A DNA stretch of 64,000 bases from Escherichia phage chee24. The notes beneath the pieces are model-generated. The model made no database searches and was not told the DNA's origin. It saw nothing but the letters and a program-made list of their open reading frames with translations. Below are positions 1 to 64,000 of this stretch, one piece after another; within the stretch, counting starts at the first letter, position 1, and the number at the start of each line of letters is the position of its first letter. The DNA is taken from sequence record NC_047885.1. One strand, 5' to 3'. The position numbers were made by a program, and so were the translations under genes.

Positions 1-132
1 AAAGATTTGCTACTAAAAATGCTTCGAACAGAAATTCACAAAATCCCGCTAAAAACATACCTATTGTAAAATCGGCAGAAAATACATAGGAATCTTTTAT
101 TTTCTGCTTCATTAAGTAAAACCAGATAGTCA

Positions 133-450
133 TTAAAATCTCTCCATTCTAAAGCCAATGAAGTAAGGTGCATTACACGGAACATGCTTAAGATCTTTAA
201 GAGTAATTTTACGTCCTAAGCGTCGTTCCATACAAGTGAAACATAGAACAATATCTTTGGGCTGCTCTTTTCTTATCTGATCCCAGACCCAATCTTCAAC
301 CATACACATTTCATGGTATTGTTCACAGTCTCGACAATAATGACACTGATGTTCTGGTACTTTTTGATTTTTAATACACAGTTCAGTAAAGCGTTTTCCG
401 GCTCTGCCAGACATTTCTGATATTGTTTCTAGAACTTTGTTAATATTCAT
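133..450 (-). CDS. hypothetical Cys/His-rich small protein (105 aa), possible zinc-binding
   Basis: ORF with ATG at 450 preceded by AAGGA; clustered Cys/His (HQCHYCRDC, CFTC). Confidence 0.55.
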   Translation of the reverse strand: MNINKVLETISEMSGRAGKRFTELCIKNQKVPEHQCHYCRDCEQYHEMCMVEDWVWDQIRKEQPKDIVLCFTCMERRLGRKITLKDLKHVPCNAPYFIGFRMERF

Positions 451-467
451 AACAAATTCCTTTAAAT

Positions 468-546
468 TGGTAGATCGCCTGGGACTCGAACCCAGAACCT
501 TCCGATTAAAAGTCGGATGCTACTAAACCTATTGAGCTAGCGACCT
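468..546 (-). tRNA. tRNA-Lys (anticodon UUU), CCA encoded
   Basis: Hand-folded cloverleaf: 7-bp acceptor stem, T-arm CTGGG-TTCGAGT-CCCAG, anticodon stem TCCGA/TCGGA with loop CTTTTAA. Confidence 0.6.
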
Positions 547-547
547 A

Positions 548-715
548 TTAGTAGCCATTATATACTTCTTTAATAGAATAGACTTTTAGGTAAGAATGAT
601 TAATCCCAAACTCCGCCATTACTTCTTTTTCATTTTTTCCATAATGTGCAAGTAAGAATCTTGAGGTATTATTACCTAAACGTTTGTCACTTACTACTAA
701 TCGAAATACTTTCAT
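548..715 (-). CDS. small hypothetical protein (55 aa)
   Basis: Unlisted ORF below the 60-aa track cutoff; ATG at 715 preceded by AGAGGA; fills the gap between two tRNAs. Confidence 0.35.
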   Translation of the reverse strand: MKVFRLVVSDKRLGNNTSRFLLAHYGKNEKEVMAEFGINHSYLKVYSIKEVYNGY

Positions 716-739
716 TTCGAAATCCTCTATTAAAAGGGA

Positions 740-812
740 AGCGGGTGCAGGAATCGAACCTACCTCTTTCTAGCTTATGAGACTAGCGATCTCTACCAGA
801 GATCTAACCCGC
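740..812 (-). tRNA. tRNA-Met or Ile2 (anticodon CAU), no encoded CCA
   Basis: T-arm GTAGG-TTCGATT-CCTGC, anticodon stem CTAGT/GCTAG with loop CTCATAA; acceptor stem has one terminal mismatch. Confidence 0.55.
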
Positions 813-819
813 AATTGTT

Positions 820-895
820 TGGTCAGTGCGGCAGGACTCGAACCTGCGACCCGAAGCATCCAAGGCTCCCACGCTACCAACTGCGCTACGCACTG
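820..895 (-). tRNA. tRNA-Pro (anticodon UGG), CCA encoded
   Basis: Acceptor CAGTGCG/CGCACTG, T-arm GCAGG-TTCGAGT-CCTGC, anticodon loop CTTGGAT. Confidence 0.65.
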
Positions 896-925
896 TTAAT
901 TTTGTTAACTCACTTTATAAGATAT

Positions 926-954
926 ATTATACAGAGAATTAAGTAAAATAGCAA
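926..954 (-). promoter_or_regulatory. sigma70-like early promoter (minus sense TTGCTA-17-TATAAT) driving the tRNA-Pro/Met/Lys cluster
   Basis: Plus-strand ATTATA at 926-931 and TAGCAA at 949-954, 17-bp spacer, A/T-rich upstream element. Confidence 0.6.
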
Positions 955-970
955 ATGAATTTTTAATAAA

Positions 971-1092
971 TTTACTTATTATGTAGGCCGCCTGGAGGCT
1001 ACCAACCCCACGGCTGACAAAGAAGTTTGCGAGACTTCTCTTAAAAGCCAGAATAGACCCGCCGGTCTATCGGAACCTACATAATAAGTAAA
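971..1092. repeat. perfect 17-bp inverted repeat (TTTACTTATTATGTAGG / CCTACATAATAAGTAAA) flanking an 88-bp core
   Basis: Arms at 971-987 and 1076-1092 are exact reverse complements; core contains a further hairpin AGAAGT-TTGCGAG-ACTTCT. Confidence 0.8.
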
Positions 1093-1104
1093 CTTTATAG
1101 TGTC

Positions 1105-1226
1105 ATTCTAGGCAGGACTCGAACCTGCTATCACTTGTGCGGACTTACGAGAACCATTCTTTCACTCGAATCGAACGAGCTTCTGCCCTCGCCAAGCTGG
1201 TTTCCCCCATCAACCACGCTAGAATG
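1105..1226 (-). ncRNA. tRNA-like element, possible pseudo-tRNA or disrupted tRNA
   Basis: Canonical T-arm GCAGG-TTCGAGT-CCTGC at 1111-1128 and 7-bp acceptor-like pairing between 1105-1111 and 1219-1225, but span is too long and no clean anticodon arm was found. Confidence 0.25.
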
Positions 1227-1347
1227 TTAGATTGTTTTCAGTGCAAGAGTCCGAGTCTTGGACACGACCGCTTCGCAAGTACATAGGCAGCTTATCATGA
1301 GTCAGCACTTCCGAATTGCTAGCTCCGTGTTCTGCACTGAAATTTTA

Positions 1348-1695
1348 TTAGTTTAATCGTAAAGTATTATCTACTTCACCATTAATTGTTCGGCATTCCT
1401 CTGGAATTGCCGGGGTGGCCTTGTATTCCCACCATTCAGCACCGTCATATTCCCCACGTTCTAGCCAAGTTCCATCGGCAAACCATACATTACCATAAAG
1501 TAATTGTCCGCCGTATCCAGAATCATATTCAAAGTCTAGGTTATTAAGAAAATCCTCAATATCTTCTTCTGTATAGCCTAAAGGTAATACCCAGACTTTT
1601 TTGTCCCCATAATACCCAAATTCTATTTTAATACACTTAACTTCAGAATTAGTATTTTTTAAGGCAAGTAACAGCTCTTCTTTAGCATTACGCAT
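1348..1695 (-). CDS. hypothetical protein (115 aa)
   Basis: ORF in the minus-strand gene series; protein-like composition. Confidence 0.5.
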   Translation of the reverse strand: MRNAKEELLLALKNTNSEVKCIKIEFGYYGDKKVWVLPLGYTEEDIEDFLNNLDFEYDSGYGGQLLYGNVWFADGTWLERGEYDGAEWWEYKATPAIPEECRTINGEVDNTLRLN

Positions 1696-1720
1696 AATAT
1701 ATTCTCATACTGAATTAATT

Positions 1721-1797
1721 TGGCGCGACCGATGGGATTTGAACCCACATTCTCTCCCGTGACAGGGGAGTACCATTACCAAGCCAGCCCCGGTCGC
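1721..1797 (-). tRNA. tRNA-Asp (anticodon GUC), CCA encoded
   Basis: Acceptor GCGACCG/CGGTCGC, T-arm ATGGG-TTCAAAT-CCCAT, anticodon stem CTCCC/GGGAG with loop CTGTCAC. Confidence 0.65.
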
Positions 1798-1806
1798 ATA
1801 ATTTAT

Positions 1807-1992
1807 TTACTCAGCTTTGAGTTTTTCAATAGCTGCATTAAGTTCTTTAAGAAACTCTTTTCGTACATTAAGACGATTGAGACTTACTAGTATATCATGT
1901 TTAAGTTCTTCGATGTATTTCTTCTCAACTTCAATATTGTTGATAGTACTATCACGATGAACTTCTAGCTGCGCAATCACATTCTTGGACAT
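1807..1992 (-). CDS. small hypothetical protein (61 aa), predicted coiled coil
   Basis: ORF between tRNA genes; heptad-like charged/hydrophobic pattern. Confidence 0.4.
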   Translation of the reverse strand: MSKNVIAQLEVHRDSTINNIEVEKKYIEELKHDILVSLNRLNVRKEFLKELNAAIEKLKAE

Positions 1993-2094
1993 GCTTGTTT
2001 CCTCAGTTATTAATGAAAATGGTATCTGTGGCTGAATTCGATGTCAGCAATGATAGCTGGTTGGCTACCGGTTTACTTAACTCTACACAGAATT

Positions 2095-2172
2095 TGGCGG
2101 TTCCTGCTGGATTCGAACCAGCAACCCTCAACTTAACAAGATGCCGCTCTAACCAATTAGAGCTAAGGAACC
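2095..2172 (-). tRNA. tRNA, probably Asn (anticodon GUU), CCA encoded
   Basis: Acceptor GGTTCCT/AGGAACC, T-arm GCTGG-TTCGAAT-CCAGC, D-arm GCTC..GAGC; anticodon stem weak so anticodon is tentative. Confidence 0.5.
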
Positions 2173-2667
2173 ATATAAGTCAGAACTAGAGTTAATACGT
2201 CCTAGATATTTACTAAGATCCCTAGAATTTATACTAAACCACTCATGTTCTTTTAAATCTTTGAAATACTGGTGAATTAGTTTTTCACCTTTTCGTTTGT
2301 CAAACCAAAAAGACCAATGCTCTAACTTATAATCCCTATAGGGGGAATAAGTCTGATATTGAGCTAATCTCTCTTTTGGATTTTGACTCATACCTATTTT
2401 ATACTGATTTTTCCATGCAGGATTACTAATACAGTATACAAAACCTTCGGAAATAGGAAGTTTATTTTCCTGCTTAAACTTTATAAAGGAAAGTGCAGCA
2501 AGTTTTCTTGAATACATAGTATTCGTATTCTTTTTGGTATTACCATTGGTTCCTGAAAGATTTATATATTCTTCTATAAATCTCTGGATTAGTTCTGCGG
2601 TTATATAGAAGGGCTCATTAGTAACAACGCCTTTCTTTACCAAACTATCAAAAACTTTTGTATGCAC
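2149..2667 (-). CDS. T5orf172-domain protein (GIY-YIG-like nuclease fold, 172 aa)
   Basis: Motif GFVYCISNPAWKNQYKIGMS...YSPYRDYKLEHW typical of the T5orf172 family; 3' end overlaps the tRNA at 2095-2172. Confidence 0.65.
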   Translation of the reverse strand: MHTKVFDSLVKKGVVTNEPFYITAELIQRFIEEYINLSGTNGNTKKNTNTMYSRKLAALSFIKFKQENKLPISEGFVYCISNPAWKNQYKIGMSQNPKERLAQYQTYSPYRDYKLEHWSFWFDKRKGEKLIHQYFKDLKEHEWFSINSRDLSKYLGRINSSSDLYGSLALIG

Positions 2668-2688
2668 TACTTCTTTCCTTTAGTAATT

Positions 2689-2764
2689 TGGACGACCGCA
2701 TGAGATTTGAACTCACATAAAAAGGATTTGCAATCCTTCGCCTAAGCCATTCAGCCAACGGTCG
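2689..2764 (-). tRNA. tRNA-Cys (anticodon GCA), CCA encoded
   Basis: Acceptor CGACCGT/GCGGTCG, anticodon stem AAGGA/TCCTT with loop TTGCAAA, T-arm GTGAG-TTCAAAT-CTCAT. Confidence 0.65.
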
Positions 2765-2942
2765 ATTTATCTTGTTTTTCGAGATCTTCAAATTCTAAAT
2801 CATTGAAGTTCCCTAGAGTACGGGAGTAGAACCCGTCTCCTACGTCATAGCCTGATTTACCACAATCACACATTTTAAACTCTCTATAACGAGTGAAAAT
2901 ATGTTCAGAACCACAACACTTAAATTTAACTAACATTTTCAT
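2751..2942 (-). CDS. small Cys-rich protein (63 aa), possible zinc ribbon
   Basis: ORF with CC..H and CDC motifs. Confidence 0.45.
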   Translation of the reverse strand: MKMLVKFKCCGSEHIFTRYREFKMCDCGKSGYDVGDGFYSRTLGNFNDLEFEDLEKQDKSTVG

Positions 2943-3181
2943 TTAACACGCTCCGGTAAATCTTCGAGTTTATATTGGGTAGCCACATTAGCAGCATCTA
3001 GTAACAAACCCATATGTTTAAGAATCCTGGTGATAGCCTCGCCTTCTGCTTCTTCTACAAAGCAACGTAGATTAACGAAGTCAATACCACCATCCATACC
3101 AGAGAAAATGTTTAGTAAGCGAAACATTACCAGCTTACGTTCTTTCAATTCTTGTTCTGTCATGTTGCTTCTCCAGTTCAA
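2939..3181 (-). CDS. hypothetical protein (80 aa)
   Basis: ORF start overlaps the stop of the upstream ORF (coupled pair). Confidence 0.5.
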   Translation of the reverse strand: MNWRSNMTEQELKERKLVMFRLLNIFSGMDGGIDFVNLRCFVEEAEGEAITRILKHMGLLLDAANVATQYKLEDLPERVK

Positions 3182-3213
3182 TTTATGTAATTATTATATA
3201 GAACTTTTGGAAA

Positions 3214-3501
3214 CTAAGCAACTACATTTTTTAGGAATTTGATCCCTTTCTTTTTCTTCTTATATTTCCACGTTAATGGATTCTGTCGATTATGAACGCT
3301 TGAGATCTTTGTCTCGTCAAAGTTCTTCAATATCATGTAATCACAGGATAATTGTTCTAGTGGAATGTGATCACCGTCAAAAGCGTATACATAAGGCTGT
3401 TGACTAGCACGATAATGATAGACTTTGTTAATTCTACGTTTCAGCGACTTATCCGCGCAGTAAATAAAGAAGTTTTCAGGATGCATCAGCATCTCCTTCA
3501 A
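3214..3501 (-). CDS. hypothetical protein (95 aa)
   Basis: ORF in the minus-strand series. Confidence 0.5.
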   Translation of the reverse strand: MKEMLMHPENFFIYCADKSLKRRINKVYHYRASQQPYVYAFDGDHIPLEQLSCDYMILKNFDETKISSVHNRQNPLTWKYKKKKKGIKFLKNVVA

Positions 3502-3503
3502 TT

Positions 3504-3578
3504 TGGTGCACCCTGTTCGTATCGAACGAACCTCTCAAGCTCTTCAGGCAAGCGCTAATCCATCTCAGCTAAAGGTGC
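3504..3578 (-). tRNA. tRNA, probably Phe (anticodon GAA), CCA encoded
   Basis: Acceptor GCACCTT/AGGGTGC, D-arm GCTG..TAGC, perfect T-arm GTTCG-TTCGATA-CGAAC; anticodon stem has two U-U mismatches. Confidence 0.5.
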
Positions 3579-3584
3579 AAATTT

Positions 3585-3665
3585 TGGCAAACCCACTAGG
3601 ACTCGAACCTAGACCGTACGGTTTTGGAGACCGACATGCTGTCCAGTAACACTCTAGGAATGCAG
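3585..3665 (-). ncRNA. tRNA-like element with Trp-like anticodon loop (CTCCAAA) but no acceptor-stem pairing
   Basis: T-arm CTAGG-TTCGAGT-CCTAG and 3' CCA present; no complementary 5' strand found within tRNA distance. Confidence 0.3.
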
Positions 3666-3669
3666 AAAT

Positions 3670-3763
3670 TGGTACACCCACGGAGAATTGAACTCCGATT
3701 CTCAGATTGAACTCCGATTCTCAGATTGAAATCCTGATGTCCTAGCCATTAGACGATAGGTGT
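3670..3763 (-). tRNA. tRNA-Glu-like gene (anticodon UUC) with a 19-bp tandem duplication at the variable-loop position
   Basis: Removing one repeat copy gives a 75-nt cloverleaf (acceptor ACACCTA/TGGGTGT, D-arm GTCT-AATGGCTA-GGAC, anticodon stem TCAGG/TCTGA, T-arm CGGAG-TTCAATT-CTCCG); as encoded it is 94 nt. Confidence 0.45.
3687..3730. repeat. perfect 19-bp tandem duplication (ATTGAACTCCGATTCTCAG x2) plus a 6-bp partial third copy
   Basis: Exact copies at 3687-3705 and 3706-3724. Confidence 0.85.
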
Positions 3764-3771
3764 ATTAAATT

Positions 3772-3859
3772 TGGTGGGCGTTAATGGAGTCGAACCACTC
3801 GAGTCGCAATGACCAGGGATTTACAATCCCCTCCGCTACCACTTACGGAATAAACGCCC
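3772..3859 (-). tRNA. tRNA-Tyr (anticodon GUA), long variable arm, CCA encoded
   Basis: Acceptor GGGCGTT/AACGCCC, anticodon stem GGGGA/TCCCT with loop TTGTAAA, 88-nt length with extra arm. Confidence 0.6.
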
Positions 3860-3987
3860 ATATTTAGAAGCATTCAAATACTTGTTTAAACACTTTTAAA
3901 TATGTTTCCGAATTAGATAACTATTATACCAAGTTTTAAGGCACTGAGCAAGTCAAATTTTAAAGAACTTGCTCAGTGCTGTATTAG

Positions 3988-4263
3988 TTAGTCGAACTTA
4001 GGAGTGATAGTTAAGGAGAACGGAAGTTCGAAAACTTCTTCGCCCTCATTACTAACGGTAACTACACGACCTTTAAGTTCAGACATTAAAATATCAATAT
4101 CAGCTTTTGCATCTGGAGCCATGCCAGCTTCAATACATTTAGCTTTAACTTCCGGTAAAAGCTCTACGTTATAGAGATAGAGCCACTCAATCTCACCTTC
4201 CCAGTCTTCCCAGGATTTGCAGATTGCACTTTCAATACCAGTTGCTACAACACGATTTTGCAT
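3988..4263 (-). CDS. hypothetical protein (91 aa)
   Basis: ORF with promoter-like TTGCCT-18-TATAAT (minus sense) at about 4290-4345 upstream. Confidence 0.55.
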   Translation of the reverse strand: MQNRVVATGIESAICKSWEDWEGEIEWLYLYNVELLPEVKAKCIEAGMAPDAKADIDILMSELKGRVVTVSNEGEEVFELPFSLTITPKFD

Positions 4264-4353
4264 TAATTAACTCCTTCATCAATTTATATAACTATTATAC
4301 CAGAAATTTAAAGTAAAAGGCAAGTACATTTTTAAAAATTCTGTTTGGAGGAG

Positions 4354-4560
4354 CTAAACTCCAGATTTTTCGGCCAAGTCTAGACTAATAAGAGTTATAG
4401 CCATAATTGCTGCACCGTGTTCTTTTTCTCCGGTGTTTTTAGCAGAGTCTATAATATCCTTAATCTGTTCGTAATAACTTTTTACTTCTTGTTCAATGCC
4501 TGCCTCGGCTATCATGCCTTTAGCCATGAATCGTTGCATGGTAATTTCAGGATTAGCCAT
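4354..4560 (-). CDS. hypothetical protein (68 aa)
   Basis: ORF; start overlaps the stop of the 4553-4720 ORF. Confidence 0.5.
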   Translation of the reverse strand: MANPEITMQRFMAKGMIAEAGIEQEVKSYYEQIKDIIDSAKNTGEKEHGAAIMAITLISLDLAEKSGV

Positions 4561-4720
4561 GTTGTTTCTCCAGTTTCATTTTTAATAGTTTACAGATGAA
4601 ATCAACGTCTTCATCTGTGCCTAAGTCTCTATCCTCAAGGGTCGCCTTGAAGTTTTTCGTCAATTCCATGAGGATGACTTCCCTAGAACGACGTGTTGGC
4701 GGAGGTGGATGTCTATACAT
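4553..4720 (-). CDS. small hypothetical protein (55 aa)
   Basis: Unlisted ORF below the track cutoff, coupled to the downstream gene. Confidence 0.35.
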   Translation of the reverse strand: MYRHPPPPTRRSREVILMELTKNFKATLEDRDLGTDEDVDFICKLLKMKLEKQHG

Positions 4721-4735
4721 CTTATTTCCTTAATT

Positions 4736-4812
4736 TGGTAGGGGTGGTGGGATTCGAACCCACAAAACCTGAATTTTAAGTCCAGTACCTATGCCAATTC
4801 GATTACACCCCC
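4736..4812 (-). tRNA. tRNA with anticodon UAA (Leu-like, but short variable loop)
   Basis: Acceptor GGGGGTG/CACCCCT, T-arm GTGGG-TTCGAAT-CCCAC, anticodon stem CTGGA/TTCAG with loop CTTAAAA. Confidence 0.5.
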
Positions 4813-5107
4813 ATGTAATCAGTTTATTAGTTGATACATATTATAGCCTAAAGAAAACCCTACTACTAATCCTACGAACCAACCAATATAATAATCTTTT
4901 AATTTCACGGGTGTCAACCTCGTTCAATATCTAGAGAAATACCACAGGTAGGATTAATGCCTGTGCCTTTGCACGTCGGACAAACCCAGATATTACAGAA
5001 TGTATCCCCTGCTTCTGCATCAGAACTTTTCCAACTCCTAGACAGTTAGGACAGGCACATTCTTCTAGCTCTTGCTTGAGTTCTTGAAACTTAGACATAT
5101 AGTTTCC

Positions 5108-5296
5108 TTATTCAATTACTTTTGAGGCTTCAAGGGAGTCGATATAGTGTACGTTTTCTACCATGATCATATAATCTGCCACTTTATCCATAGCCTGAGC
5201 TTCAGAGGTAGCCCTGGCTAACCTATATCCTTTTTTATATTCATCCGGGTATTCCCTATCTGGAATAAACACAACACAAACTAGGTATAGTTCCAC
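5108..5296 (-). CDS. hypothetical protein (62 aa)
   Basis: ORF in the minus-strand series. Confidence 0.4.
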   Translation of the reverse strand: MELYLVCVVFIPDREYPDEYKKGYRLARATSEAQAMDKVADYMIMVENVHYIDSLEASKVIE

Positions 5297-5317
5297 TTGT
5301 AACCTCTCTAATCAAGA

Positions 5318-5395
5318 TGGTGGCTCCCCGAGGATTCGAACCTACGTACCTTCCGGTTATGAGCCGGATGCTCATACCATATGAGCTTGAGAACC
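5318..5395 (-). tRNA. tRNA-Met or Ile2 (anticodon CAU), CCA encoded
   Basis: Acceptor GGTTCTC/GGGAGCC, anticodon stem TCCGG/CCGGA with loop CTCATAA; T-stem imperfect. Confidence 0.55.
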
Positions 5396-5401
5396 AGAAT
5401 T

Positions 5402-5490
5402 TGGCGGAAGAAGTGGGAATCGAACCCACAAGGCTATATTTCAAACCGACAGATTAGCAATCTGCTGCAATACCGTTATGCTATTCTTCC
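5402..5490 (-). tRNA. tRNA-Ser (anticodon GCU), long variable arm, CCA encoded
   Basis: Acceptor GGAAGAA/TTCTTCC, anticodon stem GCAGA/TCTGT with loop TTGCTAA, T-arm GTGGG-TTCGATT-CCCAC, 89 nt. Confidence 0.6.
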
Positions 5491-5505
5491 GAATTTATAA
5501 GATAT

Positions 5506-5534
5506 ATTATATTAGAAATTTAGCTTCATAGCAA
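5506..5534 (-). promoter_or_regulatory. sigma70-like early promoter (minus sense TTGCTA-17-TATAAT) upstream of tRNA-Ser
   Basis: Plus-strand ATTATA 5506-5511 and TAGCAA 5529-5534; same conserved promoter family. Confidence 0.55.
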
Positions 5535-6030
5535 GAAAATTTTTCAAGTTTTCGGTAGACATCTCATCCACATCTACAGGAGAAACAAATCCATTTAATT
5601 GTCTAGCAAATTTTTCACCAGCAGGATCATTATCCCCAACAGCTACCAATTTAAAAGGTAGTAATTTCAATTGCTTTAACAACGCTTTTCCTGGAGAAGA
5701 ACCCAACATTGCCAGGGCTGGATAACCAGCGTTATGTAATGCTACGGCCTTAAATACAGATTCCGCAACCAATACTACTTTTTCATCCCCATTGAGAGTT
5801 TCCAGCCCCCATACACACTGTGTAGTAGAATAAGTAAAATACTTAGCTTCAAAAGGAGATTTACCATGACCTTTTGGAGCAGAAGGATTATAAGTCTGAT
5901 AGCCTCTCAACATCCCAGAGAAGTCATACAATGGGACTGTTAGCCATCCTTCCGGACTTAACCAGCAATGATATTTATCTGTATCAAACCCTCTAGATAA
6001 GAGATGTTCTGTTAGTTCATCAACAGTCAT
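5512..6030 (-). CDS. TOPRIM-domain protein, primase-like paralog lacking a zinc finger (172 aa)
   Basis: VVLVAESVFKAVAL and VAVGDNDPAG motifs (Glu plus DxD) align with the TOPRIM region of the primase at 37630-38520. Confidence 0.55.
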   Translation of the reverse strand: MTVDELTEHLLSRGFDTDKYHCWLSPEGWLTVPLYDFSGMLRGYQTYNPSAPKGHGKSPFEAKYFTYSTTQCVWGLETLNGDEKVVLVAESVFKAVALHNAGYPALAMLGSSPGKALLKQLKLLPFKLVAVGDNDPAGEKFARQLNGFVSPVDVDEMSTENLKNFLAMKLNF

Positions 6031-6058
6031 ATTAGATTCCTCTCAAATTTATAAATAT

Positions 6059-6087
6059 ATTATACAGAGGATTTAGCATTCAAGCAA
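6059..6087 (-). promoter_or_regulatory. sigma70-like early promoter (minus sense TTGCTT-17-TATAAT) for 5512-6030
   Basis: Plus-strand ATTATA 6059-6064 and AAGCAA 6082-6087. Confidence 0.55.
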
Positions 6088-6165
6088 TTGAATTTTTTAA
6101 CTTTTTAGAGGAAAATCACAGGATGCTTACGGGTAGCAGGTAAGTGGTCAGGACCGAAATTTGTG

Positions 6166-6195
6166 ACCCCACTAAAAATCTGGGGTCAATTTTTA
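6166..6195 (+). terminator. rho-independent terminator-like hairpin at the 5' edge of the plus-strand cassette
   Basis: Stem GACCCCA/TGGGGTC with 9-nt loop, followed by AATTTTTA. Confidence 0.5.
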
Positions 6196-6203
6196 AAGAC
6201 CCC

Positions 6204-6232
6204 TTGACATTTTTGCCGGGGTAGTGTAAAGT
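6204..6232 (+). promoter_or_regulatory. sigma70-like promoter (TTGACA-17-TAAAGT) for the plus-strand cassette
   Basis: Consensus -35 at 6204-6209, 17-bp spacer, -10 TAAAGT 6227-6232, AGGAGG RBS at 6280. Confidence 0.6.
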
Positions 6233-6295
6233 ATATGTTATGGATGAGTGATCAAAGAGACACACATTTTCTATATACTAGGAGGTGTCAAAAAA

Positions 6296-7275
6296 TGACA
6301 GAAGAAGTAGCTAAGAGTCCTGAAACCGTCGCTAGCGTAGCAGCAGAACTGCATCGTCACGAGGAATCAGATAAGAAAAAGTGGGAGAAAGTCAAAGCCT
6401 ACGAAGAAGAACATCGTGAACACGATGATAAAGATGAAGAAGATGACGATGATGAACATTGTCATAAATATGGAAAACATAAAATGCAAGAACCAGTAAA
6501 CGTATTTACTAATGGCTTCCCTGGCATGGGTGCATTCCCAGCTAACGCAAGTGCTTTCGGTGGAGAAGGTATGGGTCTATTCGGAGCTATCCTAATCGGT
6601 GCTCTATTAACAGGCGGATTTGGTGGTTTTGGTGGTTTTGGCCGTGGTGCTGGCGTTGCCGCTGAAGGGACTGCTGTGGACGCGATCCTTTCTAACCAAG
6701 ATACTGCAAGTATTCTAGCTGCAATCAATACTACTCGTACAGAAGCTAACCAGGGCACTGGGGCTGTTCTAAGCGCAGTAAACGGTGTGGGAGCTGCTCA
6801 AGCTGCTAGCACTCAGCAAGTTCTGACTACTATCTACGGTACAGGTGCTAATCTGTCAAACCAGATCTGTGCTGAAACTCGTAACGTTATTCAGGGTCAG
6901 TTCGATCTTTCTCGTCAGATGGATCAATCTTTCGCTGCTAACCAGATCGCACGTGCTCAAGATAAGTTTGACTCTGCTCAGATTGCTTTCCAGCAGTCTA
7001 TTCAGACCAATAACCAGTTTGCCGCTGTTCAGGCTCAGATGTGTGCTAACCAGAATGCTATAGAGCGTCAGCTTGCTGAATGTTGCTGTGAACTTCAGAC
7101 TGCGATCGCTGGTGTAACTACTGCGCGTATCCAGGACGAACTGAATGAATGCCGTCTGCGTGAAGCAATCGCTCAAGGTAGTGGTGCTAACGGTCAGGTA
7201 ATTAACCAAATCGCTGTAAGTCTTGGTGCTATCACTCAGACTCTGGCTGGTCTGCAGGCTAAACTGCCGGCTTAA
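6296..7275 (+). CDS. hypothetical protein (326 aa): acidic N-terminus, Gly-rich hydrophobic segment, Gln/Ala-rich C-terminal half
   Basis: Track ORF 6235-7275 trimmed to the ATG at 6296 behind AGGAGG; segment GMGLFGAILIGALLTGGFGGFGGFG looks like a glycine-zipper membrane helix; codons look more GC-rich than neighbours. Confidence 0.6.
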
Positions 7276-7296
7276 AATTAAGGGGAGGAGCCCATT

Positions 7297-7713
7297 ATGA
7301 GTAAATATGGTTTTGTAAACAACGGATTTAATCAACAAATGGGCTCCCAGCAGCCCGTTCCGGGTCTGGATAATCCTTACCTACAACAGTTGCAACAGCG
7401 TTTAGCAGAAGCGCAACAGATGCAGCAACAACTCCAGCAAAACCCTGGAAGTGTGAGTCCTATGCAAATGATGCAGCAAATGAGCGGGCAGTCGCAAATG
7501 CCTCAACAAATGCAGCAACAGGTGCCTCAGCAGCAAGTTCAGCAACAAACCCAACAACCGCAGGTTTCTGCGGAAGGACAGGCAGTACTAGCTCTTTTCG
7601 AAGATTTCGCAAAGACAGAGGATGGGAAACAGCTTGTATCACTTATGGGTAAGTTTAATAGCTTCTGCCAAAGCCAGGTTGCAAAAGCTCAAAATGGTGA
7701 TAATAACTCCTAA
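7297..7713 (+). CDS. Gln-rich low-complexity protein (138 aa)
   Basis: ATG behind GGGGAGGAG RBS; long QQ(M/L)QQ tracts. Confidence 0.55.
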   Translation: MSKYGFVNNGFNQQMGSQQPVPGLDNPYLQQLQQRLAEAQQMQQQLQQNPGSVSPMQMMQQMSGQSQMPQQMQQQVPQQQVQQQTQQPQVSAEGQAVLALFEDFAKTEDGKQLVSLMGKFNSFCQSQVAKAQNGDNNS

Positions 7714-7722
7714 GGAGGAATT

Positions 7723-7917
7723 ATGTGTTGCAGAAAATCTGTTTCGTGCTGCCCAATGCCTGTAGCACGTTGTTGCTCTCCAGCAATGTTTACACAAATA
7801 CCGGCGTTCAATCCCTTTGCCTTTAAGCCTACTCTTATCCTGCCCCCTAGAGTAGATTTTCAGTCAAGATTGGCCTCCCGTATGGGTGGTTGCTGTAACA
7901 AGAGTATATGGTTCTAA
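7723..7917 (+). CDS. small Cys-rich protein (64 aa) with four Cys-Cys doublets
   Basis: ATG behind AAGGAGG RBS; sequence MCCRKSVSCC..RCCS..GGCCNK. Confidence 0.5.
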   Translation: MCCRKSVSCCPMPVARCCSPAMFTQIPAFNPFAFKPTLILPPRVDFQSRLASRMGGCCNKSIWF

Positions 7918-7933
7918 AGAACCAATAATAAAA

Positions 7934-7966
7934 AGCCCCTAGTCGAAAGACTTAGGGGCTTTTCTC
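7934..7966 (+). terminator. rho-independent terminator ending the plus-strand cassette
   Basis: Stem AGCCCCTAGTC / GACTTAGGGGCT with GAAA loop, followed by TTTTCTC. Confidence 0.7.
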
Positions 7967-7975
7967 TTATCTTAA

Positions 7976-8014
7976 ATACAGAAAAGCCCTGCGCTCTCCA
8001 GGGAACGCAGGGCT
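7976..8014 (-). terminator. rho-independent terminator downstream of the SPFH gene
   Basis: Stem AGCCCTGCG/CGCAGGGCT; minus-sense T-tract from plus AGAAAA. Confidence 0.6.
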
Positions 8015-8038
8015 TACTTCGAATATTACGTGTGGGTA

Positions 8039-8986
8039 TTACTTGTTACGCATATCCATAATCATCTGGCCATCATAACCAGTGCCAACCACAGTCTGCG
8101 GTACACCACCTTGATACTTCTGAGCACGAATCATTTCAACTTCTAGTTGCTTCCAGCGAATCATCTCAGGAGTAATGGTACGTTGCAGAGCAGCGTTAGC
8201 TTCAGCTTCTTTCTTAGCTGCATACAGTTTAGCATCTGCATCACGTTCGTTTGCAATAGCTTGGTTGTTACGAGCTTCACGATCTGCTTCTGCTTGTTTA
8301 ACCTTCTGCTGTGCTTCTTGTTCAACGCGAGCTAATTCAGCTTTCGCAGCATTAACTTGTTCTTCGCGAACTTTGGTATTCTGTACCTGTTCCATAATTA
8401 CCGGTGGCAATGTAATATCCTGAAGGAACACTTGCTTAACTGTGTAACCATAGGGGCGTGCATACTCTTCAACTTCCTGTTGAATTGCAGTTTGCAATTG
8501 TGCTTGAATTTTAGCATCAAACAAATCTTGTGCTTTAGGTACAGACTTACCAAACTCACGAATAGTAGACAGTAATTTTTCAGTTACATACTTATCTAGA
8601 GCCTGATCTTGAGTACCCGCATTAATACGGTTGATCGGTGCCTTAGAACCATCAAACTGCAACATAACAGTCAGGTCAACAGTGGATTTAAACTTATCCT
8701 GGCTAGGAACCTGAAGTTTATCTAATTTTACAGCAATATCTTTTGTACTAAAAGTATCGAAAGATGCAAATGGGTTTACAAGATGGAAACCAGGTAATAC
8801 TGGGTTAGGATCTACTTTACCTAGAAATGTTTGGGTTTTAACCGTACCATCAGAAACAATAGTATATGAATTAAAAGCTAGGATTAAACCTGCTAAACCA
8901 ACTACAGCACCAATACTCCAACGTTTAATAGTGCGAATTACTTTTTGCTCAGAAGTCAGTTCTTTCATATTTTTAGTATTAGACAT
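8039..8986 (-). CDS. SPFH/band-7 (prohibitin/HflC-like) membrane protein (315 aa)
   Basis: N-terminal membrane anchor (WSIGAVVGLAGLILAF), SPFH-like core, long Ala/Glu/Gln-rich coiled-coil C-terminus. Confidence 0.65.
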   Translation of the reverse strand: MSNTKNMKELTSEQKVIRTIKRWSIGAVVGLAGLILAFNSYTIVSDGTVKTQTFLGKVDPNPVLPGFHLVNPFASFDTFSTKDIAVKLDKLQVPSQDKFKSTVDLTVMLQFDGSKAPINRINAGTQDQALDKYVTEKLLSTIREFGKSVPKAQDLFDAKIQAQLQTAIQQEVEEYARPYGYTVKQVFLQDITLPPVIMEQVQNTKVREEQVNAAKAELARVEQEAQQKVKQAEADREARNNQAIANERDADAKLYAAKKEAEANAALQRTITPEMIRWKQLEVEMIRAQKYQGGVPQTVVGTGYDGQMIMDMRNK

Positions 8987-9020
8987 ATATTTCCTTTGTT
9001 TTAGTTACAGTTAATAAAAT

Positions 9021-9095
9021 TGGCCGAGGTGACAGGATTCGAACCTGCATAAAGGAATTTAGAAGACTCCTGCCTCTCCCTTAGACTACACCCCG
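9021..9095 (-). tRNA. tRNA-Arg (anticodon UCU), CCA encoded
   Basis: Acceptor CGGGGTG/CACCTCG, anticodon stem GGAGT/ATTCC with loop CTTCTAA, T-arm GCAGG-TTCGAAT-CCTGT. Confidence 0.6.
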
Positions 9096-9597
9096 TTTAA
9101 GTATTTTTAAGAACTCTCGTAAAAACTCTTAAAAATACAGACGATACCGGGAGAGTCATAAGTCTCACTCATTAAGTATTTCAAGACAAAATACAGTAAC
9201 GTCTATTATTTTCCAGTTTAAGTCAAGGTGACTTAGTGGTTATGTCCTGCGGTATACTGAGGACTAGGTTAGGTTAGGGTCATGACTCCCCACCTTTTTG
9301 CTGCTACTCAACAGGAGTTATCGCGAATTACCTGTGCTATTGTGCACCATTAGTGGCATCTCTCATGCCAGCATTTCCCACTTTGTGGATAGTTTGAAAA
9401 ACTACTCCGATATGGAGAAAGAACTTCACTATCCTAGAATACCTTCTAAAGTTCTTCTTTAGCCTGGACATAGTTAAATCGTAATAAAACTATTCAGCAG
9501 ACTGGTTGGTTAGTCTGGAACCAACTACCGCGTGGTTTAGGCAGTGCGCAACTAACCTCGGAAGCTTTTACATTAAAAGCACCAGTTATCCAGTTCT

Positions 9598-9670
9598 TAC
9601 CGACCGTAGGATTCGAACCTACATCTTCCACCAGTTACGGCTTGATAATACCGTTTTATACTAGATCGGC
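9598..9670 (-). ncRNA. tRNA-like element (canonical acceptor stem and T-arm, irregular core)
   Basis: Acceptor GCCGATC/GGTCGGT and T-arm GTAGG-TTCGAAT-CCTAC; no standard anticodon arm identified. Confidence 0.3.
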
Positions 9671-9893
9671 AGTGTTACTACATAAGTGATTTCCACACCC
9701 CACTATCAGTAAATTAGAGAAGAGTTTAGGGGAGAGGTTTCAGACGCCCCATTTTACACGTTCTAGCCACTAACCGGGATTGCCGCCCCCTGTGTACTAG
9801 TTTTCCAACTAACCCACCGACTCTATTCAATGCGCTCCGGTTGGGATTCTGCACTCAGCGTAATCGGCTCGCTGTTCTCTAATTTATGAATAT

Positions 9894-9922
9894 ATTATAC
9901 AGAATTTATAAGCATTTAGCAA
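9894..9922 (-). promoter_or_regulatory. sigma70-like early promoter (minus sense TTGCTA-17-TATAAT)
   Basis: Plus-strand ATTATA 9894-9899 and TAGCAA 9917-9922; points into the 9100-9700 region, tRNA-Arg and the SPFH gene. Confidence 0.55.
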
Positions 9923-9930
9923 ATAAATTT

Positions 9931-10374
9931 TTAATTAAATTCGCCAGCAATCTGAGCAGCAGTACCACCATCATAACGCCCAGGAAATTCTTCCTTAATC
10001 GCTTTCATCAGCATACCTTTTGTAATTCCAGGGTTTAGCTTAACTAATTCTGCAAAGTATTTACGAATCTCAGTATCAGATAACTGAGGAGGCAGATACT
10101 CCTGCAACCACTTATTTAGAATGTATTCATACTGAGTGGACTGCAAGCTATAACTATCAAGATCTTGACCATGAAGTTTAGCTTTCATCTGGTTAATGCT
10201 TTTTAGTTGAGCTTTGAGATAAGACACAAATTGTTCAGAAGTGATGAAATCTTTATCAATACGCTGAAGATCCCCGATTATGGTCTGATAGCTTTTAGCG
10301 ACTTCTTTATCAGAACCATTAAACTTAGAATCCTGCAAAGCTCTACGCAAAACATCTAAAATATTCTCTTCCAT
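9931..10374 (-). CDS. GatB/YqeY-domain protein (147 aa)
   Basis: C-terminal YLPPQLSDTEI...GRYDGGTAAQIA resembles the YqeY family signature. Confidence 0.55.
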   Translation of the reverse strand: MEENILDVLRRALQDSKFNGSDKEVAKSYQTIIGDLQRIDKDFITSEQFVSYLKAQLKSINQMKAKLHGQDLDSYSLQSTQYEYILNKWLQEYLPPQLSDTEIRKYFAELVKLNPGITKGMLMKAIKEEFPGRYDGGTAAQIAGEFN

Positions 10375-10544
10375 TATTTCATTCCTAACGCTTGGTTAAA
10401 AGATTGTTCTGTCATAACTGCTGAGACTTTGGCGAAATCAAACTTTTTAGGGTTCGTAGTGATCTCAGCAACGTTGGAAGTTTTAACAGTTTTCGTAGTA
10501 CGAATACCGCGAGTATTAACACCAATAATTACAACTGATTTCAT
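10374..10544 (-). CDS. small hypothetical protein (56 aa)
   Basis: Unlisted ORF; stop overlaps the next ATG as TAATG. Confidence 0.3.
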   Translation of the reverse strand: MKSVVIIGVNTRGIRTTKTVKTSNVAEITTNPKKFDFAKVSAVMTEQSFNQALGMK

Positions 10545-10575
10545 ATTTCGCTTCCTCTCATTAATTTATGAAAGT

Positions 10576-10604
10576 ATTATACAGAAGTTTAAGTATTTAA
10601 GCAA
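10576..10604 (-). promoter_or_regulatory. sigma70-like early promoter (minus sense TTGCTT-17-TATAAT)
   Basis: Plus-strand ATTATA 10576-10581 and AAGCAA 10599-10604. Confidence 0.55.
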
Positions 10605-10612
10605 ATAAATTT

Positions 10613-11080
10613 TTAAGTTTTAGTGACAACAGGCTTATAAAATGTATGTCCCTTAATCTTAGTTGTTTTCTTAAACTTCTTTGTCCAGTATGGTTTATCT
10701 TTACCACTATGGAAGTATAAAGCTCCATGTGTAGGATCTTGTGGTAAATCAACGTAGTATATCACTCTAGCTAAATTCTTGGCGGTTTGCCAAGCCTCAT
10801 CAGTTTTATCAACTTTTGGTCTCTTAGATACCCAAGAGAACTGGTTAGACTGATATACTACTTTACAGTAGGAATCTGGGAATTTACCGGAGTTTACACG
10901 GTTTTTAGTAACATGTGCAATCGCCGTCATTCCCTTTATGCCCTCACCACGACTTTCGAAATAGATATTTTTAGCAATGCAATCTATTTCTTTTGCATCG
11001 TGCGATGCCTGACTACTAAAGCTGAAGGTAAGGGCAGCTACTAAAAGCAAAGCTGCCTTCATTCTTTTTACTCCTGCCAA
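10613..11080 (-). CDS. secreted cell-wall hydrolase, SleB/Hydrolase_2-like (155 aa)
   Basis: Signal-peptide-like MKAALLLVAALTFSFSSQA, then IYFESRGEGIKGMTAIAHVTKNRV motif. Confidence 0.6.
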   Translation of the reverse strand: MAGVKRMKAALLLVAALTFSFSSQASHDAKEIDCIAKNIYFESRGEGIKGMTAIAHVTKNRVNSGKFPDSYCKVVYQSNQFSWVSKRPKVDKTDEAWQTAKNLARVIYYVDLPQDPTHGALYFHSGKDKPYWTKKFKKTTKIKGHTFYKPVVTKT

Positions 11081-11385
11081 TCATATTCAACACGATTGGG
11101 ATTTTCTTTATACCCTAAGTCAAGCAAATCATTACGCATAGTTTGCTTAGCTACGGGATTCGAGGTTACTAGTACCACTTTCTTTGGTCTCTGCCCAAAT
11201 TCTAAGAGTAAACGAAGAATTTGATAACCTTCCATACCATCTACAGCCAAGTCATTATCCATATAAACAAAGTGGCCTGTGGTATCAGTTTTATTCAGAA
11301 ACTCGACAGCGGCTTCTGGGGTTCGAATGATAATGTCCATTCCATGAAGATTACGCACATCATCAATCAAAATATGAAAAGTCAT
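11068..11385 (-). CDS. hypothetical protein (105 aa), possibly receiver-like fold
   Basis: ORF; weak resemblance to phage cyclic-phosphate-processing receiver domains (HILIDDVR...). Confidence 0.45.
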   Translation of the reverse strand: MTFHILIDDVRNLHGMDIIIRTPEAAVEFLNKTDTTGHFVYMDNDLAVDGMEGYQILRLLLEFGQRPKKVVLVTSNPVAKQTMRNDLLDLGYKENPNRVEYDWQE

Positions 11386-11415
11386 AATAGCCTCGTTTCA
11401 TCAATTTAAAAATAT

Positions 11416-11444
11416 ATTATACAGAAAACTTAATAAATTAGCAA
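11416..11444 (-). promoter_or_regulatory. sigma70-like early promoter (minus sense TTGCTA-17-TATAAT)
   Basis: Plus-strand ATTATA 11416-11421 and TAGCAA 11439-11444. Confidence 0.55.
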
Positions 11445-11827
11445 ATACATTTTTAAATTGTGAAACTAGTAAACCGATAAACAGCCTAGAGGCGCCACAG
11501 GCCATATCTTACGAGCCATGTACCTTTGATCTAGGGTTTGAATCATCAACGAATACTTTGCATCTTTTAGCTTTAGAAGTTTAGAAGTTTGAGTTCTTTA
11601 AACTTTTCAGCTTTCATACTTAAATGTTGATCTTTGAAGTTGTGTCGGTAATATCAACGACGCTTTGTTTTTACGTGTCAGATTAAATGTCTGATGTAAT
11701 AAACATAATCTCCAATAGATTATACTTTATAGTATGGTCAGCGGTCTTATTTAACCTCGTATTTCAACCGCTGCTGCGAGGTAAGATGCTTGGGCTTTCG
11801 TCTACCGATTTACTAGCTTTTAAATTA

Positions 11828-12466
11828 TTACTCTACTTCAATGAAGGTAGAGGCGTTAGACTCGGACAGAACAAAGTCAACATTTGTTGCAAAGTCCTGA
11901 TATTCCTCGTCATGCTGCTTAATCAGCTTCTCCAGTTCCAGCGGATCAATCAAGAATGGAGTATTCTTGAGTTCCAGCAGGTTGAGCTGCATTTTAACTT
12001 CATCTTCGGAAGTTTTCTTATCGCGGGTAGCCATGCTATCCTGCAAACGCTCATATTTAGCATCAAACTGTGCTTTCTGCGTATTAAACTTAACCGTAGC
12101 GGCATGGAACTGCTTACGCATGTTAGCCAGCAGCTGAGCTTTAAGCTCCATAGAACGCTTAGCTTCAATTGCTTCCGCAACAGTCATCTTACGAGAACCA
12201 ATCTCAACTACTGTTTCCGCATTGCTCTTAATCAGAGCAGCTTTGATACGATCACGCTTGGACATCATATCCATGAGAGATTGGAAATCTGCCTTAATAC
12301 GTGCAGACAGATCGTCTACTTCGATTGCAGCGCCAACTACAACCTTATTTTTATCCTTACCTTCACCAACAGCGATCAGAAGCTGTTGTTCAGTAGCTTT
12401 ACGGATTTTAGCTTCCAGAGATTTGATAGTTGCCAGAGCGCGAGTTTTAGAGATACGAGTAGTCAT
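11828..12466 (-). CDS. hypothetical protein (212 aa)
   Basis: Minus-strand ORF with protein-like composition; preferred over the overlapping plus ORF. Confidence 0.55.
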   Translation of the reverse strand: MTTRISKTRALATIKSLEAKIRKATEQQLLIAVGEGKDKNKVVVGAAIEVDDLSARIKADFQSLMDMMSKRDRIKAALIKSNAETVVEIGSRKMTVAEAIEAKRSMELKAQLLANMRKQFHAATVKFNTQKAQFDAKYERLQDSMATRDKKTSEDEVKMQLNLLELKNTPFLIDPLELEKLIKQHDEEYQDFATNVDFVLSESNASTFIEVE

Positions 12467-12519
12467 TATTTGCTTCCTTATATGAAGTTTGAGATTTGAA
12501 TTTGTTTAAATTTGGTATA

Positions 12520-12702
12520 TTACAGACCAATTGCCAGCAGAGTGCGCAGAACAGTATCATTACTGTTATCAATTTTAGGATTAGCACGATTTAACAGATC
12601 AAAGATTTTCTGGATACCTGATTGACGTTCAGCCATACGACGTATACCAAGATTACGAGTAGCTTTCTTACCATTTTTACGAACATTTTTAGATACTGGC
12701 AT
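12520..12702 (-). CDS. small basic hypothetical protein (60 aa)
   Basis: ORF directly downstream of the promoter at 12743-12771. Confidence 0.4.
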   Translation of the reverse strand: MPVSKNVRKNGKKATRNLGIRRMAERQSGIQKIFDLLNRANPKIDNSNDTVLRTLLAIGL

Positions 12703-12742
12703 ATTTGTTTTCCTTTTATTGTTTTCTCAAATTTATGAATAT

Positions 12743-12771
12743 ATTATACAGAATTTTGGAGCCGGAAGCAA
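12743..12771 (-). promoter_or_regulatory. sigma70-like early promoter (minus sense TTGCTT-17-TATAAT)
   Basis: Plus-strand ATTATA 12743-12748 and AAGCAA 12766-12771. Confidence 0.55.
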
Positions 12772-12772
12772 A

Positions 12773-13474
12773 TCAAATTTTCATTTTTTCGATCATAGCT
12801 GCAACACAATAGCTTTCAACTAAGGCATCAAATGCAGGATCATGCTTAACCGGATATATCCCATAACGAATGGTGTCCATCTTCTCCATTTTAGCTATTG
12901 CCCAGCTAACACCTTCGGTCTCTAGAGCCTTATAACTGTATCCAGCTTGCATCCAGAGATTACGAAGAGATCGAACATTACCCAAATTCCAGAATTTCCA
13001 CGGAACTACCTCTTCATTGGTTCCAGCATGGAACGTGTTTGCAGAGTAGATAGTCATATCAAACTCTGGGCCATTGCCATAATACAAAGCATTTTCGCCT
13101 AGAGCCAACTCCATAATATTTTGGGCCATAGAGAAGGCAGCATAGTTTGAGCCTAATTTATTAGTGCAATGATGTTTACCATTTTGGAAGGCAATCAGTT
13201 TTGGATTACGTTCCTTCATAGCTTCCATAATATGTAGAGCTGATGGGCTATTCTTAGCTTGATCCATCCAGAATGCTAGAGTAGATGCCGTAACTTTAGC
13301 TCCAGAATTAAGCTGATCCTGCACATCCAAAGTAACAAATACTAAGTCAGGGTCTTTATCAATCCCATGCATAGCCACAAAAGCGAAAGAAGGCATTGCG
13401 ATATGAGTAGTACCACAATCTCCTGGAGTTCCTAGAGATTCAATATCTAGCATACCAAATGGTTTTACTTTCAT
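12773..13474 (-). CDS. DEDDh-type 3'-5' exonuclease-like protein (233 aa)
   Basis: N-terminal MLDIESLG (DxE) and C-terminal HDPAFDA (H-x4-D) motifs. Confidence 0.55.
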   Translation of the reverse strand: MKVKPFGMLDIESLGTPGDCGTTHIAMPSFAFVAMHGIDKDPDLVFVTLDVQDQLNSGAKVTASTLAFWMDQAKNSPSALHIMEAMKERNPKLIAFQNGKHHCTNKLGSNYAAFSMAQNIMELALGENALYYGNGPEFDMTIYSANTFHAGTNEEVVPWKFWNLGNVRSLRNLWMQAGYSYKALETEGVSWAIAKMEKMDTIRYGIYPVKHDPAFDALVESYCVAAMIEKMKI

Positions 13475-13502
13475 AACTTATCCTTTATTGTGTAGAAAAC
13501 TA

Positions 13503-13739
13503 TTAAAGAGCTGTCTCTTTAATAGACTCCCACTTCTTGGGGTCTTTAAAACCAGGAAGCATATCCTCACTGACATCCCAGTTCTCTTCCATAGAGAAGT
13601 CGGGCCATTCATTCCAGCTACCTTCCAGCTCTTCATAACAGGTATCCATTACCTCATGACTAGAAAGTCGTGTATAATCCCTAGCTGACTTATGGGTGCT
13701 AGCACGGTTAAAATCATTCTTTGCTACAAAATTACGCAT
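13503..13739 (-). CDS. hypothetical protein (78 aa)
   Basis: ORF in the minus-strand series. Confidence 0.45.
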   Translation of the reverse strand: MRNFVAKNDFNRASTHKSARDYTRLSSHEVMDTCYEELEGSWNEWPDFSMEENWDVSEDMLPGFKDPKKWESIKETAL

Positions 13740-13744
13740 AGTTT

Positions 13745-13772
13745 CTCCAAATAAGAGGGGCTTTCGCCCCCT
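13745..13772 (-). terminator. terminator-like GC hairpin after 13781-13996
   Basis: Hairpin AGGGGGC-TTTC-GCCCCCT; minus-sense T-rich run follows. Confidence 0.45.
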
Positions 13773-13780
13773 GATTTAAA

Positions 13781-13996
13781 TTACTTGCCCAGCAGTTTAA
13801 GGATATTTTCCATAATAGTTTGGGCAGATTTTTCACTCTTGTTGGTTTCAGCCAACTTTAAAGCGAGTTCTTCCTGCTGTTTCTGAATATCCGCAGCAAT
13901 TTTTTGATCAGCCTCAATACGAGCTTGAAGCTCATCAGTGATAGTGGTAAAGGAAGCAACGATTTCAGTAACGGAACGTGGTTTCTTAGAGAACAT
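13781..13996 (-). CDS. hypothetical protein (71 aa), predicted coiled coil
   Basis: ORF. Confidence 0.45.
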   Translation of the reverse strand: MFSKKPRSVTEIVASFTTITDELQARIEADQKIAADIQKQQEELALKLAETNKSEKSAQTIMENILKLLGK

Positions 13997-14060
13997 AAAA
14001 AATATCCTTGATTAGTTAGAGAATCAGTAGATTCTAGGGGCTCTCGCCCCTATTTATCTA

Positions 14061-14576
14061 TTACTTCGCTTTACGCTTGCGAGCTGGTTTAGCAGATTTA
14101 CGAGCAGAATCACCCGTGAACTTAATGCCTACACCGTAACACAGAGCACGAACATTATCTTTACTATACTCTACGCCAAAGATATTTGGCTTAACAGAAC
14201 CAAACTGTCCACGAGTATCACGCAATACATCTGCTGTTGGTTTACGCTTCTGGTTAACTGCCTTCTCATAGTCTTTCATAGACATACCATTACGAGAGAA
14301 CAATTCAGCCCCAGCGTTGAAGCTCAGGGAAACTGGGACAGATTTGTGGCCGTAATTTTCTACATACATAACCATTTTGTAGGATTTACGGGTAGCATTT
14401 TTAGCTTTAGGCTTCTGACGAATCGGAGCCGGATTATTCAGTGCTTGCGCAGCCTGAGCATCGGTAGGATGCTTACGCAGGTGACGTTCCAGGCGAGCTT
14501 TGCGATTAGCCTCAGTCTTCGGGAAAGTTTTAACTGCCGGAGCTGCTTGAGTTTTTGCGTTTTTCTGCTTAGCCAT
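14061..14576 (-). CDS. basic Lys/Arg-rich protein (171 aa), possible nucleic-acid binding
   Basis: ORF with highly basic termini. Confidence 0.5.
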   Translation of the reverse strand: MAKQKNAKTQAAPAVKTFPKTEANRKARLERHLRKHPTDAQAAQALNNPAPIRQKPKAKNATRKSYKMVMYVENYGHKSVPVSLSFNAGAELFSRNGMSMKDYEKAVNQKRKPTADVLRDTRGQFGSVKPNIFGVEYSKDNVRALCYGVGIKFTGDSARKSAKPARKRKAK

Positions 14577-14614
14577 TATTTATTTTCCTTTTTGTTTATC
14601 AATTTATGAAGTAT

Positions 14615-14643
14615 ATTATACGAGAATTTGAAGCGTTTAGCAA
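14615..14643 (-). promoter_or_regulatory. sigma70-like early promoter (minus sense TTGCTA-17-TATAAT)
   Basis: Plus-strand ATTATA 14615-14620 and TAGCAA 14638-14643. Confidence 0.55.
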
Positions 14644-14659
14644 CTGAATTTTTTAAAAA

Positions 14660-14938
14660 TTATCTACCAACCATCTTGGCTTGTTCTGCATCGGAAACAT
14701 ATTGATACGCTCCTTTATTATACGCTGGAGCAGTACACATTTTCTTACGCTCAATCTCTTCTTGAGCTTTTCTTTCGCGTTCAGCTAATTCTTCATCCAG
14801 ATAAACTAAACGTTGTTCTGGAGGAGGTGGAAGACGTGTTTCTGGCTCACCAATATTAGCCTTTCTTATTTGACGAGGTGATTGTGCACGTTTTCTCAAC
14901 GGTTTAAATCCTAATGAATTTGAGTTATAAATTCGCAT
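14660..14938 (-). CDS. hypothetical protein (92 aa)
   Basis: ORF. Confidence 0.45.
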   Translation of the reverse strand: MRIYNSNSLGFKPLRKRAQSPRQIRKANIGEPETRLPPPPEQRLVYLDEELAERERKAQEEIERKKMCTAPAYNKGAYQYVSDAEQAKMVGR

Positions 14939-14965
14939 AAAGCCCTCCTCACTTTCAATACGAAT

Positions 14966-14994
14966 ATTATACTAAATTAGAGGGCTTTAAGCAA
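14966..14994 (-). promoter_or_regulatory. sigma70-like early promoter (minus sense TTGCTT-17-TATAAT)
   Basis: Plus-strand ATTATA 14966-14971 and AAGCAA 14989-14994. Confidence 0.5.
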
Positions 14995-15014
14995 GAAGAT
15001 TTTTAATTTATTTA

Positions 15015-15491
15015 TCACATCTCGGCCATTTCAGCTTCAGTAATAACTGTGTTACACAGTGCATCTACAGCTTCATTACCACTAATACCAGAATGTCCTT
15101 TAACCTTAATAAAGGTAGGATTAGTATTATGAAAGTTGATATACTTCTGTGTTAATTTAAATGCTTCCTGCCAAAGTTCTAGATTAAGAGGAACTTCACC
15201 ATCTGCTTTCTTCCAGCCTTTCCTTTGCCAAGAAAACATCCAACTTTCCATACCATTTTTGCAATAAGCAGAGTCAGTATAGATAATAATTGGTCTATTA
15301 TCTTTTTTAACGGACCAACGTAGAGCTTCTACAATAGCTGTGAGTTCCATCTCATTATTTGTAGTTTTAGGACTATAACCAGATTTAGAGCCTAAACGAT
15401 CATCGTTATCATCATAGACAATAAAGCCCCAAGCACCCGGGCCAGGGTTGGACTTACAAGCACCATCTGTGTAAATGTGGAAAACCGACAT
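15015..15491 (-). CDS. rnh: ribonuclease H (RNase HI-like)
   Basis: TDGACKSNPGPGAWG motif; start moved to the ATG at 15491 behind GGAGG (TAATG overlap with the upstream stop). Confidence 0.8.
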   Translation of the reverse strand: MSVFHIYTDGACKSNPGPGAWGFIVYDDNDDRLGSKSGYSPKTTNNEMELTAIVEALRWSVKKDNRPIIIYTDSAYCKNGMESWMFSWQRKGWKKADGEVPLNLELWQEAFKLTQKYINFHNTNPTFIKVKGHSGISGNEAVDALCNTVITEAEMAEM

Positions 15492-15772
15492 TATACCTCC
15501 CAACTAATTTTAAGACCCATGTCTACAAAGGCGGCTTCTCGGTAGTATTGTGAGAGATGATACCCCTTATCCGATAAGGTTTTTAGTACCGATTTAGCGG
15601 CTCCTGGCATTTCTCTAGGATTATATAGCCACCTAGCGTAAGGATTATCTCGAATAATTACTTCTGTATTTCCAGACTTAGCAGCTTCTACAATCTTTTC
15701 TTCTATAAACTTTAGAAATGCGGGTACTTCTGTTAATCCTGCAAGTTCTTGGGCTTCTTTGGCTGAAATCAT
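15491..15772 (-). CDS. hypothetical protein (93 aa)
   Basis: ORF coupled to the RNase H gene. Confidence 0.5.
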   Translation of the reverse strand: MISAKEAQELAGLTEVPAFLKFIEEKIVEAAKSGNTEVIIRDNPYARWLYNPREMPGAAKSVLKTLSDKGYHLSQYYREAAFVDMGLKISWEV

Positions 15773-15797
15773 TGTATACCTCCAATTTATAAAATAT

Positions 15798-15826
15798 ATT
15801 ATATTTAAATTTCACTAAATAAGCAA
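15798..15826 (-). promoter_or_regulatory. sigma70-like early promoter (minus sense TTGCTT-17-TATAAT)
   Basis: Plus-strand ATTATA 15798-15803 and AAGCAA 15821-15826. Confidence 0.5.
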
Positions 15827-15842
15827 ATGAAATTTAAATATA

Positions 15843-15860
15843 ATAGCCCCGAAGGGCTAT
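15843..15860 (-). terminator. terminator-like GC hairpin after the thymidylate synthase gene
   Basis: Hairpin TAGCCC-CGAA-GGGCTA just downstream of the stop. Confidence 0.4.
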
Positions 15861-15865
15861 TTAAG

Positions 15866-16705
15866 TTAAGAGGACATTTTAGCTTTAAGAGCTGGATGAG
15901 GATCGTACCCCTCTAAATGGAATGACCATGCTGCCGTATTATTTTCTAGTAAGTCGTAAAGATCTACAAACTCTGGCATTACTAGAGTTGGCAGAGGGCG
16001 TGGCTTGCGTTTTACCTGTTCTTCTACCTGTTCCATGTGGTCATTATAGATATGAGTATCACCGCCACTAAAGATAAGATAACGAGGTTTTAATCCTGTC
16101 AGTTTTGCTAATATATGCGTTAATAAAGCATAACTAGCAATATTGAAAGGTAAACCGAGGAAACAATCCACAGAGCGTTGTGTCCATTTAAGATCTAGGT
16201 ATCCATCGTTACTTACATAGCACTGGAAGCCATAGTGACACGGTGGTAGTGCCATTTTATCAAGTTCAGCTACGTTCCACGCAGAAACTAGGTGTCTACG
16301 ACCATGTGGATTATTCTTGAGTCCCTCAATGAGTTCTAAAATCTGATCTCGTCCGCCAAAGTTGCGCCATTGTTTACCATATACTGGTCCTAGATTACCA
16401 TTGTCATAACCCATGCTTATAGCTTGGTCTTCATAATTTGGGGTCCAGATAGTCCACTGTCCTTCGTCACGCCCAAATGTGAATATACGCAGATCATGGA
16501 GATTTGTAGACCCAGATAGGAACCATAAGAGTTCTCCAACTACCGATTTCCAAGCTAGACGTTTAGTGGTTACGGCAGGGAATCCCTCACGTAGATCGAA
16601 CTTAGCATAGGAATCAAAAATTGAAACTGTGCCTGTTCCTGTACGGTCATTACGGGGTTCACCTAGTAAAATTACATCTGTCAAAATTTTTAAGTATTGT
16701 TGCAT
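15866..16705 (-). CDS. thyA: thymidylate synthase
   Basis: N-terminal NDRTGTGT and active-site PPCH motifs. Confidence 0.9.
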   Translation of the reverse strand: MQQYLKILTDVILLGEPRNDRTGTGTVSIFDSYAKFDLREGFPAVTTKRLAWKSVVGELLWFLSGSTNLHDLRIFTFGRDEGQWTIWTPNYEDQAISMGYDNGNLGPVYGKQWRNFGGRDQILELIEGLKNNPHGRRHLVSAWNVAELDKMALPPCHYGFQCYVSNDGYLDLKWTQRSVDCFLGLPFNIASYALLTHILAKLTGLKPRYLIFSGGDTHIYNDHMEQVEEQVKRKPRPLPTLVMPEFVDLYDLLENNTAAWSFHLEGYDPHPALKAKMSS

Positions 16706-17238
16706 TAATAAGTAACCAATTCCTGTACAAATCGCAGGCTGTTATCACTGTTTGCGCCAACTGCATAGACTAATCGAGTGGATTCATAGTTATAATCCAG
16801 TATCATACTATCTAGGTATGTATCTGCCTCTAGCTTCTGTTCGCTAAAGATTGTAGATACAAAAGCACTTTCAATATGCCCATGTTGGTACATTTCTAGA
16901 AGAAGATTAGCTCCACCTAGAACTACTGTTTGCTGATCTTTTAGAAAAGTAGGTAATGTATCACCTATCATTGATATGGGAGTGTAAATATCGTGTGTAA
17001 TATCATCTGGCAGTGGACGATCAGCACGAATAAATAGGTCAGAAGCTCCAATCATACGTTCCCTAACGGCGTATGGAAGAGCTAAATAAGTACCTGCCCC
17101 AATAATAATATTATCAGGATTTAGTACATCTAATTGTGAATAAAAAGCATCTAGTTCTTCTTTAAAAGAACCCCAGGGAAGCTTACCTCGGAGGCCGAAC
17201 TCCCCATTCGGCCCAACTGCATACATTGCTGTAATCAT
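16705..17238 (-). CDS. frd: dihydrofolate reductase
   Basis: DHFR-like N-terminus (IGAGTYLALP); coupled between thyA and nrdB. Confidence 0.75.
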   Translation of the reverse strand: MITAMYAVGPNGEFGLRGKLPWGSFKEELDAFYSQLDVLNPDNIIIGAGTYLALPYAVRERMIGASDLFIRADRPLPDDITHDIYTPISMIGDTLPTFLKDQQTVVLGGANLLLEMYQHGHIESAFVSTIFSEQKLEADTYLDSMILDYNYESTRLVYAVGANSDNSLRFVQELVTY

Positions 17239-18380
17239 AGGAAATCTCCAAATTCATTGCCCAGATCTTTCAGAGTATCAGTAGAGGTCTCAGTTACCTG
17301 ACCTACACGGTAAGCTGCACCAATCTGGATTTCTTGTGGAGCAGGCTGTAGAGAAGTAGTATCCAACCAGTTCATGATCCACGGAATAGGGTTTTTGGTG
17401 ATTACTGGTAAGTGACTAGGCCATTCTACACCAATGTGCATAAATGCGTTACGTCCCACAAAGTACAAGTATTCTTCTAGAAGTTCTGCATTCAAACCAA
17501 TCAGACTACGACCTTTGAAGATGAAATGACCCCATTCAATTTCAGTTTTCAGAGTTTTCAGGAGCTGTGCTGGTGCTTTAGCCACTGCTTCATCTACCAG
17601 ATCTTTGTCAAACTGCTGGAACATAATCTGGATGATTGTTTTAGACATCTGAGTATGTAGGGCTTCATCTTTAGCAATCAATTGCAGATTTTTAGCAATA
17701 CCTTGCAGAATATCGTTCTCTGCTAACGCAAAGGTACATGCAAAGGATGCGTAGAACTGCATTGCTTCCAGACCGTAGATTGCAAAATAAGCATCTAACA
17801 GTTTAGCCTGAGTTTCACGCTTAACTTCAGGGAACTCAGTTTCTGGATATGTATTGTCACCACGATGATCACGTACTGCAATGAAATACTGACCTAACTG
17901 GTACAGTTCATCAAACAGTTCAACAGAATCTGCGATACGTGCAAATGCTTCTTGGTTTTTAGTTACAGAATCAATAAATTCTGCCGGATCAGTCAGCACA
18001 TTACGGATAATGTTGCTATACGCACGGCTATGCAGGTCTTCGAAGTAGCTCCACTGTTTTAGCATTCCTTCCAGTTCAGGGCGGCTTACAAGCGGCATAA
18101 TAGCTGCTTCAGGCGCTCGACTGATAAAGGAATCAGTTTGAGTCTGCCATGCTAAGTTCAGGAGTGTAATTTCCTGAATTTCACGTGGGAGGTTAGGCCA
18201 TTGTTTCTTATCTGCTTCCAGACTGATTTCAGTTTCAGTCCAAAATTGAGAGCGTTGCAGAAGTGCCAGACGCTCTAATTCTGGATGTGCTACACGTACA
18301 TAATCTGCGATACCTAGAGAATCGCCCAGGAAAAGATCAGCGTTAGTATGATCCCAATTCAGGTTTAGTAAAGTAGTCAT
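17235..18380 (-). CDS. nrdB: ribonucleotide reductase class Ia small subunit
   Basis: NrdB-like length and composition; ATGA overlap with the DHFR gene. Confidence 0.8.
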   Translation of the reverse strand: MTTLLNLNWDHTNADLFLGDSLGIADYVRVAHPELERLALLQRSQFWTETEISLEADKKQWPNLPREIQEITLLNLAWQTQTDSFISRAPEAAIMPLVSRPELEGMLKQWSYFEDLHSRAYSNIIRNVLTDPAEFIDSVTKNQEAFARIADSVELFDELYQLGQYFIAVRDHRGDNTYPETEFPEVKRETQAKLLDAYFAIYGLEAMQFYASFACTFALAENDILQGIAKNLQLIAKDEALHTQMSKTIIQIMFQQFDKDLVDEAVAKAPAQLLKTLKTEIEWGHFIFKGRSLIGLNAELLEEYLYFVGRNAFMHIGVEWPSHLPVITKNPIPWIMNWLDTTSLQPAPQEIQIGAAYRVGQVTETSTDTLKDLGNEFGDFL

Positions 18381-18411
18381 TGATTTTCCTCTTTCTCACT
18401 ATTTCAGGAAT

Positions 18412-18440
18412 ATTATAGCAAATCAGGTAGCGATTAGCAA
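18412..18440 (-). promoter_or_regulatory. sigma70-like promoter (minus sense TTGCTA-17-TATAAT) between nrdA and nrdB
   Basis: Plus-strand ATTATA 18412-18417 and TAGCAA 18435-18440. Confidence 0.5.
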
Positions 18441-18450
18441 GTAAAATTTC

Positions 18451-18478
18451 AAAGAAAAAGGAGACCCGAAGATCTCCT
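18451..18478 (-). terminator. terminator-like hairpin directly after nrdA
   Basis: Hairpin AGGAGA-CCCGAAGA-TCTCCT with T-rich runs on both sides. Confidence 0.5.
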
Positions 18479-18487
18479 TGTTTTTTA

Positions 18488-20818
18488 TTATAACTGGCAA
18501 CCACCAGAAGCACAACCCGCTGCTTCTTCACCAGCTCCTCCACCATTCGCAGTGTTAAAGTTAGCATAATACCAAGTTTTTATACCGTACTTAACAGCAG
18601 TCATGAAATCACGAACTACTACTGGGCCAGGGATGATTTCATTCTCGAATTTAGAGTAATCATAATACATCTGGAAACTTGATGACTGATTCAAGAATTT
18701 TTGGTAAACGGCGTTCCACTTGATCCACTCAGTGCGATCAATATCATAGGCCAGTTTATAGCTCATGAGAGTATCCCAATCGGTTGCACCTGGAGCAATT
18801 GCAATTACTTTATTCACTGCACTACCCTTGATAGATACAATCTTACGAGGTGGCTCAATTGAGTTGGTAACACCCAATAGTACAGAAGAGCTTTCTCCCG
18901 GCATCTGCGCAGTCAGAACAGAGTTACGCATACCGTATTTCAGAATATCTGCACGCAGAGATTCCCAGTCCATTTCTAGACCTACGGATACCAGTTCATC
19001 AACAGTTTTCTTGTACGTGTCGATTACCAGAGTTCCTTTAGATGGTTTAGTACGATCGAACCATTCACATGCACCTTGCTCTTTGGCTAGACGTACAGAG
19101 GCTTTATGCAGGAAGTAAGACAGTTTTTCAGCCTCACGATGAATCCAGTTACGTGCTTCAACACCTTCGTAGGCCAAACCTTCCGCCGCCATTGCACCTG
19201 CTGCGTTCATCAGACCAATACCAACATTACGACGTTTCTTAGCCGTATATTCCATAGTTGGGAACGGATAATCCTGAATTTCAATGATGGTATCAACGAA
19301 TTTCAGAAGAATATAGCAAGTCTTTTCCCACTCAGCCAGAGATTCCATGCGTCCTAGTACAACACCACCTAAGTTACACAGAGATACTTCCCCAATATCC
19401 TCCGGCTTCATTTGATCAAGTTGTTCTTTTGTTTTATACAGCTCTGTAATGTGGTGGAATGGGCGTGTAGGCTGAGTAATTTCAACACAAAGGTTTGTCA
19501 TACGGATTGGATCAAGGAAGTTACCGTGACGATTAGATTCCCCGATGTGGTGCGCATACATACGTCCTGTTTCCATTCGGATACGTAGCCAGGTATCTAG
19601 GATTTCTTTTGCAGAGACTTTAGGAGCTGCTGGAACTGTTTTTCCTTCGTGGTCGATCTTTGTAAGAGATGCCACACGTTTCTCCGCTGCCACATAAATT
19701 TCTTCAAATTTAGCCTCGTCATCACTATAAAACGCTTCATGAACTTCTGGAGCATAGAAGTATGACATTAGCGTAATATCTTCATTTTTCAGATAACGTT
19801 TTAACAAAAGATTGTTGAAGCTCAGAGAATAATCCATCTTATCGATTTTATTCTCGTCTGTAGCACGTTGTTGCTTAACCTGCATCAACTGGATGATTTC
19901 AGGGTCAAAGTAAGGATAGGATACAGTAGCAGAACCACCACGAGTTTGCTGAGTATTAGCCTTTACTGATCGGTCAATGTGTCGATAATATGGCAGTTTT
20001 CCGGAATGCGGGAATGCCCCATTTCGCACCGGATCAGCAATTGATCGGCTTTCAAGATGATACCCGATTCCCGCTCTGGCTGCGACCATTTTAAAAACGA
20101 TGTGCTCGGCTGTGTCGATTGAATCCAATGTGTCAGTGGAATCAACGAGGCAACAACTAGCAAATCCACGATCACTAGAGCGCAAGCCAACCAATGGCGG
20201 CGTAGGAACGTTGATCTTGTGGAGCGACATTGCATTGTAGAGATCGATTGCATCTAGAATTGTCCAGTTAGGTTGAGATAACATCGCCATTGCCATACCC
20301 ATATAGGCGAATTGCGGAGTTTCGTAAATTTCTCCAGTTGCTATATTACGGCGAGAATACTTATCAAAGAATTGTTTCAGTCCTCCACTAGTGAAAAGAC
20401 GGTCACGATCATGGTCAATAACCTGATTCAAAGCCTCAAACTGCTCATCGGTAATCCATGCACTCATGTCTTCCCATGCACCTACACTAACCATATGATC
20501 ATGGAAGAAGCGTAGAGAAGGTGGTTCAAAGGAATCATAAAGGCGTTTACGCATCTGCGCAAGACGTAATTCCTTTGCTGGCACGTCGTATGCTGGATTA
20601 TCTTTGATAAGACTTTCAGCAGCCTTAATTAAAGCATCCATCAGAGTGTCGGAATCTACAACCCCTTTGGGCAGAGTTTTTTGAGCAGCCATAGTAATGG
20701 CTGACCAACTTACATCAACTGTTTTGCAACCATACTCCGCCCAACCATTGAGTTTTTCAGGAGCAAAGTCTTCTACAGTACCGTCACGTTTAATTACTTT
20801 TTCAATGCGATGGCTCAT
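18488..20818 (-). CDS. nrdA: ribonucleotide reductase class Ia large subunit
   Basis: ATP-cone N-terminus (MSHRIEKVIKRDGTVEDF), active-site region, C-terminal Cys pair; start placed at the internal ATG behind AAGGAAA rather than the track start at 20923. Confidence 0.9.
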   Translation of the reverse strand: MSHRIEKVIKRDGTVEDFAPEKLNGWAEYGCKTVDVSWSAITMAAQKTLPKGVVDSDTLMDALIKAAESLIKDNPAYDVPAKELRLAQMRKRLYDSFEPPSLRFFHDHMVSVGAWEDMSAWITDEQFEALNQVIDHDRDRLFTSGGLKQFFDKYSRRNIATGEIYETPQFAYMGMAMAMLSQPNWTILDAIDLYNAMSLHKINVPTPPLVGLRSSDRGFASCCLVDSTDTLDSIDTAEHIVFKMVAARAGIGYHLESRSIADPVRNGAFPHSGKLPYYRHIDRSVKANTQQTRGGSATVSYPYFDPEIIQLMQVKQQRATDENKIDKMDYSLSFNNLLLKRYLKNEDITLMSYFYAPEVHEAFYSDDEAKFEEIYVAAEKRVASLTKIDHEGKTVPAAPKVSAKEILDTWLRIRMETGRMYAHHIGESNRHGNFLDPIRMTNLCVEITQPTRPFHHITELYKTKEQLDQMKPEDIGEVSLCNLGGVVLGRMESLAEWEKTCYILLKFVDTIIEIQDYPFPTMEYTAKKRRNVGIGLMNAAGAMAAEGLAYEGVEARNWIHREAEKLSYFLHKASVRLAKEQGACEWFDRTKPSKGTLVIDTYKKTVDELVSVGLEMDWESLRADILKYGMRNSVLTAQMPGESSSVLLGVTNSIEPPRKIVSIKGSAVNKVIAIAPGATDWDTLMSYKLAYDIDRTEWIKWNAVYQKFLNQSSSFQMYYDYSKFENEIIPGPVVVRDFMTAVKYGIKTWYYANFNTANGGGAGEEAAGCASGGCQL

Positions 20819-20962
20819 TTGGCTTTCCTTTTTATGGTTATCAGGATTTAAGGAATATTCTACTTTATTATTGGTCATTAGGCAAATAAAATTTTCTGAT
20901 AGAAAAGGCCCGAGTATTTTCATACCCAGGCCTTCTGTGTTGTCAGTCTAGTTTTTGGCCAC

Positions 20963-21160
20963 TTAAGTTCTCAGCAGAATATCTATTGAGGTACTTAGTT
21001 CATTATAATTGAAGGGCCGATTTGGATTTGAGGTTACAATTTTCCACGCTAGGGTAGTCTTAGGACTTTCTTCCCCTTCCTTACGTGTAATCATATTAGC
21101 AGCACTCAGTGAAGTACGATGTATTTTAGTTTTACGGTGTAGATGTACAACGTCTCCCAT
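20963..21160 (-). CDS. small hypothetical protein (65 aa)
   Basis: Track ORF 20963-21229 trimmed to the ATG just after the phoH stop, behind GGGGAAGG. Confidence 0.35.
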   Translation of the reverse strand: MGDVVHLHRKTKIHRTSLSAANMITRKEGEESPKTTLAWKIVTSNPNRPFNYNELSTSIDILLRT

Positions 21161-21161
21161 A

Positions 21162-21914
21162 TTACACCTTCCCCATGTCTTTAAAAATATCGTAGAATGC
21201 TTTAGACTCAACAGAACGAACGTTATCAATCAATTCGATCATTGAGAATGGAGCATTTTCATATTTCTCATAAACTTCCATAAGAAGTGCTAGACCTGAG
21301 TCACCTTTAATGTCTTTCTGAGCTATATCCCCGCAGATAATTAAACGGCAGTCTTGTCCTACACGAGTTAGGAGACAAATCATTGCCTCAACGGAAATAT
21401 TCTGAGCTTCATCGACAATTACATAGGAGTTGTTGAAAGTTCTGCCACGAGCATGTTCTATAGCCAAAAATTTAATTTTCTGACGTTCGACATACCCCTT
21501 ATAGGCATGATCACCGATGGCCCATTTCATACCATCAGCTATTGGCTCTAACCAAGGCTCTAGCTTTTCTGCTAGATCACCAGGAAGCATACCAAGAGAC
21601 TTACCTAGAGGTTCATTAGGACGTACGAGGATCACTTGCTCAATATCTGAGTGAATGTCTACGAGTTCCTGAGCTGCAAGAACAGACGGGATAAAGGTTT
21701 TACCAGTACCTGGCTCACCAATACCCACAGTCACTGTGTTGTTCTTGATCATATTGATATATGATTTTTGCTCTCGGTTTTTACCTACTAGGGATTTAGC
21801 AACTGGGTTAGCGTAATCATTAGAAAAATCAGCCTGAATTACGTTATTCTCATATTTGTTGCCACGCTTTCTTGAACCATTGCGGTTCTCTCTTTTTTGA
21901 CGTGCTTTTCCCAT
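21162..21914 (-). CDS. phoH: PhoH-like ATPase
   Basis: Walker A GEPGTGKT; start moved to the ATG at 21914 behind GGAG. Confidence 0.85.
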   Translation of the reverse strand: MGKARQKRENRNGSRKRGNKYENNVIQADFSNDYANPVAKSLVGKNREQKSYINMIKNNTVTVGIGEPGTGKTFIPSVLAAQELVDIHSDIEQVILVRPNEPLGKSLGMLPGDLAEKLEPWLEPIADGMKWAIGDHAYKGYVERQKIKFLAIEHARGRTFNNSYVIVDEAQNISVEAMICLLTRVGQDCRLIICGDIAQKDIKGDSGLALLMEVYEKYENAPFSMIELIDNVRSVESKAFYDIFKDMGKV

Positions 21915-21987
21915 AAATAACACTCCTATAGTGTACTTCGCTAACAGAGGATCAACAAAAAGATCTTGTTTATCAACTTACAAATAT

Positions 21988-22016
21988 ATTATACCAGTAT
22001 ATGCAGTAAAAAGCAA
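21988..22016 (-). promoter_or_regulatory. sigma70-like promoter (minus sense TTGCTT-17-TATAAT) for phoH
   Basis: Plus-strand ATTATA 21988-21993 and AAGCAA 22011-22016. Confidence 0.55.
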
Positions 22017-22128
22017 CTACAATTTTAAATAAGCCTATGATATTGCATTTAAATAAAAAATTTGCTTGCTTTTAACGGGAAATGTATGGTATTAGATAAT
22101 CATTTTATACCGCGTACATAGGCGCGTG

Positions 22129-22157
22129 ATTATACTATTTTAAGTACAAAATAGCAA
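22129..22157 (-). promoter_or_regulatory. second upstream sigma70-like promoter (minus sense TTGCTA-17-TATAAT)
   Basis: Plus-strand ATTATA 22129-22134 and TAGCAA 22152-22157. Confidence 0.5.
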
Positions 22158-22226
22158 ATAAATTTTTTAACAATTTGCTAACCTTTTAGCACAGATCAAA
22201 ATACAATATCTAAGAGAAAAATTATA

Positions 22227-22255
22227 TTGACATTTGCCCTTGAATAAGCTATAAT
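22227..22255 (+). promoter_or_regulatory. sigma70 consensus promoter (TTGACA-17-TATAAT) for nrdD
   Basis: Exact consensus hexamers with 17-bp spacer; AGAAGGAGAG RBS follows. Confidence 0.7.
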
Positions 22256-22284
22256 AGTAGTCTTAGTTAGAGAAGGAGAGTATA

Positions 22285-24159
22285 ATGAATCGTAATGAAG
22301 AACTAAAGTATAAAGAAATGCAGGCGTTAATTAGAAACTGCAAAGAGATTATCGAAGGATCAGCAGATGAAGAGCTGCTGTTTAATAATGCCAATAAACC
22401 CTCAGAACGTTTCCCTACACAAAGGGATATGCTTGCAGGTGAATTGAGTAAGTATCTGATTCTAGAAGAAATGCCAATTCAGATTCGAAATGCTCATATG
22501 ATTGGGGATATTCATTTCCATGATGCTGATTATGCCGCGTTAGGCATGACTAACTGTTGTCTGGTAGCTCTGGAAGATATGTTGAAGAATGGTATGAAGG
22601 TTGGTAATGCTGAAATTAGCACTCCAAACTCTATCACTACTGCTGCTGCTATTACAGCTCAGATTATCACACAGGTTAGCTCCCATCAGTATGGTGGTAC
22701 TTCTGTAGACCGATTAGATGAAGTATTAGCCCCTTATGTTCGTAAGTCCTATGATAAAAATCATGCGTTTGCAAAACGTTGGACTAAGGATGAAGCCAAA
22801 GCATCCGTAATGGCTACGGAGATGACTGAAAAAGAAGTCTATGACGCTTGTCAGGGTTTAGAATATGAAATCAATACCATGTTCAACTCTAATGGTCAGA
22901 GTCCATTTATTACCTTTGGTTTTGGTCTAGGAACTTCTTGGGAAGCACGTCTAGTACAGAGGGCAATACTGAAAGTACGCATGGATGGTTTAGGTATCAA
23001 TAAACGTACAGCTATCTTTCCTAAACTGGTATTTGTACTTCGTGATGGCGTAAATATGAAACCAGGAGATGTTAATTATGACATCAAGAAGTTAGCTATG
23101 AAATGTACTGCTGAACGTATGTATCCAGATTATATCAGCTATGACAAAGTTGTAGAAGTTACTGGAGACTACAAAGTTTCTATGGGCTGCCGTTCATTCC
23201 TAGCTGCTGCAGAAGATGGTGAAACTGCTGGCCGTAATAACTTAGGTGTTGTTTCTGTAAACTTGCCTAGAATTGCTATCGAAGCTGAAGGAAATATTGA
23301 TCTATTCTTTGATTTGCTTGAGCTACGTGTGGATACAGCGTTAAAAGCATTGGAGTGGAGAGTTGATCGCTTAAAATACATCCAAGCTAAAGCTGCACCC
23401 ATCCTCTATATGTCAGGAGCCTTTGGGTTACGCTTGGAGCCTGATGAATATGTATTTGATCATTTTTATAACCGTGCTTCTGTATCTCTGGGGTATATTG
23501 GTTGCCATGAAATGCTACAGTTCATGTTTGGCAAAGATGTAGACACAATGTCCGAGACCTGCATCAAGTTTGTTCAGCGTGTATTGCAGTACATGCGGGA
23601 TAGAGTCGATCAGAAGAAGGAAGAAACTAAGTTAGGTTATAGCCTGTATGCTACACCATCAGAATCCCTATGTGACCGTTTTTGTCGTCTAGACCGTGAA
23701 TATTTCCCGGAGCATGAAGATATTCTGTCCAAAGGATACTACACTAACTCTCACCACCTTGATGTGGAACGTAAAGTTGCTCCTAACGTGAAATTTGATT
23801 ATGAATCTAATTTTACTCCAATTGCATCTGGTGGGTGTATTTCCTACGTGGAATTACCAGACATGAAACGATTCCCGGATGCACTGGAATGGGTTATTAA
23901 CTATGCTGCTAGTAAGGTTCATTACTTTGGTATTAATACTCCAGTGGATTCTTGTGGTAAATGTGGATTCTTGGGTGAGACAGTAGCATCCGAAGATGGA
24001 TTTAAGTGCCCTATCTGTGGTAATCATGACCCTGAAACTCTTGAAGTAACTCGTCGAGTTTGTGGGTATCTTGGAAATCCAGGCGCTCGTCCGTTTAACC
24101 CAGGCAAACAACATGAGGTTATGGGCAGGGTGAAACATCAGGATATTCGAGCTAAATAA
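22285..24159 (+). CDS. nrdD: anaerobic ribonucleoside-triphosphate reductase (class III)
   Basis: C-terminal zinc ribbon (CGKCG..CPICG) and glycyl-radical motif RVCGYLG. Confidence 0.9.
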   Translation: MNRNEELKYKEMQALIRNCKEIIEGSADEELLFNNANKPSERFPTQRDMLAGELSKYLILEEMPIQIRNAHMIGDIHFHDADYAALGMTNCCLVALEDMLKNGMKVGNAEISTPNSITTAAAITAQIITQVSSHQYGGTSVDRLDEVLAPYVRKSYDKNHAFAKRWTKDEAKASVMATEMTEKEVYDACQGLEYEINTMFNSNGQSPFITFGFGLGTSWEARLVQRAILKVRMDGLGINKRTAIFPKLVFVLRDGVNMKPGDVNYDIKKLAMKCTAERMYPDYISYDKVVEVTGDYKVSMGCRSFLAAAEDGETAGRNNLGVVSVNLPRIAIEAEGNIDLFFDLLELRVDTALKALEWRVDRLKYIQAKAAPILYMSGAFGLRLEPDEYVFDHFYNRASVSLGYIGCHEMLQFMFGKDVDTMSETCIKFVQRVLQYMRDRVDQKKEETKLGYSLYATPSESLCDRFCRLDREYFPEHEDILSKGYYTNSHHLDVERKVAPNVKFDYESNFTPIASGGCISYVELPDMKRFPDALEWVINYAASKVHYFGINTPVDSCGKCGFLGETVASEDGFKCPICGNHDPETLEVTRRVCGYLGNPGARPFNPGKQHEVMGRVKHQDIRAK

Positions 24160-24166
24160 GCTAATC

Positions 24167-24200
24167 AGCCGGGTTGCTAGTCGACCTGGCTTTTATTTTA
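24167..24200 (+). terminator. rho-independent terminator after nrdD
   Basis: Stem AGCCGGGT/ACCTGGCT followed by TTTTATTTTATTT. Confidence 0.65.
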
Positions 24201-24201
24201 T

Positions 24202-24230
24202 TTGCTTTCAGCTAAAAATATATGTATAAT
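24202..24230 (+). promoter_or_regulatory. sigma70-like early promoter (TTGCTT-17-TATAAT) with conserved leader
   Basis: -35 24202-24207, -10 24225-24230, leader AGATTTATAAATTTGAGAGGAGGG. Confidence 0.65.
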
Positions 24231-24257
24231 AGATTTATAAATTTGAGAGGAGGGTAT

Positions 24258-24617
24258 ATGGAACTAAAACCATTTATTGTTGTATCTAAGTTAGGACATT
24301 ATCACTTAGGAGTAGATACTATTCAGGAAGCTATTTTTGCTGCTACAGGTGATTACTCATTACTAGAAGGTATTGGATATCCTACATTACTAGGTGACTT
24401 TGTAGAGCAAGAATTAGATATTACTGTCTATAATCCTATATATGAAGAACCTGAAGACTTAAAAGAGACTCTAGAATTTGTATATTGGAACCACTTACAA
24501 GTATTTAATGTTACCACCAATGGCACAGAGGATTTCTCTTCTGCTATTAAATATCATATTAAGCAAGTTTACTACGATTACTTCTATGAGGATATTGGAG
24601 CGGAGCTAAAAGTATGA
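24258..24617 (+). CDS. hypothetical protein (119 aa)
   Basis: Track ORF 24222 starts inside the promoter -10; moved to the ATG behind GAGAGGAGGG. No Cys cluster, so not an NrdG activase. Confidence 0.5.
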   Translation: MELKPFIVVSKLGHYHLGVDTIQEAIFAATGDYSLLEGIGYPTLLGDFVEQELDITVYNPIYEEPEDLKETLEFVYWNHLQVFNVTTNGTEDFSSAIKYHIKQVYYDYFYEDIGAELKV

Positions 24618-24844
24618 AAAACGTAAAACATCTTAAATATCGCTTAATCTATAACGGACGTATGGAAACTGAAGAGCTAGCTCAATTAGCTATTAACTCT
24701 AATGAGGTTATGGTGCGTGCGCTGGCAATTGAAAAGTTGCGGGCTTCTTATGAAAGCCGTATTATGCGGCTGGAGGAAACCCTTTATGGACTTCTTGAAT
24801 CAGAAGCTAAAAGCAACCCAGAGGACAGGCCTACTAAGCAATAG
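24614..24844 (+). CDS. hypothetical protein (76 aa)
   Basis: ATGA coupling with the upstream gene. Confidence 0.5.
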   Translation: MKNVKHLKYRLIYNGRMETEELAQLAINSNEVMVRALAIEKLRASYESRIMRLEETLYGLLESEAKSNPEDRPTKQ

Positions 24845-24898
24845 AAGGTATGCATATAGGGAATAATTTTACTCCCAAAACATTATCGAAGGATTTAA

Positions 24899-25738
24899 GT
24901 GAGGAATTGTACAGTGCGTAGATTAATTATTATCAGTGGTGCAGGTTTGAGTGTTGAAAGTGGTGTACGAGCCTTCCGTACTGATACTGCTAGTGGTAAA
25001 GCATTGTGGGATGATTATGACTTAGAAGAGGTATGTAATATTCATGCCTTTCGTGGTAACTTTTATCATAAAACCCATATGTTTTACAACAAGCGACGTG
25101 AAGAGCTAGAAACTGTTGAACCTAACCTTGCGCATCTTCGTATTGGTGAGTGGTATAAGAAATATCCGGGTCAAGTAGTAAATTTGACTACTAACGTTGA
25201 TGACCTTATTGAGCGTGCTGGTGTTCCCCATAATGATATTCTCCACATTCATGGATACTTAAAGGAGGTTGTTGTAGCTGATAGCTATAATAGTAGCAAT
25301 AAACGAGTTATTGATGTTGGGTATAGCTCTATTGACCCAGATGATTATAAATGGGTTAAACCTAATGTAATCTTCTTTGGTGAGCATGCTCCAGCGTACG
25401 CAGAAATGTACAATATTTTTGATGGTATTACTAGTCAAGATATGATCGTTGTAGTTGGTTGCTCTAACCAAGTAATTAATTTCTACTGGGAATTATTTCC
25501 TATTCTTAACCGTACTGCTGCGAAACTTATGGTGGTTAACTACTACGATAGTGCCCTAGCGGCAGAACCAGGCTATCAAGGTATGACTCGTAGTGATATG
25601 TACCAGTTGGAAGATCGTGGTATTCCTTACTGGAGTAAAGGTGCGGTAGATGCTTTCAGTGATCCTGGTTTTATTGCTCGTGTAGAAGCTCATCTAGAGG
25701 GTAGACCTTATATGCCGGGAAAACAAATATGTCCATAG
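24899..25738 (+). CDS. Sir2-family (sirtuin-like NAD-dependent) protein
   Basis: SGAGLSVESGVRAFR (GAGIS-like), TTNVDDL and HIHG motifs; GTG start, second GTG at 24914 also possible. Confidence 0.65.
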   Translation: MRNCTVRRLIIISGAGLSVESGVRAFRTDTASGKALWDDYDLEEVCNIHAFRGNFYHKTHMFYNKRREELETVEPNLAHLRIGEWYKKYPGQVVNLTTNVDDLIERAGVPHNDILHIHGYLKEVVVADSYNSSNKRVIDVGYSSIDPDDYKWVKPNVIFFGEHAPAYAEMYNIFDGITSQDMIVVVGCSNQVINFYWELFPILNRTAAKLMVVNYYDSALAAEPGYQGMTRSDMYQLEDRGIPYWSKGAVDAFSDPGFIARVEAHLEGRPYMPGKQICP

Positions 25739-25911
25739 TTAAATCTGTATATACACATCCCGATGATATATTTGTATGGGCGGATGGTAGTTGGTGCTAT
25801 CGATGTGAGCTATGGGAAATGGACTATAAATCCGATGACTATGGTGTCATATATGTTGATACGGTTGAGTATGATACGTTCTTAGAAAGGGACAAAAATG
25901 GAAATAAGTAA
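25729..25911 (+). CDS. small hypothetical protein (60 aa)
   Basis: ORF overlapping both neighbours' ends. Confidence 0.4.
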   Translation: MSIVKSVYTHPDDIFVWADGSWCYRCELWEMDYKSDDYGVIYVDTVEYDTFLERDKNGNK

Positions 25912-26404
25912 TACTCCAATTATTTTTCTAGATATTGATGGGGTGCTCAACTCTAGCATCTCCCATCACCATGCACCTGATGATGAGAAGATTTTCTTCG
26001 GAAGTGACTGGGTTTTTAAGCCGCTTCTCAAGGCTTTTCAGGACTTTATTCGTCCTTCTCCAATAATGATTGTTGGGGTATCTTCATGGTTCTCTGTCAG
26101 GAATGAGATGGAGAACGTTCAGATTATGACCGGATTAGATCTTATCGATCGTTTTCTTGGTACAACGGATTTTACTGGTGGTGGGCTATCTAGGGGTAAT
26201 TCTGTTCTTCGCTTCGTTGAAAAGCATAAGCTCAAACATTGGTGTGTGCTGGATGACGCTGGTGCTATGATGTATCAGTATCCAACGGTTATAGTCAACG
26301 GTAGAACTGGAATAAATCTTCAAGATTTAAGAGCTGTTAGCTATATGTTAGAATTTAGTCCAGATCTTGAAATGTGTAAAGCCCTACAACAATTTAAGGT
26401 GTAA
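25898..26404 (+). CDS. HAD-superfamily phosphatase-like protein (168 aa)
   Basis: N-terminal IFLDIDGVLN (DxDG[TV]L motif I). Confidence 0.55.
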   Translation: MEISNTPIIFLDIDGVLNSSISHHHAPDDEKIFFGSDWVFKPLLKAFQDFIRPSPIMIVGVSSWFSVRNEMENVQIMTGLDLIDRFLGTTDFTGGGLSRGNSVLRFVEKHKLKHWCVLDDAGAMMYQYPTVIVNGRTGINLQDLRAVSYMLEFSPDLEMCKALQQFKV

Positions 26405-26406
26405 AT

Positions 26407-26835
26407 ATGTTCAATAATGTATTTTCTAAAGAAGCTAACCCAATATTGGTTAATTTTTGGCGTACTCTTCCAGCCAATCTGTACAATGAGGCTATTAACT
26501 CCTTGAAAATATGGTGTGAGAATAACGAAATCTCCTTTGCTTTTAAAGATGATATTGATGAGGCTCCCTGTATTGGTTTAATTGTTCAGGTAGAGGAGGG
26601 TCTTGAAGAAATTGTCGGTTGGAAAGAGTTAGATGAAATGGGCTTAGTTTTTGCGTTAAACTATAAGCTGTTTATGCCTGCTAAGCATCGCCTCGTTGTT
26701 AACTATAAAACTAGTGAATCTCCTGGTTTTCAGGTTAATGAACGTTATGGTTGGTCTTACTCACCGGAAGAAGTAAATGAGGGGATTCAGAAACTTCGAC
26801 ATTTCGGGTATATGATCCCAGGTTTAACTGCTTAA
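26407..26835 (+). CDS. hypothetical protein, paralog A of a tandem pair (142 aa)
   Basis: Shares CIG, W..L..MGL..ALN..LF.P and G(Y/I)..PGL motifs with 26845-27237. Confidence 0.55.
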   Translation: MFNNVFSKEANPILVNFWRTLPANLYNEAINSLKIWCENNEISFAFKDDIDEAPCIGLIVQVEEGLEEIVGWKELDEMGLVFALNYKLFMPAKHRLVVNYKTSESPGFQVNERYGWSYSPEEVNEGIQKLRHFGYMIPGLTA

Positions 26836-26844
26836 GGAGGCAGA

Positions 26845-27237
26845 ATGGAACAAGTATATTGGCGTCAGATTGACCCTAGTTTGGTGAAACGTGCGGAGAA
26901 GCTGCTACAACGTTGGTTGGGGGTAAGACAAGTCTCCTTCACTTTTCCGGAGCAGCAAACGGATGATCCATGCATTGGCGTTTTCCTGTCTGGATATGCC
27001 GGGGAATGGGAATTGGATTGGAATGAATTGTCTGCTATGGGCTTGATTGTTGCCCTAAACTTCTCTTTGTTCCATCCACGTGGTTTGGCCATATGTCGTG
27101 TGCCTGATGATGGTTGTTCGCCCCATCTTTTACAGGTGGAAGATGATATTTGGGAGTACACTCCAGATATTCTCACAGAAGCTAAAGAACAATTAAATCG
27201 TGTTGGGATTTATGTTCCGGGCTTAAATGATGAATGA
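26845..27237 (+). CDS. hypothetical protein, paralog B of a tandem pair (130 aa)
   Basis: GGAGG RBS; paralogous to 26407-26835. Confidence 0.55.
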   Translation: MEQVYWRQIDPSLVKRAEKLLQRWLGVRQVSFTFPEQQTDDPCIGVFLSGYAGEWELDWNELSAMGLIVALNFSLFHPRGLAICRVPDDGCSPHLLQVEDDIWEYTPDILTEAKEQLNRVGIYVPGLNDE

Positions 27238-27260
27238 TTTTTATTAGCTGAACTCTGATT

Positions 27261-27286
27261 ACCGAGTCATTTTGGCTCGGTTTTAT
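27261..27286 (+). terminator. weak terminator-like hairpin after the paralog pair
   Basis: Stem ACCGAG/CTCGGT followed by TTTTA. Confidence 0.4.
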
Positions 27287-27328
27287 CCGTACTCAAGACC
27301 AATGATAGCACCATCCGGAAAATTTTAC

Positions 27329-27357
27329 TTGCATGATGCCCAAAATCTTGATATAAT
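27329..27357 (+). promoter_or_regulatory. sigma70-like promoter (TTGCAT-17-TATAAT)
   Basis: -35 27329-27334, -10 27352-27357. Confidence 0.55.
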
Positions 27358-27856
27358 ATTTATATTGAATTGAGAGACATTAGTAAAAATTGATTTTGCT
27401 AATTTTTCTTGTTTACAATCCGCGATACGGAACAGTTAGGCTGCCCCATTAAGGGTTGTTTTAACTGTTACGTGTTAGTTTTTAAACAAATAGTTAATAG
27501 AATACTTAGCGATCTGCGTCCCGTAGGAACCCTGGTAAGGCCTCGAAGCAACCTAGATAGAGGTGGTTGTGAAGTGAGACGGGAGGAGTGAAAAACTCCG
27601 AGACGTGATTCTGTAAGTTATATTGCATCTAGTATGAGCTAGTATATGAAGCATTAGGTGAGCAAATCTGGCTTAGCGGCCATCCTCAAGGATTTGTGCG
27701 GTATAGCAAAGCAGCAGCGCAGCGTGAAAGTGGAAGTTGCCACCCCACTTCAGTATTTGCGATTAATTTGTTGAGAAATTGACAGTAACAGTTGTTCTAT
27801 TCTTTCTGAATAGTCCTAAAGAAAACTTATTTCATTTCCAACACAGGAGTATTGTT

Positions 27857-30646
27857 GTGTTTTCAATCCTACAAGGTCATGCAGGATTTCATCGCGATTT
27901 AGCCACAGGCAATTGGCGAGAAGTTAAAGCAGAAGATTATCTTTTTGCTAAAAGATTTTCCTCAAAGCATCCTGAAGGTAAACCAGCTTCAATGCCCTTC
28001 AAGTTTGATGTAATTGACGAAGTTGATCCTCAAACCCTAGTAGAAATGCTTCCTCTTATGAGACGTTTAACGTCTGACCCTCATATCGTTGCGGTACGAG
28101 GTCGATGTCTTGCACCTAAAAATAATGTGCGACGTAAGAAGGGCAACTTTAATGTATCTAATCCAAGTCATATAATCGCAATGGATGTGGATGGTATTGT
28201 AGATACAGGAGGTTGTAACAAGTTTGATCTTGTTGGCATGGCGCGTCATATTATTAGGATGTTGAATAGTATTAGTGAGGATATGTTTCCTCTTGATGCA
28301 GGGTTTATTGCTCATGCATCATCTTCGGCTGGACTAAAACCAGGTATCCGAATGCACTTAATACTAGAATCTAATGTTAAAGTTACACAGGGCCAGATCA
28401 AGTTCTTATTTACATCTATCAACGAAAGTAGTAGACAAAAGTATGGTTTTGATATTGCCGACTTAGCTTATTACTCTTCCGTACAGCTCCACTATTTTGC
28501 AGATCCTTTATTTACTGATGGTATAGTTGATCCGTTTAAAGCGGAGAGTGCTTCACGTCTGGTATTTGTTAAAGGCTCAAAAGTAAATTTACCTAATAAT
28601 CTAGTTGACTATGAAACAACTAGAGGAGAGTTTAAAGAGGAATTCTACTCTTTACTCGATCAAATTAAAGGTAAAAAAGCTGCCTCTGATAAAGTAGAGG
28701 AAACTATCAGTGAGCTAGAAGAGGCTGATGATGGGGTATACTTACGTATTATTCCAAAGCTATATCACCGAGCGTTAGAGGATGGGGTAGATTTTGGTTG
28801 GCTAGAGAAAGAAATCCGCCCAGCTTTATCAGAATATATTGCAACTAAAGATAATAGCCGTAATATTCAGGATTATTTCAATAACGGACGGAAGCAGGCA
28901 TTAAAAGCCTTTGTGAATAACTCTAAGCGTGAGATCCCTGAAGTATTAAAAGGTATCCCCCTTAAAAAGCTAGAAACTAACTCACTAGAGACCGACAACT
29001 TCTTGAAATTAAATACTGTACCACCAGAAGGCTATATGACTTTTGTAAAAGCAAGTCTAGGTACAGGTAAAACCACGGCTGTTGTTCGTTGGCTGGATTC
29101 AGGGGTTATTAAAGGTAATTTCTTAGCAATTACCAATACTAGGGCACTAGTGTCTTCAAATGCTAAGAAATTTAGCGCAGGTCAATATGATAAATCTGTA
29201 GATATGCTCAACTTTAAACGTGGGGCTATTGATCGTATGTCCACAACCATTCACTCTTTGCATAAGTTTAAGAGTTTTATTGGTCAAATTGATGCAATCT
29301 TTATAGATGAATGTGATGCAGTAATGAATGACCTATTATTCGCCCCGGTTGTTAAGCAACGTCGCGAGTGTATTCAGGTTCTTCGAGATATTCTTGCAAC
29401 TGCAAAAATAATTATATTATCTGATGGAGATATTAGTGCAGAAACAATTGAAGCATATGGTTCTTTGATTGAGTTTGATAAACCAGTTGCATTTTACAAT
29501 CACCACCGTAAAATGTTATCAAAGGCTCATGCTTATGAGTTTCCTGATGAATCCAGTATTTGGGTTGCACTTCAAACATCACTAGAGATGGGTGAGAAAT
29601 CTATTCTAGTATCTGATTGTGGCCCTGATGAGCTGAATGAGAAGGGTATGGCACTACGTCGTAATACTGGTGCGTTAGTTAAGGAAATCCATTCAAACTC
29701 TACCTCAGATGTGGATATTCGACGTATTCTGGATTATACAACTAATGAGCTAATTGATCAACAAATTGATTGCTTATTATGTAGTCCATCCGTAACGAGT
29801 GGTGTTGACTTCAACTATTTTGATAACGTATTCGTTATTACTAGAACCAGTAATCAAGCGCCAAACATGCGTTTTCAAGCAATCAGGCGCGACCGTGGTG
29901 CTCAGAACATCTATTATTTTATTGATAAATCCACTAGTGGATTCTCCGCAGGTTCTGAACAATATAATATTGATGAAGGTTGGCTGGAGTTAGCACAGCA
30001 ATTATACGCACGTCGCAGGGAGCTGGAATCTAGAAACTATACTAGTACCTTACGTTATTACTTGCTTGATCAGGGTGCAACTATTGATATTTTCAGCGAA
30101 AGCTGGGGAACTATTGAAGGTGCTGGTAAAGAGTACACAGAAGAGCGAATCAAAGCTATTCTACATTCAACCCCGGATTATTGTGCTCCACGTCATGCGG
30201 ATGCGTATGAAGCTAAACTACTTCTTGTTCGCTATTATCATCTTGAGTCTATTAAAGATGTAACAGTTGAGCATGTTGAACAATATATCAAAGATAAACC
30301 GAATGATCGAGCTGCATTCTTCCATAAGATGCACGAGATGTTCTGGGAAGATATTAAGAAGTGTTCAAATATAACCATTAAACCATTCATAGAAGCTCTA
30401 AAAGGTAAGAAAAAGGACTTCTTCCTTAAAACAGGTCAGAGTGCTAACCCAAAATATGCTAGAATGTATCTTGGTATGATGGGTATCGGTAAGGATATGA
30501 ACACTGAAAATATCGTAGACTGGTATAGAACCTACTGCAAAATCGAGTGTATGCCAATTCCTTATAAGTTCATGACTGATGAGGAAAAACATATGCACGA
30601 TGAAGCAATGTCAGAACTAGGTGCTAGAAATGACAGTGAAGAATAA
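27857..30646 (+). CDS. large P-loop NTPase, helicase-like (about 929 aa)
   Basis: Walker A SLGTGKTT and Walker B-like IFIDECD; start set at GTG 27857 behind ACAGGAG because the track start 27779 is a TTG inside a TTGACA-like motif. Confidence 0.65.
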   Translation: MFSILQGHAGFHRDLATGNWREVKAEDYLFAKRFSSKHPEGKPASMPFKFDVIDEVDPQTLVEMLPLMRRLTSDPHIVAVRGRCLAPKNNVRRKKGNFNVSNPSHIIAMDVDGIVDTGGCNKFDLVGMARHIIRMLNSISEDMFPLDAGFIAHASSSAGLKPGIRMHLILESNVKVTQGQIKFLFTSINESSRQKYGFDIADLAYYSSVQLHYFADPLFTDGIVDPFKAESASRLVFVKGSKVNLPNNLVDYETTRGEFKEEFYSLLDQIKGKKAASDKVEETISELEEADDGVYLRIIPKLYHRALEDGVDFGWLEKEIRPALSEYIATKDNSRNIQDYFNNGRKQALKAFVNNSKREIPEVLKGIPLKKLETNSLETDNFLKLNTVPPEGYMTFVKASLGTGKTTAVVRWLDSGVIKGNFLAITNTRALVSSNAKKFSAGQYDKSVDMLNFKRGAIDRMSTTIHSLHKFKSFIGQIDAIFIDECDAVMNDLLFAPVVKQRRECIQVLRDILATAKIIILSDGDISAETIEAYGSLIEFDKPVAFYNHHRKMLSKAHAYEFPDESSIWVALQTSLEMGEKSILVSDCGPDELNEKGMALRRNTGALVKEIHSNSTSDVDIRRILDYTTNELIDQQIDCLLCSPSVTSGVDFNYFDNVFVITRTSNQAPNMRFQAIRRDRGAQNIYYFIDKSTSGFSAGSEQYNIDEGWLELAQQLYARRRELESRNYTSTLRYYLLDQGATIDIFSESWGTIEGAGKEYTEERIKAILHSTPDYCAPRHADAYEAKLLLVRYYHLESIKDVTVEHVEQYIKDKPNDRAAFFHKMHEMFWEDIKKCSNITIKPFIEALKGKKKDFFLKTGQSANPKYARMYLGMMGIGKDMNTENIVDWYRTYCKIECMPIPYKFMTDEEKHMHDEAMSELGARNDSEE

Positions 30647-30863
30647 AAAATGGGAAACAAGGAAGTTTCCAGTGAAAGAGCGTAAAGTTCCTGTTTATGA
30701 TACTTCGGAAAAGCTATGTAGGGTGGTACCACATAGATTAGCTGGTATCCCTAACATATCCGAGTGGTTACTTAAACAACGGAGGACTAACGTATCTCTT
30801 CGCATAGGGTTTGAGTTAGATAAAGTATATGCTGAACTTTCTTCTTTGCTCAAGGAATCGTAA
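30630..30863 (+). CDS. small hypothetical protein (77 aa)
   Basis: ATG behind AGGTG; overlaps the end of the NTPase gene. Confidence 0.4.
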   Translation: MTVKNKKWETRKFPVKERKVPVYDTSEKLCRVVPHRLAGIPNISEWLLKQRRTNVSLRIGFELDKVYAELSSLLKES

Positions 30864-30871
30864 AAATTTAT

Positions 30872-30900
30872 TTGCTTTCAGGAAAATTTTTCTGTATAAT
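30872..30900 (+). promoter_or_regulatory. strong early promoter matching the classic T5 P_N25 sequence from memory
   Basis: AAAAATTTATTTGCTTTCAGGAAAATTTTTCTGTATAATAGATTCATAAATTTGAGAGAGGAG; -35 30872-30877, -10 30895-30900. Confidence 0.85.
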
Positions 30901-30931
30901 AGATTCATAAATTTGAGAGAGGAGTTTAAAT

Positions 30932-31636
30932 ATGGCTGGTTCTCGCAGAAAGAAACATATCCATGAAATCCCTGATGAAGTCTTTAAAAAAGTTATAGAG
31001 CATCTGGAGAACGGTGGTACCAAGAAAGCAGCTTGTGAAATGCTCGGCGTATCATCCAATCCAACTATGGAAAGGATGATTGAAGAATGGCAAGATCGCC
31101 AAATTCAAGTTGCCGAGATGAAGAAAAAGAAACGTGGTACACTCATTGAAGGTATTGAGTTGGCCAACGTTATTGAACAGTATCTATCTGGCGATTCTTT
31201 TGAAGAGATTGCCGATCGTAATTACCGCTCTGTAGCAATGGTTAAATCTGTTCTGGAACGATATGGTGCTCTACTTCGTTTGAACGATATTGTAGACCCA
31301 TTGAATCCTCCAATTATCCCTGACGATGCTGTAGCAGAAGAATTTGAAGTTGGAGAACTAGTTTGGGTTCCTGGATACCAGTGTATCGGTGAAATCAAAA
31401 AAGCAATGGATAATCCTGTTGGTTGTTATCGAGTCTGGTTACTATCGGAAGGAAAACAACAGAACGTTCATTATATGAATTACGAGCTGGCTTCTGTTAA
31501 ACATCTGGAAAAGTTAGGGGTTGACGTAAAATCTCTGGGGTACAAGTGGACTCGTGAAGAAGTTATTACGTTGATTAATGAAGCTGTTAAGGCTGCCTTG
31601 AAACTTGATAAAGAAAAAGGAAAACGCCGTGAGTAG
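30932..31636 (+). CDS. helix-turn-helix domain protein (234 aa), putative regulator
   Basis: HTH-like GGTKKAACEMLGVS near the N-terminus; first gene behind the P_N25-like promoter. Confidence 0.6.
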   Translation: MAGSRRKKHIHEIPDEVFKKVIEHLENGGTKKAACEMLGVSSNPTMERMIEEWQDRQIQVAEMKKKKRGTLIEGIELANVIEQYLSGDSFEEIADRNYRSVAMVKSVLERYGALLRLNDIVDPLNPPIIPDDAVAEEFEVGELVWVPGYQCIGEIKKAMDNPVGCYRVWLLSEGKQQNVHYMNYELASVKHLEKLGVDVKSLGYKWTREEVITLINEAVKAALKLDKEKGKRRE

Positions 31637-31880
31637 ACTAACTGATTTACTTAAAGATGGAGAAGTAAAAACTCTGTATCGTAGAAGCTGGGATAATGAT
31701 AATAATGGCTTAGTGTTACTAACTTTAGATGCTGACTCGGATGTAGCTACTCAGCATACCTGGGTAGCCGGTAACTATCCATATAGCGAGGTTGTTTCAT
31801 TAACAGTATGCGAAGCTATTGCAGACGATTGGGAGGTTGCCAGCATCGAGGATATGCTCGCTGTTGGCCTGGTGGAGTAA
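31629..31880 (+). CDS. hypothetical protein (about 83 aa)
   Basis: Start at GTG 31629 behind AAGGAAAA; track start 31605 is a TTG. Confidence 0.4.
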   Translation: MSRLTDLLKDGEVKTLYRRSWDNDNNGLVLLTLDADSDVATQHTWVAGNYPYSEVVSLTVCEAIADDWEVASIEDMLAVGLVE

Positions 31881-31897
31881 CTACTTAAAAATTTCAG

Positions 31898-31926
31898 TTG
31901 CTTAATCCTATAATTCTTGATATAAT
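31898..31926 (+). promoter_or_regulatory. sigma70-like early promoter (TTGCTT-17-TATAAT)
   Basis: -35 31898-31903, -10 31921-31926. Confidence 0.6.
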
Positions 31927-31983
31927 ATTCTCATAGTTTGAAAGAACTATTCTGTTTAATTCTTAATTAAGGAAATATAAAAT

Positions 31984-32394
31984 ATGACTACTCCAACTCA
32001 GTGGACTGATGAACTGTTCGAAAAAATGTCTTCCGAATACGTTGCTCGTATGGAGCAATTCCCAGAGGATGAACGTCCGGGTGTTAGCATGGAAATTGTT
32101 AGCGAAATTGCCCAGGAAAACGGTGTAACTCCGAACGGTTTTCGTATGAAGCTAACTAAAGCAGGTATGTATATCAAGAAAGCTGCTGGCTCCGCTTCTA
32201 AATCTAGCGCATCTGCTGGAGAAAAAGCTTCTGGTGGTTCTCGTACTTCCAAAGCCCAAGCTCATGCCGATCTTCGTTCAGCATTCTCTGATGCTGGCCT
32301 AGCACCAGATTTTCTGGATGATGCAATTATCGACAAACTGACCGGTAAAGCGGCTGCCCATCTTGCAGAAGCAATCCGAGCTATCACTAAGTAA
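31984..32394 (+). CDS. hypothetical protein (136 aa) with Ser/Ala-rich linker
   Basis: ORF behind AAGGAAA. Confidence 0.5.
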   Translation: MTTPTQWTDELFEKMSSEYVARMEQFPEDERPGVSMEIVSEIAQENGVTPNGFRMKLTKAGMYIKKAAGSASKSSASAGEKASGGSRTSKAQAHADLRSAFSDAGLAPDFLDDAIIDKLTGKAAAHLAEAIRAITK

Positions 32395-32430
32395 TTTTTA
32401 GATAAATCCACCAACAAAAGGAACACAGTT

Positions 32431-32727
32431 ATGACCAAAGCTGAAATTATCGCACAATGTGAAAAATTTGGTGAGTTTTATCTTCATTACGAGAAACTTC
32501 GTCAGAAAGGAACCACGTACCTTCAGGGTACGATGGAATTTGATCCAGCCCAAGATAAATATCTGGCTGAGCGTATTAAACGTGAACGTATTCGTAAAGC
32601 GAAAGATGATGAAATCCTTGTCTTCTCTCGTACTAATGATAGTTTCCGTTTTATTCCTGTCGAGAAAGTCCGTCGTGTGACTAGCCTCCAATCAGAGTTA
32701 GATCGTGCTTCTCCAGTAGGCCGATAA
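32431..32727 (+). CDS. hypothetical protein (98 aa)
   Basis: ORF behind AAAGGAA. Confidence 0.5.
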   Translation: MTKAEIIAQCEKFGEFYLHYEKLRQKGTTYLQGTMEFDPAQDKYLAERIKRERIRKAKDDEILVFSRTNDSFRFIPVEKVRRVTSLQSELDRASPVGR

Positions 32728-32777
32728 GAAACCAATTAGCCCCTATATGGGGCTTTTTGTGTATTTGGGATATGTAA

Positions 32778-33086
32778 ATGAGCGAACAGGTAAATCAAAA
32801 CTATGAAGGACACGTTGATGACCAGTCCATCATACTTTGGGAGAAGGAGGGAGAACAAGTAAGATTAACAGTATCTGAATTTCGTGGGAATCTATACATG
32901 GGTATTCGTTACTGGCTTCTTGATATTAATGATGAATGGTTTCCAACGAAATCTGGCTTCTCTTTTCCTTACACCCTAGAAACAACATCACAGCTTTTCT
33001 ATGCGTTTACACAGATTCTTAGCGAATCTGAGGTTTTACATGAAGTACAGAAACGAGCTGAAGAACTCAAAGCCAAGAATGCCTAG
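32778..33086 (+). CDS. hypothetical protein (102 aa), possibly PC4-like ssDNA-binding fold
   Basis: ORF; product call rests on weak resemblance only. Confidence 0.45.
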   Translation: MSEQVNQNYEGHVDDQSIILWEKEGEQVRLTVSEFRGNLYMGIRYWLLDINDEWFPTKSGFSFPYTLETTSQLFYAFTQILSESEVLHEVQKRAEELKAKNA

Positions 33087-33104
33087 TTCTTGGCTTTTTC
33101 TTTA
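33071..33104 (+). terminator. rho-independent terminator overlapping the stop of 32778-33086
   Basis: Stem AGCCAAGAA/TTCTTGGCT followed by TTTTTCTTT. Confidence 0.6.
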
Positions 33105-33113
33105 TAAATGTAT

Positions 33114-33142
33114 TTGCTTTCAACTCAGTTTTGTTATATAAT
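33114..33142 (+). promoter_or_regulatory. sigma70-like early promoter (TTGCTT-17-TATAAT)
   Basis: -35 33114-33119, -10 33137-33142. Confidence 0.6.
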
Positions 33143-33171
33143 ATTTATATAAATTAATGAGAGGATCAATC

Positions 33172-33372
33172 ATGGCAATGACAATAACACTTCCCAAGAT
33201 TCAAGCAAAACTTAATCTACTTTCCACAGCACGCATTAATTATCAAGATAGCATAGGCACAGTAAATCAAAAGGTGTACAAAGATGCGTTCCTGAAAGAA
33301 TCTGCTGATTTGATGGATATGGTTACACAATATAATAAAGAACTCAAGATGGAAATCGCCGATGATGAATAA
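33172..33372 (+). CDS. small hypothetical protein (66 aa)
   Basis: ATG behind GAGAGGA; track start 33157 lies in the leader. Confidence 0.4.
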   Translation: MAMTITLPKIQAKLNLLSTARINYQDSIGTVNQKVYKDAFLKESADLMDMVTQYNKELKMEIADDE

Positions 33373-34336
33373 TGTAAAAGGCTTTATTAAGCGTTGTCAA
33401 GAAGCATATTATCAGGGTATGTCTTTAATCTCTGATGAGGAGTATGATTGCCTGGTAAAACGCTTCCCGTTAGAAGAAGAGATCGGGCCTAAGGGTGATA
33501 TTCCACATCTGTATCGTATGTATTCTTTACAGAAAGTTTATTATAATCGTGGAGATAAACCCCCGTTTAACCCGTTAGGTCAAGTAGAAACTGATAAGTT
33601 AGATGGTTGTGCAATTTCTCTGCTATATATTAATGGCGAATTTGTTCAAGCACTAACTCGTGGTAACGGTATTCTGGGAAATGATGTCACAAGCAACGTA
33701 AGATTGCTGAACATCCCTAAAAAGATTTCCCAAAAAGTACCTACTCAAATCACTGGTGAAGTTCTAATTACAAAAGAAGTAGAAAATAAACGTAATTTTG
33801 CCTCTGGCGCTATTAACCTCAAAGATAGTGATGATTTCGTACAACGCATTGGAGAAGGCGGTTTAATCTTTGTTGCTTACGGTATCCAATGTTCTGCTGA
33901 ATCTGTAGGTATTACAGAAGCATATTTAAAAGATATGCTTTGGCTAGAGAATGAGAACTTCTTAACAGTTGTTAATGTGCGTTCCTTTTTTAAATGGATT
34001 CCGACGGACGGTAAAGTTGTTCGTATTAATGACAACAACAAATTCTTCCGTGAAGGCTGGACTAATAAATTCCCTCGTGGAGCATTCGCCATTAAAGAGG
34101 ATGAAGAAGGCGAGATTACAACTCTTACTAAAGTTGAATGGCAGGTAGGGGCTTCTGGTAAAGTAACTCCAGTCGGTTATTTTGAACCAGTAATTATTGA
34201 TGATGCTACAATTGTTAAAGCGACTCTTAATAACGTTGATTATATTAACTCTCTTGATCTAGAGATCGGTTGCCAGATTCGAGTGATTCGTGCTGGTGGT
34301 GTAATCCCGTGCATAGTAGAGCGAGTATACGATTAA
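33362..34336 (+). CDS. NAD-dependent DNA ligase, N-terminal part (adenylation domain with KxDG)
   Basis: Active-site KLDG motif; ORF ends before any zinc-finger/HhH/BRCT region. Confidence 0.75.
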   Translation: MMNNVKGFIKRCQEAYYQGMSLISDEEYDCLVKRFPLEEEIGPKGDIPHLYRMYSLQKVYYNRGDKPPFNPLGQVETDKLDGCAISLLYINGEFVQALTRGNGILGNDVTSNVRLLNIPKKISQKVPTQITGEVLITKEVENKRNFASGAINLKDSDDFVQRIGEGGLIFVAYGIQCSAESVGITEAYLKDMLWLENENFLTVVNVRSFFKWIPTDGKVVRINDNNKFFREGWTNKFPRGAFAIKEDEEGEITTLTKVEWQVGASGKVTPVGYFEPVIIDDATIVKATLNNVDYINSLDLEIGCQIRVIRAGGVIPCIVERVYD

Positions 34337-34479
34337 TACATAACCCTTTGCTACCCATCTACCATATCGGAATTATAAAGTGGTTATTGACATTTCCGCC
34401 GCTTAGGTATATACTATTATCATTCAGTTGAGGGATAGAAAGTTATGGCGAGGGTAAGCAAAGTTAGTTAAAATTGTAG

Positions 34480-34508
34480 TTGCTAAATGCTTAAATACTT
34501 GCTATAAT
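34480..34508 (+). promoter_or_regulatory. sigma70-like promoter (TTGCTA-17-TATAAT) between the two ligase ORFs
   Basis: -35 34480-34485, -10 34503-34508. Confidence 0.6.
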
Positions 34509-34538
34509 ATTTATATAAATTGATAAGGAAGAAATTTG

Positions 34539-35318
34539 ATGAAAATCGAAATTCCAACACAATGTCCCTCTTGTGGTTCTAAGCTAGATCTTGTCAACGG
34601 ACAATTATTCTGTCGTAATAAGTCCAACTGTCCAGCGCAATCAAGTAAGTTAATTGAGAACTTCTGTACAAAAATGAAGTTAAAGGGCTTTGGCCCAAAA
34701 ACTATTGAGAAGCTGGAGCTGACGAAGATTTCAGAACTATTTTACCTAACCGAAGAAGATTTGGTTAGAGCCGTGGGTAGCAAGGTTGCCGCTAAGTTAA
34801 TTAGCGAATTAAATAATAAAGTTCGCGGAGACATTGACTTTGGTTCAGTTCTCGGTTCTTTAGGAATCCCTCTAATCGGAGAGGTTGCAGCAAAGAAATT
34901 GTCCCAAAATTGCACCAGTTTTCAAGATGTGAGAGCTGATGGCAGAGCTGGAGAAAATTATAAAGCCTGGCTAAATTCCCCACAAGGCAAGGATGTTATC
35001 GAATTACCGTGGAAATTCACAACTGGTATTAAAGGTGCTAAAGCTGAGGTCATCATCACTGATGGTCTAGTAGCCCAACCAAACGGAATAACGGTATGTA
35101 TTACCGGATCTTTGCAAGATTTTGCAAATAGAACGGATGCAACAAACTATTTAGAAGGTCTAGGATATACGGTTAAGAAATCCGTTACCAAAGACGTCAA
35201 ATACCTAATCTGTGAGGATGAATCGAAGCGTTCTTCCTCATCTTATAAGAAAGCCGAAACGAATGGGATAGAAATCCTGTCGATTAAAGAACTATTGGAG
35301 AAAAATAATAATGTCTAA
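34539..35318 (+). CDS. NAD-dependent DNA ligase, C-terminal part (zinc finger, HhH, BRCT-like)
   Basis: CPSCGS...CRNKSNCPAQ zinc-finger motif; ATG at 34539 behind AAGGAAGAAA. Confidence 0.7.
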   Translation: MKIEIPTQCPSCGSKLDLVNGQLFCRNKSNCPAQSSKLIENFCTKMKLKGFGPKTIEKLELTKISELFYLTEEDLVRAVGSKVAAKLISELNNKVRGDIDFGSVLGSLGIPLIGEVAAKKLSQNCTSFQDVRADGRAGENYKAWLNSPQGKDVIELPWKFTTGIKGAKAEVIITDGLVAQPNGITVCITGSLQDFANRTDATNYLEGLGYTVKKSVTKDVKYLICEDESKRSSSSYKKAETNGIEILSIKELLEKNNNV

Positions 35319-36078
35319 ACTGAACTGGAACGTAGAAGGTGTAACCGAGTCTCTGAAAGCAAAAGCCACTGCTCTGGGTGTTGCTGTAATCTCTCAAGAA
35401 CAAGTAGCTGCTATCGCTGCTGAACTGGCTGCTGAAACTGGCAAAGACGTTACCGCTCGCTCTGTTGGCTCTAAGCTGCGTAAAGAAGGTTTCGAAGTAC
35501 AGAAAGCTAACGAAGTACAGAAATCCCCATGGACTCCTGAGCAGGAAGCTGAACTGGTTGATTTCCTGAACGCTCATGCTGGTCAGTATACTTATGCTGA
35601 AATCGCTGCTGCTGTAGCTGGTGGTCAGTTCGGTGCTAAGCAGGTACAGGGTAAAATCTTGAGTCTGGAAATGACCGCATCTGTTAAGCCGACCGAAAAA
35701 GCTGCTGCTGTTCGTTCCTTCACTCCGGATGAAGAAACTGACTTTGTTAATCAGGTTGTTGCTGGAGCTACTATTGAAGCTATCGCTGCTCACTTCGGTC
35801 GTAATATCAAGCAGATCCGTGGTAAAGCTCTGAGTCTGCTTCGTGAAGGTCGTATCGCTGCTATGCCGGTACAGGAAACTTCAAGTGCTAAAACTCGTGA
35901 AGATCTGTTAGAAGGTCTGGATCTGGCTAACATGACTGTTGCTGAGATCGCTGAGAAAACTGGTAAGTCTGAGCGCGGTGTTAAATCTATGCTGTCTCGT
36001 CGTGGTCTGGTTGCTAAGGACTATGATGGTGCCGCTAAGCGTGCTAAACTGGATGCAAAAGCTGCGGCTGCTGAATAA
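35311..36078 (+). CDS. abundant-type protein with three internal HTH-like repeats (255 aa), putative DNA-binding
   Basis: Three repeats (TYAEIAAA...GKILSL, IEAIAAHFG...GKALSLL, TVAEIAEKTG...KSML); codon choice looks strongly host-optimal. Confidence 0.55.
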   Translation: MSKLNWNVEGVTESLKAKATALGVAVISQEQVAAIAAELAAETGKDVTARSVGSKLRKEGFEVQKANEVQKSPWTPEQEAELVDFLNAHAGQYTYAEIAAAVAGGQFGAKQVQGKILSLEMTASVKPTEKAAAVRSFTPDEETDFVNQVVAGATIEAIAAHFGRNIKQIRGKALSLLREGRIAAMPVQETSSAKTREDLLEGLDLANMTVAEIAEKTGKSERGVKSMLSRRGLVAKDYDGAAKRAKLDAKAAAAE

Positions 36079-36095
36079 TCTGGTAAATTAAACCT

Positions 36096-36130
36096 AAGGG
36101 GAGGGGGCTATGCTCCTTCCCCTTTTTGCA
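36096..36130 (+). terminator. rho-independent terminator after 35311-36078
   Basis: Stem AAGGGGAGG/CCTTCCCCTT followed by TTTTG. Confidence 0.6.
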
Positions 36131-36160
36131 TTTAGAAGGCACGAAAGCGTGCAAAGGAGA

Positions 36161-37633
36161 ATGACCTTGTTTAACGTGCAAGCTGTAGTGTTGAAGATGC
36201 TTCTAGCTTCCGAACAGAAGCAAATAGCATTGGAAACATTCTCAAAACTGCATAAAGATCATTTTAATGACGCTTTCTCCTCAATTTACCAAGCCGTCCA
36301 GAATTATTATAAAAAATATAACACAATGCCGTCCATTGACGCACTGATGCTTGAGGCTAATAGGAACGCCCGCCTTTCTCAAGCTCTAGTCGTTTTAGCT
36401 AACACTCAAATTCCAGAAGTTAGCATGGAACAGGCACTTGAAGTCCTAGAAGCCGAGTATACACAGGATTTATTCCTGAAGCTTCTAGAAACAGACGTGC
36501 TTCAAGATTTAACAATGCTGGATCAGGGAGAAATTCTTAACCGAGTTGCCTCCCTTCACTTAAAATTAGAAGAGAAAGTAACGAATACTGGAAAAGTATT
36601 CAACGCAGATAACATGCGTATTTTCCAGAGAGAAGAAGATACCAAACTGAACTTAATCGCTCTTGGTATTTGTAATGAGTTCGACGCTCAAATTGGTTTA
36701 GCTCGCACAGAAACGTTACTGCTTGGTGGTTGGCGTGGTACTGGTAAATCCATTATCTGTTCAAACATACAGGTTCAGCAATATTTGAATGGAGATATTG
36801 CTCCATACTTCTCAATTGAGATGAAAGAACATGAAGTATTTAGACGTAATCTAGCTATGTTAGCTGGTGTATCAGCACTAGCAATGCGTAATAATACTCT
36901 AGAAGGTGCAGCTCTGTTGAGATTAGCCAGAACTAGAGCTAGGATGTTTAACGGTGGTGAAGAGCTTTTCGATAACTTCGTTAAACAGTACACAATGGCT
37001 AAGATGAGTGATTTCTACGATATGGAAAGTAAGCTAATAGAAGGGTATGAATTACATACTCCTATGATTATTGTTTATGATCCTGAGCTGTCTATTACAA
37101 CAGTTGACGTAGAATTAAATAAATTAGTTGCTAGATATGGGGATAAAGTTACAGTAGCTTTACTGGACTATATTAACCAAACCCGACTTCCAGATTCTAA
37201 AACCATTGATATGTATGACTGGAAAGAACAGATGGTTGTTAGCTCGTCTTTCAAATCTATCTGCCAGAAACATAACGTGGCTGGTGTAGCTCCTTACCAG
37301 ATTGATCAAGATGGTAGAACACGTATGTCAAAGGGGATTCTTGATTCCGCAGACATGGCTGCTAATCTTAATGCTGCAAAAGCGGATAATGGTCAAGGTG
37401 CTATTATGTTTGACTTCGTTAAGACTCGTTCTTCTGATAGCGTGAAGTTTATGCCTAAAATGAACTGGGAAACCCTGCGGATGGATAACACTACCAACCT
37501 AGCAATGGAAGATATATCTCAAATGGAAGCTGAGTTCGTTATCCCTATTGAGAAGGATAAGCCGGCTCAATCTAAACGTGCTAAGAAAGACAAAGCTGAA
37601 AATTCAACAGGTGAACAGGCCAGCGATATATGA
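36161..37633 (+). CDS. DnaB-family replicative helicase-like protein
   Basis: Walker A GWRGTGKS and SIEM (DnaB SLEM-like) motif; start moved to the ATG behind AAAGGAGA, past the terminator. Confidence 0.65.
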   Translation: MTLFNVQAVVLKMLLASEQKQIALETFSKLHKDHFNDAFSSIYQAVQNYYKKYNTMPSIDALMLEANRNARLSQALVVLANTQIPEVSMEQALEVLEAEYTQDLFLKLLETDVLQDLTMLDQGEILNRVASLHLKLEEKVTNTGKVFNADNMRIFQREEDTKLNLIALGICNEFDAQIGLARTETLLLGGWRGTGKSIICSNIQVQQYLNGDIAPYFSIEMKEHEVFRRNLAMLAGVSALAMRNNTLEGAALLRLARTRARMFNGGEELFDNFVKQYTMAKMSDFYDMESKLIEGYELHTPMIIVYDPELSITTVDVELNKLVARYGDKVTVALLDYINQTRLPDSKTIDMYDWKEQMVVSSSFKSICQKHNVAGVAPYQIDQDGRTRMSKGILDSADMAANLNAAKADNGQGAIMFDFVKTRSSDSVKFMPKMNWETLRMDNTTNLAMEDISQMEAEFVIPIEKDKPAQSKRAKKDKAENSTGEQASDI

Positions 37634-38520
37634 GTAGAATAACAGAACTACTTGATCTGAAAGGCATTGAATATAAAGACACAGGTGGGGACATCCTCAT
37701 CTGTTGTCTCAATCCAGATCATGATGATAAACACCCAAGTTTGCGTATTGACCCTGAAACAGGTATTATGCACTGCTTGAGTTGTGGCTTCGGTAAAGGT
37801 ATACCGAGCATTTACCATTATTTTAATGAGACTCAGTACCGACAGTCCCCAAGGCTATCGCAAGTACGTAAAAAGATTTCAGAGATTAGGAATGGATCAA
37901 CGAATCTTGCAATTCCTGAATCTGCTTGCCTTTTCGAAGGTGATTTCCGAGGTATAAGTTCTAAGACCTTGAAGAAATATTTTGCTTTCCAACACCAAGC
38001 AGACTGGGAAGGCAGAATTGTATTCCCAATCACAGATGCTGTTGGACGCAATATCCTATTTTTGGGTCGTTCTATAAACAGTTCTGCCCCTCCTAAATAC
38101 TTAGTAAAACCAAAACAAGTTTCACCACCAATTTTTCCTGTACGATATAATACTCCAGTTCTTATTCTAGTTGAAGGCATCTTTGATATGCTGAACCTAG
38201 AGGATAATGGTATAGACTATACTTCTTGCTGCTTTGGTACACATCAGTTTACTTCGGATAACATTGCAGATAAGTTCAGTCCTTATATTATTGCCGGTGT
38301 AAAAGTTGTTGTTATCTTACTAGATAATGATGCTTCTGGTAGTAAAGCTGCACAAGCATTGGCCAAGCTAATTCGTACAAAAACGCGTTTAACACCTGTA
38401 GTTGCTAACTTTCTTCTGCCTGAAGGTAAAGACCCTGGTGACTTAAATAAAGAAGAGATTGATATGTTAGCAAAACGTATTGAAATTTTAGTTGCTGAAT
38501 CGCTTAAAGATTTGGTATAA
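37630..38520 (+). CDS. DNA primase (zinc-binding domain plus TOPRIM)
   Basis: CLNPDHDDKHPS...HCLSCG zinc motif; TOPRIM LVEGIFDML...LLDNDASG; ATGA coupling. Confidence 0.75.
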   Translation: MSRITELLDLKGIEYKDTGGDILICCLNPDHDDKHPSLRIDPETGIMHCLSCGFGKGIPSIYHYFNETQYRQSPRLSQVRKKISEIRNGSTNLAIPESACLFEGDFRGISSKTLKKYFAFQHQADWEGRIVFPITDAVGRNILFLGRSINSSAPPKYLVKPKQVSPPIFPVRYNTPVLILVEGIFDMLNLEDNGIDYTSCCFGTHQFTSDNIADKFSPYIIAGVKVVVILLDNDASGSKAAQALAKLIRTKTRLTPVVANFLLPEGKDPGDLNKEEIDMLAKRIEILVAESLKDLV

Positions 38521-38582
38521 TATATTGGTAAGTTAGAGAAGAAACACTGAAGTTATACTTGCTTACCAAGAGGAGATTAAAT

Positions 38583-41150
38583 TTGAAAATCGCAGTAGTT
38601 GATAAAGCTCTAAATAATACTCGTTATGATAAACATTTCCAGCTATACGGCGAGGAAGTTGATGTATTCCATATGTGTAACGAGAAGTTATCCGGTCGTT
38701 TGCTCAAAAAGCATATTACTATCGGGACTCCGGAAAACCCATTTGACCCGAATGATTATGATTTTGTTATACTGGTAGGTGCCGAACCTTTTCTGTACTT
38801 TGCAGGTAAGAAAGGTATTGGTGATTATACCGGTAAACGTGTAGAGTATAATGGATATGCTAACTGGATTGCGAGTATCAGCCCAGCCCAGCTACACTTT
38901 AAACCTGAAATGAAACCAGTTTTTGATGCAACAGTAGAGAATATCCACGATATTATTAATGGTCGTGAGAAGATTGCAAAAGCTGGTGATTACCGTCCTA
39001 TTACTGACCCTGATGAGGCAGAAGAATATATCAAGATGGTGTATAATATGGTTATCGGACCTGTCGCATTCGACTCCGAAACCTCAGCACTATACTGTCG
39101 AGATGGTTATCTGCTTGGTGTTTCTATTTCTCACCAAGAGTATCAGGGTGTATATATCGATTCTGATTGTCTCACAGAGGTTGCAGTATACTATCTCCAG
39201 AAAATTCTGGATAGTGAAAACCATACTATTGTTTTTCACAACTTGAAGTTTGATATGCACTTTTATAAGTACCATCTGGGACTTACTTTTGATAAAGCGC
39301 ATAAAGAACGCAGGCTCCATGATACCATGTTGCAGCACTATGTTCTAGATGAACGTCGGGGTACTCATGGCTTGAAATCTCTAGCAATGAAGTATACCGA
39401 TATGGGTGACTATGACTTCGAACTAGATAAGTTCAAAGATGATTACTGCAAAGCACATAAAATCAAGAAAGAAGATTTCACCTATGATTTAATTCCGTTT
39501 GATATTATGTGGCCTTATGCTGCGAAAGATACAGATGCTACCATACGTTTGCACAACTTCTTCTTACCAAAAATTGAGAAGAATGAAAAACTTTGCAGTC
39601 TGTACTACGATGTTTTGATGCCTGGTTGCGTATTCTTGCAACGTGTTGAGGATCGTGGAGTACCTATCTCTATTGATCGTTTGAAAGAAGCTCAGTATCA
39701 ACTGACTCATAATTTGAATAAAGCCCGTGAGAAACTGTACACTTATCCAGAAGTTAAACAGCTAGAACAAGATCAGAATGAAGCATTTAACCCGAACTCT
39801 GTTAAACAACTTCGTGTTCTTCTGTTCGATTATGTTGGTTTGACTCCAACTGGTAAGTTAACAGATACTGGTGCAGATTCTACAAACGCAGAAGCTCTGA
39901 ATGAACTGGCTACGCAGCATCCAATTGCTAAAACTCTACTAGAGATTCGTAAGCTTACTAAGCTAATCTCTACTTATGTTGAGAAGATTCTTCTGAGTAT
40001 TGATGCAGATGGTTGCATTCGTACTGGTTTCCATGAACATATGACTACTTCTGGTCGTCTGAGTTCTTCTGGTAAGCTGAACTTACAACAGCTACCCCGT
40101 GATGAATCTATCATTAAGGGTTGTGTAGTTGCACCACCTGGATACCGTGTAATCGCATGGGACTTAACAACTGCGGAAGTTTATTATGCTGCTGTTCTAT
40201 CTGGTGATAGAAATATGCAACAAGTATTTATCAACATGAGAAATGAACCTGATAAATACCCTGACTTCCACTCTAACATCGCCCACATGGTATTTAAATT
40301 GCAATGTGAACCTCGTGATGTTAAGAAGCTGTTCCCAGCTCTACGTCAGGCAGCTAAGGCAATTACCTTTGGTATTTTGTACGGTTCTGGCCCGGCTAAA
40401 GTAGCACATTCTGTTAACGAAGCATTGCTAGAACAAGCAGCCAAAACTGGTGAACCGTTTGTTGAATGTACTGTTGCAGATGCTAAAGAGTACATTGAGA
40501 CTTACTTTAGTCAATTCCCACAGCTTAAGCGTTGGATTGATAAGTGCCACGATCAGATCAAGAATCATGGGTTTATCTATAGTCACTTTGGTCGTAAACG
40601 TCGTCTGCATAATATCCATTCCGAAGACCGTGGCGTTCAGGGTGAAGAAATTCGTTCTGGATTTAACGCAATCATTCAGTCTGCTTCTTCTGATAGTCTC
40701 CTTTTAGGTGCTGTAGATGCAGATAATGAAATCATTTCTCTTGGTTTAGCACAAGAGATGAAGATTGTTATGCTGGTTCATGACTCCGTAGTTGCTATTG
40801 TTCGTGAGGATTTGATCGACCAATACAATGAAATTCTGATTCGTAATATTCAGAAAGACCGGGGTATCAGTATTCCTGGCTGTCCGATTGGTATTGATTC
40901 AGATTCTGAAGCTGGAGGTTCTCGTGACTATTCTTGTGGTAAGATGAAGAAACAGCACCCATCAATCGCTTGTATTGATGATGATGAATATACTCGTTAC
41001 GTTAAAGAAATGCTTCTTGATTCTGAATTCGAGTATAAGAAGTTAGCAGCAATGGATAAAGAGCATCCAGACCACAGCAAGTACAAGGATGATAAGTTTA
41101 TTGCTGTATGCAAAGATCTGGATAACGTGAAAAGGATTCTCGGTGCTTAA
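38583..41150 (+). CDS. DNA polymerase, family A, with 3'-5' exonuclease domain; TTG start
   Basis: N-terminus (M)KIAVVDKALNN matches remembered T5 polymerase; TTG at 38583 lies 7 nt after AAGAGGAG; 855 aa. Confidence 0.9.
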   Translation: MKIAVVDKALNNTRYDKHFQLYGEEVDVFHMCNEKLSGRLLKKHITIGTPENPFDPNDYDFVILVGAEPFLYFAGKKGIGDYTGKRVEYNGYANWIASISPAQLHFKPEMKPVFDATVENIHDIINGREKIAKAGDYRPITDPDEAEEYIKMVYNMVIGPVAFDSETSALYCRDGYLLGVSISHQEYQGVYIDSDCLTEVAVYYLQKILDSENHTIVFHNLKFDMHFYKYHLGLTFDKAHKERRLHDTMLQHYVLDERRGTHGLKSLAMKYTDMGDYDFELDKFKDDYCKAHKIKKEDFTYDLIPFDIMWPYAAKDTDATIRLHNFFLPKIEKNEKLCSLYYDVLMPGCVFLQRVEDRGVPISIDRLKEAQYQLTHNLNKAREKLYTYPEVKQLEQDQNEAFNPNSVKQLRVLLFDYVGLTPTGKLTDTGADSTNAEALNELATQHPIAKTLLEIRKLTKLISTYVEKILLSIDADGCIRTGFHEHMTTSGRLSSSGKLNLQQLPRDESIIKGCVVAPPGYRVIAWDLTTAEVYYAAVLSGDRNMQQVFINMRNEPDKYPDFHSNIAHMVFKLQCEPRDVKKLFPALRQAAKAITFGILYGSGPAKVAHSVNEALLEQAAKTGEPFVECTVADAKEYIETYFSQFPQLKRWIDKCHDQIKNHGFIYSHFGRKRRLHNIHSEDRGVQGEEIRSGFNAIIQSASSDSLLLGAVDADNEIISLGLAQEMKIVMLVHDSVVAIVREDLIDQYNEILIRNIQKDRGISIPGCPIGIDSDSEAGGSRDYSCGKMKKQHPSIACIDDDEYTRYVKEMLLDSEFEYKKLAAMDKEHPDHSKYKDDKFIAVCKDLDNVKRILGA

Positions 41151-41640
41151 TTTCAAATTGCCCGTCTATGCGTTACGGGCGTTTGTATCAATTGAGCAAG
41201 AAGGTGATTATTCCGTAATTACAACAAGATATAATAAATATGTGCTAGATAACAGGAAGTTGCCTGGCACGTTTTCTCAGCGTAGGCTTATTCTATTTGA
41301 GAAACGGAAAGAATTACCATACAAGCTCTATCCTATTAGGGGTAGAATATCAATGTTGTCTCAATTAGTTGGGTCAAAGCGTAACCAATTTATAGATTCT
41401 GATGGAAATCTTATTAATTGGAAGAAAACTACGTTCTATGATGTTGTCACCTCTAAAGTTTTGCATTCAGCTAGAATTTATAATGGAAAATACCAATGCT
41501 ATGTGGCTAAAGTTCCTTATCCATTTGTATTATCCTATGTTCCAGCTTATATAAGCTATATTCTGGTAAATAATAGCCCTGTTATTTATCAAGTCCATCA
41601 AGAGGAGCCTGAAATTCCTAGACTTAGAATAAAATTATGA
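41143..41640 (+). CDS. hypothetical protein (165 aa)
   Basis: ORF with GTG start overlapping the polymerase stop; start uncertain. Confidence 0.45.
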   Translation: MLNFKLPVYALRAFVSIEQEGDYSVITTRYNKYVLDNRKLPGTFSQRRLILFEKRKELPYKLYPIRGRISMLSQLVGSKRNQFIDSDGNLINWKKTTFYDVVTSKVLHSARIYNGKYQCYVAKVPYPFVLSYVPAYISYILVNNSPVIYQVHQEEPEIPRLRIKL

Positions 41641-42989
41641 AGGTTGTTATATCTAATAAAGCCTATTTCAAGCCCGATGATGAACTTTGGGATTATTGTA
41701 GTAAGCAAACCACTTATCACATAGAGACAATGACTAGTAAATACCCTATTATGTATAAGAATAGTGGTGTTGTTGCCAAAGAGATTAAGTGGATTCCTAT
41801 TACGCGTCTGGACTTACTAGATGCTAAAGGAGTAAAATACGAATTAGTCGATAAACGCACATTAGCTCCGGTAGATATACCAAAACCTAAGTTCAAGCTG
41901 CGTGAAGAAGATCAGCTTCCAATATATGAAGAATGCGATGATACCTGTATTATTAATGGTAAGCCTGGGTTTGGTAAAACTATCCTAGCTCTTGCACTTG
42001 CATATAAATTTGGCCAGAAAACTTTGGTAATCTGTACGAATACATCCATTCGTGAAATGTGGGCGGCAGAAGTTCGTAAATGGTTTGGGTTTGAACCAGG
42101 CATCATAGGTTCTGGGAAATACAATATTGATCCACCAATTGTAGTCAGTAATATTCAAACAGTGAATAAACATGCGAATAATCTTTCTAAAGTATTCGGT
42201 ACTGTTATAGTTGATGAAGTTCACCATTGTGTGGCTACAACTTTCACTAATTTCCTAGAAATATCATGTGCTCGCTATAAAATTGGACTATCCGGTACAC
42301 TAAAACGAAAAGATGGTTTACAAGTTATGTTCAAAGATTTCTTTGGATATAAGATATTTAGCCCGCCGGTTAATAATACTGTTGCACCTACAATCCATAG
42401 GTACTCAGTGCCTGTTGAACTATCGGGAAACCAAAACGTACCGTGGGCATTACGTGCTAACGATGTGTATAATCATCCTGAATATCGAGAGACTATTGTA
42501 AACCTAGCACATTTATATGTGAATATGGGACATAAAGTACTCATTGTAAGTGATAGAACAGAGTTAATCCAAACAGTACTAGAAGCACTATCTCAGCGAG
42601 GCGTCACAACCTATGAGATTATTGGCGCAACCCCACTTGATGATCGATTAAAAATTCAGGAAGATATAGCAAAAGGTGGGCCTTGCGTACTTGCAGCCGC
42701 TCAAAGTATCTTCTCTGAAGGTATTTCCCTTAATGAGCTGTCTTGTTTAATAATGGGAAGTCTTATTAATAATGAATCTCTCATTGAACAGCTTGCAGGT
42801 CGTGTTCAACGTATTGTCGATGGTAAACTCGACCCTATTGTTGTAGATCTAATTATGAAAGGTGGTACTGGGCTAAGACAGGCTTCTGGACGTATGGCAG
42901 TATATCGTAACAACGGGTGGAAAACTATTACTATGACTCCGGAAAAAGCAGTTCAGTTAGCTAAAATTGCATTTGGCAACAGCTCATAA
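41637..42989 (+). CDS. SF2 DNA helicase (T5 D10-like)
   Basis: Walker A GKPGFGKT, DEVH box (IVDEVHH), helicase C-terminal motifs. Confidence 0.8.
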   Translation: MKVVISNKAYFKPDDELWDYCSKQTTYHIETMTSKYPIMYKNSGVVAKEIKWIPITRLDLLDAKGVKYELVDKRTLAPVDIPKPKFKLREEDQLPIYEECDDTCIINGKPGFGKTILALALAYKFGQKTLVICTNTSIREMWAAEVRKWFGFEPGIIGSGKYNIDPPIVVSNIQTVNKHANNLSKVFGTVIVDEVHHCVATTFTNFLEISCARYKIGLSGTLKRKDGLQVMFKDFFGYKIFSPPVNNTVAPTIHRYSVPVELSGNQNVPWALRANDVYNHPEYRETIVNLAHLYVNMGHKVLIVSDRTELIQTVLEALSQRGVTTYEIIGATPLDDRLKIQEDIAKGGPCVLAAAQSIFSEGISLNELSCLIMGSLINNESLIEQLAGRVQRIVDGKLDPIVVDLIMKGGTGLRQASGRMAVYRNNGWKTITMTPEKAVQLAKIAFGNSS

Positions 42990-43001
42990 ATGATGTATAA
43001 T
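42973..43001 (+). promoter_or_regulatory. sigma70-like promoter (TTGGCA-17-TATAAT), first of a tandem pair
   Basis: -35 42973-42978, -10 42996-43001, conserved leader ATATATACATAAATTTGAGAG. Confidence 0.55.
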
Positions 43002-43063
43002 ATATACATAAATTTGAGAGAGAAAGTTTAGGATTGATAAGAAAGTCCGAAGCAGAAAAATAA

Positions 43064-43093
43064 AAATTTTAGTTGCTAAATTCTCTCGAAATC
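43064..43093 (+). promoter_or_regulatory. sigma70-like promoter (TTGCTA-18-TATAAT), second of the pair
   Basis: -35 43064-43069, -10 43088-43093, same conserved leader. Confidence 0.55.
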
Positions 43094-43209
43094 TAGTATA
43101 ATATATACATAAATTCGAGGAGAAAACAAAAATTAAATTCTTCGATTATGAAAAGCTATACTTACTAGCTAGAGGAAATTCCGACTTAATTATTAAGCTA
43201 TTCAAAAGA

Positions 43210-43494
43210 ATGCTTACAGAGCCTGATGCTCACCAATTACTGGTCGGTTCCTCATTCATTTTGAATGAATCAACAATAGTTGATAATCCAAATAAATTGT
43301 CTAATAGACAACTGGCAGAATATCTAGGAATTTTAAGTCTACGAAATTATGCCGAATACAAGTTTACAAACGATCCTAGTTTGGACATACAATATGTTCC
43401 AGTATGGATACCACGTTTAGTAATCGACACTAACCCACTAATCGCAATTAACAAATCGAAATTAATCTTTAAAGAGGAAATAAAATATGGCTAA
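43210..43494 (+). CDS. hypothetical protein (94 aa)
   Basis: ORF with weak RBS. Confidence 0.4.
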   Translation: MLTEPDAHQLLVGSSFILNESTIVDNPNKLSNRQLAEYLGILSLRNYAEYKFTNDPSLDIQYVPVWIPRLVIDTNPLIAINKSKLIFKEEIKYG

Positions 43495-44260
43495 GTCTTG
43501 GGGCGAAACTACTGGCGGTTCTAACGATAAAATCGAATTCCTGAAGTTCAACAACGGTATCACTCGTGTTCGTATCGTTTCTGGTGTTCTTCCACGTTAT
43601 GTCTACTGGCTGACTAATAAAGAGGGTAGCGTAGCTCCTTTCGAATGTCTCCGTTTTAACCGCGACAAAGAGAGCTTTGTTCGTGGTAAAGCTGATCCGG
43701 TTCATGAGATGGGCTTCTTTGAGAAAGAGCTGGATAAAGATGGTAATCGCGTTCCGCTGAAACCGAAGAAAAACTATATCGCTTTTGTTATCGACCGTTC
43801 TGATAACAAACTGAAAGTAATGGAAGTCAAAGCTACTATTCTGAAAGGCATCCAGTCTATCATGAAGCAGTTGAATCTGGCAACTCCGTTTGATATTGAT
43901 ATTTCTATTGAGAAAAAAGGCAAAGGTTTCGATACTGAGTATGATGTACAGCAGATTGCTGCTATGCAGTTCCAGATTAAGCTGCAAGATCCTAACAGTG
44001 CAGAATCTAAGCAATATGCTGCGGATGTAGATCTGATTGGTGAAGCTATGTGTGACGAAGATGGCGACATCATTAAGTTCGAAAAAGTTCCTTCTCTGGA
44101 ACAAACCTATCCGGTTCCTACCTATGAAGAGCAGAAAGAAGCAATTCAAGCCTTCATGGAAGGTCGTGAGAATAAAGATGATGATGCCAAATCTGGTAAC
44201 AGCAATGCTGGTTCCCAGAAAGGTATTGACCAAGAAGCTGCAAGCGATCTGGACGATTAA
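43487..44260 (+). CDS. acidic-tailed protein (257 aa), possible ssDNA-binding protein
   Basis: AAGAGGA RBS; host-optimal codons; acidic C-terminal tail (..EAASDLDD); function is inferred. Confidence 0.5.
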   Translation: MAKSWGETTGGSNDKIEFLKFNNGITRVRIVSGVLPRYVYWLTNKEGSVAPFECLRFNRDKESFVRGKADPVHEMGFFEKELDKDGNRVPLKPKKNYIAFVIDRSDNKLKVMEVKATILKGIQSIMKQLNLATPFDIDISIEKKGKGFDTEYDVQQIAAMQFQIKLQDPNSAESKQYAADVDLIGEAMCDEDGDIIKFEKVPSLEQTYPVPTYEEQKEAIQAFMEGRENKDDDAKSGNSNAGSQKGIDQEAASDLDD

Positions 44261-44266
44261 TAAATA

Positions 44267-44292
44267 GAGGGGCCGAAGCCCCTTTCTTTTTA
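44267..44292 (+). terminator. rho-independent terminator
   Basis: Hairpin AGGGGC-CGAA-GCCCCT followed by TTCTTTTT. Confidence 0.65.
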
Positions 44293-44296
44293 ACCA

Positions 44297-45274
44297 ATGA
44301 GAATATTATTTAGTGCTGATCATCATATCAAACTAGGACAAGATAAAGTTCCAAAGGAATGGCAGAAGCGTCGCTTCCTGATGCTAGGAGAACGGTTAAA
44401 TGATATATTCCATAATCATAACTGTGATCTTCATATTGCTGGTGGTGATATACTTGATGTTGCCGACCCGTCGTCAGAAGAAATAGAACTGCTTGAACAG
44501 TTCATGTCAAGACTTGACCATCCAGGCAAAATCTTTACTGGAAATCATGAAATGTTAACTAAAACCATTTCATGTCTGTACCATTATGCGGGAGTTATTA
44601 ATAAAGTAACTAGTGGGAAGTGGGAAGTAATTACCAAACCATATCGTTCCCCTGAATTTGATATTGTTCCGTATGATGAGATTCATAAACCCAAGTGGAA
44701 ACCTGCTGAATCAAAACTATGTTTCACGCATGTTCGTGGTGAAATCCCTCCACATGTAAAACCAGAAATTGATCTAACTAAGTACAACTGTTATGATACT
44801 GTAATTGCTGGTGATTTACATTCTTATACTAATAGCCAGACTATCGGGTCTACTAGACTCCTCTACCCAGGGTCTCCATTAACTACATCGTTCCATAGAG
44901 AACGTACAAAAGGTACAAATGGTTGTTTCATTGTTGATACCGATACATTAAAAGTAGAATGGATTGAACTTGGCGATCTACCTCAGTTGATTCGTAAGAC
45001 AATCGAGGTTGGAGAAGAAATGGAACCGAGTGATTATGATCGTGTAGTCTACGAAGTTACTGGTGACGTTGTTCAATTAAAGTCTATCAAAGACTCTGAT
45101 TTATTAGACAAGAAGATTAACCATCGAGTTACTAAAGATGCTAAGTTAAATCTTGTTGATCTTGATATGTTGGGCGAACTTGAACTTTACTTCCATGAAG
45201 TCGAGAAGCTATCTCAAGGCGACATTGATAGAATCTTGGCTAGAGCTGCGAAATATGTCAAAGATTATAATTAA
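44297..45274 (+). CDS. Mre11/SbcD-like nuclease (calcineurin-like phosphoesterase)
   Basis: Phosphoesterase motifs DHH, GGDILD, GNHE. Confidence 0.75.
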   Translation: MRILFSADHHIKLGQDKVPKEWQKRRFLMLGERLNDIFHNHNCDLHIAGGDILDVADPSSEEIELLEQFMSRLDHPGKIFTGNHEMLTKTISCLYHYAGVINKVTSGKWEVITKPYRSPEFDIVPYDEIHKPKWKPAESKLCFTHVRGEIPPHVKPEIDLTKYNCYDTVIAGDLHSYTNSQTIGSTRLLYPGSPLTTSFHRERTKGTNGCFIVDTDTLKVEWIELGDLPQLIRKTIEVGEEMEPSDYDRVVYEVTGDVVQLKSIKDSDLLDKKINHRVTKDAKLNLVDLDMLGELELYFHEVEKLSQGDIDRILARAAKYVKDYN

Positions 45275-47093
45275 GACACTAAAATTTAGTAACGTTATGT
45301 CTTACGGTAAGGACATCGTAATTCATTTCGATAAGAATCCAGTTACTCAACTAATTGGGGGCAATGGGCTAGGGAAATCCACCATCGCTACGGTTATCGA
45401 GGAATTGTTTTATAACAAGAACTCTCGAGGTATCAAGAAGGATGCATTATTCTCTTGGAATGCCCCTAAGAAAGAATACGATATGCACGCTTACTTTTCA
45501 AAAGATGATGATGAGTATGAGCTGCATAAAGTTGTCAAGTCAACTGCTAAAGTAACGTTGATTAAGAACGGGGAAGATATTAGCGGGCATACTGCAACCC
45601 AAACATACAAGATGATTGAAGAGATTATGGGTGGTGACTTTCAAACATTCACCAAACTGATTTATCAATCAGTGGGTTCCAACCTAGACTTTCTAAAAGC
45701 AACGGATGCAACACGTAAAGCGTTTCTTGTTAACCTGTTTAACCAGGAACAGTACAAAGAAATGTCTGAGACTATCAAAGCTGATCGTAAAGAAGTGGCA
45801 GCCACATTAAGTAATCTGCAGGGCCAAATGGCTGTAATTACGAAAATCCTTAATGGAAAGAATAATCTGGGAACTTTGCAGGAACCTGTAGAAGTACCGG
45901 AGTTTGATGAAGAGCCATTAGCACAAGAACTTACTGAATCGAAAATTAAGGCGGCATTAGCCAAGTCTCAAGAGGCTAATATTACTAAATTGCGTAATTT
46001 GGACAAAGCTGTACAAGTTGCCGAACAATCTTTCGAGCCTTTCAAAAATTTGCCCGCGCCCACTGACCAAAACGAAGAGATCTCAAGTGTTACGCGTGAC
46101 CTAACGATTGTGACCTCACGTGCGGGCGAAGTTAAGAAACGTTATCAGAAGTTCAAGCAAGAGGCTTCAAATACTGAATGCCCTACTTGTGGTACTCATC
46201 TGGATACAACTGCTGCTCAAAAAGCAATGGATATGGCTAGAATAGAATATGATCCTCTGTTCAAAGAGAAGCAATCTCTTGAAGCTAAGCTAGAACAGTT
46301 GAAGAAAGAACAACTTGAGTACGTTGCGTATACTAGAGCAAAGGATGCTTTGGATAAAGCGGTGGTAGCTAGAGACGAGTTCAAAAATTCAATGAGTGAT
46401 GCTTCTTTTGAAGAACTCAATGTGCAAATCCTACAGGTGCAAATCCGACAATTAGAACAGGCAATCGCTGATGGACGTTCTAAGGTTGCAATTGCCAAAG
46501 AGCATAATGCAAATGTCGAATTAGCTAATGCAAAATATAAAGCGAAACTAGAACAGATTGAGAAAGCTGAAGCAGAAATGTCTGAGATTACTTCCAAACT
46601 GAATGGAGTATCAGAAGCTGTAGCTGATCTTGATATTCTAATTGCTGCTTTGAAAAATCTGGTGGGATATAAATTAGAGCATAGTGTGAAAGTATTTGAA
46701 GAACTAATTAATAAATACCTTTCCATTATGACTGGAGGTAAATTCGCACTTGGATTTGAACTTGATGAAACAAAATTACAAGTAGTAATCTTCAATGATG
46801 GAAACCGTACCAGTATGGAGAACTGCTCTACTGGTCAGCAAAGTCGAATTAATTTAGCAACATTGTTAGCGATTCGTATGCTGTTAACATCTATTAGTAA
46901 AGTTAATATTAATCTTCTATTCCTTGATGAAGTAATTAGCTTTATTGATACGAAAGGACTTGATACTCTCGTTGAACTATTAAATGAGGAAGAAAGTCTA
47001 AATTCTATCATTGTTTCTCATGGGCATACGCATCCATTAGCTCATAAGATTACTGTCAAAAAAGATGCAGAAGGATTTTCCTACTTAGAATAA
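45255..47093 (+). CDS. SbcC/Rad50-like ATPase
   Basis: Walker A GGNGLGKST, central zinc-hook-like CPTCG in a coiled coil; start moved to ATG 45255 (track 45153). Confidence 0.75.
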   Translation: MSKIIIKTLKFSNVMSYGKDIVIHFDKNPVTQLIGGNGLGKSTIATVIEELFYNKNSRGIKKDALFSWNAPKKEYDMHAYFSKDDDEYELHKVVKSTAKVTLIKNGEDISGHTATQTYKMIEEIMGGDFQTFTKLIYQSVGSNLDFLKATDATRKAFLVNLFNQEQYKEMSETIKADRKEVAATLSNLQGQMAVITKILNGKNNLGTLQEPVEVPEFDEEPLAQELTESKIKAALAKSQEANITKLRNLDKAVQVAEQSFEPFKNLPAPTDQNEEISSVTRDLTIVTSRAGEVKKRYQKFKQEASNTECPTCGTHLDTTAAQKAMDMARIEYDPLFKEKQSLEAKLEQLKKEQLEYVAYTRAKDALDKAVVARDEFKNSMSDASFEELNVQILQVQIRQLEQAIADGRSKVAIAKEHNANVELANAKYKAKLEQIEKAEAEMSEITSKLNGVSEAVADLDILIAALKNLVGYKLEHSVKVFEELINKYLSIMTGGKFALGFELDETKLQVVIFNDGNRTSMENCSTGQQSRINLATLLAIRMLLTSISKVNINLLFLDEVISFIDTKGLDTLVELLNEEESLNSIIVSHGHTHPLAHKITVKKDAEGFSYLE

Positions 47094-47096
47094 AAC

Positions 47097-47579
47097 ATGG
47101 CTGTAGATAGTAGAGAGAAAGGTAAACGTGGTGAATATCAGGTAAGAGATATTCTACGTGAGCGTACAGGTCTTGAGTGGGAACGTGTTCCTGGCTCTGG
47201 TGCTTTTGGCCAGAGCCACGGACTGAAGGGTGACATCTACCTTCCACCACAAAGCGGACACATTAGTAAATACTGCTTCGAGGTTAAGTGGTATAAAGAT
47301 GATAATATATCAAGTAATTTATTTAATGTTGGTGAATCCACTCTAGAGAAGTGGTGGCAGCAGTGCTCACGTGAAGGCGAGCAGATGAACTCCAAGCCTG
47401 CATTAATATTCAAAAAAGACAGAGGACAGTGGTTAATAGCTTTAGATAGCTCAGACCCGATGGTTGACAACTTAATGAGTCGTACCCATATGGTGTTAAA
47501 TAAGAAAGGCATGGAAATCGTAATCGGTTTATTTGAGCCGTGGCTACATAATGCATCTGTTGAGGACTTAATTAAATAA
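47097..47579 (+). CDS. hypothetical protein (160 aa), possible PD-(D/E)xK nuclease or resolvase
   Basis: GKRGE...D...EVK pattern; weak. Confidence 0.45.
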   Translation: MAVDSREKGKRGEYQVRDILRERTGLEWERVPGSGAFGQSHGLKGDIYLPPQSGHISKYCFEVKWYKDDNISSNLFNVGESTLEKWWQQCSREGEQMNSKPALIFKKDRGQWLIALDSSDPMVDNLMSRTHMVLNKKGMEIVIGLFEPWLHNASVEDLIK

Positions 47580-48454
47580 TGAGCAAATCCTGGGGAAAAT
47601 TTATTGAAGAAGAGGAAGCTGAAATGGCTTCCCGTCGTAACCTAATGATTGTCGATGGAACTAACTTAGGCTTTCGCTTCAAACATAACAACAGTAAAAA
47701 ACCATTTGCCTCAAGTTATGTTTCAACTATTCAATCTTTAGCAAAATCCTACTCCGCAAGAACTACGATTGTTCTAGGTGATAAGGGGAAATCTGTATTT
47801 CGTCTAGAACATCTACCAGAGTATAAAGGTAATCGTGATGAAAAGTATGCACAACGTACAGAAGAAGAGAAAGCACTGGACGAACAGTTCTTTGAGTATT
47901 TGAAAGATGCTTTCGAGTTGTGTGAAACTACATTCCCAACTTTTACCATTCGTGGTGTAGAAGCAGATGATATGGCAGCTTATATTGTTAAGCTCATCGG
48001 GCATCTTTATGATCACGTTTGGTTGATTTCTACCGATGGTGACTGGGATACGTTATTAACGGATAAAGTTTCTCGTTTTTCTTTCACAACACGTCGTGAA
48101 TACCATCTTCGTGATATGTATGAGCATCATAATGTGGATGATGTTGAGCAGTTTATCTCTCTGAAAGCAATTATGGGAGATCTAGGGGATAATATTCGTG
48201 GCGTTGAAGGTATTGGGGCAAAACGCGGATATAATATTATTCGTGAGTTTGGTAACGTACTAGATATTATTGATCAGCTTCCCCTGCCTGGAAAACAGAA
48301 ATATATACAGAATCTGAATGCATCGGAAGAACTACTTTTCCGAAACTTGATTCTGGTTGATTTACCGACGTATTGTGTAGATGCTATTGCTGCCGCAGGG
48401 CAAGATGTATTAGATAAATTTACAAAAGATATTTTGGAGATTGCAGGACAATGA
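47579..48454 (+). CDS. D15: flap endonuclease / 5'-3' exonuclease (T5 D15)
   Basis: Sequence MSKSWGKFIEEEEAEMASRRNLMIVDGTNLGFRF... matches the remembered T5 D15 protein; 291 aa. Confidence 0.9.
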   Translation: MSKSWGKFIEEEEAEMASRRNLMIVDGTNLGFRFKHNNSKKPFASSYVSTIQSLAKSYSARTTIVLGDKGKSVFRLEHLPEYKGNRDEKYAQRTEEEKALDEQFFEYLKDAFELCETTFPTFTIRGVEADDMAAYIVKLIGHLYDHVWLISTDGDWDTLLTDKVSRFSFTTRREYHLRDMYEHHNVDDVEQFISLKAIMGDLGDNIRGVEGIGAKRGYNIIREFGNVLDIIDQLPLPGKQKYIQNLNASEELLFRNLILVDLPTYCVDAIAAAGQDVLDKFTKDILEIAGQ

Positions 48455-48897
48455 TTAAAATTAAATTAACTCACCCAGATTGTATGCCTAAGATTGGCTC
48501 TGAAGATGCCGCAGGTATGGATCTGCGAGCATTCTTTGGTACTAACCCTGCCGCAGATTTACGTGCTATTGCACCAGGCAAATCCTTAATGATTGACACC
48601 GGTGTCGCGGTGGAAATTCCGCGAGGTTGGTTCGGTTTGGTAGTTCCGCGTAGTTCTTTAGGAAAGCGCCATTTGATGATTGCAAACACCGCAGGTGTGA
48701 TCGACTCAGATTATCGTGGGACTATTAAGATGAACCTGTTTAACTACGGTTCTGAAATTCAAACATTAGAAAATTTCGAGAGACTTTGTCAGCTAGTGGT
48801 ACTACCACACTATTCAACTCATCATTTTGAAATCGTTGACGAACTAGAGGAGACTGTACGTGGAGAAGGTGGATTTGGAAGCTCAGGAAGTAAATAA
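48451..48897 (+). CDS. dut: dUTP pyrophosphatase
   Basis: dUTPase motifs AAGMDLRA and IDSDYRGTI; ATGA coupling. Confidence 0.85.
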   Translation: MIKIKLTHPDCMPKIGSEDAAGMDLRAFFGTNPAADLRAIAPGKSLMIDTGVAVEIPRGWFGLVVPRSSLGKRHLMIANTAGVIDSDYRGTIKMNLFNYGSEIQTLENFERLCQLVVLPHYSTHHFEIVDELEETVRGEGGFGSSGSK

Positions 48898-48919
48898 GCA
48901 TGATTATTCAGATCCTAAA

Positions 48920-49129
48920 ATGATAGGTAACTTTGAACATTCAAAAAACTACCACATTGCGGTTGCTGAACCTAACCTAAATAATGTAGTTCTGAAAGTA
49001 GATAATGAAGGCAATGTAATCCATTGGAATGAAGAAGCTTTTGTTGAGCTATGTAGCAAGTCTCAAGATCCTACGCTTAGAGCTATGTTAGCAGTATTTA
49101 ACTTAGGTATTATTGCTGGAAACAGATAA
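48920..49129 (+). CDS. hypothetical protein (about 69 aa)
   Basis: ORF trimmed to the first ATG after the dut stop; weak RBS. Confidence 0.3.
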   Translation: MIGNFEHSKNYHIAVAEPNLNNVVLKVDNEGNVIHWNEEAFVELCSKSQDPTLRAMLAVFNLGIIAGNR

Positions 49130-49136
49130 TAGTAAA

Positions 49137-49168
49137 CCCCAGTGGATTGCCCACTGGGGTTTTCTTTT
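49137..49168. terminator. bidirectional rho-independent terminator at the early/late boundary
   Basis: Perfect 9-bp stem CCCCAGTGG/CCACTGGGG with T-runs on both strands; the minus-strand fibre stop codon lies in the T-tract. Confidence 0.7.
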
Positions 49169-51254
49169 ATTTATCAAGTAACTGTTTTACCAGTTTCTTA
49201 AGCTCATCAATCTCTTGTTGCTGCTTTTCAACAACTTCATTAAGCTCGTTAAAAGCATTAACTAGAAGAGCATTGACACCTGCATGGGAGACACCAAGCA
49301 TACTGTCTTCTTTTTGTGGCTCAATCTTGTACACTGCTTCTGGGAGGACAGATTGCACATCTTGAGCGATAACACCAGCCTCAGTACTGTAAACAGTATC
49401 TTTTTCCTCTTTAAGAGTATTTCTCTTATAATATGTATAGCCTACTAGAGATTTAACCTTATCACGAGCATTCTCAATTTCCTTAAGATCGGCTTTCATG
49501 CGAATATCAGAACTGCTTACCCAGTTACCACCAACAGCATTACCAGCGCTATCAAAACGAAACTCAGCCCCCCTGCAATACATGTTTAACTGTGCACCGC
49601 CGGCACTCCAGCCTACTACATCCATACCGGCTAACCAGTCTACACCCCACATTACGCTTTTAAATACAGAAGATGCAGCATCCAATCCAGTATGTTCTAC
49701 TAGCATTCCTGTAGGTCTTGATCTCCAATCAGTAAATGAACCACCACTAATAGCACCGCTTATTAGTGACCCAGATTCCCCACTTGCAGCCCCCTGTACT
49801 CTAATGGCACCTCGATTAGATATTGCATTAACTAATTGCCCCAAAGCTCCATGAGCTTGCTGCCATACACCCCAAGTACCACCCTCCATAATGCGTACGC
49901 TTACTGAACCTTTCCAAGTTCCTGTAAACATGGTGGCTCTTTGCATTCTATAGTTAGGATCTGGGTGTACTAGAGTCTCTAGGAAAAACCAAGCGTCTTC
50001 CAACCCGTTTATTTGTTGGTATGGTCGGGTACCAACAATATTTCCTCCAGTAGGTGGAACAGTAAACCTACAAGTTACAGCAAGAGTATCAAAGTTAAAT
50101 CCATTTGGGTACTTACCATCCATAGAGGACAAGAGGTCCCACTCTGTTAATTCTAGATTTTTTCTAGCTTGGCCAGCAGAATTAGCCCCCGTACCCCCAG
50201 CTGCAATAGCCAAAGGAACCCAAGTATCAGTATCCTCTTTCCAGCTACCCCATTCCCCATTAGGCCTAGCAGTGATTCTGAATCCAGACCCTGGAGCATA
50301 CATCATAGTCTCAGTAGCACTTTGTTTGAATCTGTCAATATCTAGGTTAGTTCTGGCACCATCCTTAGAATTTGCCCCCGTACCACCGTTAGAGAATTGA
50401 ACAGTAGTTTGATCATTGAACTGCTCCTGCCAGCCCCTCCAGTTGCCTGTACCGTCAAGAACGTTAACCCAAGAACTACCAGACGAGCCAACCGCATGTA
50501 GTACCCCGTATTGGGCAGCACCATTTATATCTATACCGTGGCAGTGAAAATTATATGTCCACCAACCTTCTTGCTTAGAAGGCCCGTTAACTATTAATCC
50601 ACCAGATGAATAATACCCGCTTTGACCTGCAACTGCAACATGGTTTAGAACATCTTCTCCATCAGCTATTTTTTCAGCTAAGGCACCAACCGGAACATTA
50701 AGATTTTTTCTTGCTACTTTTGGAGTAGTTCCTCCAGTACCACCAAATGCAACTTTTAGTGATTGTACTACTGTCGTAGAACTGTCAATTAGACCAAAAT
50801 CCCCATTATCATATATAAATAAAGAATACTTACCATTTGGAGAAGTAACAAAAGTTCCACTATCTTGCTGCCGTAGGCGTTCAACTTGTAAGGCTTTCTT
50901 AGCACCCTCTAACGTAGTAGCACCAGTACCACCCTGAGCAATAGTAATAGCTTTAGTCAGTGCATTTAATTCTGTAATATCGTTATTAGCACCTTTAGCA
51001 GCTTTAGTACCTAAAGTAGTATTAATACCACCTAATGCAGTATTAATATTACCAATTGATTCATTAATACTATTAATAGATGCATCAGTAGCAGCTTTAT
51101 CAGTAGTATATTTAGAAATTTGTAGATATTTGGAAGTTAGTACAACAGCACCAGCCTCTCCATCGACAGAGAAAACACCAGCAACTGCAGCGTCTCTGTT
51201 AACTACTACGTAAGGCGCCATTGCGCCAGATTTAGGCATTAAATTACGTGACAT
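49167..51254 (-). CDS. tail fibre protein with C-terminal intramolecular chaperone domain (LtfB-like, 695 aa)
   Basis: C-terminus SSSDIRMKADLKEIENARDKVKSLVGYTYYKR...GVIAQDV resembles the S74-type auto-cleaving chaperone domain. Confidence 0.7.
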   Translation of the reverse strand: MSRNLMPKSGAMAPYVVVNRDAAVAGVFSVDGEAGAVVLTSKYLQISKYTTDKAATDASINSINESIGNINTALGGINTTLGTKAAKGANNDITELNALTKAITIAQGGTGATTLEGAKKALQVERLRQQDSGTFVTSPNGKYSLFIYDNGDFGLIDSSTTVVQSLKVAFGGTGGTTPKVARKNLNVPVGALAEKIADGEDVLNHVAVAGQSGYYSSGGLIVNGPSKQEGWWTYNFHCHGIDINGAAQYGVLHAVGSSGSSWVNVLDGTGNWRGWQEQFNDQTTVQFSNGGTGANSKDGARTNLDIDRFKQSATETMMYAPGSGFRITARPNGEWGSWKEDTDTWVPLAIAAGGTGANSAGQARKNLELTEWDLLSSMDGKYPNGFNFDTLAVTCRFTVPPTGGNIVGTRPYQQINGLEDAWFFLETLVHPDPNYRMQRATMFTGTWKGSVSVRIMEGGTWGVWQQAHGALGQLVNAISNRGAIRVQGAASGESGSLISGAISGGSFTDWRSRPTGMLVEHTGLDAASSVFKSVMWGVDWLAGMDVVGWSAGGAQLNMYCRGAEFRFDSAGNAVGGNWVSSSDIRMKADLKEIENARDKVKSLVGYTYYKRNTLKEEKDTVYSTEAGVIAQDVQSVLPEAVYKIEPQKEDSMLGVSHAGVNALLVNAFNELNEVVEKQQQEIDELKKLVKQLLDK

Positions 51255-51297
51255 AGTATTTCCTTAGTAAATAGGGGAGAATTACTCCCCTATACTC

Positions 51298-54200
51298 TTA
51301 CTTATTTACCAGAGTAGCCACTAGAGCTTTTAACTCTGCCAGCTCTGCCTTAACGGATTTCAGTTCTTCCTGGGACTCTTCGAACTTTAGAGATAAGTAA
51401 CGAACTGCTAAAGCTGTATCAATAGCAATTGGGTTGATATCTAAGGCTAGAGTATCATCATTGTAATCAATGATCTTACCTTCTACGTTCTCAGTTTCTT
51501 CGTCACAGCAATGATGTTCTGAAGTTTCTATGATAGGAGAACCAGGAACCAGTTTTACGTACTCAGGGTCAATTTTATAAAGATCTTGAGCAATAACACC
51601 ACGGCGTACACGATTATACTTATCTAGTTTATAGATAAATGTGGTAGGTTTAAATTGCTTTATATTCTCATAGGAGGCTAACCCATCATCATAATTAATA
51701 TCTCTTTTGATATCTCTATCTGAAGAAGGGTTCATAGCAATGTCATAGTTACCTCCCCAAGGATCATTACCCCAAGTATATATGCTACCATTTGTTCTAA
51801 AGGTGAATGAACGGTGGAACTGGCCATCCCCATTTAACTTAAGAGCAGCATCAGGCCATGCAGCGTTACCATTAGAAATACATCCAAGCCCAACACGTAG
51901 TGAGTAGCCTCCTGTAGATACAGTACCACCAGAAACAAATGGAGACCAACCACCATCATTATTTATTACAGACTCTGCATGAAATGGGGCACCCATGTAA
52001 TTCCACTCTAAGCCCCAAGATCCTTGGATACACTGACCACGAAAACCTCTTTGAGCAGTTATGTGCCCACCGAAAGAGTTATAGAAGTTAAACTCTTTCC
52101 AATCTGTACCACTATTATTAACTCCAATACGGAGGCAGTCTAAGTCCGGTCCACTACCACGGATACCACCTACTTGCCAGTAACCGTTATACCAGTTACC
52201 CTGTAGTAAGTTAACCCAAGAACCAGCACCAGGGTCATTATTAGGAGTAGGTACAACCATACTAATTTCCCTGTTGCCCCCACCTGTTTGCTGTATATAG
52301 ATTTTTTCCCCGCCTTTGATCCATCCCTGGGCTGTAACATAACCACTTGCAAGGTAGTTAACTGCATGTACATTCTGTAGCCCAGTTAAATCACCATTTT
52401 CTACAAACTGTATATAACGGTTTGCACCATTTAAAGTATTGTTAATATGAAGGGTAATTTTAGCCAAGCCTGATTGCATCTCATGATAGATTCTACCCTG
52501 AGTAATAACATTTTGATCAGATTCCTTTAGCCTATTTAGGTTAAGGATACCACTATAGGGTATACTTTCGGGGTTAGATAGATCTACCCCAGTAAATCTA
52601 GTAGTATTATGATACCCCAATCCAAAGTTATCACGTGCAGCAACTTTATCAGTAGCTCCCGTACCTCCAGAGCCTATAGGCAACGCAGCTACCGTTTCTT
52701 CACCCCTCTTCCAGACACCCCATGTTCCATCATTAGTTATTCTAAACTCATGAATACCAGCAGGGCTCTGGAGGGAATTGAAAGCAGCATCAGCGGGACT
52801 ATCATTACAGAAAACTCCACCAACTTCTAAAGCTTTCTTAGCGGCACCAACTGTGGTAGCTCCAGTACCGCCTTTAGCTAGACTTAAGACACCTTGAGTA
52901 TCCCCATTTAAATCCGGCTTATTAACAGTACCATAAAGAATATTAGTATGAACAGTAGGGTTTTCACCATCTAAACCACCATCATTGATTGCGGCTACAA
53001 ATACTGAGGCACTACCATACGCTGGACAGATAAATGAGTTAGTATCTGCTACTCTGGAATAGAAACCTGCAGCATATGCAGGCAAGCCGTCAAATCCAGT
53101 GTCATTGCGATAATACCCAGAACCAAAGGCTCTCATAGCCTTGAAAAATGATACTATATCAGGTTCATTTAATGCAATACCAGTACCACCTAAACCAAAA
53201 GCACCTCTTAATAAAACCTCGCCATCAGTACCATTCCAAACGTTTTTAGTTACTACATTACCTAGTGCAAGATTTCCATTCTCATCAGGTATAATAGCAC
53301 CATTAACCATCGCTACGTAAGGAAGTTTAATAGCACCAGTATCATCAGCAGGACCAACCCCATTCACAGTAGTAATATAAGGGATTTGTTCTTTGATAGC
53401 ACCAGCATCTTCTTCACCTTTAGTTGGTGCACGGAATGCCTGTCCTTGCATCATATCTGGTAGACGGAAGGTTGTGGAACCATCACCGGTGGAGAAGTAG
53501 AGTGTTGCACCAGCCTGCCATTGTTCTTCCGTAACAGAGGGGATTAAGCCAGCCTCAATAGCTTCCCAAGTATCTGGATAGTCTACACGAAGAACTTCAC
53601 GGCCATCAGCAGGTAGAACACCAGGGTAACCAACACCTGAATCCTTGTTATAAGGGAACCAAGTAACTTCACCTAGCCATAGAGATGGGTTACCACCAGG
53701 AAGGGTGATCTGTACGTTACCTGCATCGTCTGCATGAACGTTGTTAATAGAAACTAGCTTTTGCTCTATTTCTACTAACTCTAGAACAGGAGCTTCAGCA
53801 GTACCAGCAACTTTATACCAACCGTACTTTGAATCAGTTTGATTCCAGACTAGAACCTTTTCGTCTAGCACACGGTTTACAACATCAGCATCAGCTTCTG
53901 CTTTAGTCTTATAAACTTTGATAAAACCAGAAATATCTACTTTATCAAGTTTACTATCAACAATCTGAGTTGCACGATCTGCCTCAGCTTTAGCACGATC
54001 TGCCTCAGTAGTAGCATCGATAGCTTTATCACCGGCTTCAGTAGCAGAACCAGCAGCATTAGTTTCAGAAATCTTAGCGTTTAGTTCTGATTGCTTTGCA
54101 GCAGCAGCATGTTCGCCAGCAGTGGTAGCAGCAGCATCAGCTCCATCTTTAGCTGTTTCAGCACCAGTCTTAGCAGCTTCTGCAGCTGTTTGAGCTTGTT

Positions 54201-54648
54201 GCGCAGCTGTTTTAGCTTGTTCTGCAAGTCTACGACTAGTTTCAGCATTTTGAGCCGCTAATTCAGCAGAATCTCTAAATCCTTTAGACTCTTCCGCCGA
54301 TGTAGCAGATGCTTCAGCACTCTTTTGAGATAAACCAGCTTGTTTTTTAGCTTCGGCCGCAGATGCCGCTGATTGGGTTGCAGATGTTTCAGAAGAAGTA
54401 GCATAGATACTAGCCATGTTTTCTGAATCTTTTGCCTTATTCTCAGAATCTTTAGCAGCAATTTCAGAACCTTTTGCTGCTGCCGCAGAAGCAGCGGTGG
54501 CTTCTACAGCAGCAGTTAATTCACCAGCAGTAATAGAACTAATAGAACTTCCTAAAACTACTGTATATTTAGGATACTTACTAGCAGTAGTTGTAGTGTC
54601 ATCTATGTTCAGGATCTGCTGTACAATAATTTTAGTTTTAAGTGCCAT
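51298..54648 (-). CDS. L-shaped tail fibre protein (pb1/LtfA-like, 1116 aa) with C-terminal chaperone domain
   Basis: Ala-rich coiled-coil N-terminus, Gly/Thr-rich shaft, C-terminal SDRDIKRDI...RGVIAQDLYKIDPEYV. Confidence 0.75.
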   Translation of the reverse strand: MALKTKIIVQQILNIDDTTTTASKYPKYTVVLGSSISSITAGELTAAVEATAASAAAAKGSEIAAKDSENKAKDSENMASIYATSSETSATQSAASAAEAKKQAGLSQKSAEASATSAEESKGFRDSAELAAQNAETSRRLAEQAKTAAQQAQTAAEAAKTGAETAKDGADAAATTAGEHAAAAKQSELNAKISETNAAGSATEAGDKAIDATTEADRAKAEADRATQIVDSKLDKVDISGFIKVYKTKAEADADVVNRVLDEKVLVWNQTDSKYGWYKVAGTAEAPVLELVEIEQKLVSINNVHADDAGNVQITLPGGNPSLWLGEVTWFPYNKDSGVGYPGVLPADGREVLRVDYPDTWEAIEAGLIPSVTEEQWQAGATLYFSTGDGSTTFRLPDMMQGQAFRAPTKGEEDAGAIKEQIPYITTVNGVGPADDTGAIKLPYVAMVNGAIIPDENGNLALGNVVTKNVWNGTDGEVLLRGAFGLGGTGIALNEPDIVSFFKAMRAFGSGYYRNDTGFDGLPAYAAGFYSRVADTNSFICPAYGSASVFVAAINDGGLDGENPTVHTNILYGTVNKPDLNGDTQGVLSLAKGGTGATTVGAAKKALEVGGVFCNDSPADAAFNSLQSPAGIHEFRITNDGTWGVWKRGEETVAALPIGSGGTGATDKVAARDNFGLGYHNTTRFTGVDLSNPESIPYSGILNLNRLKESDQNVITQGRIYHEMQSGLAKITLHINNTLNGANRYIQFVENGDLTGLQNVHAVNYLASGYVTAQGWIKGGEKIYIQQTGGGNREISMVVPTPNNDPGAGSWVNLLQGNWYNGYWQVGGIRGSGPDLDCLRIGVNNSGTDWKEFNFYNSFGGHITAQRGFRGQCIQGSWGLEWNYMGAPFHAESVINNDGGWSPFVSGGTVSTGGYSLRVGLGCISNGNAAWPDAALKLNGDGQFHRSFTFRTNGSIYTWGNDPWGGNYDIAMNPSSDRDIKRDINYDDGLASYENIKQFKPTTFIYKLDKYNRVRRGVIAQDLYKIDPEYVKLVPGSPIIETSEHHCCDEETENVEGKIIDYNDDTLALDINPIAIDTALAVRYLSLKFEESQEELKSVKAELAELKALVATLVNK

Positions 54649-55070
54649 TATTGAGTTACCCCGTCACTTACATAAACCTTTCCTTCCATAATACGGAAAG
54701 AACTGACTTCTGAACCAATAACATCGCGAGTCATTAGAATATCGTAATAACCTGCGAAACGTTGTCTTGGGTTATATTTATCACGCTCTTTGGATGCCTT
54801 AATACCGATATTATTAACATCTCCAACACTAAGGCTAATAGCAGCAGCTCCTTGAGCCGCATCGATTATACGAGTTTTAAAAGTAGCTAAAGTTTCCGCA
54901 TCCTCGTCAAGACTTGCTTTAATCGTTCCACGGAGTGAATAACCTGTTAGATTAACAGGTATTTCAGAGGGAGGGTATACACTATCATCAACATCCATAA
55001 ACTGCATGATAAGACCATAAGGCACTTTCTCATCAACAACAATATCAATTACTCTATTTTCTGTACTCAT
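54648..55070 (-). CDS. p132: tail collar protein (T5 p132-like, 140 aa)
   Basis: Length and position match remembered T5 p132; TAATG coupling. Confidence 0.55.
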
Positions 55071-55076
55071 TATTTA

Positions 55077-57134
55077 TTACCTTATATGGATATACCCACT
55101 ATTTAGGTCTATCTTCATCTTGTAGTATGCCTCAGGATTCCCGGATAGCGCAGCATTTCTATCATAAATGATATTAACACCAATTTGAGACAAGAAAGCA
55201 TTTCCGGCTACAATTTTATCCGCCGTCACCGTCCCATTAACAATCATGTTCCCATGAAGAACCATTGCAGGGTTAACCCACCCAGATCCATTCCATTGTC
55301 TGGTAAATGCTGATTGTGGAGAATTACTATTAAATTCGGTTAATACATCATATCTAACAGGAGGACTACCAAAGTTATTCTGGAAGAAGGCATTAGCCTG
55401 CCCATCATCCCAGCCTCCAAGACCAGGAATACCTAAGGAGTACATTCCAGGACCACGTTGTCCATCATGTCCTATAGTACCTTCAGTACCACTCCACTGA
55501 ACTACATCAGACCAGCTAGTACCTTCAAGAAGTTTGTTAGTAACGGGATCAAGTGTACCCGTAGTCGCATAGATATTTTGAGTCATATCTGTACGATTAG
55601 GTGGAGTTTTCGACCAACCAGGAGGCGGATAATCTTGCTCTAGTGGTTTTGCTGGAAGTGAGGTTGCTAACTTATAAACAAATACTGTCTGTTTACCTTG
55701 TAATCCAGTTCCAATATCTACGTCACCATTTGGTGTTCCAATGACTACACCACTAGAGATACGCAAAGTAGTACCATCATAACGTATCCATTGTGTAGCG
55801 TTACCAATGTCTAATTTAGCTTTGGCAGAGGTATTATCCATACCCATCCAAATACCAGAGTTATTATCCCCCCAAGATTTACCTTGAGTATAAATTGCTG
55901 GATTATCCTTACCAGATAAATTAGTCATGATAAAGTTCGCAGCATTAATATCTCTAGTAATTACTTTACCGTCAACGTTAACAACACGGTTTATAGGGTC
56001 AAAAGAAATAGGTGCTTTTCCTTCTTCATCTAGCAGACCAATGTTAATAGCACCAGTAGCTGCGTCGATTAAGAATGTCTGTCTCCAGATTTCTCCATCT
56101 TTCATACTGCCCTTAATAAAGGCGTAATTAACATCAATACCCGTCTCATTGACAAAGCTGTTGTCTAGAGGAGTATCTTCATTCAATATAAATGTTACAG
56201 GAGCTGATTCTGTTATATCTTGCTTATTTGGTCCCCAGGCAATTGATGATACCTTAAAAGTATGCTCAACTTTCCATGGGAATGATATAATTGTTGCAGC
56301 TCTAGCCGCCCCAACGTTTATCTTTTGAGCTTTAGCCCAACCAGTCTTAGCGTATTCTTCAGAGTTTATATAAGTAACCAGAAATTCACGGACATTAGCA
56401 CCAGCACCACGTTCCCAGTCCCATTCTATTCTAACATCATATCGTTCCTTACCGTCTGCGATTCGTGCAGCTTTAAAGGCAATGTTAGTAGGTGCAGTAG
56501 GCGGTACGAAATTATAAGCTACAGTGAAAACGCTAGGATATTCATAATATCCAGATGAGTCAACTGTAACACCATCTGGCATCGTAACTTGACCAGATAT
56601 TCTGATCTTATAGTCTCCAACAGGAACACCACCAAATTTGATAGTAGGTCCCAGCGCACCTATATAATACTTAACCCATTCACTTTCTTCTGATGCAGTA
56701 CTTTTTAATTCAATAGTGCAGTAACTAGCTTCACCAGCAGTCTCTACAACAACTATTGGAGCACCAACACCAACATCAACGGGTTCTGATTCAGATCTTG
56801 CTGCAGTAATTATTGGCTTTTCCTTTGTTCTAAAATTAGTTTCATTAGAGAGGTTGATACCAATTTTTGCATTTAAAAGCTCTGAGTCAATAATTGAGTC
56901 ATAGAAAGCCCCCTGAATCTCATAGGAGGTAGAGGGGGTTAGATTATTAATCATTACGAAGAAAGTATCTATACCGGTGTAATCACGTCTATCTATACTT
57001 TCTCCTATTTTTAACCAAAAAGATCTACCAATAACATCATAATCAGTATAAATGGAGTGCTGGACATAAGCCAAAGTATATCCAGTCATTATACTATTTA
57101 AGACCATTTTGGCTGGTGCATTATTTGAAATCAT
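55077..57134 (-). CDS. pb4: baseplate tube / tail tip protein (T5 pb4-like)
   Basis: Position and size match remembered pb4; start set at the ATG overlapping the pb3 stop (track 57149 is a GTG). Confidence 0.6.
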   Translation of the reverse strand: MISNNAPAKMVLNSIMTGYTLAYVQHSIYTDYDVIGRSFWLKIGESIDRRDYTGIDTFFVMINNLTPSTSYEIQGAFYDSIIDSELLNAKIGINLSNETNFRTKEKPIITAARSESEPVDVGVGAPIVVVETAGEASYCTIELKSTASEESEWVKYYIGALGPTIKFGGVPVGDYKIRISGQVTMPDGVTVDSSGYYEYPSVFTVAYNFVPPTAPTNIAFKAARIADGKERYDVRIEWDWERGAGANVREFLVTYINSEEYAKTGWAKAQKINVGAARAATIISFPWKVEHTFKVSSIAWGPNKQDITESAPVTFILNEDTPLDNSFVNETGIDVNYAFIKGSMKDGEIWRQTFLIDAATGAINIGLLDEEGKAPISFDPINRVVNVDGKVITRDINAANFIMTNLSGKDNPAIYTQGKSWGDNNSGIWMGMDNTSAKAKLDIGNATQWIRYDGTTLRISSGVVIGTPNGDVDIGTGLQGKQTVFVYKLATSLPAKPLEQDYPPPGWSKTPPNRTDMTQNIYATTGTLDPVTNKLLEGTSWSDVVQWSGTEGTIGHDGQRGPGMYSLGIPGLGGWDDGQANAFFQNNFGSPPVRYDVLTEFNSNSPQSAFTRQWNGSGWVNPAMVLHGNMIVNGTVTADKIVAGNAFLSQIGVNIIYDRNAALSGNPEAYYKMKIDLNSGYIHIR

Positions 57135-59983
57135 TAAATGGATGCCCACTCCACAGACTGTTCTCCATCATCTCCTTCAGCCCTAATACGAAAATACAAT
57201 TTTCTATTTATACCTAGAGCACCACTGTTGTGGAGAGCAAAATCTGCCTTATTATATGTTAGTAAATAGTCATAAGTATACTGATTTTCAATACGTACAC
57301 TTCTTAACATCCTATTTTGTGAATCGTGTATTTCAAGGGTATAAAATATACTCTCTATTATATCTTCTTCCGGTATCCTATCCCAAGCTAGTTTTACATC
57401 TGGGCCGACAAACTCAGTTACATCCCCAGAGGCCGTATTAGTTACTCTAAAATTAGATACTACGCTTAGGTTTTTAGCAGAGTTAAGCTCTATAGATAAT
57501 GTTACTGGAGAACTTCTTCTACCATTAATATCTACTGCCCTTATCTCAAATATAGCCAGACCTGCTGGTTCCCCAATTATTTCTTGGATCATACGTTCGT
57601 TAGGATTGGTCTCTAACTGTTGTATTATGTAAGGTTCGGCATGGCCTGAGTGCACAATAGAGTAGTAAACTACATTATTGGTTAGACTCGGAAGCCAGGA
57701 TAACTCACCATTTTTACCTATAGAACCAACTAAGCCGCCGGGTGTAGGAGTATACTTAAAATCTCTAGGAGGAAGAACATTGTTACTAATATCTGGTATA
57801 TCATTACCGCTATTATCAACCTGCTCAGAGTTGATGAATACATCTTCTCCATACTCCTGTAGAGTAACATTAATCTTACCCTCTCTAGAGTTTTCAACCT
57901 CATCAACTAGGAAATACTTTTTGTCCCATCCATAACGATCATATGTGAATGCAATAGCATCATTAGGCTCAATACCAATGAATTGATATGGCAATGAGAA
58001 AGAAAGTGTTCTTGAGTATCTGGATTTCTTAAGTTCTCTATCCGCAAAACTTCTTGCAGTATAGTAATTAGTAATATTAGCAAAAGATAGTTGTAATTTT
58101 TTATCCAGGTTCTTGTCCTGTTCCTTATACCTGGAGTTATAGAATGTAATGGAATTAGTTTTCCAGCTAAGGGCTGGATCTACGATAGATGCTTGAACTG
58201 AGTTGAATTTATTTCTACCAGTAGTATCAGATAGCTCCAAATCACCGTAAGTATCTAGAAAATTAATCTCTAATGGAGTATTAGAGTATTTTTCTACAGT
58301 AACCCTGTACTGGCCAGATAAGTTGTTAATAGCCCCACCGTAGGACTCTAATAAACCTTGCACATTTTTAAATACTGATTCAGATGTATCCAGAATAGTA
58401 TTCATTTGTACTATTTGTCTATTTTCTGCTAGTGGATCAGTCCACCCAACGTATCTCCAATATGGCTGCCAAGATACCTGATAGGATTCATCTATAATAT
58501 CTAAAATAGCTGCTTCCTGTATTAATTGCTGAAGGGGGAACTGATCAATGGTAATACTAGCGCCATATCTATCAGAGGTTAAGTAATCAAGTGTTTGCCA
58601 AATACCATTTAAACTAGTACTATTAGCAGTTACTCTACCATCAGAATGATAGACTTTTACTTTTTTACCTTGAATTTCAGCACTAACTTCAGGAATCTCA
58701 GTCCTATTTTCATTAATAGTGAAGCGCACCACTGCGTATGCAGTATCTAGTAGTTTATACCTAGCATCCCAGTACTCCGGTCCATTGCCATTCATATTCT
58801 GAAGGTAGAACCCACGTTCTTTAGCTATATCTACTAGTACTTCAGAAGCCGTTTGGTCAGGTTTTCCATGATACGTCCAAATTCTTATATCACCATTACC
58901 ATCATTATATTTATATTCCTGGCCATGCACAGAAGGACTACTAGAAGATATTCCTGATGCTATTCTTTGCATGGTGTCTCCGGCTACTTTTTTAACACCG
59001 AAACAGGTTCTAGCAGAGCTATCATTAGAGTCCATACAAATCATAGGGTTATCCCCAAAGGAAAAGTCAAGAAAACCGTCTATCTCTCCTTCAGCAAAAG
59101 CATATACTACGTAAACTATATTAGGATTGTGTAATTCCGTATCCGCAAAAATAGGTATTCCCGGTACTTTCTGTACACCATAAACTACTGGTAGATACTT
59201 AGCAGCAAGGTTAAAATCTATATCTACTTCTTTAGTAACAGTCTCATAATACTTTTTAAGACTATAACTTCTAGATAGTCCAAATAGCTTTTTCTTAGAC
59301 TTTAGCTTGTATCTTTCTTCCTGTACCTGATACTTTGCTAGAATAGAGATACTTTTATTGGCATGAAAGAAACCGTAGTCTTCTTGGTACTCAAGTCTTT
59401 TAGCCCCGTTAGATGGAAGTAATTGTCCTGCTACAACTTCAAGCCCTCTATGAGAAGCATCATCAGTAAATCTACCATTAACCCTATCAAAATCATAGAA
59501 TTGGTTAGAACAATTCCAAGTAATTGTGGAGGTTCCAACTCCCGAAGTGCTAATATTATCCTTAATACCTCCACCAGTAATTCTACCTCTAAAGTATAAT
59601 AAAGGCCCATTTGTGTCTGGGTCTACAGGTAAAATAGAACCATCTTCTGTAATAATTGCTTGGTGAATTGATACTAATCTATCTAAAAAAGACACACCAT
59701 TCTGCACTAATTTCAGTACTTCATCCTGCGCTGTACCTGTAATAGTAAAAGATAGGCTGCCAATAGATAAATCTCTATTTTGTTTATGTGTGCTAATAGA
59801 CTTAACTTTACCGGCCTGGTACAAAATACCATTATATAGTACATCTCTAAAATAGTCAGTTAAGTAAATAAAAGCAGTACTAGTACCAGTAGAGCCGGGT
59901 AATTCTAGAGAAATTAGACTAGCAGTTTTTATTCTGCTATTATTTTTTAAGTAGTTTCTAGCACTATCTAATATTTTTTTCAT
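57134..59983 (-). CDS. pb3: baseplate hub protein (T5 pb3-like, 949 aa)
   Basis: Length equals remembered pb3; ATGA coupling with the distal tail protein gene. Confidence 0.65.
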   Translation of the reverse strand: MKKILDSARNYLKNNSRIKTASLISLELPGSTGTSTAFIYLTDYFRDVLYNGILYQAGKVKSISTHKQNRDLSIGSLSFTITGTAQDEVLKLVQNGVSFLDRLVSIHQAIITEDGSILPVDPDTNGPLLYFRGRITGGGIKDNISTSGVGTSTITWNCSNQFYDFDRVNGRFTDDASHRGLEVVAGQLLPSNGAKRLEYQEDYGFFHANKSISILAKYQVQEERYKLKSKKKLFGLSRSYSLKKYYETVTKEVDIDFNLAAKYLPVVYGVQKVPGIPIFADTELHNPNIVYVVYAFAEGEIDGFLDFSFGDNPMICMDSNDSSARTCFGVKKVAGDTMQRIASGISSSSPSVHGQEYKYNDGNGDIRIWTYHGKPDQTASEVLVDIAKERGFYLQNMNGNGPEYWDARYKLLDTAYAVVRFTINENRTEIPEVSAEIQGKKVKVYHSDGRVTANSTSLNGIWQTLDYLTSDRYGASITIDQFPLQQLIQEAAILDIIDESYQVSWQPYWRYVGWTDPLAENRQIVQMNTILDTSESVFKNVQGLLESYGGAINNLSGQYRVTVEKYSNTPLEINFLDTYGDLELSDTTGRNKFNSVQASIVDPALSWKTNSITFYNSRYKEQDKNLDKKLQLSFANITNYYTARSFADRELKKSRYSRTLSFSLPYQFIGIEPNDAIAFTYDRYGWDKKYFLVDEVENSREGKINVTLQEYGEDVFINSEQVDNSGNDIPDISNNVLPPRDFKYTPTPGGLVGSIGKNGELSWLPSLTNNVVYYSIVHSGHAEPYIIQQLETNPNERMIQEIIGEPAGLAIFEIRAVDINGRRSSPVTLSIELNSAKNLSVVSNFRVTNTASGDVTEFVGPDVKLAWDRIPEEDIIESIFYTLEIHDSQNRMLRSVRIENQYTYDYLLTYNKADFALHNSGALGINRKLYFRIRAEGDDGEQSVEWASI

Positions 59984-60594
59984 AGACTTTCCCGTAAATT
60001 TAATGAGATGTTGGAATATGTTCCGTTATTATTTAGTGTAGATCCAAAAGCATCACCATTCATGAGTTTTGTTCTAAATAGTATTCCATTAAATACTGGC
60101 TTCTCCGCTCCAGTAGTAGTTATAAATAAATCAGGATATAAGTTTATAGACCATGTATTACCTGATTTGTTAAATGATGTTATTTTATATACTTTTGGGT
60201 GGTTAGACAGCTTAAATAGATCCCCCGGTTTTGGAGTACCTGTAAGAAGTCCTTTTGTATCCATAGTTATATTAGAACCCTTCTGTCCAGCAGGTATATT
60301 TACTAGACTAGTATTACCTCTAACTCTAAAAGCTTCGTATTGGGGTAATATAACATCTATATAACCACCAGTCCTTTTGTATTCTAGAATAAAAGCATCT
60401 AGAACACTATATTCATCTGGAAATAATTCTGGATAAGAAATATTTATACCCCAGTATTGAGCAGATACCTTAACTTCGTTAACTTTACCATTTGGTAACT
60501 CATCACGAATTACTGGGTCATTATCAATCAGGTTAACACTTTCGAATCCTAAGCCTGAAAGTTCTGGATTCGTGTATGGGTCTGGTAATCTCAT
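59980..60594 (-). CDS. pb9: distal tail protein (T5 pb9-like, 204 aa)
   Basis: Length and position; RBS AAAGAGGAGAAATTAACT-ATG. Confidence 0.6.
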   Translation of the reverse strand: MRLPDPYTNPELSGLGFESVNLIDNDPVIRDELPNGKVNEVKVSAQYWGINISYPELFPDEYSVLDAFILEYKRTGGYIDVILPQYEAFRVRGNTSLVNIPAGQKGSNITMDTKGLLTGTPKPGDLFKLSNHPKVYKITSFNKSGNTWSINLYPDLFITTTGAEKPVFNGILFRTKLMNGDAFGSTLNNNGTYSNISLNLRESL

Positions 60595-60622
60595 AGTTAA
60601 TTTCTCCTCTTTAATAACAATA

Positions 60623-60650
60623 TTATAATAGTATTAGAAAATTTTATCAA
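60623..60650 (-). promoter_or_regulatory. sigma70-like promoter (minus sense TTGATA-16-TATAAT) ahead of the pb9-like gene
   Basis: Plus-strand ATTATA 60623-60628 and TATCAA 60645-60650. Confidence 0.45.
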
Positions 60651-60660
60651 GAAATTTTTA

Positions 60661-60697
60661 TTTTTCCATAAAGAAAAGGAGGACTCAAAGTCCTCCT
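60661..60697 (-). terminator. rho-independent terminator after the tape measure gene
   Basis: Stem AGGAGGACT/AGTCCTCCT with CAA loop; minus-sense TTTCTTTATGG follows. Confidence 0.6.
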
Positions 60698-60703
60698 CCA
60701 GTT

Positions 60704-63700
60704 TTAAGAATTTCCTAATGTTTTCAGACTAGCACCGTTCTCATTCAGAGCTAATTCTACTGCGTCTCTTAGAGCACCACTATTACTAGAAGCAAACTCT
60801 CTAAAACTTGCAGCATCCATAGCACTAATATTCAAGATGATAGGTCTTCCTGAAGTTGAGTTAGATGAGGTTTTTAGCTCATCATTAGGTGTAGCTTTCA
60901 TAGGAACCATAGGGGTAACTACTTCTGTACCATGCTCACCCATTTGATAGCTAACCCCAGGGTACATATTACCACCCTCAGCACGAGGAACGAAAGAGTT
61001 AGCACCGCCTATGCCTTTATCACCACGGATATAAGATAATTCACCAGCATTAGCAGACATAGACACATCTATATTCTTCTGACGCTCTCCTAAGGTTAGG
61101 TAACTAGTTGTATCCGCTCCAGAATCAGCAATACTTGACATACCAGATGCAGAAGATGCTTGTGCTAATGCCAATGCACCCGCTAAACCTGCCGCAACCA
61201 TTAGTGGAATAGAGAACGGATATGGAACAGCGGTGGCTGCCTGCATTACAGCTACTGCAGTTTGGATGATAATCTGCTTCTTAGCTGCGTCTTGTTGAAT
61301 CTTCAGCTTTTCAGCTTCCAACTTCTTCAACTTAGCTTTAGATGCTTCTGATTTACCATCACGCTTCTGTTCAGCTGCAATAGCCTGATCAATTGCACTA
61401 ACCTGCTGACTAGCACTATACTGAATCACAGAAGATACAGCTTGCATACCTGCTGCGATCGTGGAAGTAGTATCTAGTGATTTCATTGAGAACTGAATCA
61501 TAGCATTAGTTAAATTACCCATGCTTTGAGCCACAGCAGTTGCTTCGGAGTTTAGCTCAGATAACTTAGAGATTGCCTGATCATAAGAAGCCATTCTATT
61601 TCCCATATCAGCAAAATCTTTATCTTCTCCAGATAGTCCAGTTGTAGGAGTGTACACAGCACCTAAAGAAGATCCAACAGAAGCTTGCATCTCCGCATTT
61701 CTCTGTGCCCTTAAACCTGCTAGTTGTGCCCTAGTTTCAGCTATCTTTTTATTATATTCTGCTTGTGCCGCAGCATTACCTAATGTTTTCTGCTTTAAGT
61801 CTTCATATAATTTTAGCTGTTCCTGTAAGCGCTCCGCATTTCCCATTAATGGTTTAGTAGTAAATTGTCTTTGCTGTTCTTCCTCTCTACCAGCAGCCAT
61901 TGAAGCAATCTGATCTTGGCGGAATTTCCAGATTTCACGTTCAATTTGGGCTTGAGCACGTCTAGACTGTTCCGCCTCCTTCTGTTTATCAGCTTGTTTT
62001 GTATACCATTCGTACTTCTCTTTTTCAATGGTCAATTCAAGATTTAACTGTGCTAGACGATACTGAGTATCTGTCATAGTACGGTTATTTAAGAGAGCTA
62101 TCTCACGATCTACACCCAGGATTTTATCTGTATAATCCTTAACCTTCTTCTGGGCCTCCATACCCTGATTGGTAAGTTTAAGTTTCTCCAGCTGAATTTT
62201 TTCAATTTCTTTCTCAACAGCTTTATTTCCCTGGTTTGTTTGAAGAACACGGCGTAAAGCAGCTTCTTGCTCTTCTAACTGTTGGAGTTCTAAACGCCTA
62301 CCGGCTTCCTGTGCTTTTTCTTTATCCTTAGTTTGGTTATATACATCAGCTATCTTCTGTTGAACTGCTAACTGGTTCTTAGTCTCATTACCGGTTAGTT
62401 TAACGTACTCAGATAAGGCCTGAGACGCAGTTTTCATTTCGGACAGAGTATTGTAGCCTAGGTTAAGATTTTTAACGTATTCATCAGCACTCTTACCAGT
62501 ACCTAGAGATAGAGATTCTATATTTTTTATAGCATCTGCTAAAGTAGCACTAGTTTTAGCAGCAGTATCTGTATTCTGAGCAACGTTCTGTATGTCATTA
62601 GCTAAGTCACTAGCCGTTTTCTTAGTCTGATTGTACGCTTTCTGCTGCTCAGTTAGTCCTTTTAATACAGTAGAGTTAAAATCGTATACAGCATCAGGAT
62701 CAGTAGTATCTCTCTGTAGATTAATTTGCTTCTGAAACTCTGGACTAGCCTTTGCAGCAGCGGCACCAGCAGCTTGATACGCTGATTTCCAAGCATTGAG
62801 ATTCTCTGTAGAATCCTCTACTTCCTTACCAAGTCTAGTTACTTGTAGACCCATAGCTGCAGTTTCTGCTACAAATTGCTTATTGGCCTCCGAAGCACCT
62901 GCTGCTGCAAGACCAACAGGAATACCTTCACCAACTTGACGTATAGCTAATTTTGTATAGAAATCTGCTTGTTCCATTCGTTTATCAAACTCAGATTTTA
63001 GCTTATTACGCTTATCAAGAGATTCCTTATACATATCTAGAGCTTTATTATAGCCTTCTTCAGAAGCAGCTAAACTTAAAGCAACAGCACCAACGTTGGT
63101 AGGGTCTATCTGTCTATTAGTTTTTTCTTGAGCTCTAGCTGCTTCGGCAGATATAGAAGCCTGAGATGTATAAAATACTGTGTTGATAGCGTCAATTACT
63201 GGCCCTAAATACTTAGCAGCAGCTTGTTGTATTTTTCTTAGTGCAGCATCTGCATTAGCAGCAAATTGCTCCCATGGAGTTGCACGTAGTACTTCGTCTA
63301 GGTAGCCAAACCGCTTAGTAGATTCAGCAATTACCGCGTTAGCGTATGCTTGTTGTTTCTGGAAAGTGGTAAGACTATTAACATTATATGTTATACCTGT
63401 GTTTGCAGCATTTAACTGTTTAACATAATCAGCGTATGCGTCATTAAGACGGATGGTGACACCAAGTTCATCCAGAAGTTCGATTTCTTGTTTAGATACA
63501 CCCTTAATTACACGGTTAAGTGCATCAGTCATATCAACGCCAAGAACAGCAGCAGCACGACGAGCTACTAAACCAAATTTATTAAGTTGTTCGGCATCAA
63601 ATCCATAAGCAGATGCTGAAGATGCCTGTCTCATTGCTTCCTCAAAAGAAATAGCATATCCAGCAGCTTCTTGTAGTGATCTAGCAAGGGTCTGAACAGG

Positions 63701-64000
63701 AGTACCTGTCTGAGTACCTACTATAACACCAAATTTTTCTAGACGATTTAGCTGATCACCTAGTTTAAGTTGTTCAAATGCTGATTGCAAAACGAAGATG
63801 TTGGAAGCAAGAGCTGCGTACATAATAGGTAGACTACCACCGATCTTAGCCATTGCCGCAAAATCACGAGTTGCACCACGTGCTGAACCAGAAGTATTAC
63901 CAATAGCTCTAGAAGCTCTACCAGCGGCACCAGCAGTATCATTAAAACCTCTAGCTGTACCGCCTAAAACTCTATTGGTGTCATACAATCTATCTTGAAC
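60704..64000 (-). CDS. pb2: tail tape measure protein (T5 pb2-like), partial: N-terminus beyond window end
   Basis: Over 1090 aa of coiled-coil-rich sequence with a Gly/Ala hydrophobic segment; reading frame still open at the window edge. Confidence 0.75.
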   Translation of the reverse strand, partial: VQDRLYDTNRVLGGTARGFNDTAGAAGRASRAIGNTSGSARGATRDFAAMAKIGGSLPIMYAALASNIFVLQSAFEQLKLGDQLNRLEKFGVIVGTQTGTPVQTLARSLQEAAGYAISFEEAMRQASSASAYGFDAEQLNKFGLVARRAAAVLGVDMTDALNRVIKGVSKQEIELLDELGVTIRLNDAYADYVKQLNAANTGITYNVNSLTTFQKQQAYANAVIAESTKRFGYLDEVLRATPWEQFAANADAALRKIQQAAAKYLGPVIDAINTVFYTSQASISAEAARAQEKTNRQIDPTNVGAVALSLAASEEGYNKALDMYKESLDKRNKLKSEFDKRMEQADFYTKLAIRQVGEGIPVGLAAAGASEANKQFVAETAAMGLQVTRLGKEVEDSTENLNAWKSAYQAAGAAAAKASPEFQKQINLQRDTTDPDAVYDFNSTVLKGLTEQQKAYNQTKKTASDLANDIQNVAQNTDTAAKTSATLADAIKNIESLSLGTGKSADEYVKNLNLGYNTLSEMKTASQALSEYVKLTGNETKNQLAVQQKIADVYNQTKDKEKAQEAGRRLELQQLEEQEAALRRVLQTNQGNKAVEKEIEKIQLEKLKLTNQGMEAQKKVKDYTDKILGVDREIALLNNRTMTDTQYRLAQLNLELTIEKEKYEWYTKQADKQKEAEQSRRAQAQIEREIWKFRQDQIASMAAGREEEQQRQFTTKPLMGNAERLQEQLKLYEDLKQKTLGNAAAQAEYNKKIAETRAQLAGLRAQRNAEMQASVGSSLGAVYTPTTGLSGEDKDFADMGNRMASYDQAISKLSELNSEATAVAQSMGNLTNAMIQFSMKSLDTTSTIAAGMQAVSSVIQYSASQQVSAIDQAIAAEQKRDGKSEASKAKLKKLEAEKLKIQQDAAKKQIIIQTAVAVMQAATAVPYPFSIPLMVAAGLAGALALAQASSASGMSSIADSGADTTSYLTLGERQKNIDVSMSANAGELSYIRGDKGIGGANSFVPRAEGGNMYPGVSYQMGEHGTEVVTPMVPMKATPNDELKTSSNSTSGRPIILNISAMDAASFREFASSNSGALRDAVELALNENGASLKTLGNS

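Follow-up and report, generated by a model that had tools for sequence, protein, structure and literature searches.

Why should a T5-like phage carry a gene for an SPFH/band-7 membrane protein beside its tRNA genes, and what might such a protein do for the phage during infection? The question is raised by a locus in a stretch of 64,000 nucleotides from Escherichia phage chee24 (NC_047885.1), hereafter the window. Bases 7000-10500 of the window are 100% identical to five isolates named 'Bacteriophage T5-like', pork27 among them, and 96-99% identical to many T5-like phages of Escherichia and Salmonella; on these matches the window is that of a T5-like phage. A first-pass annotation had placed an open reading frame at 8039-8986, and a minus-strand frame encoding 315 amino acids from ATG to TAA occupies exactly those coordinates (Table 1). 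Its product is 98.7% identical to T5.080 of phage T5 (YP_006908.1) over the same 315 amino acids, which identifies the gene as the ortholog of T5.080, found in the T5-like phages (Markadamsvirinae). As annotation the finding is already known, the gene being T5.080, and several GenBank records label its orthologs as 'SPFH domain-containing protein', 'PHB domain-containing protein', 'prohibitin family protein' or 'HflC'. Predicted SPFH folds are also known from many further phages, and from giant viruses as well. The homologues of T4-like phages were listed with SPFH Pfam hits some time ago (Nolan et al. 2006; PMC1524935), and a paper on jumbo phages from 2020 described the function of phage SPFH proteins as poorly understood (PMC7760394). 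In the literature searched we found annotation-level mentions only, and no functional study of T5.080 or of any other viral member of the family.

Table 1. Features of the SPFH gene, its product and its flanks (positions in the window)
Feature	Position	Strand	Description and basis
Hairpin A, bidirectional terminator	7931..7963	both	-21.3 and -22.0 kcal/mol on the two strands; U-tracts on both
Hairpin B, terminator-like, for the SPFH transcript	7984..8015	-	13-bp stem, then UUUUCUGUAU
SPFH/band-7 coding sequence	8039..8986	-	ATG start, 315 codons, TAA stop; ORF list, Pfam Band_7, T5.080 identity
Residues 271-315, second helix (273-290) and C-tail	8042..8176	-	Model, conservation
Residues 195-270, long A/E/Q/K/R-rich helix, equivalent of the CC1 wall helix	8177..8404	-	Model helix
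Residues 45-194, SPFH alpha/beta domain	8405..8854	-	Pfam match; model pLDDT 80-90; invariant VPSQDKFK motif
Residues 24-44, hydrophobic helix, predicted uncleaved signal anchor	8855..8917	-	Kyte-Doolittle (19-residue windows) up to 1.8
Residues 1-23, K/R-rich N-tail, predicted cytoplasmic	8918..8986	-	6 K/R, 2 D/E
Shine-Dalgarno AAGGA	8992..8996	-	5 nt before the ATG; direct reading of the sequence
tRNA-Arg(UCU)	9021..9095	-	ARAGORN; Rfam tRNA 49.3 bits; 34 nt upstream of the SPFH gene, same strand
Weaker tRNA-like element	9597-9671		tRNA search / Rfam
Nearest upstream promoter, T5 early type	9922-9894	-	TTGCTA-N17-TATAAT with A-rich upstream element; scan score 10/12

The protein is an SPFH/band-7 membrane protein, as the first-pass annotation had proposed. 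The profile search that it suggested as a check gave a significant match of residues 52-225 to Pfam Band_7 (PF01145), which scored 64.2 bits (E=2e-17) where the cut-off is 23.6, and PHROG_200 matched from end to end (E=5.5e-86). An hmmsearch of all window ORFs found this single SPFH frame. Among PDB sequences, a single-sequence phmmer search ranked QmcA best (1.8e-6), with prohibitin-2 at 9e-5, and a search with the family profile left the ranking unchanged (QmcA at 2.2e-7). HflK/C chains were missing from the phmmer matches at E<=1, and at the same limit no NCBIfam model, among which those for HflK and HflC would be counted, matched the protein. An AlphaFold model built with 25 family members as input (mean pLDDT 78.5) has the canonical order of SPFH elements: a helix at 12-38, a beta-rich alpha/beta domain at 41-192, a helix of 76 residues at 195-270, a further helix at 273-290 and a low-confidence C-tail. 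A monomer model leaves the angle of the helices free, which accounts both for its low pTM (0.47) and for the high rmsd of the structural matches. Foldseek nevertheless aligned nearly the whole chain (about 260-320 columns, probability 1.0) to erlin1/2, prohibitin, HflK/C, stomatin and QmcA in the PDB (E 4e-15 to 1e-10), with E-values from 4e-15 to 1e-8 overall, flotillin and vault standing at the weaker end; isolated SPFH cores (3bk6, 4fvj) superpose at an rmsd of 2.3-4.1 A. The profile and structural evidence leaves negligible room for a generic coiled-coil membrane protein outside the family. Such a reading could appeal to the composition of residues 206-275 (69% A/E/Q/K/R) and to a weak match to DUF4407 (E=0.068), but no better match to a non-SPFH coiled-coil protein was found, the Band_7 match lies far above threshold and the modelled alpha/beta domain, at pLDDT 80-90, fits isolated SPFH cores. 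A mere coiled coil is refuted by that match and that domain.

The membrane character of the protein, likewise part of the first-pass annotation, is upheld by a single hydrophobic stretch at residues 24-44, and a hydrophobic N-terminal stretch is present in 25/25 aligned members of the family. The N-tail and the membrane helix are poorly conserved between lineages; the helix terminates in a conserved NSYT(I/V)V motif. How the protein is anchored bears on its current name, since T5.080 is described in RefSeq as 'lipoprotein; similar to Aeh1ORF064c and 44RRORF098c; contains single transmembrane domain' and PHROG_200 is likewise named 'lipoprotein'. Beyond these labels, a lipobox does occur in some distant relatives. 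The window protein and T5.080, however, have zero cysteines, so that modification at a lipobox is impossible and the label cannot apply; we give this reading next to no credence and regard it as ruled out for both proteins.

The relatives that do carry a lipobox are informative about topology. In 12 distant relatives, including that of Morganella phage vB_Mm5, the lipobox (LLGSC, LLGAC or IGGC) falls exactly at the junction between helix and SPFH domain, and, as lipoproteins are exported, the SPFH domain of these 12 proteins must lie outside the cytoplasm. Charge points the same way: there are six K/R residues in the N-tail of the window protein against two in the 15 residues after the helix, and the net charge, averaged over 25 relatives, drops from +2.7 ahead of the helix to +0.5 in the 15 residues that follow it, which by the positive-inside rule places the N-terminus in the cytoplasm. 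On this indirect evidence the SPFH domain most likely faces the periplasm, a moderately supported conclusion. HflK/C, prohibitin and erlin similarly hold their SPFH domains away from the cytosol, while those of QmcA and stomatin face the cytoplasm, the opposite of what we infer for the phage protein. Were the phage protein oriented as E. coli QmcA or stomatin is, it would scaffold membrane processes on the cytoplasmic side, and it is true that QmcA is its best PDB match by single sequence and by profile, and that a protein without cysteines offers no disulfide hint of a periplasmic location. This orientation is nonetheless unlikely given that most of the positive charge lies in the N-tail across the family, that the lipobox-bearing relatives must export the domain, that no NfeD partner of the QmcA-YbbJ type lies nearby, and that the proteins closest in structure, erlin, prohibitin and HflK/C, face the lumen, the intermembrane space or the periplasm.

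Two features beyond the SPFH domain hint at an oligomer. In some relatives the long helix is longer by exactly +11 or +22 residues, as tandem copies of an 11-mer resembling AKLYAAKKEAE, and indels in units of 11 residues would fit a need to keep helical register in a packed wall of helices. The C-tail, GGVPQTVVGxxYxGxMIMDMR, is conserved in the family, yet it is of low confidence or disordered in the monomer model.

The flanks of the gene suggest when and with what it is transcribed. The nearest upstream promoter corresponds to P16-17 in the T5 annotation; it was aligned with four others from the window, where near-identical copies thus number at least five. The SPFH gene is the last cistron of the unit that starts there, and early expression is plausible because this nearest promoter is of the T5 early type. 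A promoter scan found no other minus-strand promoter-like site between it and the gene, and therefore the SPFH mRNA is probably part of a tRNA-containing transcript, which would run from the early promoter at about 9900 through the tRNA-like element, the tRNA-Arg and the SPFH gene to a stop at the hairpin at 7984-8015. The tRNA-Arg, which has tRNAR at the homologous spot in the T5 annotation, is probably co-transcribed with the gene; over 7900-10000 an Rfam search returned two tRNA-type matches and nothing else. The first-pass annotation had the gene embedded in a tRNA cluster and bracketed by two convergent terminators, and both descriptions hold in part. There is a tRNA-Arg 34 nt upstream and there are 13 further tRNAs at 468-5490, beyond the plus-strand cassette (6235-7917), the SPFH gene itself standing at the edge of the cluster. 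The two hairpins also exist, but both are located within the 121-nt gap that separates the 3' end of the gene from the plus-strand cassette, while the 5' flank is without structure (-0.3 kcal/mol), and the gene is therefore not bracketed by terminators. Hairpin A is common to the SPFH gene and the convergent plus-strand cassette, and its site is annotated in T5 as an 'efficient bidirectional rho-independent terminator'. Hairpin B folds at -25 kcal/mol (z = -4.9) and was also called by a terminator scan; a GCGC within it, at 7991-7994, fits the nick-site consensus of T5, and the T5 annotation records a major single-chain interruption at the homologous position. In T5 itself the gene has the same neighbours, with tRNA-Arg and RNAX upstream and the terminator, nick site and convergent T5.077-079 cassette downstream, and we see no difference of substance between the two loci.

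The neighbours of the gene change from one phage lineage to another. In T5-like phages the gene is accompanied by the tRNA-Arg, a YqeY-like gene, DUF7616, a secreted Hydrolase_2 and cREC_REC; a Pfam scan of its neighbours in the window recovered YqeY, DUF7616, Hydrolase_2, cREC_REC and Toprim, and four further neighbouring ORFs, including all three of the plus-strand cassette, had no Pfam match. The T4-like phages GAP161 and KM3 have it near tk, rI, rI.-1 and a NadR-like gene, the 90-kb phage SE131 near an AAA ATPase, ProQ and NAD-salvage genes, and an unclassified 152-kb contig near TerD, TelA and Hydrolase_2. In none of these T5-like, T4-like, 90-kb and 152-kb phages does NfeD, FtsH or another protease, or any recurrent partner adjoin the gene. 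A module of the SPFH gene with the plus-strand cassette (T5.077-079) was considered and rejected, as homologues of T5.077 occur in 221 records against about 437 for the SPFH gene and are missing from the other lineages that bear it. Bacterial loci, surveyed with one genome per species (61 loci, of which the 60 with a called SPFH ORF were clustered), likewise gave no recurrent partner, and the genes scanned around the chromosomal homologues included no NfeD. The label 'ABC transporter' seemed to recur, at 21 of these 60 loci, but covered heterogeneous genes, a C39 bacteriocin exporter in Morganella and an ABC-F protein in Methylococcaceae, and its recurrence was put down to chance. The SPFH gene travels alone.

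These chromosomal homologues share length, signal anchor and the NSYT motif with the phage protein, and differ from it in setting, being stand-alone genes outside prophages. In Morganella and Providencia (57-59% identity) they are surrounded by ordinary genes of metabolism and regulation, a different set in each genus. In methylotrophic and marine Gammaproteobacteria (31-41%) the surroundings are of a housekeeping kind: the gene may follow accD-folC, for example, or adjoin an NDH-2-like oxidoreductase and an ABC-F protein. A crude neighbour-joining tree groups the copies of enterobacterial phages together regardless of phage family and nests the Morganellaceae copies within the phage clade. 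No homologue was found in 5,426 complete E. coli genomes or among the plasmids of PLSDB.

Within phages the family is widespread. A tblastn search found relatives encoded in 724 phage records, with the gene at one place per record among the records listed, and a search of 5.8 billion proteins added further lineages. Identity to the window protein is 80-100% in T5-like phages, 74-79% in T4-like phages of Klebsiella, Enterobacter and Cronobacter, about 60% in those of Aeromonas, 72-75% in 90-kb Salmonella and Proteus phages (SE131, J3S), 75% in the unclassified 152-kb contig and 32-35% in large Vibrio and Aeromonas phages of about 200-220 kb. The 437 records with a relative at 80% identity or more compare with 436 that hold a T5-like marker gene (window 12773-13474) at the same limit, and the SPFH gene is thus almost universal in T5-like phages. 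Between the T5-like, T4-like, 90-kb and 152-kb lineages amino-acid identity is 72-78%, with synonymous differences saturated (pS 0.70-0.81) and pN at 0.16-0.20, indicating that the transfers are old and the protein is under strong constraint; where dS could be estimated, dN/dS is about 0.07-0.17. Set against this constraint is the T5-like phage NG_S8 (Epseptimavirus), which is viable with an in-frame internal deletion of the gene (window 8161-8934 missing) that leaves a remnant of 55 amino acids with neither membrane helix nor SPFH domain; it also lacks the adjacent plus-strand cassette. Plaques can thus form without the protein, and the gene is dispensable in the laboratory though kept almost everywhere else in nature.

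Several known systems resemble the phage protein. The T4-like proteins (RB43ORF139c, 44RRORF098c, Aeh1ORF064c and GAP161_127) are members of its family, 60-79% identical from end to end, although their genes lie in the tk-rI region of myoviruses rather than by a tRNA cluster and the N-tail and membrane helix are not conserved. HflK and HflC of E. coli, our working model for the action of the phage protein, form a periplasm-facing SPFH cage around the FtsH protease. As is predicted for the phage protein, they have an N-terminal anchor followed by an SPFH domain, a long helix and a C-terminal segment outside the cytoplasm, and Foldseek matched them at 1e-12 to 1e-9; they are, however, a pair of paralogs where the phage has one gene, the N-tail of HflK is long where that of the phage protein is short, and no sequence match was obtained at E<=1. 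Prohibitin 1/2 and erlin 1/2 are the best structural matches (E 4e-15 to 1e-12, about 260-320 columns), prohibitin also matching by sequence (9e-5), yet these are hetero-oligomeric proteins of eukaryotic organelles that are 15-20% identical to the phage protein. QmcA-YbbJ of E. coli, an SPFH-NfeD pair, has the same domain order and supplies the best PDB sequence match, but is paired with an NfeD gene of a kind not seen near the phage gene. To our knowledge, every solved SPFH protein (HflK/C, QmcA, prohibitin, erlin, stomatin, flotillin) forms a closed ring or cage.

Taken together, the T5.080 ortholog is, in the reading that we consider reasonably likely, a non-essential and probably early single-pass SPFH protein of the inner membrane that forms a periplasm-facing homomeric cage and tunes membrane proteins. 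The K/R-rich N-tail would stay in the cytoplasm with the hydrophobic helix acting as an uncleaved signal anchor, which would put the SPFH domain and helices, like those of HflK/C, on the periplasmic side of the host inner membrane. Contacts between the long helices and C-tails of many copies would then build a closed ring or cage around a patch of membrane, with identical subunits throughout because the phage has a single SPFH gene. Such a cage might enclose or scaffold at least one protein of the inner membrane and so tune its activity or turnover during infection, to the benefit of the phage in nature rather than for plaque formation. Both the assembly and its client are drawn by analogy, and the best precedent for the client would be an FtsH-type membrane protease or its substrates. 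The first-pass annotation had suggested remodelling of the host membrane or protection of phage membrane proteins early in infection, which is plausible by analogy and compatible with the family.

Which client, if any, the cage would enclose is where explanations diverge. Since HflK/C around FtsH is the best precedent for a bacterial SPFH cage that faces the periplasm, we would put control of membrane proteolysis first among the specific guesses. Even so, it is a guess that we think much more apt to fail than to hold, as the phage protein falls outside the HflK/C family by sequence, is a single subunit and has a membrane segment that is not conserved; with no HflK/C sequence or NCBIfam match, the link to FtsH is one of architecture only. 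The ring might instead be a barrier in the inner membrane that excludes superinfecting phage DNA or blunts membrane-acting host defence effectors, without regulating a protease. Acquisition and retention by at least four phage lineages, whose known hosts are all Enterobacterales (the 152-kb contig being unclassified), is typical of genes for host interface or competition, and a gene that nearly all T5-like isolates keep, that is not required in the laboratory and that 5,426 complete E. coli genomes lack would suit this role. Against it stand the lack of any context link to receptor-blocking or anti-defence genes and a search of PADLOC defence models in which no family matched the protein at E<=0.01, and we know of no exclusion or anti-defence protein with an SPFH fold; we hold a barrier to be improbable.

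More doubtful still is a part in the timing of lysis, in which the ring would corral a holin or antiholin, or a secreted cell-wall hydrolase, in the periplasm-facing membrane. In GAP161 and KM3 the gene directly follows rI, the antiholin gene, and rI.-1, and hydrolase genes lie near it elsewhere, a secreted SleB-like Hydrolase_2 three genes upstream in T5-like phages and a Hydrolase_2 two genes downstream in the 152-kb contig. The adjacency to rI, however, is inherited synteny within one lineage, an Aeromonas T4-like phage has rI about 3 kb away, and the 90-kb phage SE131 has neither neighbour; moreover, the holin and endolysin genes of T5 presumably lie elsewhere, judging by gene numbering.

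A more ambitious version of the cage that we favour would be that several virulent lineages (T5-like, T4-like, a 90-kb phage and the unclassified 152-kb contig) each captured, and strictly conserved, a homomeric SPFH cage facing the periplasm as a device of host takeover, enclosing a specific inner-membrane machine. We regard this as speculative and on balance unlikely. If true, FtsH is one conceivable target and a different periplasm-exposed complex, for instance a proton-channel motor, a second; the cage would stabilise phage membrane proteins or disarm exclusion or defence at the level of the membrane, and this would be the first function assigned to a virus-encoded SPFH protein.

In conclusion, we have corrected the annotation of the T5.080 family, whose member in the window is not a lipoprotein and is likely to face the periplasm, and the local map of terminators. 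T5 appears a tractable model for this family, with a gene that is single-copy, nearly universal, strongly constrained and dispensable, and with NG_S8 as a natural null. T5.080 could thus reveal how a virus benefits from building an SPFH assembly on the membrane of its host.

The SPFH gene is not kept intact in all T5-like phages. When NG_S8 (LC788711) 3250-3900 was compared with window 6141-8934, the SPFH gene of this viable isolate was found to carry an in-frame internal deletion that leaves a 55-aa remnant, and the plus-strand cassette was wholly missing as well. Upstream of the remnant lies a 66-aa ORF to which nothing corresponds in the part of the window used for this comparison (6141-8934). 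The cassette of the window encodes three proteins, none of which has a match in Pfam. The first is T5.077-like (phrog_8119), present in only 221 phage records; its N-part is acidic and rich in His, its C-part is rich in Q and A, and it has a hydrophobic, Gly-rich segment between them. Pseudomonas phage KPP23 gives a partial match to it. The further products are a 138-aa Q-rich protein and a 64-aa Cys-rich peptide.

Several elements around these genes have counterparts in T5 (coordinates are collected in the table). Just 3′ of the SPFH gene, a terminator-like hairpin carries on its minus strand GA|GCGCA, a sequence match to the T5 single-strand nick consensus, and at the homologous position in T5 a "major DNA single-chain interruption" is annotated. 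The tRNA-like element, which scores 34.5 bits as a tRNA in Rfam, falls within the region annotated in T5 as the stable "RNAX". The T5 early promoter module (A-rich upstream element, TTGCT, 17 nt, TATAAT) is present in at least five near-identical copies in the window. Also in this region, a gene for a cell-wall hydrolase of the SleB-like kind (Pfam Hydrolase_2) adjoins one for a small protein with a cREC_REC ("cyclic-phosphate processing receiver") domain. Judged by eye, the hydrolase begins with a putative signal peptide. In L068, an unrelated 152-kb phage contig, a Hydrolase_2 gene lies two genes away from the SPFH gene.

Features around the SPFH gene in the window
Feature	Position	Strand	Remarks
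Early promoter module copies	9922-9894, ~10600, ~6083, ~11440, 5534-5506	-	
SleB-like hydrolase and cREC_REC genes	10613-11080 and 11068-11385	-	
tRNA-like element	9597-9671	-	ARAGORN: tRNA-Ser, odd anticodon ACT
Terminator-like hairpin	7984-8015		GCGC inside at 7991-7994
Plus-strand cassette	6235-7917	+	Surrounding region otherwise minus-strand

Within the SPFH family, the long helix varies by a fixed unit. Relatives are longer by exactly 11 or 22 residues in columns 267-300 of the family alignment (residues ~245-262 of the window protein), the insertions being tandem copies of an 11-residue, AKLYAAKKEAE-like unit.

The T4-like version of the gene also turns up under bacterial names, in contig or plasmid entries: "Flagellimonas marina" L005 (NZ_JBHSCL010000010; 178,077 bp), "K. 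pneumoniae plasmid" P0028 (174 kb) and "Enterobacter asburiae" P0050 (177 kb). All have the length usual for a T4-like phage genome, so these are probably phage DNA under a wrong label. The chromosomal copies of Morganellaceae (Morganella and Providencia, L006-L018) are 88% identical among themselves, with saturated synonymous sites. A crude NJ tree nests them among the phage sequences, inside their clade, and this placement suggests an old exchange of the SPFH gene between phages and Morganellaceae, which may have run in either direction.

What the first reader, a model, noticed from the sequence alone, without database searches (positions are those of the whole stretch)
9096..9597. About 500 bp without any ORF of 60 aa or more and without tRNA signal, downstream of an early promoter
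The promoter at 9894-9922 reads through a tRNA-like element into this stretch before reaching tRNA-Arg and the SPFH gene. The region contains local hairpins such as TTGGTT-AGTCTGG-AACCAA but no convincing start codon with an RBS. In a genome this densely packed, that suggests a non-coding RNA, a degraded gene, or a cis-acting DNA site.
Basis: seen in the sequence. Interest (0 to 1): 0.5.

Follow-up and report, generated by a model that had tools for sequence, protein, structure and literature searches.

The report
RNAX: phage T5's large structured RNA
The 500-bp gene-free stretch is the 3' two-thirds of RNAX, a roughly 790-nt folded non-coding RNA of T5-like phages. GenBank has listed it since 2004 as a "stable RNA with unknown functions", and it looks like the giant GOLLD and ROOL RNAs that other phages keep next to their tRNA genes.

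Summary
The window is a T5-like phage, 100% identical to pork27. The finding (9096-9597) is real, but its limits are arbitrary. The ORF-free stretch is 8987-9930, and the functional unit is on the minus strand: promoter P16-17 (9922-9894), then RNAX (about 9887 to 9096), then tRNA-Arg, then an SPFH gene.

The homologous segment is annotated "rnaX, stable RNA with unknown functions" in the T5, BF23 and phage 5 GenBank records. Rfam 15 has no model for it.

Across Tequintavirus, Epseptimavirus, Sugarlandvirus, Hongcheonvirus, Erwinia phage KEY and Proteus phage PM135 it shows strong compensatory base-pair changes. Examples are a 14-bp arm that carries the "tRNA-like" element at its tip, a long-range closing helix, several hairpins and a 3' three-way junction. 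It also has invariant motifs, including an AGUCAUGAC loop found in 42 of 42 sequences. Peripheral modules are shuffled between lineages.

No small ORF is conserved.

RNAX lies inside the deletion of the viable mutant T5st0, so it is dispensable in the laboratory.

Best reading: a trans-acting accessory structured RNA whose 3' end is cut by RNase P at the start of tRNA-Arg. In context and architecture it resembles GOLLD and ROOL, but it is not homologous to them. The entity is already known. Its fold, its spread and this analogy appear undescribed in the literature I could search. Its function is still unknown.

The parts
9894..9922 (-). Early sigma-70 promoter P16-17 (-35 TTGCTA at 9922-9917, -10 TATAAT at 9899-9894)
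   Evidence: Consensus scan gives 10 of 12 matches. The site is homologous to the 'promoter P16-17' features of BF23, phage 5 and T5.
9096..9887 (-). RNAX, the whole non-coding RNA. The 5' end is about 9887 by distance from the -10 hexamer, or 9880 by transfer of the BF23 annotation. The 3' end is at 9096, directly next to tRNA-Arg +1.
   Evidence: 97.6% identical over 795 nt to BF23 misc_RNA rnaX, 'stable RNA with unknown functions'. T5 rnaX is at 40848-41566. There is no Rfam family match.
9707..9887 (-). Optional 5' domain of RNAX. It is absent in T5 and replaced by an HNH endonuclease gene in JLBYU43, smaug and S147.
   Evidence: Alignment with T5. Annotations and Pfam HNH_3 hit.
9700..9705 (-). 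P1 5' strand (UAGUGG). It pairs with 9234-9239 (CCACUA). This long-range helix closes the core.
   Evidence: Kept in 42 sequences. DU_PP_V has two compensatory pairs (UUACGG/CCGUGA) and K150049 restores a pair. RNAalifold also predicts it.
9677..9690 (-). P2 5' strand. It pairs with 9581-9594, giving a 14-position arm that includes conserved C.C and G.G mismatches.
   Evidence: 7 of 14 pairs change on both sides across 22 sequences. For the four-helix set counted together (P2, acceptor, T arm, P3), cells are 86.7% paired against 36-40% when slid, and 0 of 500 shuffles reach the score. The held-out PM135 homolog keeps the arm with new pairs.
9599..9670 (-). tRNA-like module at the tip of P2. 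The acceptor stem and T arm are good, but the anticodon and D arms are degenerate.
   Evidence: Rfam tRNA scores 34.5 bits against a threshold of 29. ARAGORN calls 'Ser(act)' with the anticodon at position 37. The anticodon differs or is not called in orthologs. Acceptor mismatches occur in most sequences. The module is replaced by other hairpins in K150049, L060, UTK0010 and PM135.
9564..9580 (-). P3 hairpin (GCUUUU-AAUGU-AAAAGC)
   Evidence: 2 of 6 pairs change on both sides. One pair appears as UA, CG and AU.
9539..9558 (-). Hairpin with the conserved loop UU(G/U)CGCA
   Evidence: Compensatory variants are seen by eye: GGCAG/CUGCC in smaug and GACAG/CUGUC in phiR201. This helix was not counted formally.
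9506..9524 (-). An alternative pairing is CAGACU/AGUCUG.
   Evidence: Present in the sequence. Kept in Tequintavirus and smaug-type phages only, and replaced by another module in other lineages. No covariation is available.
9387..9460 (-). Module A. Its inner hairpin is UAGAA/UUCUA, and GGAUAG/CUAUCC forms a flanking helix. The module is shared with Sugarlandvirus and YZU-L1 at a different place in their RNAs.
   Evidence: The variants UAGGC/GCCUA (Kpn02) and UAGUC/GACUA (YZU-L1) are compensatory. T5 has a compensatory indel, GGUAG/CUACC.
9354..9370 (-). Hairpin UGGCAU-GAGAG-AUGCCA
   Evidence: 3 of 6 pairs change on both sides (T5 UCACG/CGUGA, L037 UCACAU/AUGUGA), and 96% of cells are paired.
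9311..9335 (-). Hairpin ACAGG/CCUGU with the conserved loop ..CGCGAUAACU
   Evidence: 95.7% of cells are paired, with one-sided changes only. YZU-L1 has a 9-bp helix of different sequence around the same loop.
9271..9295 (-). Stem-loop presenting the invariant loop AGUCAUGA (9280-9287), which contains the self-complementary UCAUGA
   Evidence: AGUCAUGAC is present in 42 of 42 sequences. The stem has 4 of 8 pairs with changes on both sides.
9244..9264 (-). Hairpin GUCCU...AGGAC
   Evidence: 2 of 5 pairs change on both sides. KEY and YZU-L1 have different stems at the same place.
9221..9233 (-). Hairpin AGUCA-CCU-UGACU, followed by the conserved UAAACUGGAA
   Evidence: 97% of cells are paired but the sequence is nearly invariant. 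In T5 this element is duplicated on either side of an 87-nt inserted hairpin.
9139..9204 (-). Three-way junction. The closing helix is AGACG/CGUCU plus UACU/GGUA. The two hairpins are 9176-9194 and 9153-9170. The conserved junction is CUUAAU (9171-9176).
   Evidence: Win, smaug, S147 and SE3 recover the closing helix plus two hairpins. The other variants keep S1 and the terminal hairpin, but their junction region folds differently. Helix sequences differ by lineage: GACGG/CCGUC, GACAG/CUGUC, GACUAG/CUAGUC.
9101..9138 (-). Terminal 17-bp hairpin ending 5 nt before tRNA-Arg. Its 5' strand (9132-9137) can alternatively pair with 9207-9212.
   Evidence: RNAalifold predicts it, with 97% of cells paired. 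At the one variable column, the upstream partner is paired in 19 of 20 sequences and the hairpin partner in 11 of 20.
9021..9095 (-). tRNA-Arg(TCT) with encoded CCA. Its 5' end defines the 3' end of RNAX.
   Evidence: ARAGORN, Rfam 49.3 bits, and annotated tRNAR in BF23 and T5.

Best explanation
The stretch is the 3' two-thirds of RNAX, a non-coding, heavily folded RNA of about 790 nt made from the minus strand of T5-like phages.

Shown:
- It is homologous to the annotated rnaX of T5, BF23 and phage 5.
- It sits between early promoter P16-17 and tRNA-Arg, with no predicted terminator.
- It has a covariation-supported architecture. A long-range helix P1 closes a multi-arm core. One arm (P2) carries a tRNA-like module. 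The core is followed by a hairpin, a three-way junction and a terminal hairpin.
- It combines invariant motifs with exchangeable peripheral modules.
- It has no conserved ORF.
- It is deleted in the viable mutant T5st0.

Inferred:
- RNAX is transcribed early as the 5' part of a precursor RNAX-tRNA-Arg-SPFH mRNA.
- RNase P cutting at the 5' end of tRNA-Arg releases it, leaving the terminal hairpin as a 3' protective cap. That would explain why it accumulates as a stable RNA.
- It then acts in trans as a folded RNA particle with an accessory, host- or condition-dependent role tied to the phage tRNA island.
- The invariant self-complementary AGUCAUGA loop and other invariant single-stranded motifs are contact sites, for tertiary folding, self-association or a host factor.

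Functionally it is best compared with GOLLD and ROOL, which are large phage RNAs kept next to tRNA genes. The biochemical activity remains unknown.
For: Identity: 100% match to pork27. rnaX features are annotated in AJ604530, AJ604531 and AY543070. RNAX is 97.6% identical to BF23 over 795 nt.

Structure:
- Alignment A2 (22 sequences): 86.7% of cells paired against 36-40% when slid, 16 pairs with changes on both sides, covariation 0.343 against 0.161, 0 of 500 shuffles.
- Alignment A4 (14 sequences): 94.6% against 32-46%, 9 such pairs, 0 of 500 shuffles.
- P1 compensation in DU_PP_V.
- Win, smaug, S147 and SE3 recover the closing helix plus two hairpins; the other variants keep S1 and the terminal hairpin, but their junction region folds differently.
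- The sense strand folds at -169.4 kcal/mol, z = -3.4.
- The G-U pairs in P2 would be A.C on the other strand.

Family: covariance model R1 finds every T5-like locus at 105-173 bits. In about 50 unrelated loci it finds only real tRNAs, at 31 bits or less. It also finds a held-out homolog in Proteus phage PM135 at 68.6 bits, E = 4e-15, about 500 nt upstream of its tRNA-Arg.

Non-coding: all 7 ORFs of 20 aa or more are broken in relatives.

Invariant loop: 42 of 42 sequences.

Dispensability: the T5st0 junction maps to window positions of about 1824-10211.

Analogy: GOLLD and ROOL are encoded by phages or prophages and often lie near tRNA islands. tRNAs are sometimes found inside GOLLD. They have conserved and variable halves. 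Their self-association uses symmetric, palindromic or invariant kissing loops. ROOL is non-essential (PMC12286853).
Against: - No expression data were available here. 'Stable RNA' rests on the depositors' GenBank note, and I could not read the primary papers.
- The RNase P release step, the trans action and any self-association are inferred.
- The shuffle controls ignore phylogeny, and the sequences fall into a few clades. I chose the helices partly by eye on the same sequences.
- The middle of the finding (about 9390-9540) has only lineage-restricted or anecdotal support.
- In some Epseptimavirus and Sugarlandvirus phages an ORF lies between the RNAX 3' hairpin and tRNA-Arg, so RNase P cannot define the 3' end there.
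- Loss in T5st0 shows there is no essential role.
Confidence: 0.8

Rival explanations
1. A cis-acting leader. On this reading the folded RNA exists only to control processing or yield of the downstream tRNA-Arg and translation or stability of the SPFH mRNA. One possible mechanism is the alternative pairing of the terminal hairpin's 5' strand. The RNA would have no function once cut off.
For: RNAX is co-transcribed with tRNA-Arg and SPFH and no terminator is predicted. The terminal hairpin ends 5 nt before tRNA +1. The alternative pairing 9207-9212/9132-9137 is kept in 19 of 20 sequences, against 11 of 20 for the hairpin partner at the only variable column. The RNAX-to-tRNA-Arg order is kept even in PM135 and DU_PP_V.
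Against: About 600-1300 nt of covarying multi-arm structure is far more than a leader needs. In S147, polluks, YZU-L1 and Sugarlandvirus, ORFs of 330-510 nt separate the 3' hairpin from tRNA-Arg. The depositors describe it as a stable RNA in its own right.
Confidence: 0.1
2. Evolutionary debris. On this reading the region holds decayed tRNA genes and scars of homing-endonuclease traffic in the tRNA island. It is transcribed but functionless.
For: The tRNA-like module is degenerate, with a variable or uncallable anticodon and acceptor mismatches. The composition is mosaic and modules are shuffled. HNH genes insert next to it or replace its 5' domain. The region is deleted in viable T5st0.
Against: Compensatory changes maintain helices across genera. 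A 9-nt loop is invariant in 42 of 42 sequences while its stem varies. The element is retained from Tequintavirus to Novosibvirus.
Confidence: 0.05
3. Several very small proteins fill the region.
For: ORFs of 23-54 aa exist on both strands. Some annotators call 'hypothetical proteins' here, for example P27_0079 and the phanotate calls in Kpn02.
Against: None of the 7 ORFs of 20 aa or more stays intact in T5, SE3, smaug, L037, K150049, phiR201 and KEY, because of frameshifts and stops. Substitutions come as base-pair compensations. Other annotators leave the same stretch empty.
Confidence: 0.02
4. A cis-acting DNA element, such as a nick site, an origin, or a recombination or packaging signal.
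For: T5 DNA carries site-specific nicks at GCGC-type sites (note in the T5 record). A GCGC sits in the loop at 9546-9549.
Against: The annotated nick is elsewhere, downstream of the SPFH gene. The GCGC is not conserved: phiR201 and L037 have UUUCGCA. The G-U-containing covariation is strand-specific and typical of RNA. The region can be deleted.
Confidence: 0.03

Closest known systems
rnaX / RNAX of phages T5, BF23 and phage 5 (GenBank AY543070, AJ604530, AJ604531)
   Same: It is the same locus and the same sequence: 97.6% to BF23 over the full length, and 92-99% to T5 over RNAX positions 165-795. It has the same promoter (P16-17) and the same 3' neighbour (tRNA-Arg).
   Different: The window's version is the BF23 type. 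T5 lacks about 150 nt at the 5' end and carries an extra 87-nt hairpin flanked by a direct repeat of about 25 nt. The records give no structure and no function.
GOLLD RNA (Rfam RF01998)
   Same: Both are phage-encoded and sit in or beside a tRNA island. Both can contain a tRNA(-like) element. Both are 600-1300 nt, with a conserved part and a variable part, many helices and junctions, and an invariant or palindromic loop of the kind that mediates GOLLD self-association. Function is unknown in both. GOLLD facts are from PMC12286853.
   Different: There is no covariance-model match, even at E up to 10, and no shared sequence motifs. The hosts differ (Enterobacterales siphophages). Oligomerisation of RNAX is untested.
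ROOL RNA (Rfam RF03087)
   Same: Both are phage or prophage RNAs near tRNA islands, abundant yet non-essential (PMC12286853). RNAX is likewise deleted in viable T5st0.
   Different: There is no Rfam match. The architecture is unrelated. Nanocage formation by RNAX is untested.
tRNA (RF00005) and tRNA-like modules inside larger RNAs (tmRNA, bacterial Y RNA YrlA; from general knowledge)
   Same: The element at 9599-9670 has a 7-bp acceptor stem and a canonical T arm, and it passes the Rfam tRNA threshold.
   Different: It is embedded at the tip of a 14-bp helix. Its anticodon arm is degenerate or variable, its acceptor stem has mismatches in most orthologs, and other hairpins replace it in some lineages. 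There is no tmRNA or Y RNA model match.
Other T5 'stable RNAs' of the tRNA region: RNAI, RNAIII, RNAIV, RNA1, RNA2H, rna2 (AY692264)
   Same: They come from the same genomic island and the same annotators, and the same class label implies unknown function.
   Different: They are 103-172 nt long. RNAX is 4-7 times larger and is the only one analysed here.

Membership tests
RNAX (rnaX) of T5-like phages | Lies between early promoter P16-17 and tRNA-Arg(TCT), upstream of the SPFH-domain gene, on the same strand | tested here: met
   Promoter at 9922-9894, tRNA-Arg at 9021-9095, SPFH ORF at 8039-8986. The layout is the same in BF23, phage 5 and T5.
RNAX (rnaX) of T5-like phages | Nucleotide homology to the annotated rnaX over its length | tested here: met
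   97.6% to BF23 and 96.9% to phage 5 over 795-805 nt. T5 is 92-99% identical over positions 165-795.
RNAX (rnaX) of T5-like phages | Accumulates as a discrete stable RNA in infected cells | not testable with these tools
   Only the GenBank note 'stable RNA with unknown functions' is available. No paper in the searchable library mentions it.
GOLLD RNA (RF01998) | Match to the family covariance model | tested here: not met
   No hit at E up to 1 over 12 kb, nor at E up to 10 over 951 nt.
GOLLD RNA (RF01998) | Phage-encoded, beside a tRNA island, may enclose a tRNA. More than 600-800 nt, with a conserved part and a variable part. | tested here: met
   15 tRNA genes lie in window positions 468-9671. 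The tRNA-like module is embedded. Lengths are 720-1300 nt with shuffled modules. The criteria are from PMC12286853.
GOLLD / ROOL | Protein-free homo-oligomeric assembly (nanocage) | not testable with these tools
   The only hint is an invariant self-complementary loop, AGUCAUGA.
ROOL RNA (RF03087) | Match to the family covariance model | tested here: not met
   No hit.
tRNA (element 9599-9670) | Rfam tRNA model score at or above the gathering score | tested here: met
   34.5 bits against a threshold of 29.
tRNA (element 9599-9670) | Canonical anticodon arm with an anticodon conserved among orthologs | tested here: not met
   ARAGORN puts the anticodon ACT at position 37. Orthologs read ACT, TCA, CGA or TAG, or are not called at all in 18 of 27.
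tRNA (element 9599-9670) | Fully paired acceptor stem; a free-standing gene | tested here: not met
   Pair 1-72 is G.A in 12 of 22 sequences and pair 5-68 is unpaired in 14 of 22. The element is clamped by helix P2 with 6-nt and 4-nt linkers.
Small protein-coding genes | Reading frame conserved in relatives | tested here: not met
   0 of 7 ORFs are intact beyond near-identical relatives.

The most novel reading that the evidence does not exclude
RNAX may be a third, independent family of large 'ornate' phage RNAs of the GOLLD/ROOL kind. On this reading it is a tRNA-island-associated RNA that self-associates through its invariant self-complementary AGUCAUGA loop, as a dimer or a higher assembly. 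It carries a tRNA(-like) module as cargo, a processing cassette or a decoy. It gives an accessory advantage, for example against host systems that target tRNA or translation. Because it lives in the classic model phage T5 on E. coli K-12, and an 8-kb deletion mutant lacking it already exists, the long-open question of what such giant phage RNAs do would become directly testable by genetics.
Probability: 0.2. Interest if true: 0.85.

Novelty: already known. Interest (0 to 1): 0.55.

Why it matters
GOLLD, ROOL and OLE became prominent in 2025, when cryo-EM showed protein-free cages and dimers. Their functions remain unknown, and their natural hosts are hard to work with.

RNAX has been in the T5 GenBank record for about 20 years as an unexplained "stable RNA". 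It is absent from Rfam. The searchable literature never connects it to that class.

This analysis shows several things:
- RNAX is a large modular RNA with covariation support.
- It is conserved across at least six lineages of Demerecviridae.
- It has an embedded tRNA-like arm and an invariant self-complementary loop.
- It is dispensable in T5st0.

Together these make it a tractable candidate for learning what tRNA-island-associated giant phage RNAs do.

There is also a practical annotation point. Pipelines currently scatter spurious "hypothetical proteins" and "tRNA-Ser/Sec/OTHER" calls over this locus in hundreds of T5-like genomes.

Tried and rejected
- Rfam 15 at permissive thresholds found only tRNA hits and noise.
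- Literature searches for RNAX or rnaX with T5 gave nothing relevant. The primary T5 papers are not in the library.
- IMG/VR pattern scans returned mostly the same isolate genomes plus chance hits. The single metagenome scan gave 4 true T5-like contigs and about 16 chance matches, roughly the number expected at random.
- An all-against-all column covariation screen on a MAFFT alignment was swamped by clade-correlated false pairs. I replaced it with helix-by-helix tests.
- The MAFFT alignment of the 3' three-way junction is out of structural register between lineages, so RNAalifold recovers only the flanking hairpins there. I used per-lineage folding instead.
- I dropped the candidate hairpin GUGC/GCAC (9338-9352). 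It competes with the better-conserved ACAGG/CCUGU helix and is absent in KEY.
- An intramolecular kissing partner for the AGUCAUGA loop (UUAUGA in the loop at 9157-9162) exists only in the window's lineage, so I did not adopt it.
- No similarity to any complete E. coli genome was found, so RNAX is neither host-derived nor prophage-borne.
- The 120-kb viral contig behind L036 matched the 3'-hairpin pattern by chance. BLAST and the model find no homology.
Full report
WHAT THE WINDOW IS. The region 8900-10000 is 100% identical to Bacteriophage T5-like pork27 (MF431731, genus Tequintavirus). It matches 572 phage records, nearly all T5-like phages of Salmonella, Escherichia and Klebsiella. The window begins in the phage's tRNA island, with 15 tRNA calls between 468 and 9671, all on the minus strand.

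CHECK OF THE OBSERVATION. In 9096-9597 the longest ORFs are 54 aa (+) and 45 aa (-), and no tRNA is called inside. The stretch without any ORF of 60 aa or more on either strand is really 8987-9930 (944 nt). That is the longest such stretch in a window that is 90% covered by ORFs of this size. The promoter-like site at 9922-9894 on the minus strand (TTGCTA, 17 nt, TATAAT) is the best in the neighbourhood. No intrinsic terminator is predicted between it and the SPFH gene. Its limits, however, are just the edges of tRNA-Arg (9021-9095) and of a doubtful "tRNA-Ser(act)" (9597-9671).

IT ALREADY HAS A NAME. The GenBank records of the BF23 and phage 5 tRNA regions (AJ604530, AJ604531) annotate the homologous 784-785 nt as misc_RNA "rnaX: RNAX, stable RNA with unknown functions". 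In those records it runs from "promoter P16-17" to the first base of tRNA-Arg. The T5 reference record (AY543070) has the same feature at 40848-41566. The window's copy is 97.6% identical to BF23 over 795 nt. T5 itself lacks about 150 nt near the 5' end. It also has an extra 87-nt hairpin flanked by a direct repeat of the AGUCACCUUGAC-UAAACUGGAA element. The finding is therefore the 3' 500 nt of RNAX (window 9096 to about 9880-9887, minus strand). I found no paper in the searchable library that discusses RNAX. Rfam 15 has no matching family, even at E up to 10. Only the tRNA model hits, on tRNA-Arg and on the tRNA-like element at 34.5 bits.

IT IS NOT CODING. All seven ORFs of 20 aa or more, on either strand of the 611-nt core, are broken by frameshifts or stops in T5, SE3, smaug, L037, K150049, phiR201 or KEY, while the nucleotide sequence stays alignable. 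Different annotators either leave the locus empty or fill it with mutually inconsistent "hypothetical proteins" and "tRNA-Ser/Sec/OTHER" calls.

IT IS A FOLDED RNA. I collected 42 distinct core sequences. They come from these groups:
- Tequintavirus
- Epseptimavirus (smaug, S147, K150049, phiR201, YZU-L1 and others)
- Sugarlandvirus (Kpn02, Roth49, K7_rec11)
- Hongcheonvirus (DU_PP_V)
- Erwinia phage KEY

Numbering below uses core position c, where window position = 9707 - c.

(a) Helix P2 and the tRNA-like module. A 14-position helix, P2 (9690-9677 with 9594-9581), clamps the base of the tRNA-like element. Seven of its pairs change on both sides across 22 sequences. For P2 together with the acceptor stem, T arm and hairpin P3, 86.7% of cells are paired, against 36-40% when the partner is slid by 1-3 columns. 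Sixteen pairs change on both sides, against a shuffle mean of 9.0. The covariation score is 0.343 against 0.161, and 0 of 500 shuffles reach it. Pairs such as U-G, U-A and C-G at two P2 positions fit only the minus-strand transcript.

(b) The centre of the finding. Four helices in the centre give 94.6% paired cells against 32-46% when slid, 9 pairs with changes on both sides, and 0 of 500 shuffles. They are the 9370-9354 hairpin, ACAGG/CCUGU, the stem at 9295-9271 and the 9264-9244 hairpin.

(c) The closing helix P1. A long-range helix, P1 (9705-9700 UAGUGG with 9239-9234 CCACUA), closes the core. DU_PP_V has UUACGG/CCGUGA, which is two compensatory pairs.

(d) The 3' end. The 3' 120-160 nt of eleven divergent variants were folded separately. 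Win, smaug, S147 and SE3 recover the closing helix plus two hairpins. The other variants keep S1 and the terminal hairpin, but their junction region folds differently. The sequences differ between lineages: GACGG/CCGUC, GACAG/CUGUC, GACUAG/CUAGUC.

(e) Stability. The sense strand is more stable than shuffles (-169.4 kcal/mol, z = -3.4) and more stable than the antisense strand.

Caveats. The shuffle control ignores phylogeny. The sequences fall into a few clades. I chose several helices by eye on these same sequences.

THE "tRNA-LIKE ELEMENT" BELONGS TO THE SAME RNA. It sits at the tip of P2, joined by linkers AACACU and AAGA. Its T arm and acceptor stem are good. However, acceptor pair 1-72 is G.A in 12 of 22 sequences and pair 5-68 is unpaired in 14 of 22. 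ARAGORN reads different anticodons in different phages (ACT, TCA, CGA, TAG) or fails to call it at all, in 18 of 27. In K150049, L060, UTK0010 and Proteus phage PM135, unrelated hairpins replace it. It is a structural module rather than a decoding tRNA, at least in most lineages.

CONSERVED CORE, SHUFFLED PERIPHERY. Some motifs are invariant or nearly so across all lineages:
- GGGGUGUSGAA
- GAUAACU (occurs twice)
- AAACCAC
- the loop AGUCAUGA, with AGUCAUGAC present in 42 of 42 sequences
- AACCAC-AGUCACCYUGACU-UAAACUGGAA
- CUUAAU
- the terminal hairpin

Between these motifs, whole modules are present, absent or in a different order in different phages. The RNA therefore ranges from about 720 nt (T5) to about 1270 nt (Sugarlandvirus). 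The 5' domain (9887-9707) is optional. T5 lacks it, and JLBYU43, smaug and S147 have an HNH endonuclease gene there instead.

FAMILY TEST. A covariance model of P2, the tRNA-like module and P3 (R1) scores 105-173 bits, full length, on every T5-like locus held. Elsewhere it scores at most 31 bits, and only on genuine tRNAs. That includes about 50 unrelated control loci. It then found a homolog that was not used to build it, in Proteus phage PM135 (genus Novosibvirus): 68.6 bits, E = 4e-15, with new compensatory P2 pairs. This homolog lies downstream of the YqeY-like gene and about 500 nt upstream of tRNA-Arg(tct). In PM135 the AGUCAUGAC motif lies upstream of the P2 module, so the order of elements differs. 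I did not pursue this.

DISPENSABILITY. The record of the viable deletion mutant T5st0 (AY692264) places the deletion junction between tRNA-Asp and a truncated YqeY-like gene. Mapped onto the window, the deletion spans about 1824-10211. It therefore removes RNAX, its promoter, tRNA-Arg and the SPFH gene. RNAX is not needed for growth on laboratory E. coli.

HOW IT MOST LIKELY WORKS. The shown facts are the promoter, the lack of a terminator, the position directly against tRNA-Arg +1, the fold, the invariant motifs, the absence of coding potential, and the dispensability.

The rest is inferred. I infer early transcription as a precursor RNAX-tRNA-Arg-SPFH. RNase P then cuts at the tRNA 5' end, which is standard for bacterial tRNA precursors. 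This leaves the 17-bp terminal hairpin near the 3' end as protection against exonucleases, which would explain a "stable RNA". After that, RNAX would act in trans as a folded particle.

The invariant loop contains the self-complementary hexamer UCAUGA. In GOLLD, ROOL and OLE, symmetric kissing loops that are palindromic or invariant hold the oligomers together (PMC12286853). This makes self-association a reasonable but untested idea.

One more observation is that the 5' strand of the terminal hairpin can pair instead with 9212-9207. At the only variable column, that upstream partner is complementary in 19 of 20 sequences, while the hairpin partner is complementary in 11 of 20. This hints at two conformations, possibly linked to tRNA-Arg processing. 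The evidence is one column.

COMPARISON WITH KNOWN FAMILIES. As an entity this is RNAX, which is already annotated. As a kind of RNA it resembles GOLLD and ROOL in several ways:
- It is phage-encoded.
- It lies in a tRNA island.
- It is large and has many helices.
- It has a conserved part and a variable part.
- A tRNA(-like) element can sit inside it.
- It is non-essential.
- Its function is unknown.

It is not a member of either family, because it matches neither model. Nothing like it occurs in complete E. coli genomes.

VERDICT. The object is already known by name but is essentially uncharacterised. What this analysis adds is a covariation-supported architecture, the spread across Demerecviridae, the point that the tRNA-like call is part of the RNA, the T5st0 dispensability argument, and the parallel with GOLLD and ROOL. 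Interest is moderate (0.55). It would be high if RNAX proves to be a self-assembling RNA of the GOLLD/ROOL kind in a genetically tractable phage.

Noticed in passing
window 896-1347: This is another ORF-poor stretch, between tRNA-Pro and the ORF upstream of tRNA-Asp. It aligns with the part of T5st0 that is annotated with promoter P13a and two further 'stable RNAs', RNAIV (103 nt) and rna2 (125 nt). T5 also has RNAI, RNAIII, RNA1 and RNA2H elsewhere in the island. Rfam finds nothing there.
   Followed up: partly
window 9207-9212 versus 9132-9137 and 9101-9106: There is alternative pairing of the terminal hairpin's 5' strand. At the one variable column the upstream partner covaries (GC 12, AU 6, GU 1), while the hairpin partner is mismatched in 9 of 20 sequences. 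This could be a conformational switch next to the tRNA-Arg processing site.
   Followed up: partly
L122 (Proteus phage PM135) 8690-9855: An unannotated gap of about 1.1 kb lies between the YqeY-like gene and tRNA-Arg. It contains an RNAX-like P2/P3 module at 9240-9348, with a plain hairpin in place of the tRNA-like element. The AGUCAUGAC motif is at 9185, upstream of P2, so the element order appears permuted relative to T5.
   Followed up: partly
L005 (T5) around 4986-5051; window equivalent about 9221-9233: T5 and one metagenomic relative (L098) carry an 87-nt inserted hairpin. It is flanked by a direct repeat of about 25 nt of AGUCACCUUGAC(U/A)UAAACUGGAA, which looks like a duplication-insertion event inside the RNA.
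   Followed up: no
L113 311-793, L006 2171-2653, L117 294-791 and 1379-1888: Mobile-looking ORFs flank RNAX in some phages. An HNH_3 endonuclease gene replaces the 5' domain. A 169-aa ORF with no Pfam hit sits between the RNAX 3' hairpin and tRNA-Arg in S147, polluks and YZU-L1.
   Followed up: partly
L116 (Klebsiella phage vB_Kpn_AM_K6, PP355768, 261 kb, filed under Straboviridae): This record contains a Sugarlandvirus-type RNAX locus with the typical neighbours: cell-wall hydrolase, tRNA-Arg and tRNA-Met. It may be a chimeric or co-assembled sequence of two phages.
   Followed up: no
window 9546-9549: A GCGC, the core of the T5 nick-site consensus quoted in the T5 record, sits in the conserved hairpin loop UUGCGCA. 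It is not conserved in phiR201 or L037 (UUUCGCA), and the annotated nick lies elsewhere.
   Followed up: partly
window 3670-3763 and 3772-3859: The tRNA-Glu call is unusually long at 94 nt. The neighbouring tRNA-Tyr scores best against the tRNA-Sec model, below its threshold. I did not examine these further.
   Followed up: no
window 21924-22284, 11410-11686 and 4813-5107: These are further stretches without any ORF of 60 aa or more on either strand. I did not examine them.
   Followed up: no
window 1824-10211: This whole block corresponds to the segment missing from the viable mutant T5st0. It holds 10 tRNA genes, RNAX, the SPFH gene and several ORFs. All of it is therefore accessory under laboratory conditions.
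   Followed up: yes

What the first reader, a model, noticed from the sequence alone, without database searches (positions are those of the whole stretch)
10613..11080. Early-region gene for a secreted SleB-like cell-wall hydrolase
The protein has a signal-peptide-like N-terminus and a Hydrolase_2/SleB-like motif, and sits among early metabolic genes rather than in a lysis cassette. A periplasm-targeted hydrolase made early might remodel peptidoglycan for DNA entry or superinfection control rather than lysis.
Basis: inference. Interest (0 to 1): 0.5.

Follow-up and report, generated by a model that had tools for sequence, protein, structure and literature searches.

The report
Exported SleB-like hydrolase of T5-like phage
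This is the long-annotated T5.083 gene of T5-like phages. It encodes a small cell-wall-cutting enzyme with a secretion signal, lies far from the phage's lysis genes, is real and conserved, and has never had its role tested.

Summary
The window is a T5-like phage, 100% identical to phage pork27.

- **Export signal:** residues 1-19 form a classical Sec signal peptide (MK / 13-residue hydrophobic core / SQA|S).
- **Enzyme domain:** the rest is a full Hydrolase_2 domain (Pfam 89.7 bits). The AlphaFold model (pLDDT 91) matches the SleB catalytic domain (TM 0.80).
- **Conserved residues:** the catalytic Glu36 is invariant. A Cys28/Cys66 pair appears or disappears together across homologues, which suggests a periplasmic disulfide.
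- **Selection:** dN/dS is 0.11-0.16, and about 98% of close T5 relatives keep the gene.
- **Not a true SleB:** it scores 50 bits against the 236-bit cutoff and has no peptidoglycan-binding domain.

The holin and M15 endolysin lie about 21 kb away, but also in the early region, so position says little about timing or role.

The DNA-entry idea is unlikely, and superinfection control has no support. My best reading is a Sec-exported periplasmic lytic transglycosylase that acts as an accessory wall-weakening or lysis factor.

The gene and its oddity are already in databases and papers, but only at annotation level.

The parts
10613..11062 (-). CDS of the exported SleB-like hydrolase. It is 149 aa plus a TAA stop, equals T5.083 / pork27 P27_0082, and the precursor is 16.9 kDa with pI 9.7.
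   Evidence: ORF list and sequence. ATG/TAA and translation checked. The annotated CDS is identical in MF431731 and NC_005859. dN/dS 0.11-0.16.
11006..11062 (-). Predicted Sec signal peptide, residues 1-19 (MK-AALLLVAALTFSF-SSQA). The predicted signal peptidase I cut is after Ala19, leaving a 130-aa, 15.0 kDa mature protein.
   Evidence: Sequence features. The n-h-c design and small-x-small site are conserved while the sequence diverges. No dedicated predictor was available.
10637..10948 (-). Pfam Hydrolase_2 (PF07486) domain, residues 39-142. The structural match to the SleB catalytic domain extends over residues ~22-144.
10955..10957 (-). Codon of Glu36 in the YFESRGE motif, the presumed catalytic glutamate.
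   Evidence: Aligned with the Glu of YGESRGE in SleB 4F55/4FET. Invariant in 27/27 homologues and in all 149 aligned sequences among 150 (148 of 149 cluster representatives plus phage PD06; the one representative with a gap there is N-terminally truncated). That this Glu is the catalytic residue of SleB comes from my memory of the crystal-structure papers, which could not be opened.
10979..10981 (-). Codon of Cys28, first half of a probable periplasmic disulfide.
   Evidence: Cys28 and Cys66 are both present in 147 of 149 cluster representatives. Cys66 is present in 80/80 bacterial loci that were selected only on the first Cys. Both are absent in rV5, PD06, CHA_P1 and Bacillus SleB.
10865..10867 (-). 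Codon of Cys66, second half of the probable disulfide.
   Evidence: As for Cys28.
11071..11074 (-). Shine-Dalgarno GGAG, 8 nt upstream of the ATG, lying inside the last codons of the upstream gene. This suggests translational coupling.
11068..11385 (-). Upstream gene of the same transcription unit (equals T5.084). It encodes a 105-aa cREC_REC receiver-like protein, probably cytoplasmic, with no evident functional link to the hydrolase.
   Evidence: Pfam PF20274, E=1.4e-14. The adjacency is kept in T5, S124, UTK0009 and, by gene size and position, in Pantoea phage AAS21, but is lost in Klebsiella phage phi1_146058.
11416..11444 (-). Sigma-70-type promoter-like site TTGCTA-17-TATAAT with an A-rich upstream stretch. 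It is the likely early promoter of the cREC-hydrolase unit.
   Evidence: Consensus scan, 10 of 12 matches. Coordinates checked. It corresponds to the promoter annotated upstream of T5.084 in NC_005859. No terminator-like site was found in 9000-12600. Consensus evidence only.
10576..10604 (-). Second promoter-like site of almost the same design (TTGCTT-17-TATAAT), directly after the hydrolase stop codon. It serves the downstream genes and marks the 3' limit of the unit.
   Evidence: It corresponds to 'promoter P-D/E 33' annotated in T5.

Best explanation
The gene encodes a small, basic enzyme of the SleB / Hydrolase_2 type, a family classed as lytic transglycosylases. The host RNA polymerase transcribes it from an early sigma-70 promoter together with the upstream cREC gene. 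The Sec system exports the precursor and signal peptidase I cuts it after Ala19. The 15-kDa mature protein folds in the periplasm, probably locked by a Cys28-Cys66 disulfide. There, Glu36 cleaves the MurNAc-GlcNAc glycan strands of the host wall. It needs no holin to reach its substrate. The physiological role I commit to is an accessory muralytic factor. It pre-weakens or helps dismantle the wall, so that lysis by the separate T-type holin, M15 L-Ala-D-Glu peptidase and spanins is faster or more complete under natural conditions. It is not the main endolysin and is probably not essential in the laboratory. Shown here: gene, expression signals by consensus, export-signal features, fold, conserved catalytic residue, selection, distribution. 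Inferred: cleavage site, disulfide, bond specificity, timing, and the whole physiological role.
For: Identity and fold. Glu36 is invariant. SleB-domain enzymes are classed as lytic transglycosylases (review PMC6403190).

Export: the signal-peptide design is conserved across diverged homologues. The co-occurring Cys pair is found in the exported proteobacterial/phage clade and is absent from Bacillus SleB.

Functional importance: dN/dS is 0.11-0.16. There are 434 phage records with a copy at >=80% identity, against 442 records with a T5-type DNA polymerase at >=80%.

A separate canonical system exists: holin (Phage_holin_T, 377 bits) and an M15-type endolysin about 21 kb away.

The domain is probably competent on Gram-negative walls. 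In Chaseviridae phage Mangalitsa a Hydrolase_2 protein with an N-terminal export signal is annotated as the endolysin and sits directly after a lambda-S-type holin. Hydrolase_2 is the only putative endolysin of T4-like phage pf16 (PMC5587285). Neither has been tested biochemically.

There is a precedent for Sec-exported lysis enzymes that accumulate outside the membrane before lysis: Lys44 of phage fOg44 (PMC6116005).

All T5 lysis genes are early-region genes, so an early promoter is compatible with a lysis role.
Against: I found no experimental datum on T5.083 or any phage homologue.

An active, freely soluble wall-cutting enzyme exported from early times should risk premature lysis, and no control mechanism is visible. 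The N-terminus does not look like a SAR membrane tether, and I saw no obvious inhibitor gene beside it.

If the gene were merely redundant with the main endolysin, its near-universal retention and strong purifying selection would be unexpected.

In most other lineages sampled the homologue also sits among early or replication genes rather than with lysis genes: rV5 next to rIIA, PAK_P3-like next to helicase and dCMP deaminase, and metagenomic phages next to Thy1/Metallophos. That pattern hints at a role distinct from lysis.

Bacillus SleB needs muramic delta-lactam, which E. coli lacks, so activity on ordinary peptidoglycan is assumed rather than shown.
Confidence: 0.45

Rival explanations
1. 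Early, holin-independent wall remodelling unrelated to lysis, a kind of 'periplasmic auxiliary metabolic enzyme'. The exported transglycosylase would loosen or turn over the wall during the latent period. This might let the infected cell enlarge, block septation, or release muropeptides or precursors.
For: Exported Hydrolase_2 genes lie among early, replication or nucleotide-metabolism genes in several unrelated virulent phage lineages. Retention is strong and selection is purifying despite a separate endolysin. The PAK_P3 omics paper speculated that its homologue gp151 explains the accumulation of cell-wall precursors during infection (PMC4933390).
Against: This is purely circumstantial. Gene position is weak evidence in T5, where lysis genes are also early. 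No phenotype is known. The PAK_P3 statement is a hypothesis in a discussion section.
Confidence: 0.25
2. The enzyme would serve DNA entry or superinfection control, for example by altering the wall so that secondary phages cannot inject.
For: It is periplasmic and probably made early. In rV5 the homologue lies next to rIIA.
Against: The gene lies about 42 kb into the genome and can act only after its own DNA has entered. T5 virions already carry a peptidoglycan-cleaving tape-measure protein (PMC6116005). From memory, the known periplasmic exclusion factors are inhibitors or receptor blockers (T4 Sp, T5 Llp), not hydrolases. Cutting the wall would be expected to ease entry rather than hinder it. 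No supporting observation was found.
Confidence: 0.07
3. It is the phage's endolysin, as RefSeq and many GenBank records label it.
For: RefSeq names T5.083 'endolysin'. PHROG 938 'endolysin' matches at E=5.5e-30. Homologues are the cassette endolysin in Chaseviridae.
Against: T5-like phages have a holin-adjacent M15 L-Ala-D-Glu peptidase. From memory, this is the biochemically characterised EndoT5. It is present in this very genome at 20.35-20.76 kb next to a T-type holin. The SleB-like gene is about 21 kb away and carries its own export signal.
Confidence: 0.05
4. It is a decaying or catalytically inert leftover, or only a wall-binding protein.
For: Occasional truncated copies exist: a 96-aa version in Klebsiella phage vB_Kpn_3 and a 102-aa N-terminally truncated version in a metagenome. 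Vibrio T5-like phages mostly lack the gene: 357 Vibrio records match the polymerase, while Vibrio is not among the top hosts for the hydrolase.
Against: The catalytic Glu and other core residues are invariant. dN/dS is 0.11-0.16. The model is of high confidence over the full domain. The gene is near-universal in Markadamsvirinae.
Confidence: 0.04

Closest known systems
T5.083 (YP_006911) of phage T5 and its orthologues in Tequintavirus/Epseptimavirus, annotated 'cell wall hydrolase SleB' or 'endolysin'
   Same: It is the same gene: 149 aa with 4 substitutions relative to T5, the same neighbours and the same promoter positions, and 100% identity to pork27 P27_0082. The AKFV33 paper of 2012 already listed 'cell wall hydrolase SleB' among early-region products (PMC3326045). 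A 2024 paper noted a SleB-domain 'endolysin far from holin' in T5-like Salmonella phages (PMC11180984).
   Different: Nothing material. pork27 labels it only 'hypothetical protein'.
Catalytic domain of Bacillus SleB, the spore cortex-lytic lytic transglycosylase (PDB 4F55, 4FET)
   Same: The fold matches (TM 0.80, rmsd 2.3 A, 28-31% identity). The ExRGE motif with the presumed catalytic Glu is shared. Both belong to Pfam PF07486.
   Different: The phage protein has no N-terminal peptidoglycan-binding domain. It scores 50 bits against the 236.5-bit cutoff of the SleB equivalog model. It has the Cys28/Cys66 pair that SleB lacks. The host has no muramic-lactam cortex, so the substrate must be ordinary peptidoglycan.
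Hydrolase_2 endolysins inside lysis cassettes of Gram-negative phages (Chaseviridae phage Mangalitsa gp80; putative endolysin of T4-like pf16)
   Same: Same domain, same Cys pair and Glu, and an N-terminal hydrophobic export segment (PMC5587285).
   Different: Those genes sit directly beside a holin and appear to be the phage's lysis enzyme. The T5 gene is about 21 kb from the holin, and the phage has another endolysin.
Sec-secreted endolysin Lys44 of Oenococcus phage fOg44, and SAR endolysins (P1 Lyz, phage 21 R)
   Same: Holin-independent export through Sec, with accumulation at the wall before lysis (PMC6116005).
   Different: The catalytic families and the host type (for Lys44) differ. The T5 N-terminus looks like a cleaved signal peptide, with a 13-residue core and a conserved small-x-small site, rather than an uncleaved Gly/Ala-rich SAR anchor. 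The cognate holin is T4-T-type, not a pinholin.
Exported Hydrolase_2 proteins in early regions of other virulent phages (rV5 'SleB', PAK_P3/CHA_P1 gp151-type, phi92-like PD06 gp075, Stenotrophomonas IME-SM1, uncultured marine phages)
   Same: A single Hydrolase_2 domain behind an N-terminal signal or anchor, encoded among early, replication or nucleotide-metabolism genes and not beside a holin.
   Different: Identity is 33-45%. rV5, PD06 and CHA_P1 lack the Cys28/Cys66 pair and have other cysteines. None has been characterised either.

Membership tests
Pfam Hydrolase_2 (PF07486) / SleB catalytic-domain family | Profile match above the curated gathering score over the whole domain | tested here: met
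   89.7 bits against a cutoff of 27, E=2.2e-25, profile positions 1-100 of 100.
Pfam Hydrolase_2 (PF07486) / SleB catalytic-domain family | Three-dimensional fold of the SleB catalytic domain | tested here: met
   AF2 model pLDDT 91.3. Foldseek hits 4FET/4F55 with probability 1.00, TM 0.79-0.80 (target-normalised) and rmsd 2.3-2.9 A. The next hits have E>2.
Pfam Hydrolase_2 (PF07486) / SleB catalytic-domain family | Conserved glutamate of the ExRGE motif at the end of the first domain helix (presumed catalytic residue) | tested here: met
   Glu36 aligns with the SleB motif. It is invariant in 27/27 sequences and in all 149 aligned sequences among 150.
Pfam Hydrolase_2 (PF07486) / SleB catalytic-domain family | Lytic transglycosylase chemistry (1,6-anhydro-MurNAc products) | not testable with these tools
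   This needs purified enzyme, sacculi and HPLC-MS. The classification of the domain as a lytic transglycosylase is taken from review PMC6403190.
SleB proper (spore cortex-lytic enzyme, NCBIfam TIGR02869 equivalog) | Full-length match above the equivalog cutoff | tested here: not met
   50.3 bits against a cutoff of 236.5. Only profile positions 79-201, the catalytic half, are matched.
SleB proper (spore cortex-lytic enzyme, NCBIfam TIGR02869 equivalog) | N-terminal peptidoglycan-binding domain ahead of the catalytic domain | tested here: not met
   Pfam finds only Hydrolase_2. Residues 1-19 are a signal peptide and the domain starts at about residue 22.
SleB proper (spore cortex-lytic enzyme, NCBIfam TIGR02869 equivalog) | Dependence on muramic delta-lactam substrate and a YpeB partner | not testable with these tools
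   From memory, the enterobacterial hosts make no spore cortex. No YpeB-like neighbour is seen in the annotation.
Canonical holin-dependent (cytoplasmic) endolysin | No export signal; accumulates in the cytoplasm until the holin opens the membrane | tested here: not met
   An N-terminal signal peptide is present and conserved.
Canonical holin-dependent (cytoplasmic) endolysin | Encoded in a cassette with holin and/or spanins | tested here: not met
   Holin and endolysin are at 20.35-21.42 kb, against 42.6-43.1 kb for this gene in MF431731. The layout is the same in T5.
SAR (signal-anchor-release) endolysin | Uncleaved N-terminal transmembrane segment rich in Gly/Ala/Ser, long enough to span the membrane, usually paired with a pinholin | tested here: not met
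   The hydrophobic core is only 13 residues, 7 of them Leu/Val/Phe, and is followed by a conserved small-x-small site (SQA, SHA, AYA, VQA, SFA). The phage's holin is T4-T-type. These are sequence heuristics only; cleavage was not measured.
Sec-secreted, signal-peptide endolysin (Lys44 type) | Typical cleavable n-h-c signal peptide on a muralytic enzyme | tested here: met
   with conservation. This rests on sequence; SignalP was not available.
Sec-secreted, signal-peptide endolysin (Lys44 type) | Is the enzyme responsible for host lysis | not testable with these tools
   This needs a phage mutant. A separate holin-adjacent endolysin exists.
Virion-associated lysin for DNA entry | Structural protein or domain of the tail/injection apparatus, encoded in the structural module | tested here: not met
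   The gene is in the early region, is a single small domain and has a Sec signal. The tape-measure and tail genes lie at about 49-64 kb of the window. Virion proteomics were not examined.

The most novel reading that the evidence does not exclude
Exported single-domain SleB-type transglycosylases might form a widespread, unrecognised class of early, holin-independent 'envelope-conditioning' enzymes of large virulent phages of Gram-negative bacteria. Lineages carrying them include T5-like, rV5-like, phi92-like, PAK_P3-like and uncultured marine phages. Their job would not be lysis but remodelling of the wall during the latent period. That could mean enlarging or reshaping the cell, changing muropeptide release, or influencing superinfection or wall-linked defence. 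The T5 gene would then be the most tractable model for the class.
Probability: 0.22. Interest if true: 0.6.

Novelty: already known. Interest (0 to 1): 0.3.

Why it matters
T5 is a classical model phage, yet this conserved, secreted wall enzyme has no assigned role. About 98% of close T5 relatives keep it under strong purifying selection, even though they have a complete holin/endolysin/spanin system.

Homologues with export signals recur in early regions of several unrelated therapeutic-phage lineages, where databases label them 'endolysin' without evidence. Settling the role would correct a common mis-annotation. It would also show whether virulent phages routinely tamper with the host wall before lysis. 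A small, basic, probably disulfide-stabilised Gram-negative-active muralytic enzyme could be of practical interest as well.

As a scan finding, however, it adds nothing that is not already in GenBank and in at least two papers.

Tried and rejected
**Literature**
- Searches for functional data on T5.083 or any phage Hydrolase_2 protein returned only annotation-level mentions.
- The single supplementary file held as text for the CRISPRi-ART genome-wide T5 fitness paper has no entry for YP_006911, T5.083 or 'cell wall hydrolase'.
- No supplements are held for the phiR2-01 proteogenomics paper.
- The SleB crystal-structure paper could not be opened, so the identity of the catalytic Glu is from memory plus alignment.
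- One search and one in-paper look-up failed on a too-short term.

**Functional links considered and dropped**
- I looked for a partner, inhibitor or immunity gene beside the hydrolase. The upstream gene is a cREC_REC receiver-like protein and the downstream gene is a 56-aa DUF7616 protein, whose N-terminus shows no hydrophobic stretch by eye (translation). Neither looks periplasmic, and the Klebsiella relative lacks the cREC neighbour. I rejected a functional link.
- A lipoprotein or Tat route is ruled out: there is no lipobox Cys and no RR motif.
- A SAR anchor was rejected on core length and the conserved cleavage motif.
- I considered complementarity with the main endolysin's bond specificity. 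Homologues co-occur with an M15 peptidase (T5), a class I chitinase-domain (PF00182) endolysin (LNA4, PMC12031403) and others, so there is no rule.

**Null or blocked computations**
- Rfam on 8900-11500 found only tRNA matches.
- No terminator-like sites were found in 9000-12600.
- The plus-strand ORF 10787..11044 (85 aa) overlapping the gene is a mechanical ORF with no support.
- The Cys28-Cys66 distance could not be measured, because model coordinates are not exposed by the tools.
Full report
**What the window is.** A 4-kb stretch around the finding is 100% identical to five 'T5-like' phages from meat (pork27 MF431731 and others) and 97-98% identical to many Tequintavirus genomes. Window position 1 corresponds to about position 32000 of MF431731. 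The finding is therefore a gene of a T5-like virulent phage of E. coli/Salmonella.

**The observation.**
- The ORF list gives a minus-strand ORF 10613..11080 with a TTG start.
- The real start is the ATG at 11062. It has a GGAG 8 nt upstream and lies 5 nt after the TAA of the preceding gene.
- GenBank (P27_0082) and RefSeq (T5.083, YP_006911, product 'endolysin') use this start.
- The 149-aa product differs from T5's at four positions.
- Pfam gives a complete Hydrolase_2 domain (PF07486, 89.7 bits against a cutoff of 27, E=2e-25, residues 39-142). PHROGs gives phrog_938 'endolysin'.
- phmmer against the PDB finds only the catalytic domains of Bacillus SleB (4F55, 4FET; E of about 1e-8).
- An AlphaFold2 model built on 27 homologues has pLDDT 91.3. 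Foldseek against the PDB returns those same SleB structures with probability 1.00, TM 0.80 and rmsd 2.3 A, and nothing else below E=2.
- Both halves of the observation, the signal-like N-terminus and the SleB-like domain, are therefore real.

**Signal peptide.**
- Residues 1-19 read MK / AALLLVAALTFSF / SSQA, followed by SHD: a positive start, a 13-residue core with 7 Leu/Val/Phe, and a small-x-small site.
- There is no lipobox cysteine and no twin-arginine motif.
- In orthologues and more distant homologues the sequence of this segment changes freely but the design is kept. Examples are MLKVLLLLATTISSLPAYA|T, MKAAILLFALASSFNVQA|Q, MRKTLALVFLLFSFNSFA|S and MRTISKLLIASAIALATFA.
- Among the 149 best cluster representatives from a library of 1.84 billion proteins, 142 of the 146 with an N-terminal extension have a hydrophobic stretch there.
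- The core is too short for a membrane anchor, and the cut site is conserved. I therefore read it as a cleaved Sec signal, not a SAR anchor. This is an inference, because SignalP was not available.

**Active site and probable disulfide.**
- Glu36 in YFESRGE aligns with the Glu of YGESRGE in SleB. It is invariant in every homologue aligned.
- Two cysteines, Cys28 and Cys66, are both present in 147 of 149 representatives.
- In 80 of 80 bacterial loci that were selected by a pattern containing only the first cysteine, the second is also present.
- In rV5, PD06, CHA_P1 and Bacillus SleB both are replaced.
- This all-or-none pattern suggests a structural disulfide, which fits periplasmic folding. 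I could not measure the distance in the model.

**Not a true SleB.** The NCBIfam equivalog model for spore SleB scores 50.3 bits against a cutoff of 236.5 and matches only its C-terminal catalytic half. There is no peptidoglycan-binding domain. The protein is a member of the Hydrolase_2 family, not an orthologue of SleB. The family is very large: 14,485 cluster representatives at E<=0.001 and 5,389 at E<=1e-10. The closest cellular relatives are 35-44% identical proteins of Alphaproteobacteria, Burkholderiales and some Gammaproteobacteria, usually with longer N-terminal regions.

**Expression context.**
- The gene is the second of a two-gene unit behind a sigma-70-type promoter-like site, TTGCTA-17-TATAAT at 11444..11416, which coincides with a promoter annotated in T5.
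- The first gene encodes a cREC_REC receiver-like protein.
- A near-twin promoter follows the stop codon at 10604..10576, and no terminator-like site is present.
- Surrounding genes are tRNAs, a YqeY-like gene, an Rv2179c-like exoribonuclease, RNase H, thymidylate synthase, DHFR and ribonucleotide reductase.
- The holin (T4 holin-T family, 377 bits) and the M15-type endolysin lie at 20.35-21.42 kb of the same genome, about 21 kb away and outside the window.
- In T5 they are at 19.9-21.0 kb, with Rz-like spanins at 22.5-23.2 kb, separated by two unrelated genes.
- All of these are on the same strand in the early region. 'Early region' therefore does not by itself argue against a lysis role.

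**Selection and distribution.**
- Pairwise dN/dS between Tequintavirus and Epseptimavirus orthologues is 0.11-0.16.
- tblastn finds the protein in 1277 phage records, 434 of them at >=80% identity. The T5-type DNA polymerase is found at >=80% identity in 442 records. Nearly every close relative therefore keeps the gene.
- Vibrio T5-like phages appear mostly to lack it: 357 Vibrio records match the polymerase, while Vibrio is not among the ten commonest host names for the hydrolase.
- A few truncated copies exist.

**Homologues elsewhere.**
- In Pantoea phage AAS21 the local gene order is kept.
- In rV5 the gene lies next to rIIA.
- In PAK_P3-like CHA_P1 it lies between dCMP deaminase and helicase genes.
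- In IME-SM1 it is near an RNA ligase.
- In phi92-like PD06 and in Aeromonas and Salmonella phages it sits among small unknown genes.
- In two uncultured phage contigs of 85 and 94 kb it is next to Thy1, Metallophos and dGTP-diphosphohydrolase genes.
- Of the seven phage homologues translated, all but one (CRP-345) carry an N-terminal signal or anchor.
- In contrast, in Chaseviridae phage Mangalitsa the Hydrolase_2 protein directly follows a lambda-S-type holin and is annotated as the endolysin. The T4-like phage pf16 has only this type as its putative endolysin (PMC5587285).
- The domain is thus credited with Gram-negative lysis in annotations, though never tested. In most large virulent phages sampled it is a second, separately placed, exported enzyme.

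**Literature.**
- The AKFV33 paper (2012) lists 'cell wall hydrolase SleB' among early-region products (PMC3326045).
- A 2024 paper notes SleB-domain 'endolysins far from holin' in T5-like Salmonella phages and asks which one is used (PMC11180984).
- The PAK_P3 omics paper speculates that its homologue explains the accumulation of wall precursors (PMC4933390).
- I found no experiment on any of these proteins.

**Interpretation.**
- The molecular identity is solid: a Sec-exported, probably signal-peptidase-cleaved and disulfide-bonded periplasmic lytic-transglycosylase-type enzyme. I put this at about 0.85.
- The physiological role is open. I favour an accessory muralytic role that assists the holin/M15 peptidase/spanin system (0.45 for the full statement). 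The domain is credited with phage lysis in other annotated genomes, Sec-exported lysis enzymes have precedent (PMC6116005), and all T5 lysis genes are early.
- The main rival is pre-lysis wall remodelling (0.25). The recurrent early-region placement and the strong retention despite a separate endolysin favour it.
The gene lies about 42 kb into the genome, and the virion's tape-measure protein already carries a wall-cleaving activity (PMC6116005).
- Superinfection control is unsupported but not excluded.

**Verdict.** This is a correct observation of a gene already annotated for about two decades and already remarked on in papers. It is ordinary as a discovery. A genuine but modest open question about its role remains.

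Noticed in passing
window 9597-9671 (-), within about 9097-9815: ARAGORN calls a 75-nt 'tRNA-Ser' with the odd anticodon ACT, and Rfam tRNA scores 34.5 bits (gathering score 29). A 75-nt length is short for a class II tRNA-Ser, which suggests it lacks the long variable arm. The pork27 record puts a 'hypothetical protein' CDS (window 9494-9631) over it. T5 annotates the whole stretch as 'RNAX, stable RNA with unknown functions'. It may be a tRNA-like element inside that stable RNA.
   Followed up: partly
window 11068-11385 (-): The gene co-transcribed with the hydrolase encodes a cREC_REC domain ('cyclic-phosphate processing receiver', PF20274, E=1.4e-14). It is annotated only as hypothetical in T5 and pork27. 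The tRNA-rich neighbourhood may be relevant, but this was not examined.
   Followed up: no
window 9931-10374, 11828-12466, 12773-13474 (all -): Several GenBank product names here look wrong. 'Recombination related exonuclease' is a weak YqeY-like match. 'Tail fiber protein' (212 aa) has no Pfam match and sits in the early region. 'Metallopeptidase' matches the Rv2179c-like 3'-5' exoribonuclease domain.
   Followed up: partly
window 8039-8986 (-): A 315-aa SPFH/Band 7 (prohibitin-like) protein with an N-terminal membrane segment. T5 annotates it as 'lipoprotein' (T5.080). It is a second envelope-associated early product close to the hydrolase.
   Followed up: no
L099 3762-4418 (MF431731 20761-21417), outside the window: The holin of this phage belongs to the T4 holin-T family (PF11031, 377 bits). 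From memory, T4's T has a large periplasmic domain; it is controlled by a secreted periplasmic antiholin, RI (PMC8385771 abstract). Whether T5-like phages have any periplasmic regulator of this holin is unclear.
   Followed up: no
window 11416-11444 and 10576-10604 (-): Two promoter-like sites flank the cREC-hydrolase unit and share an almost identical design: an A-rich stretch (AAAAATGTA / AAAAATTTA), then TTGCT(A/T), a 17-nt spacer ending in TTCTG, then TATAAT. This looks like a repeated early-promoter cassette.
   Followed up: partly
L004 2902-5381 (rV5_ev156): In rV5-like phages the exported SleB-like gene overlaps by 4 nt the start of rIIA, a gene classically linked to lysis timing and exclusion. 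This hints at co-expression.
   Followed up: no
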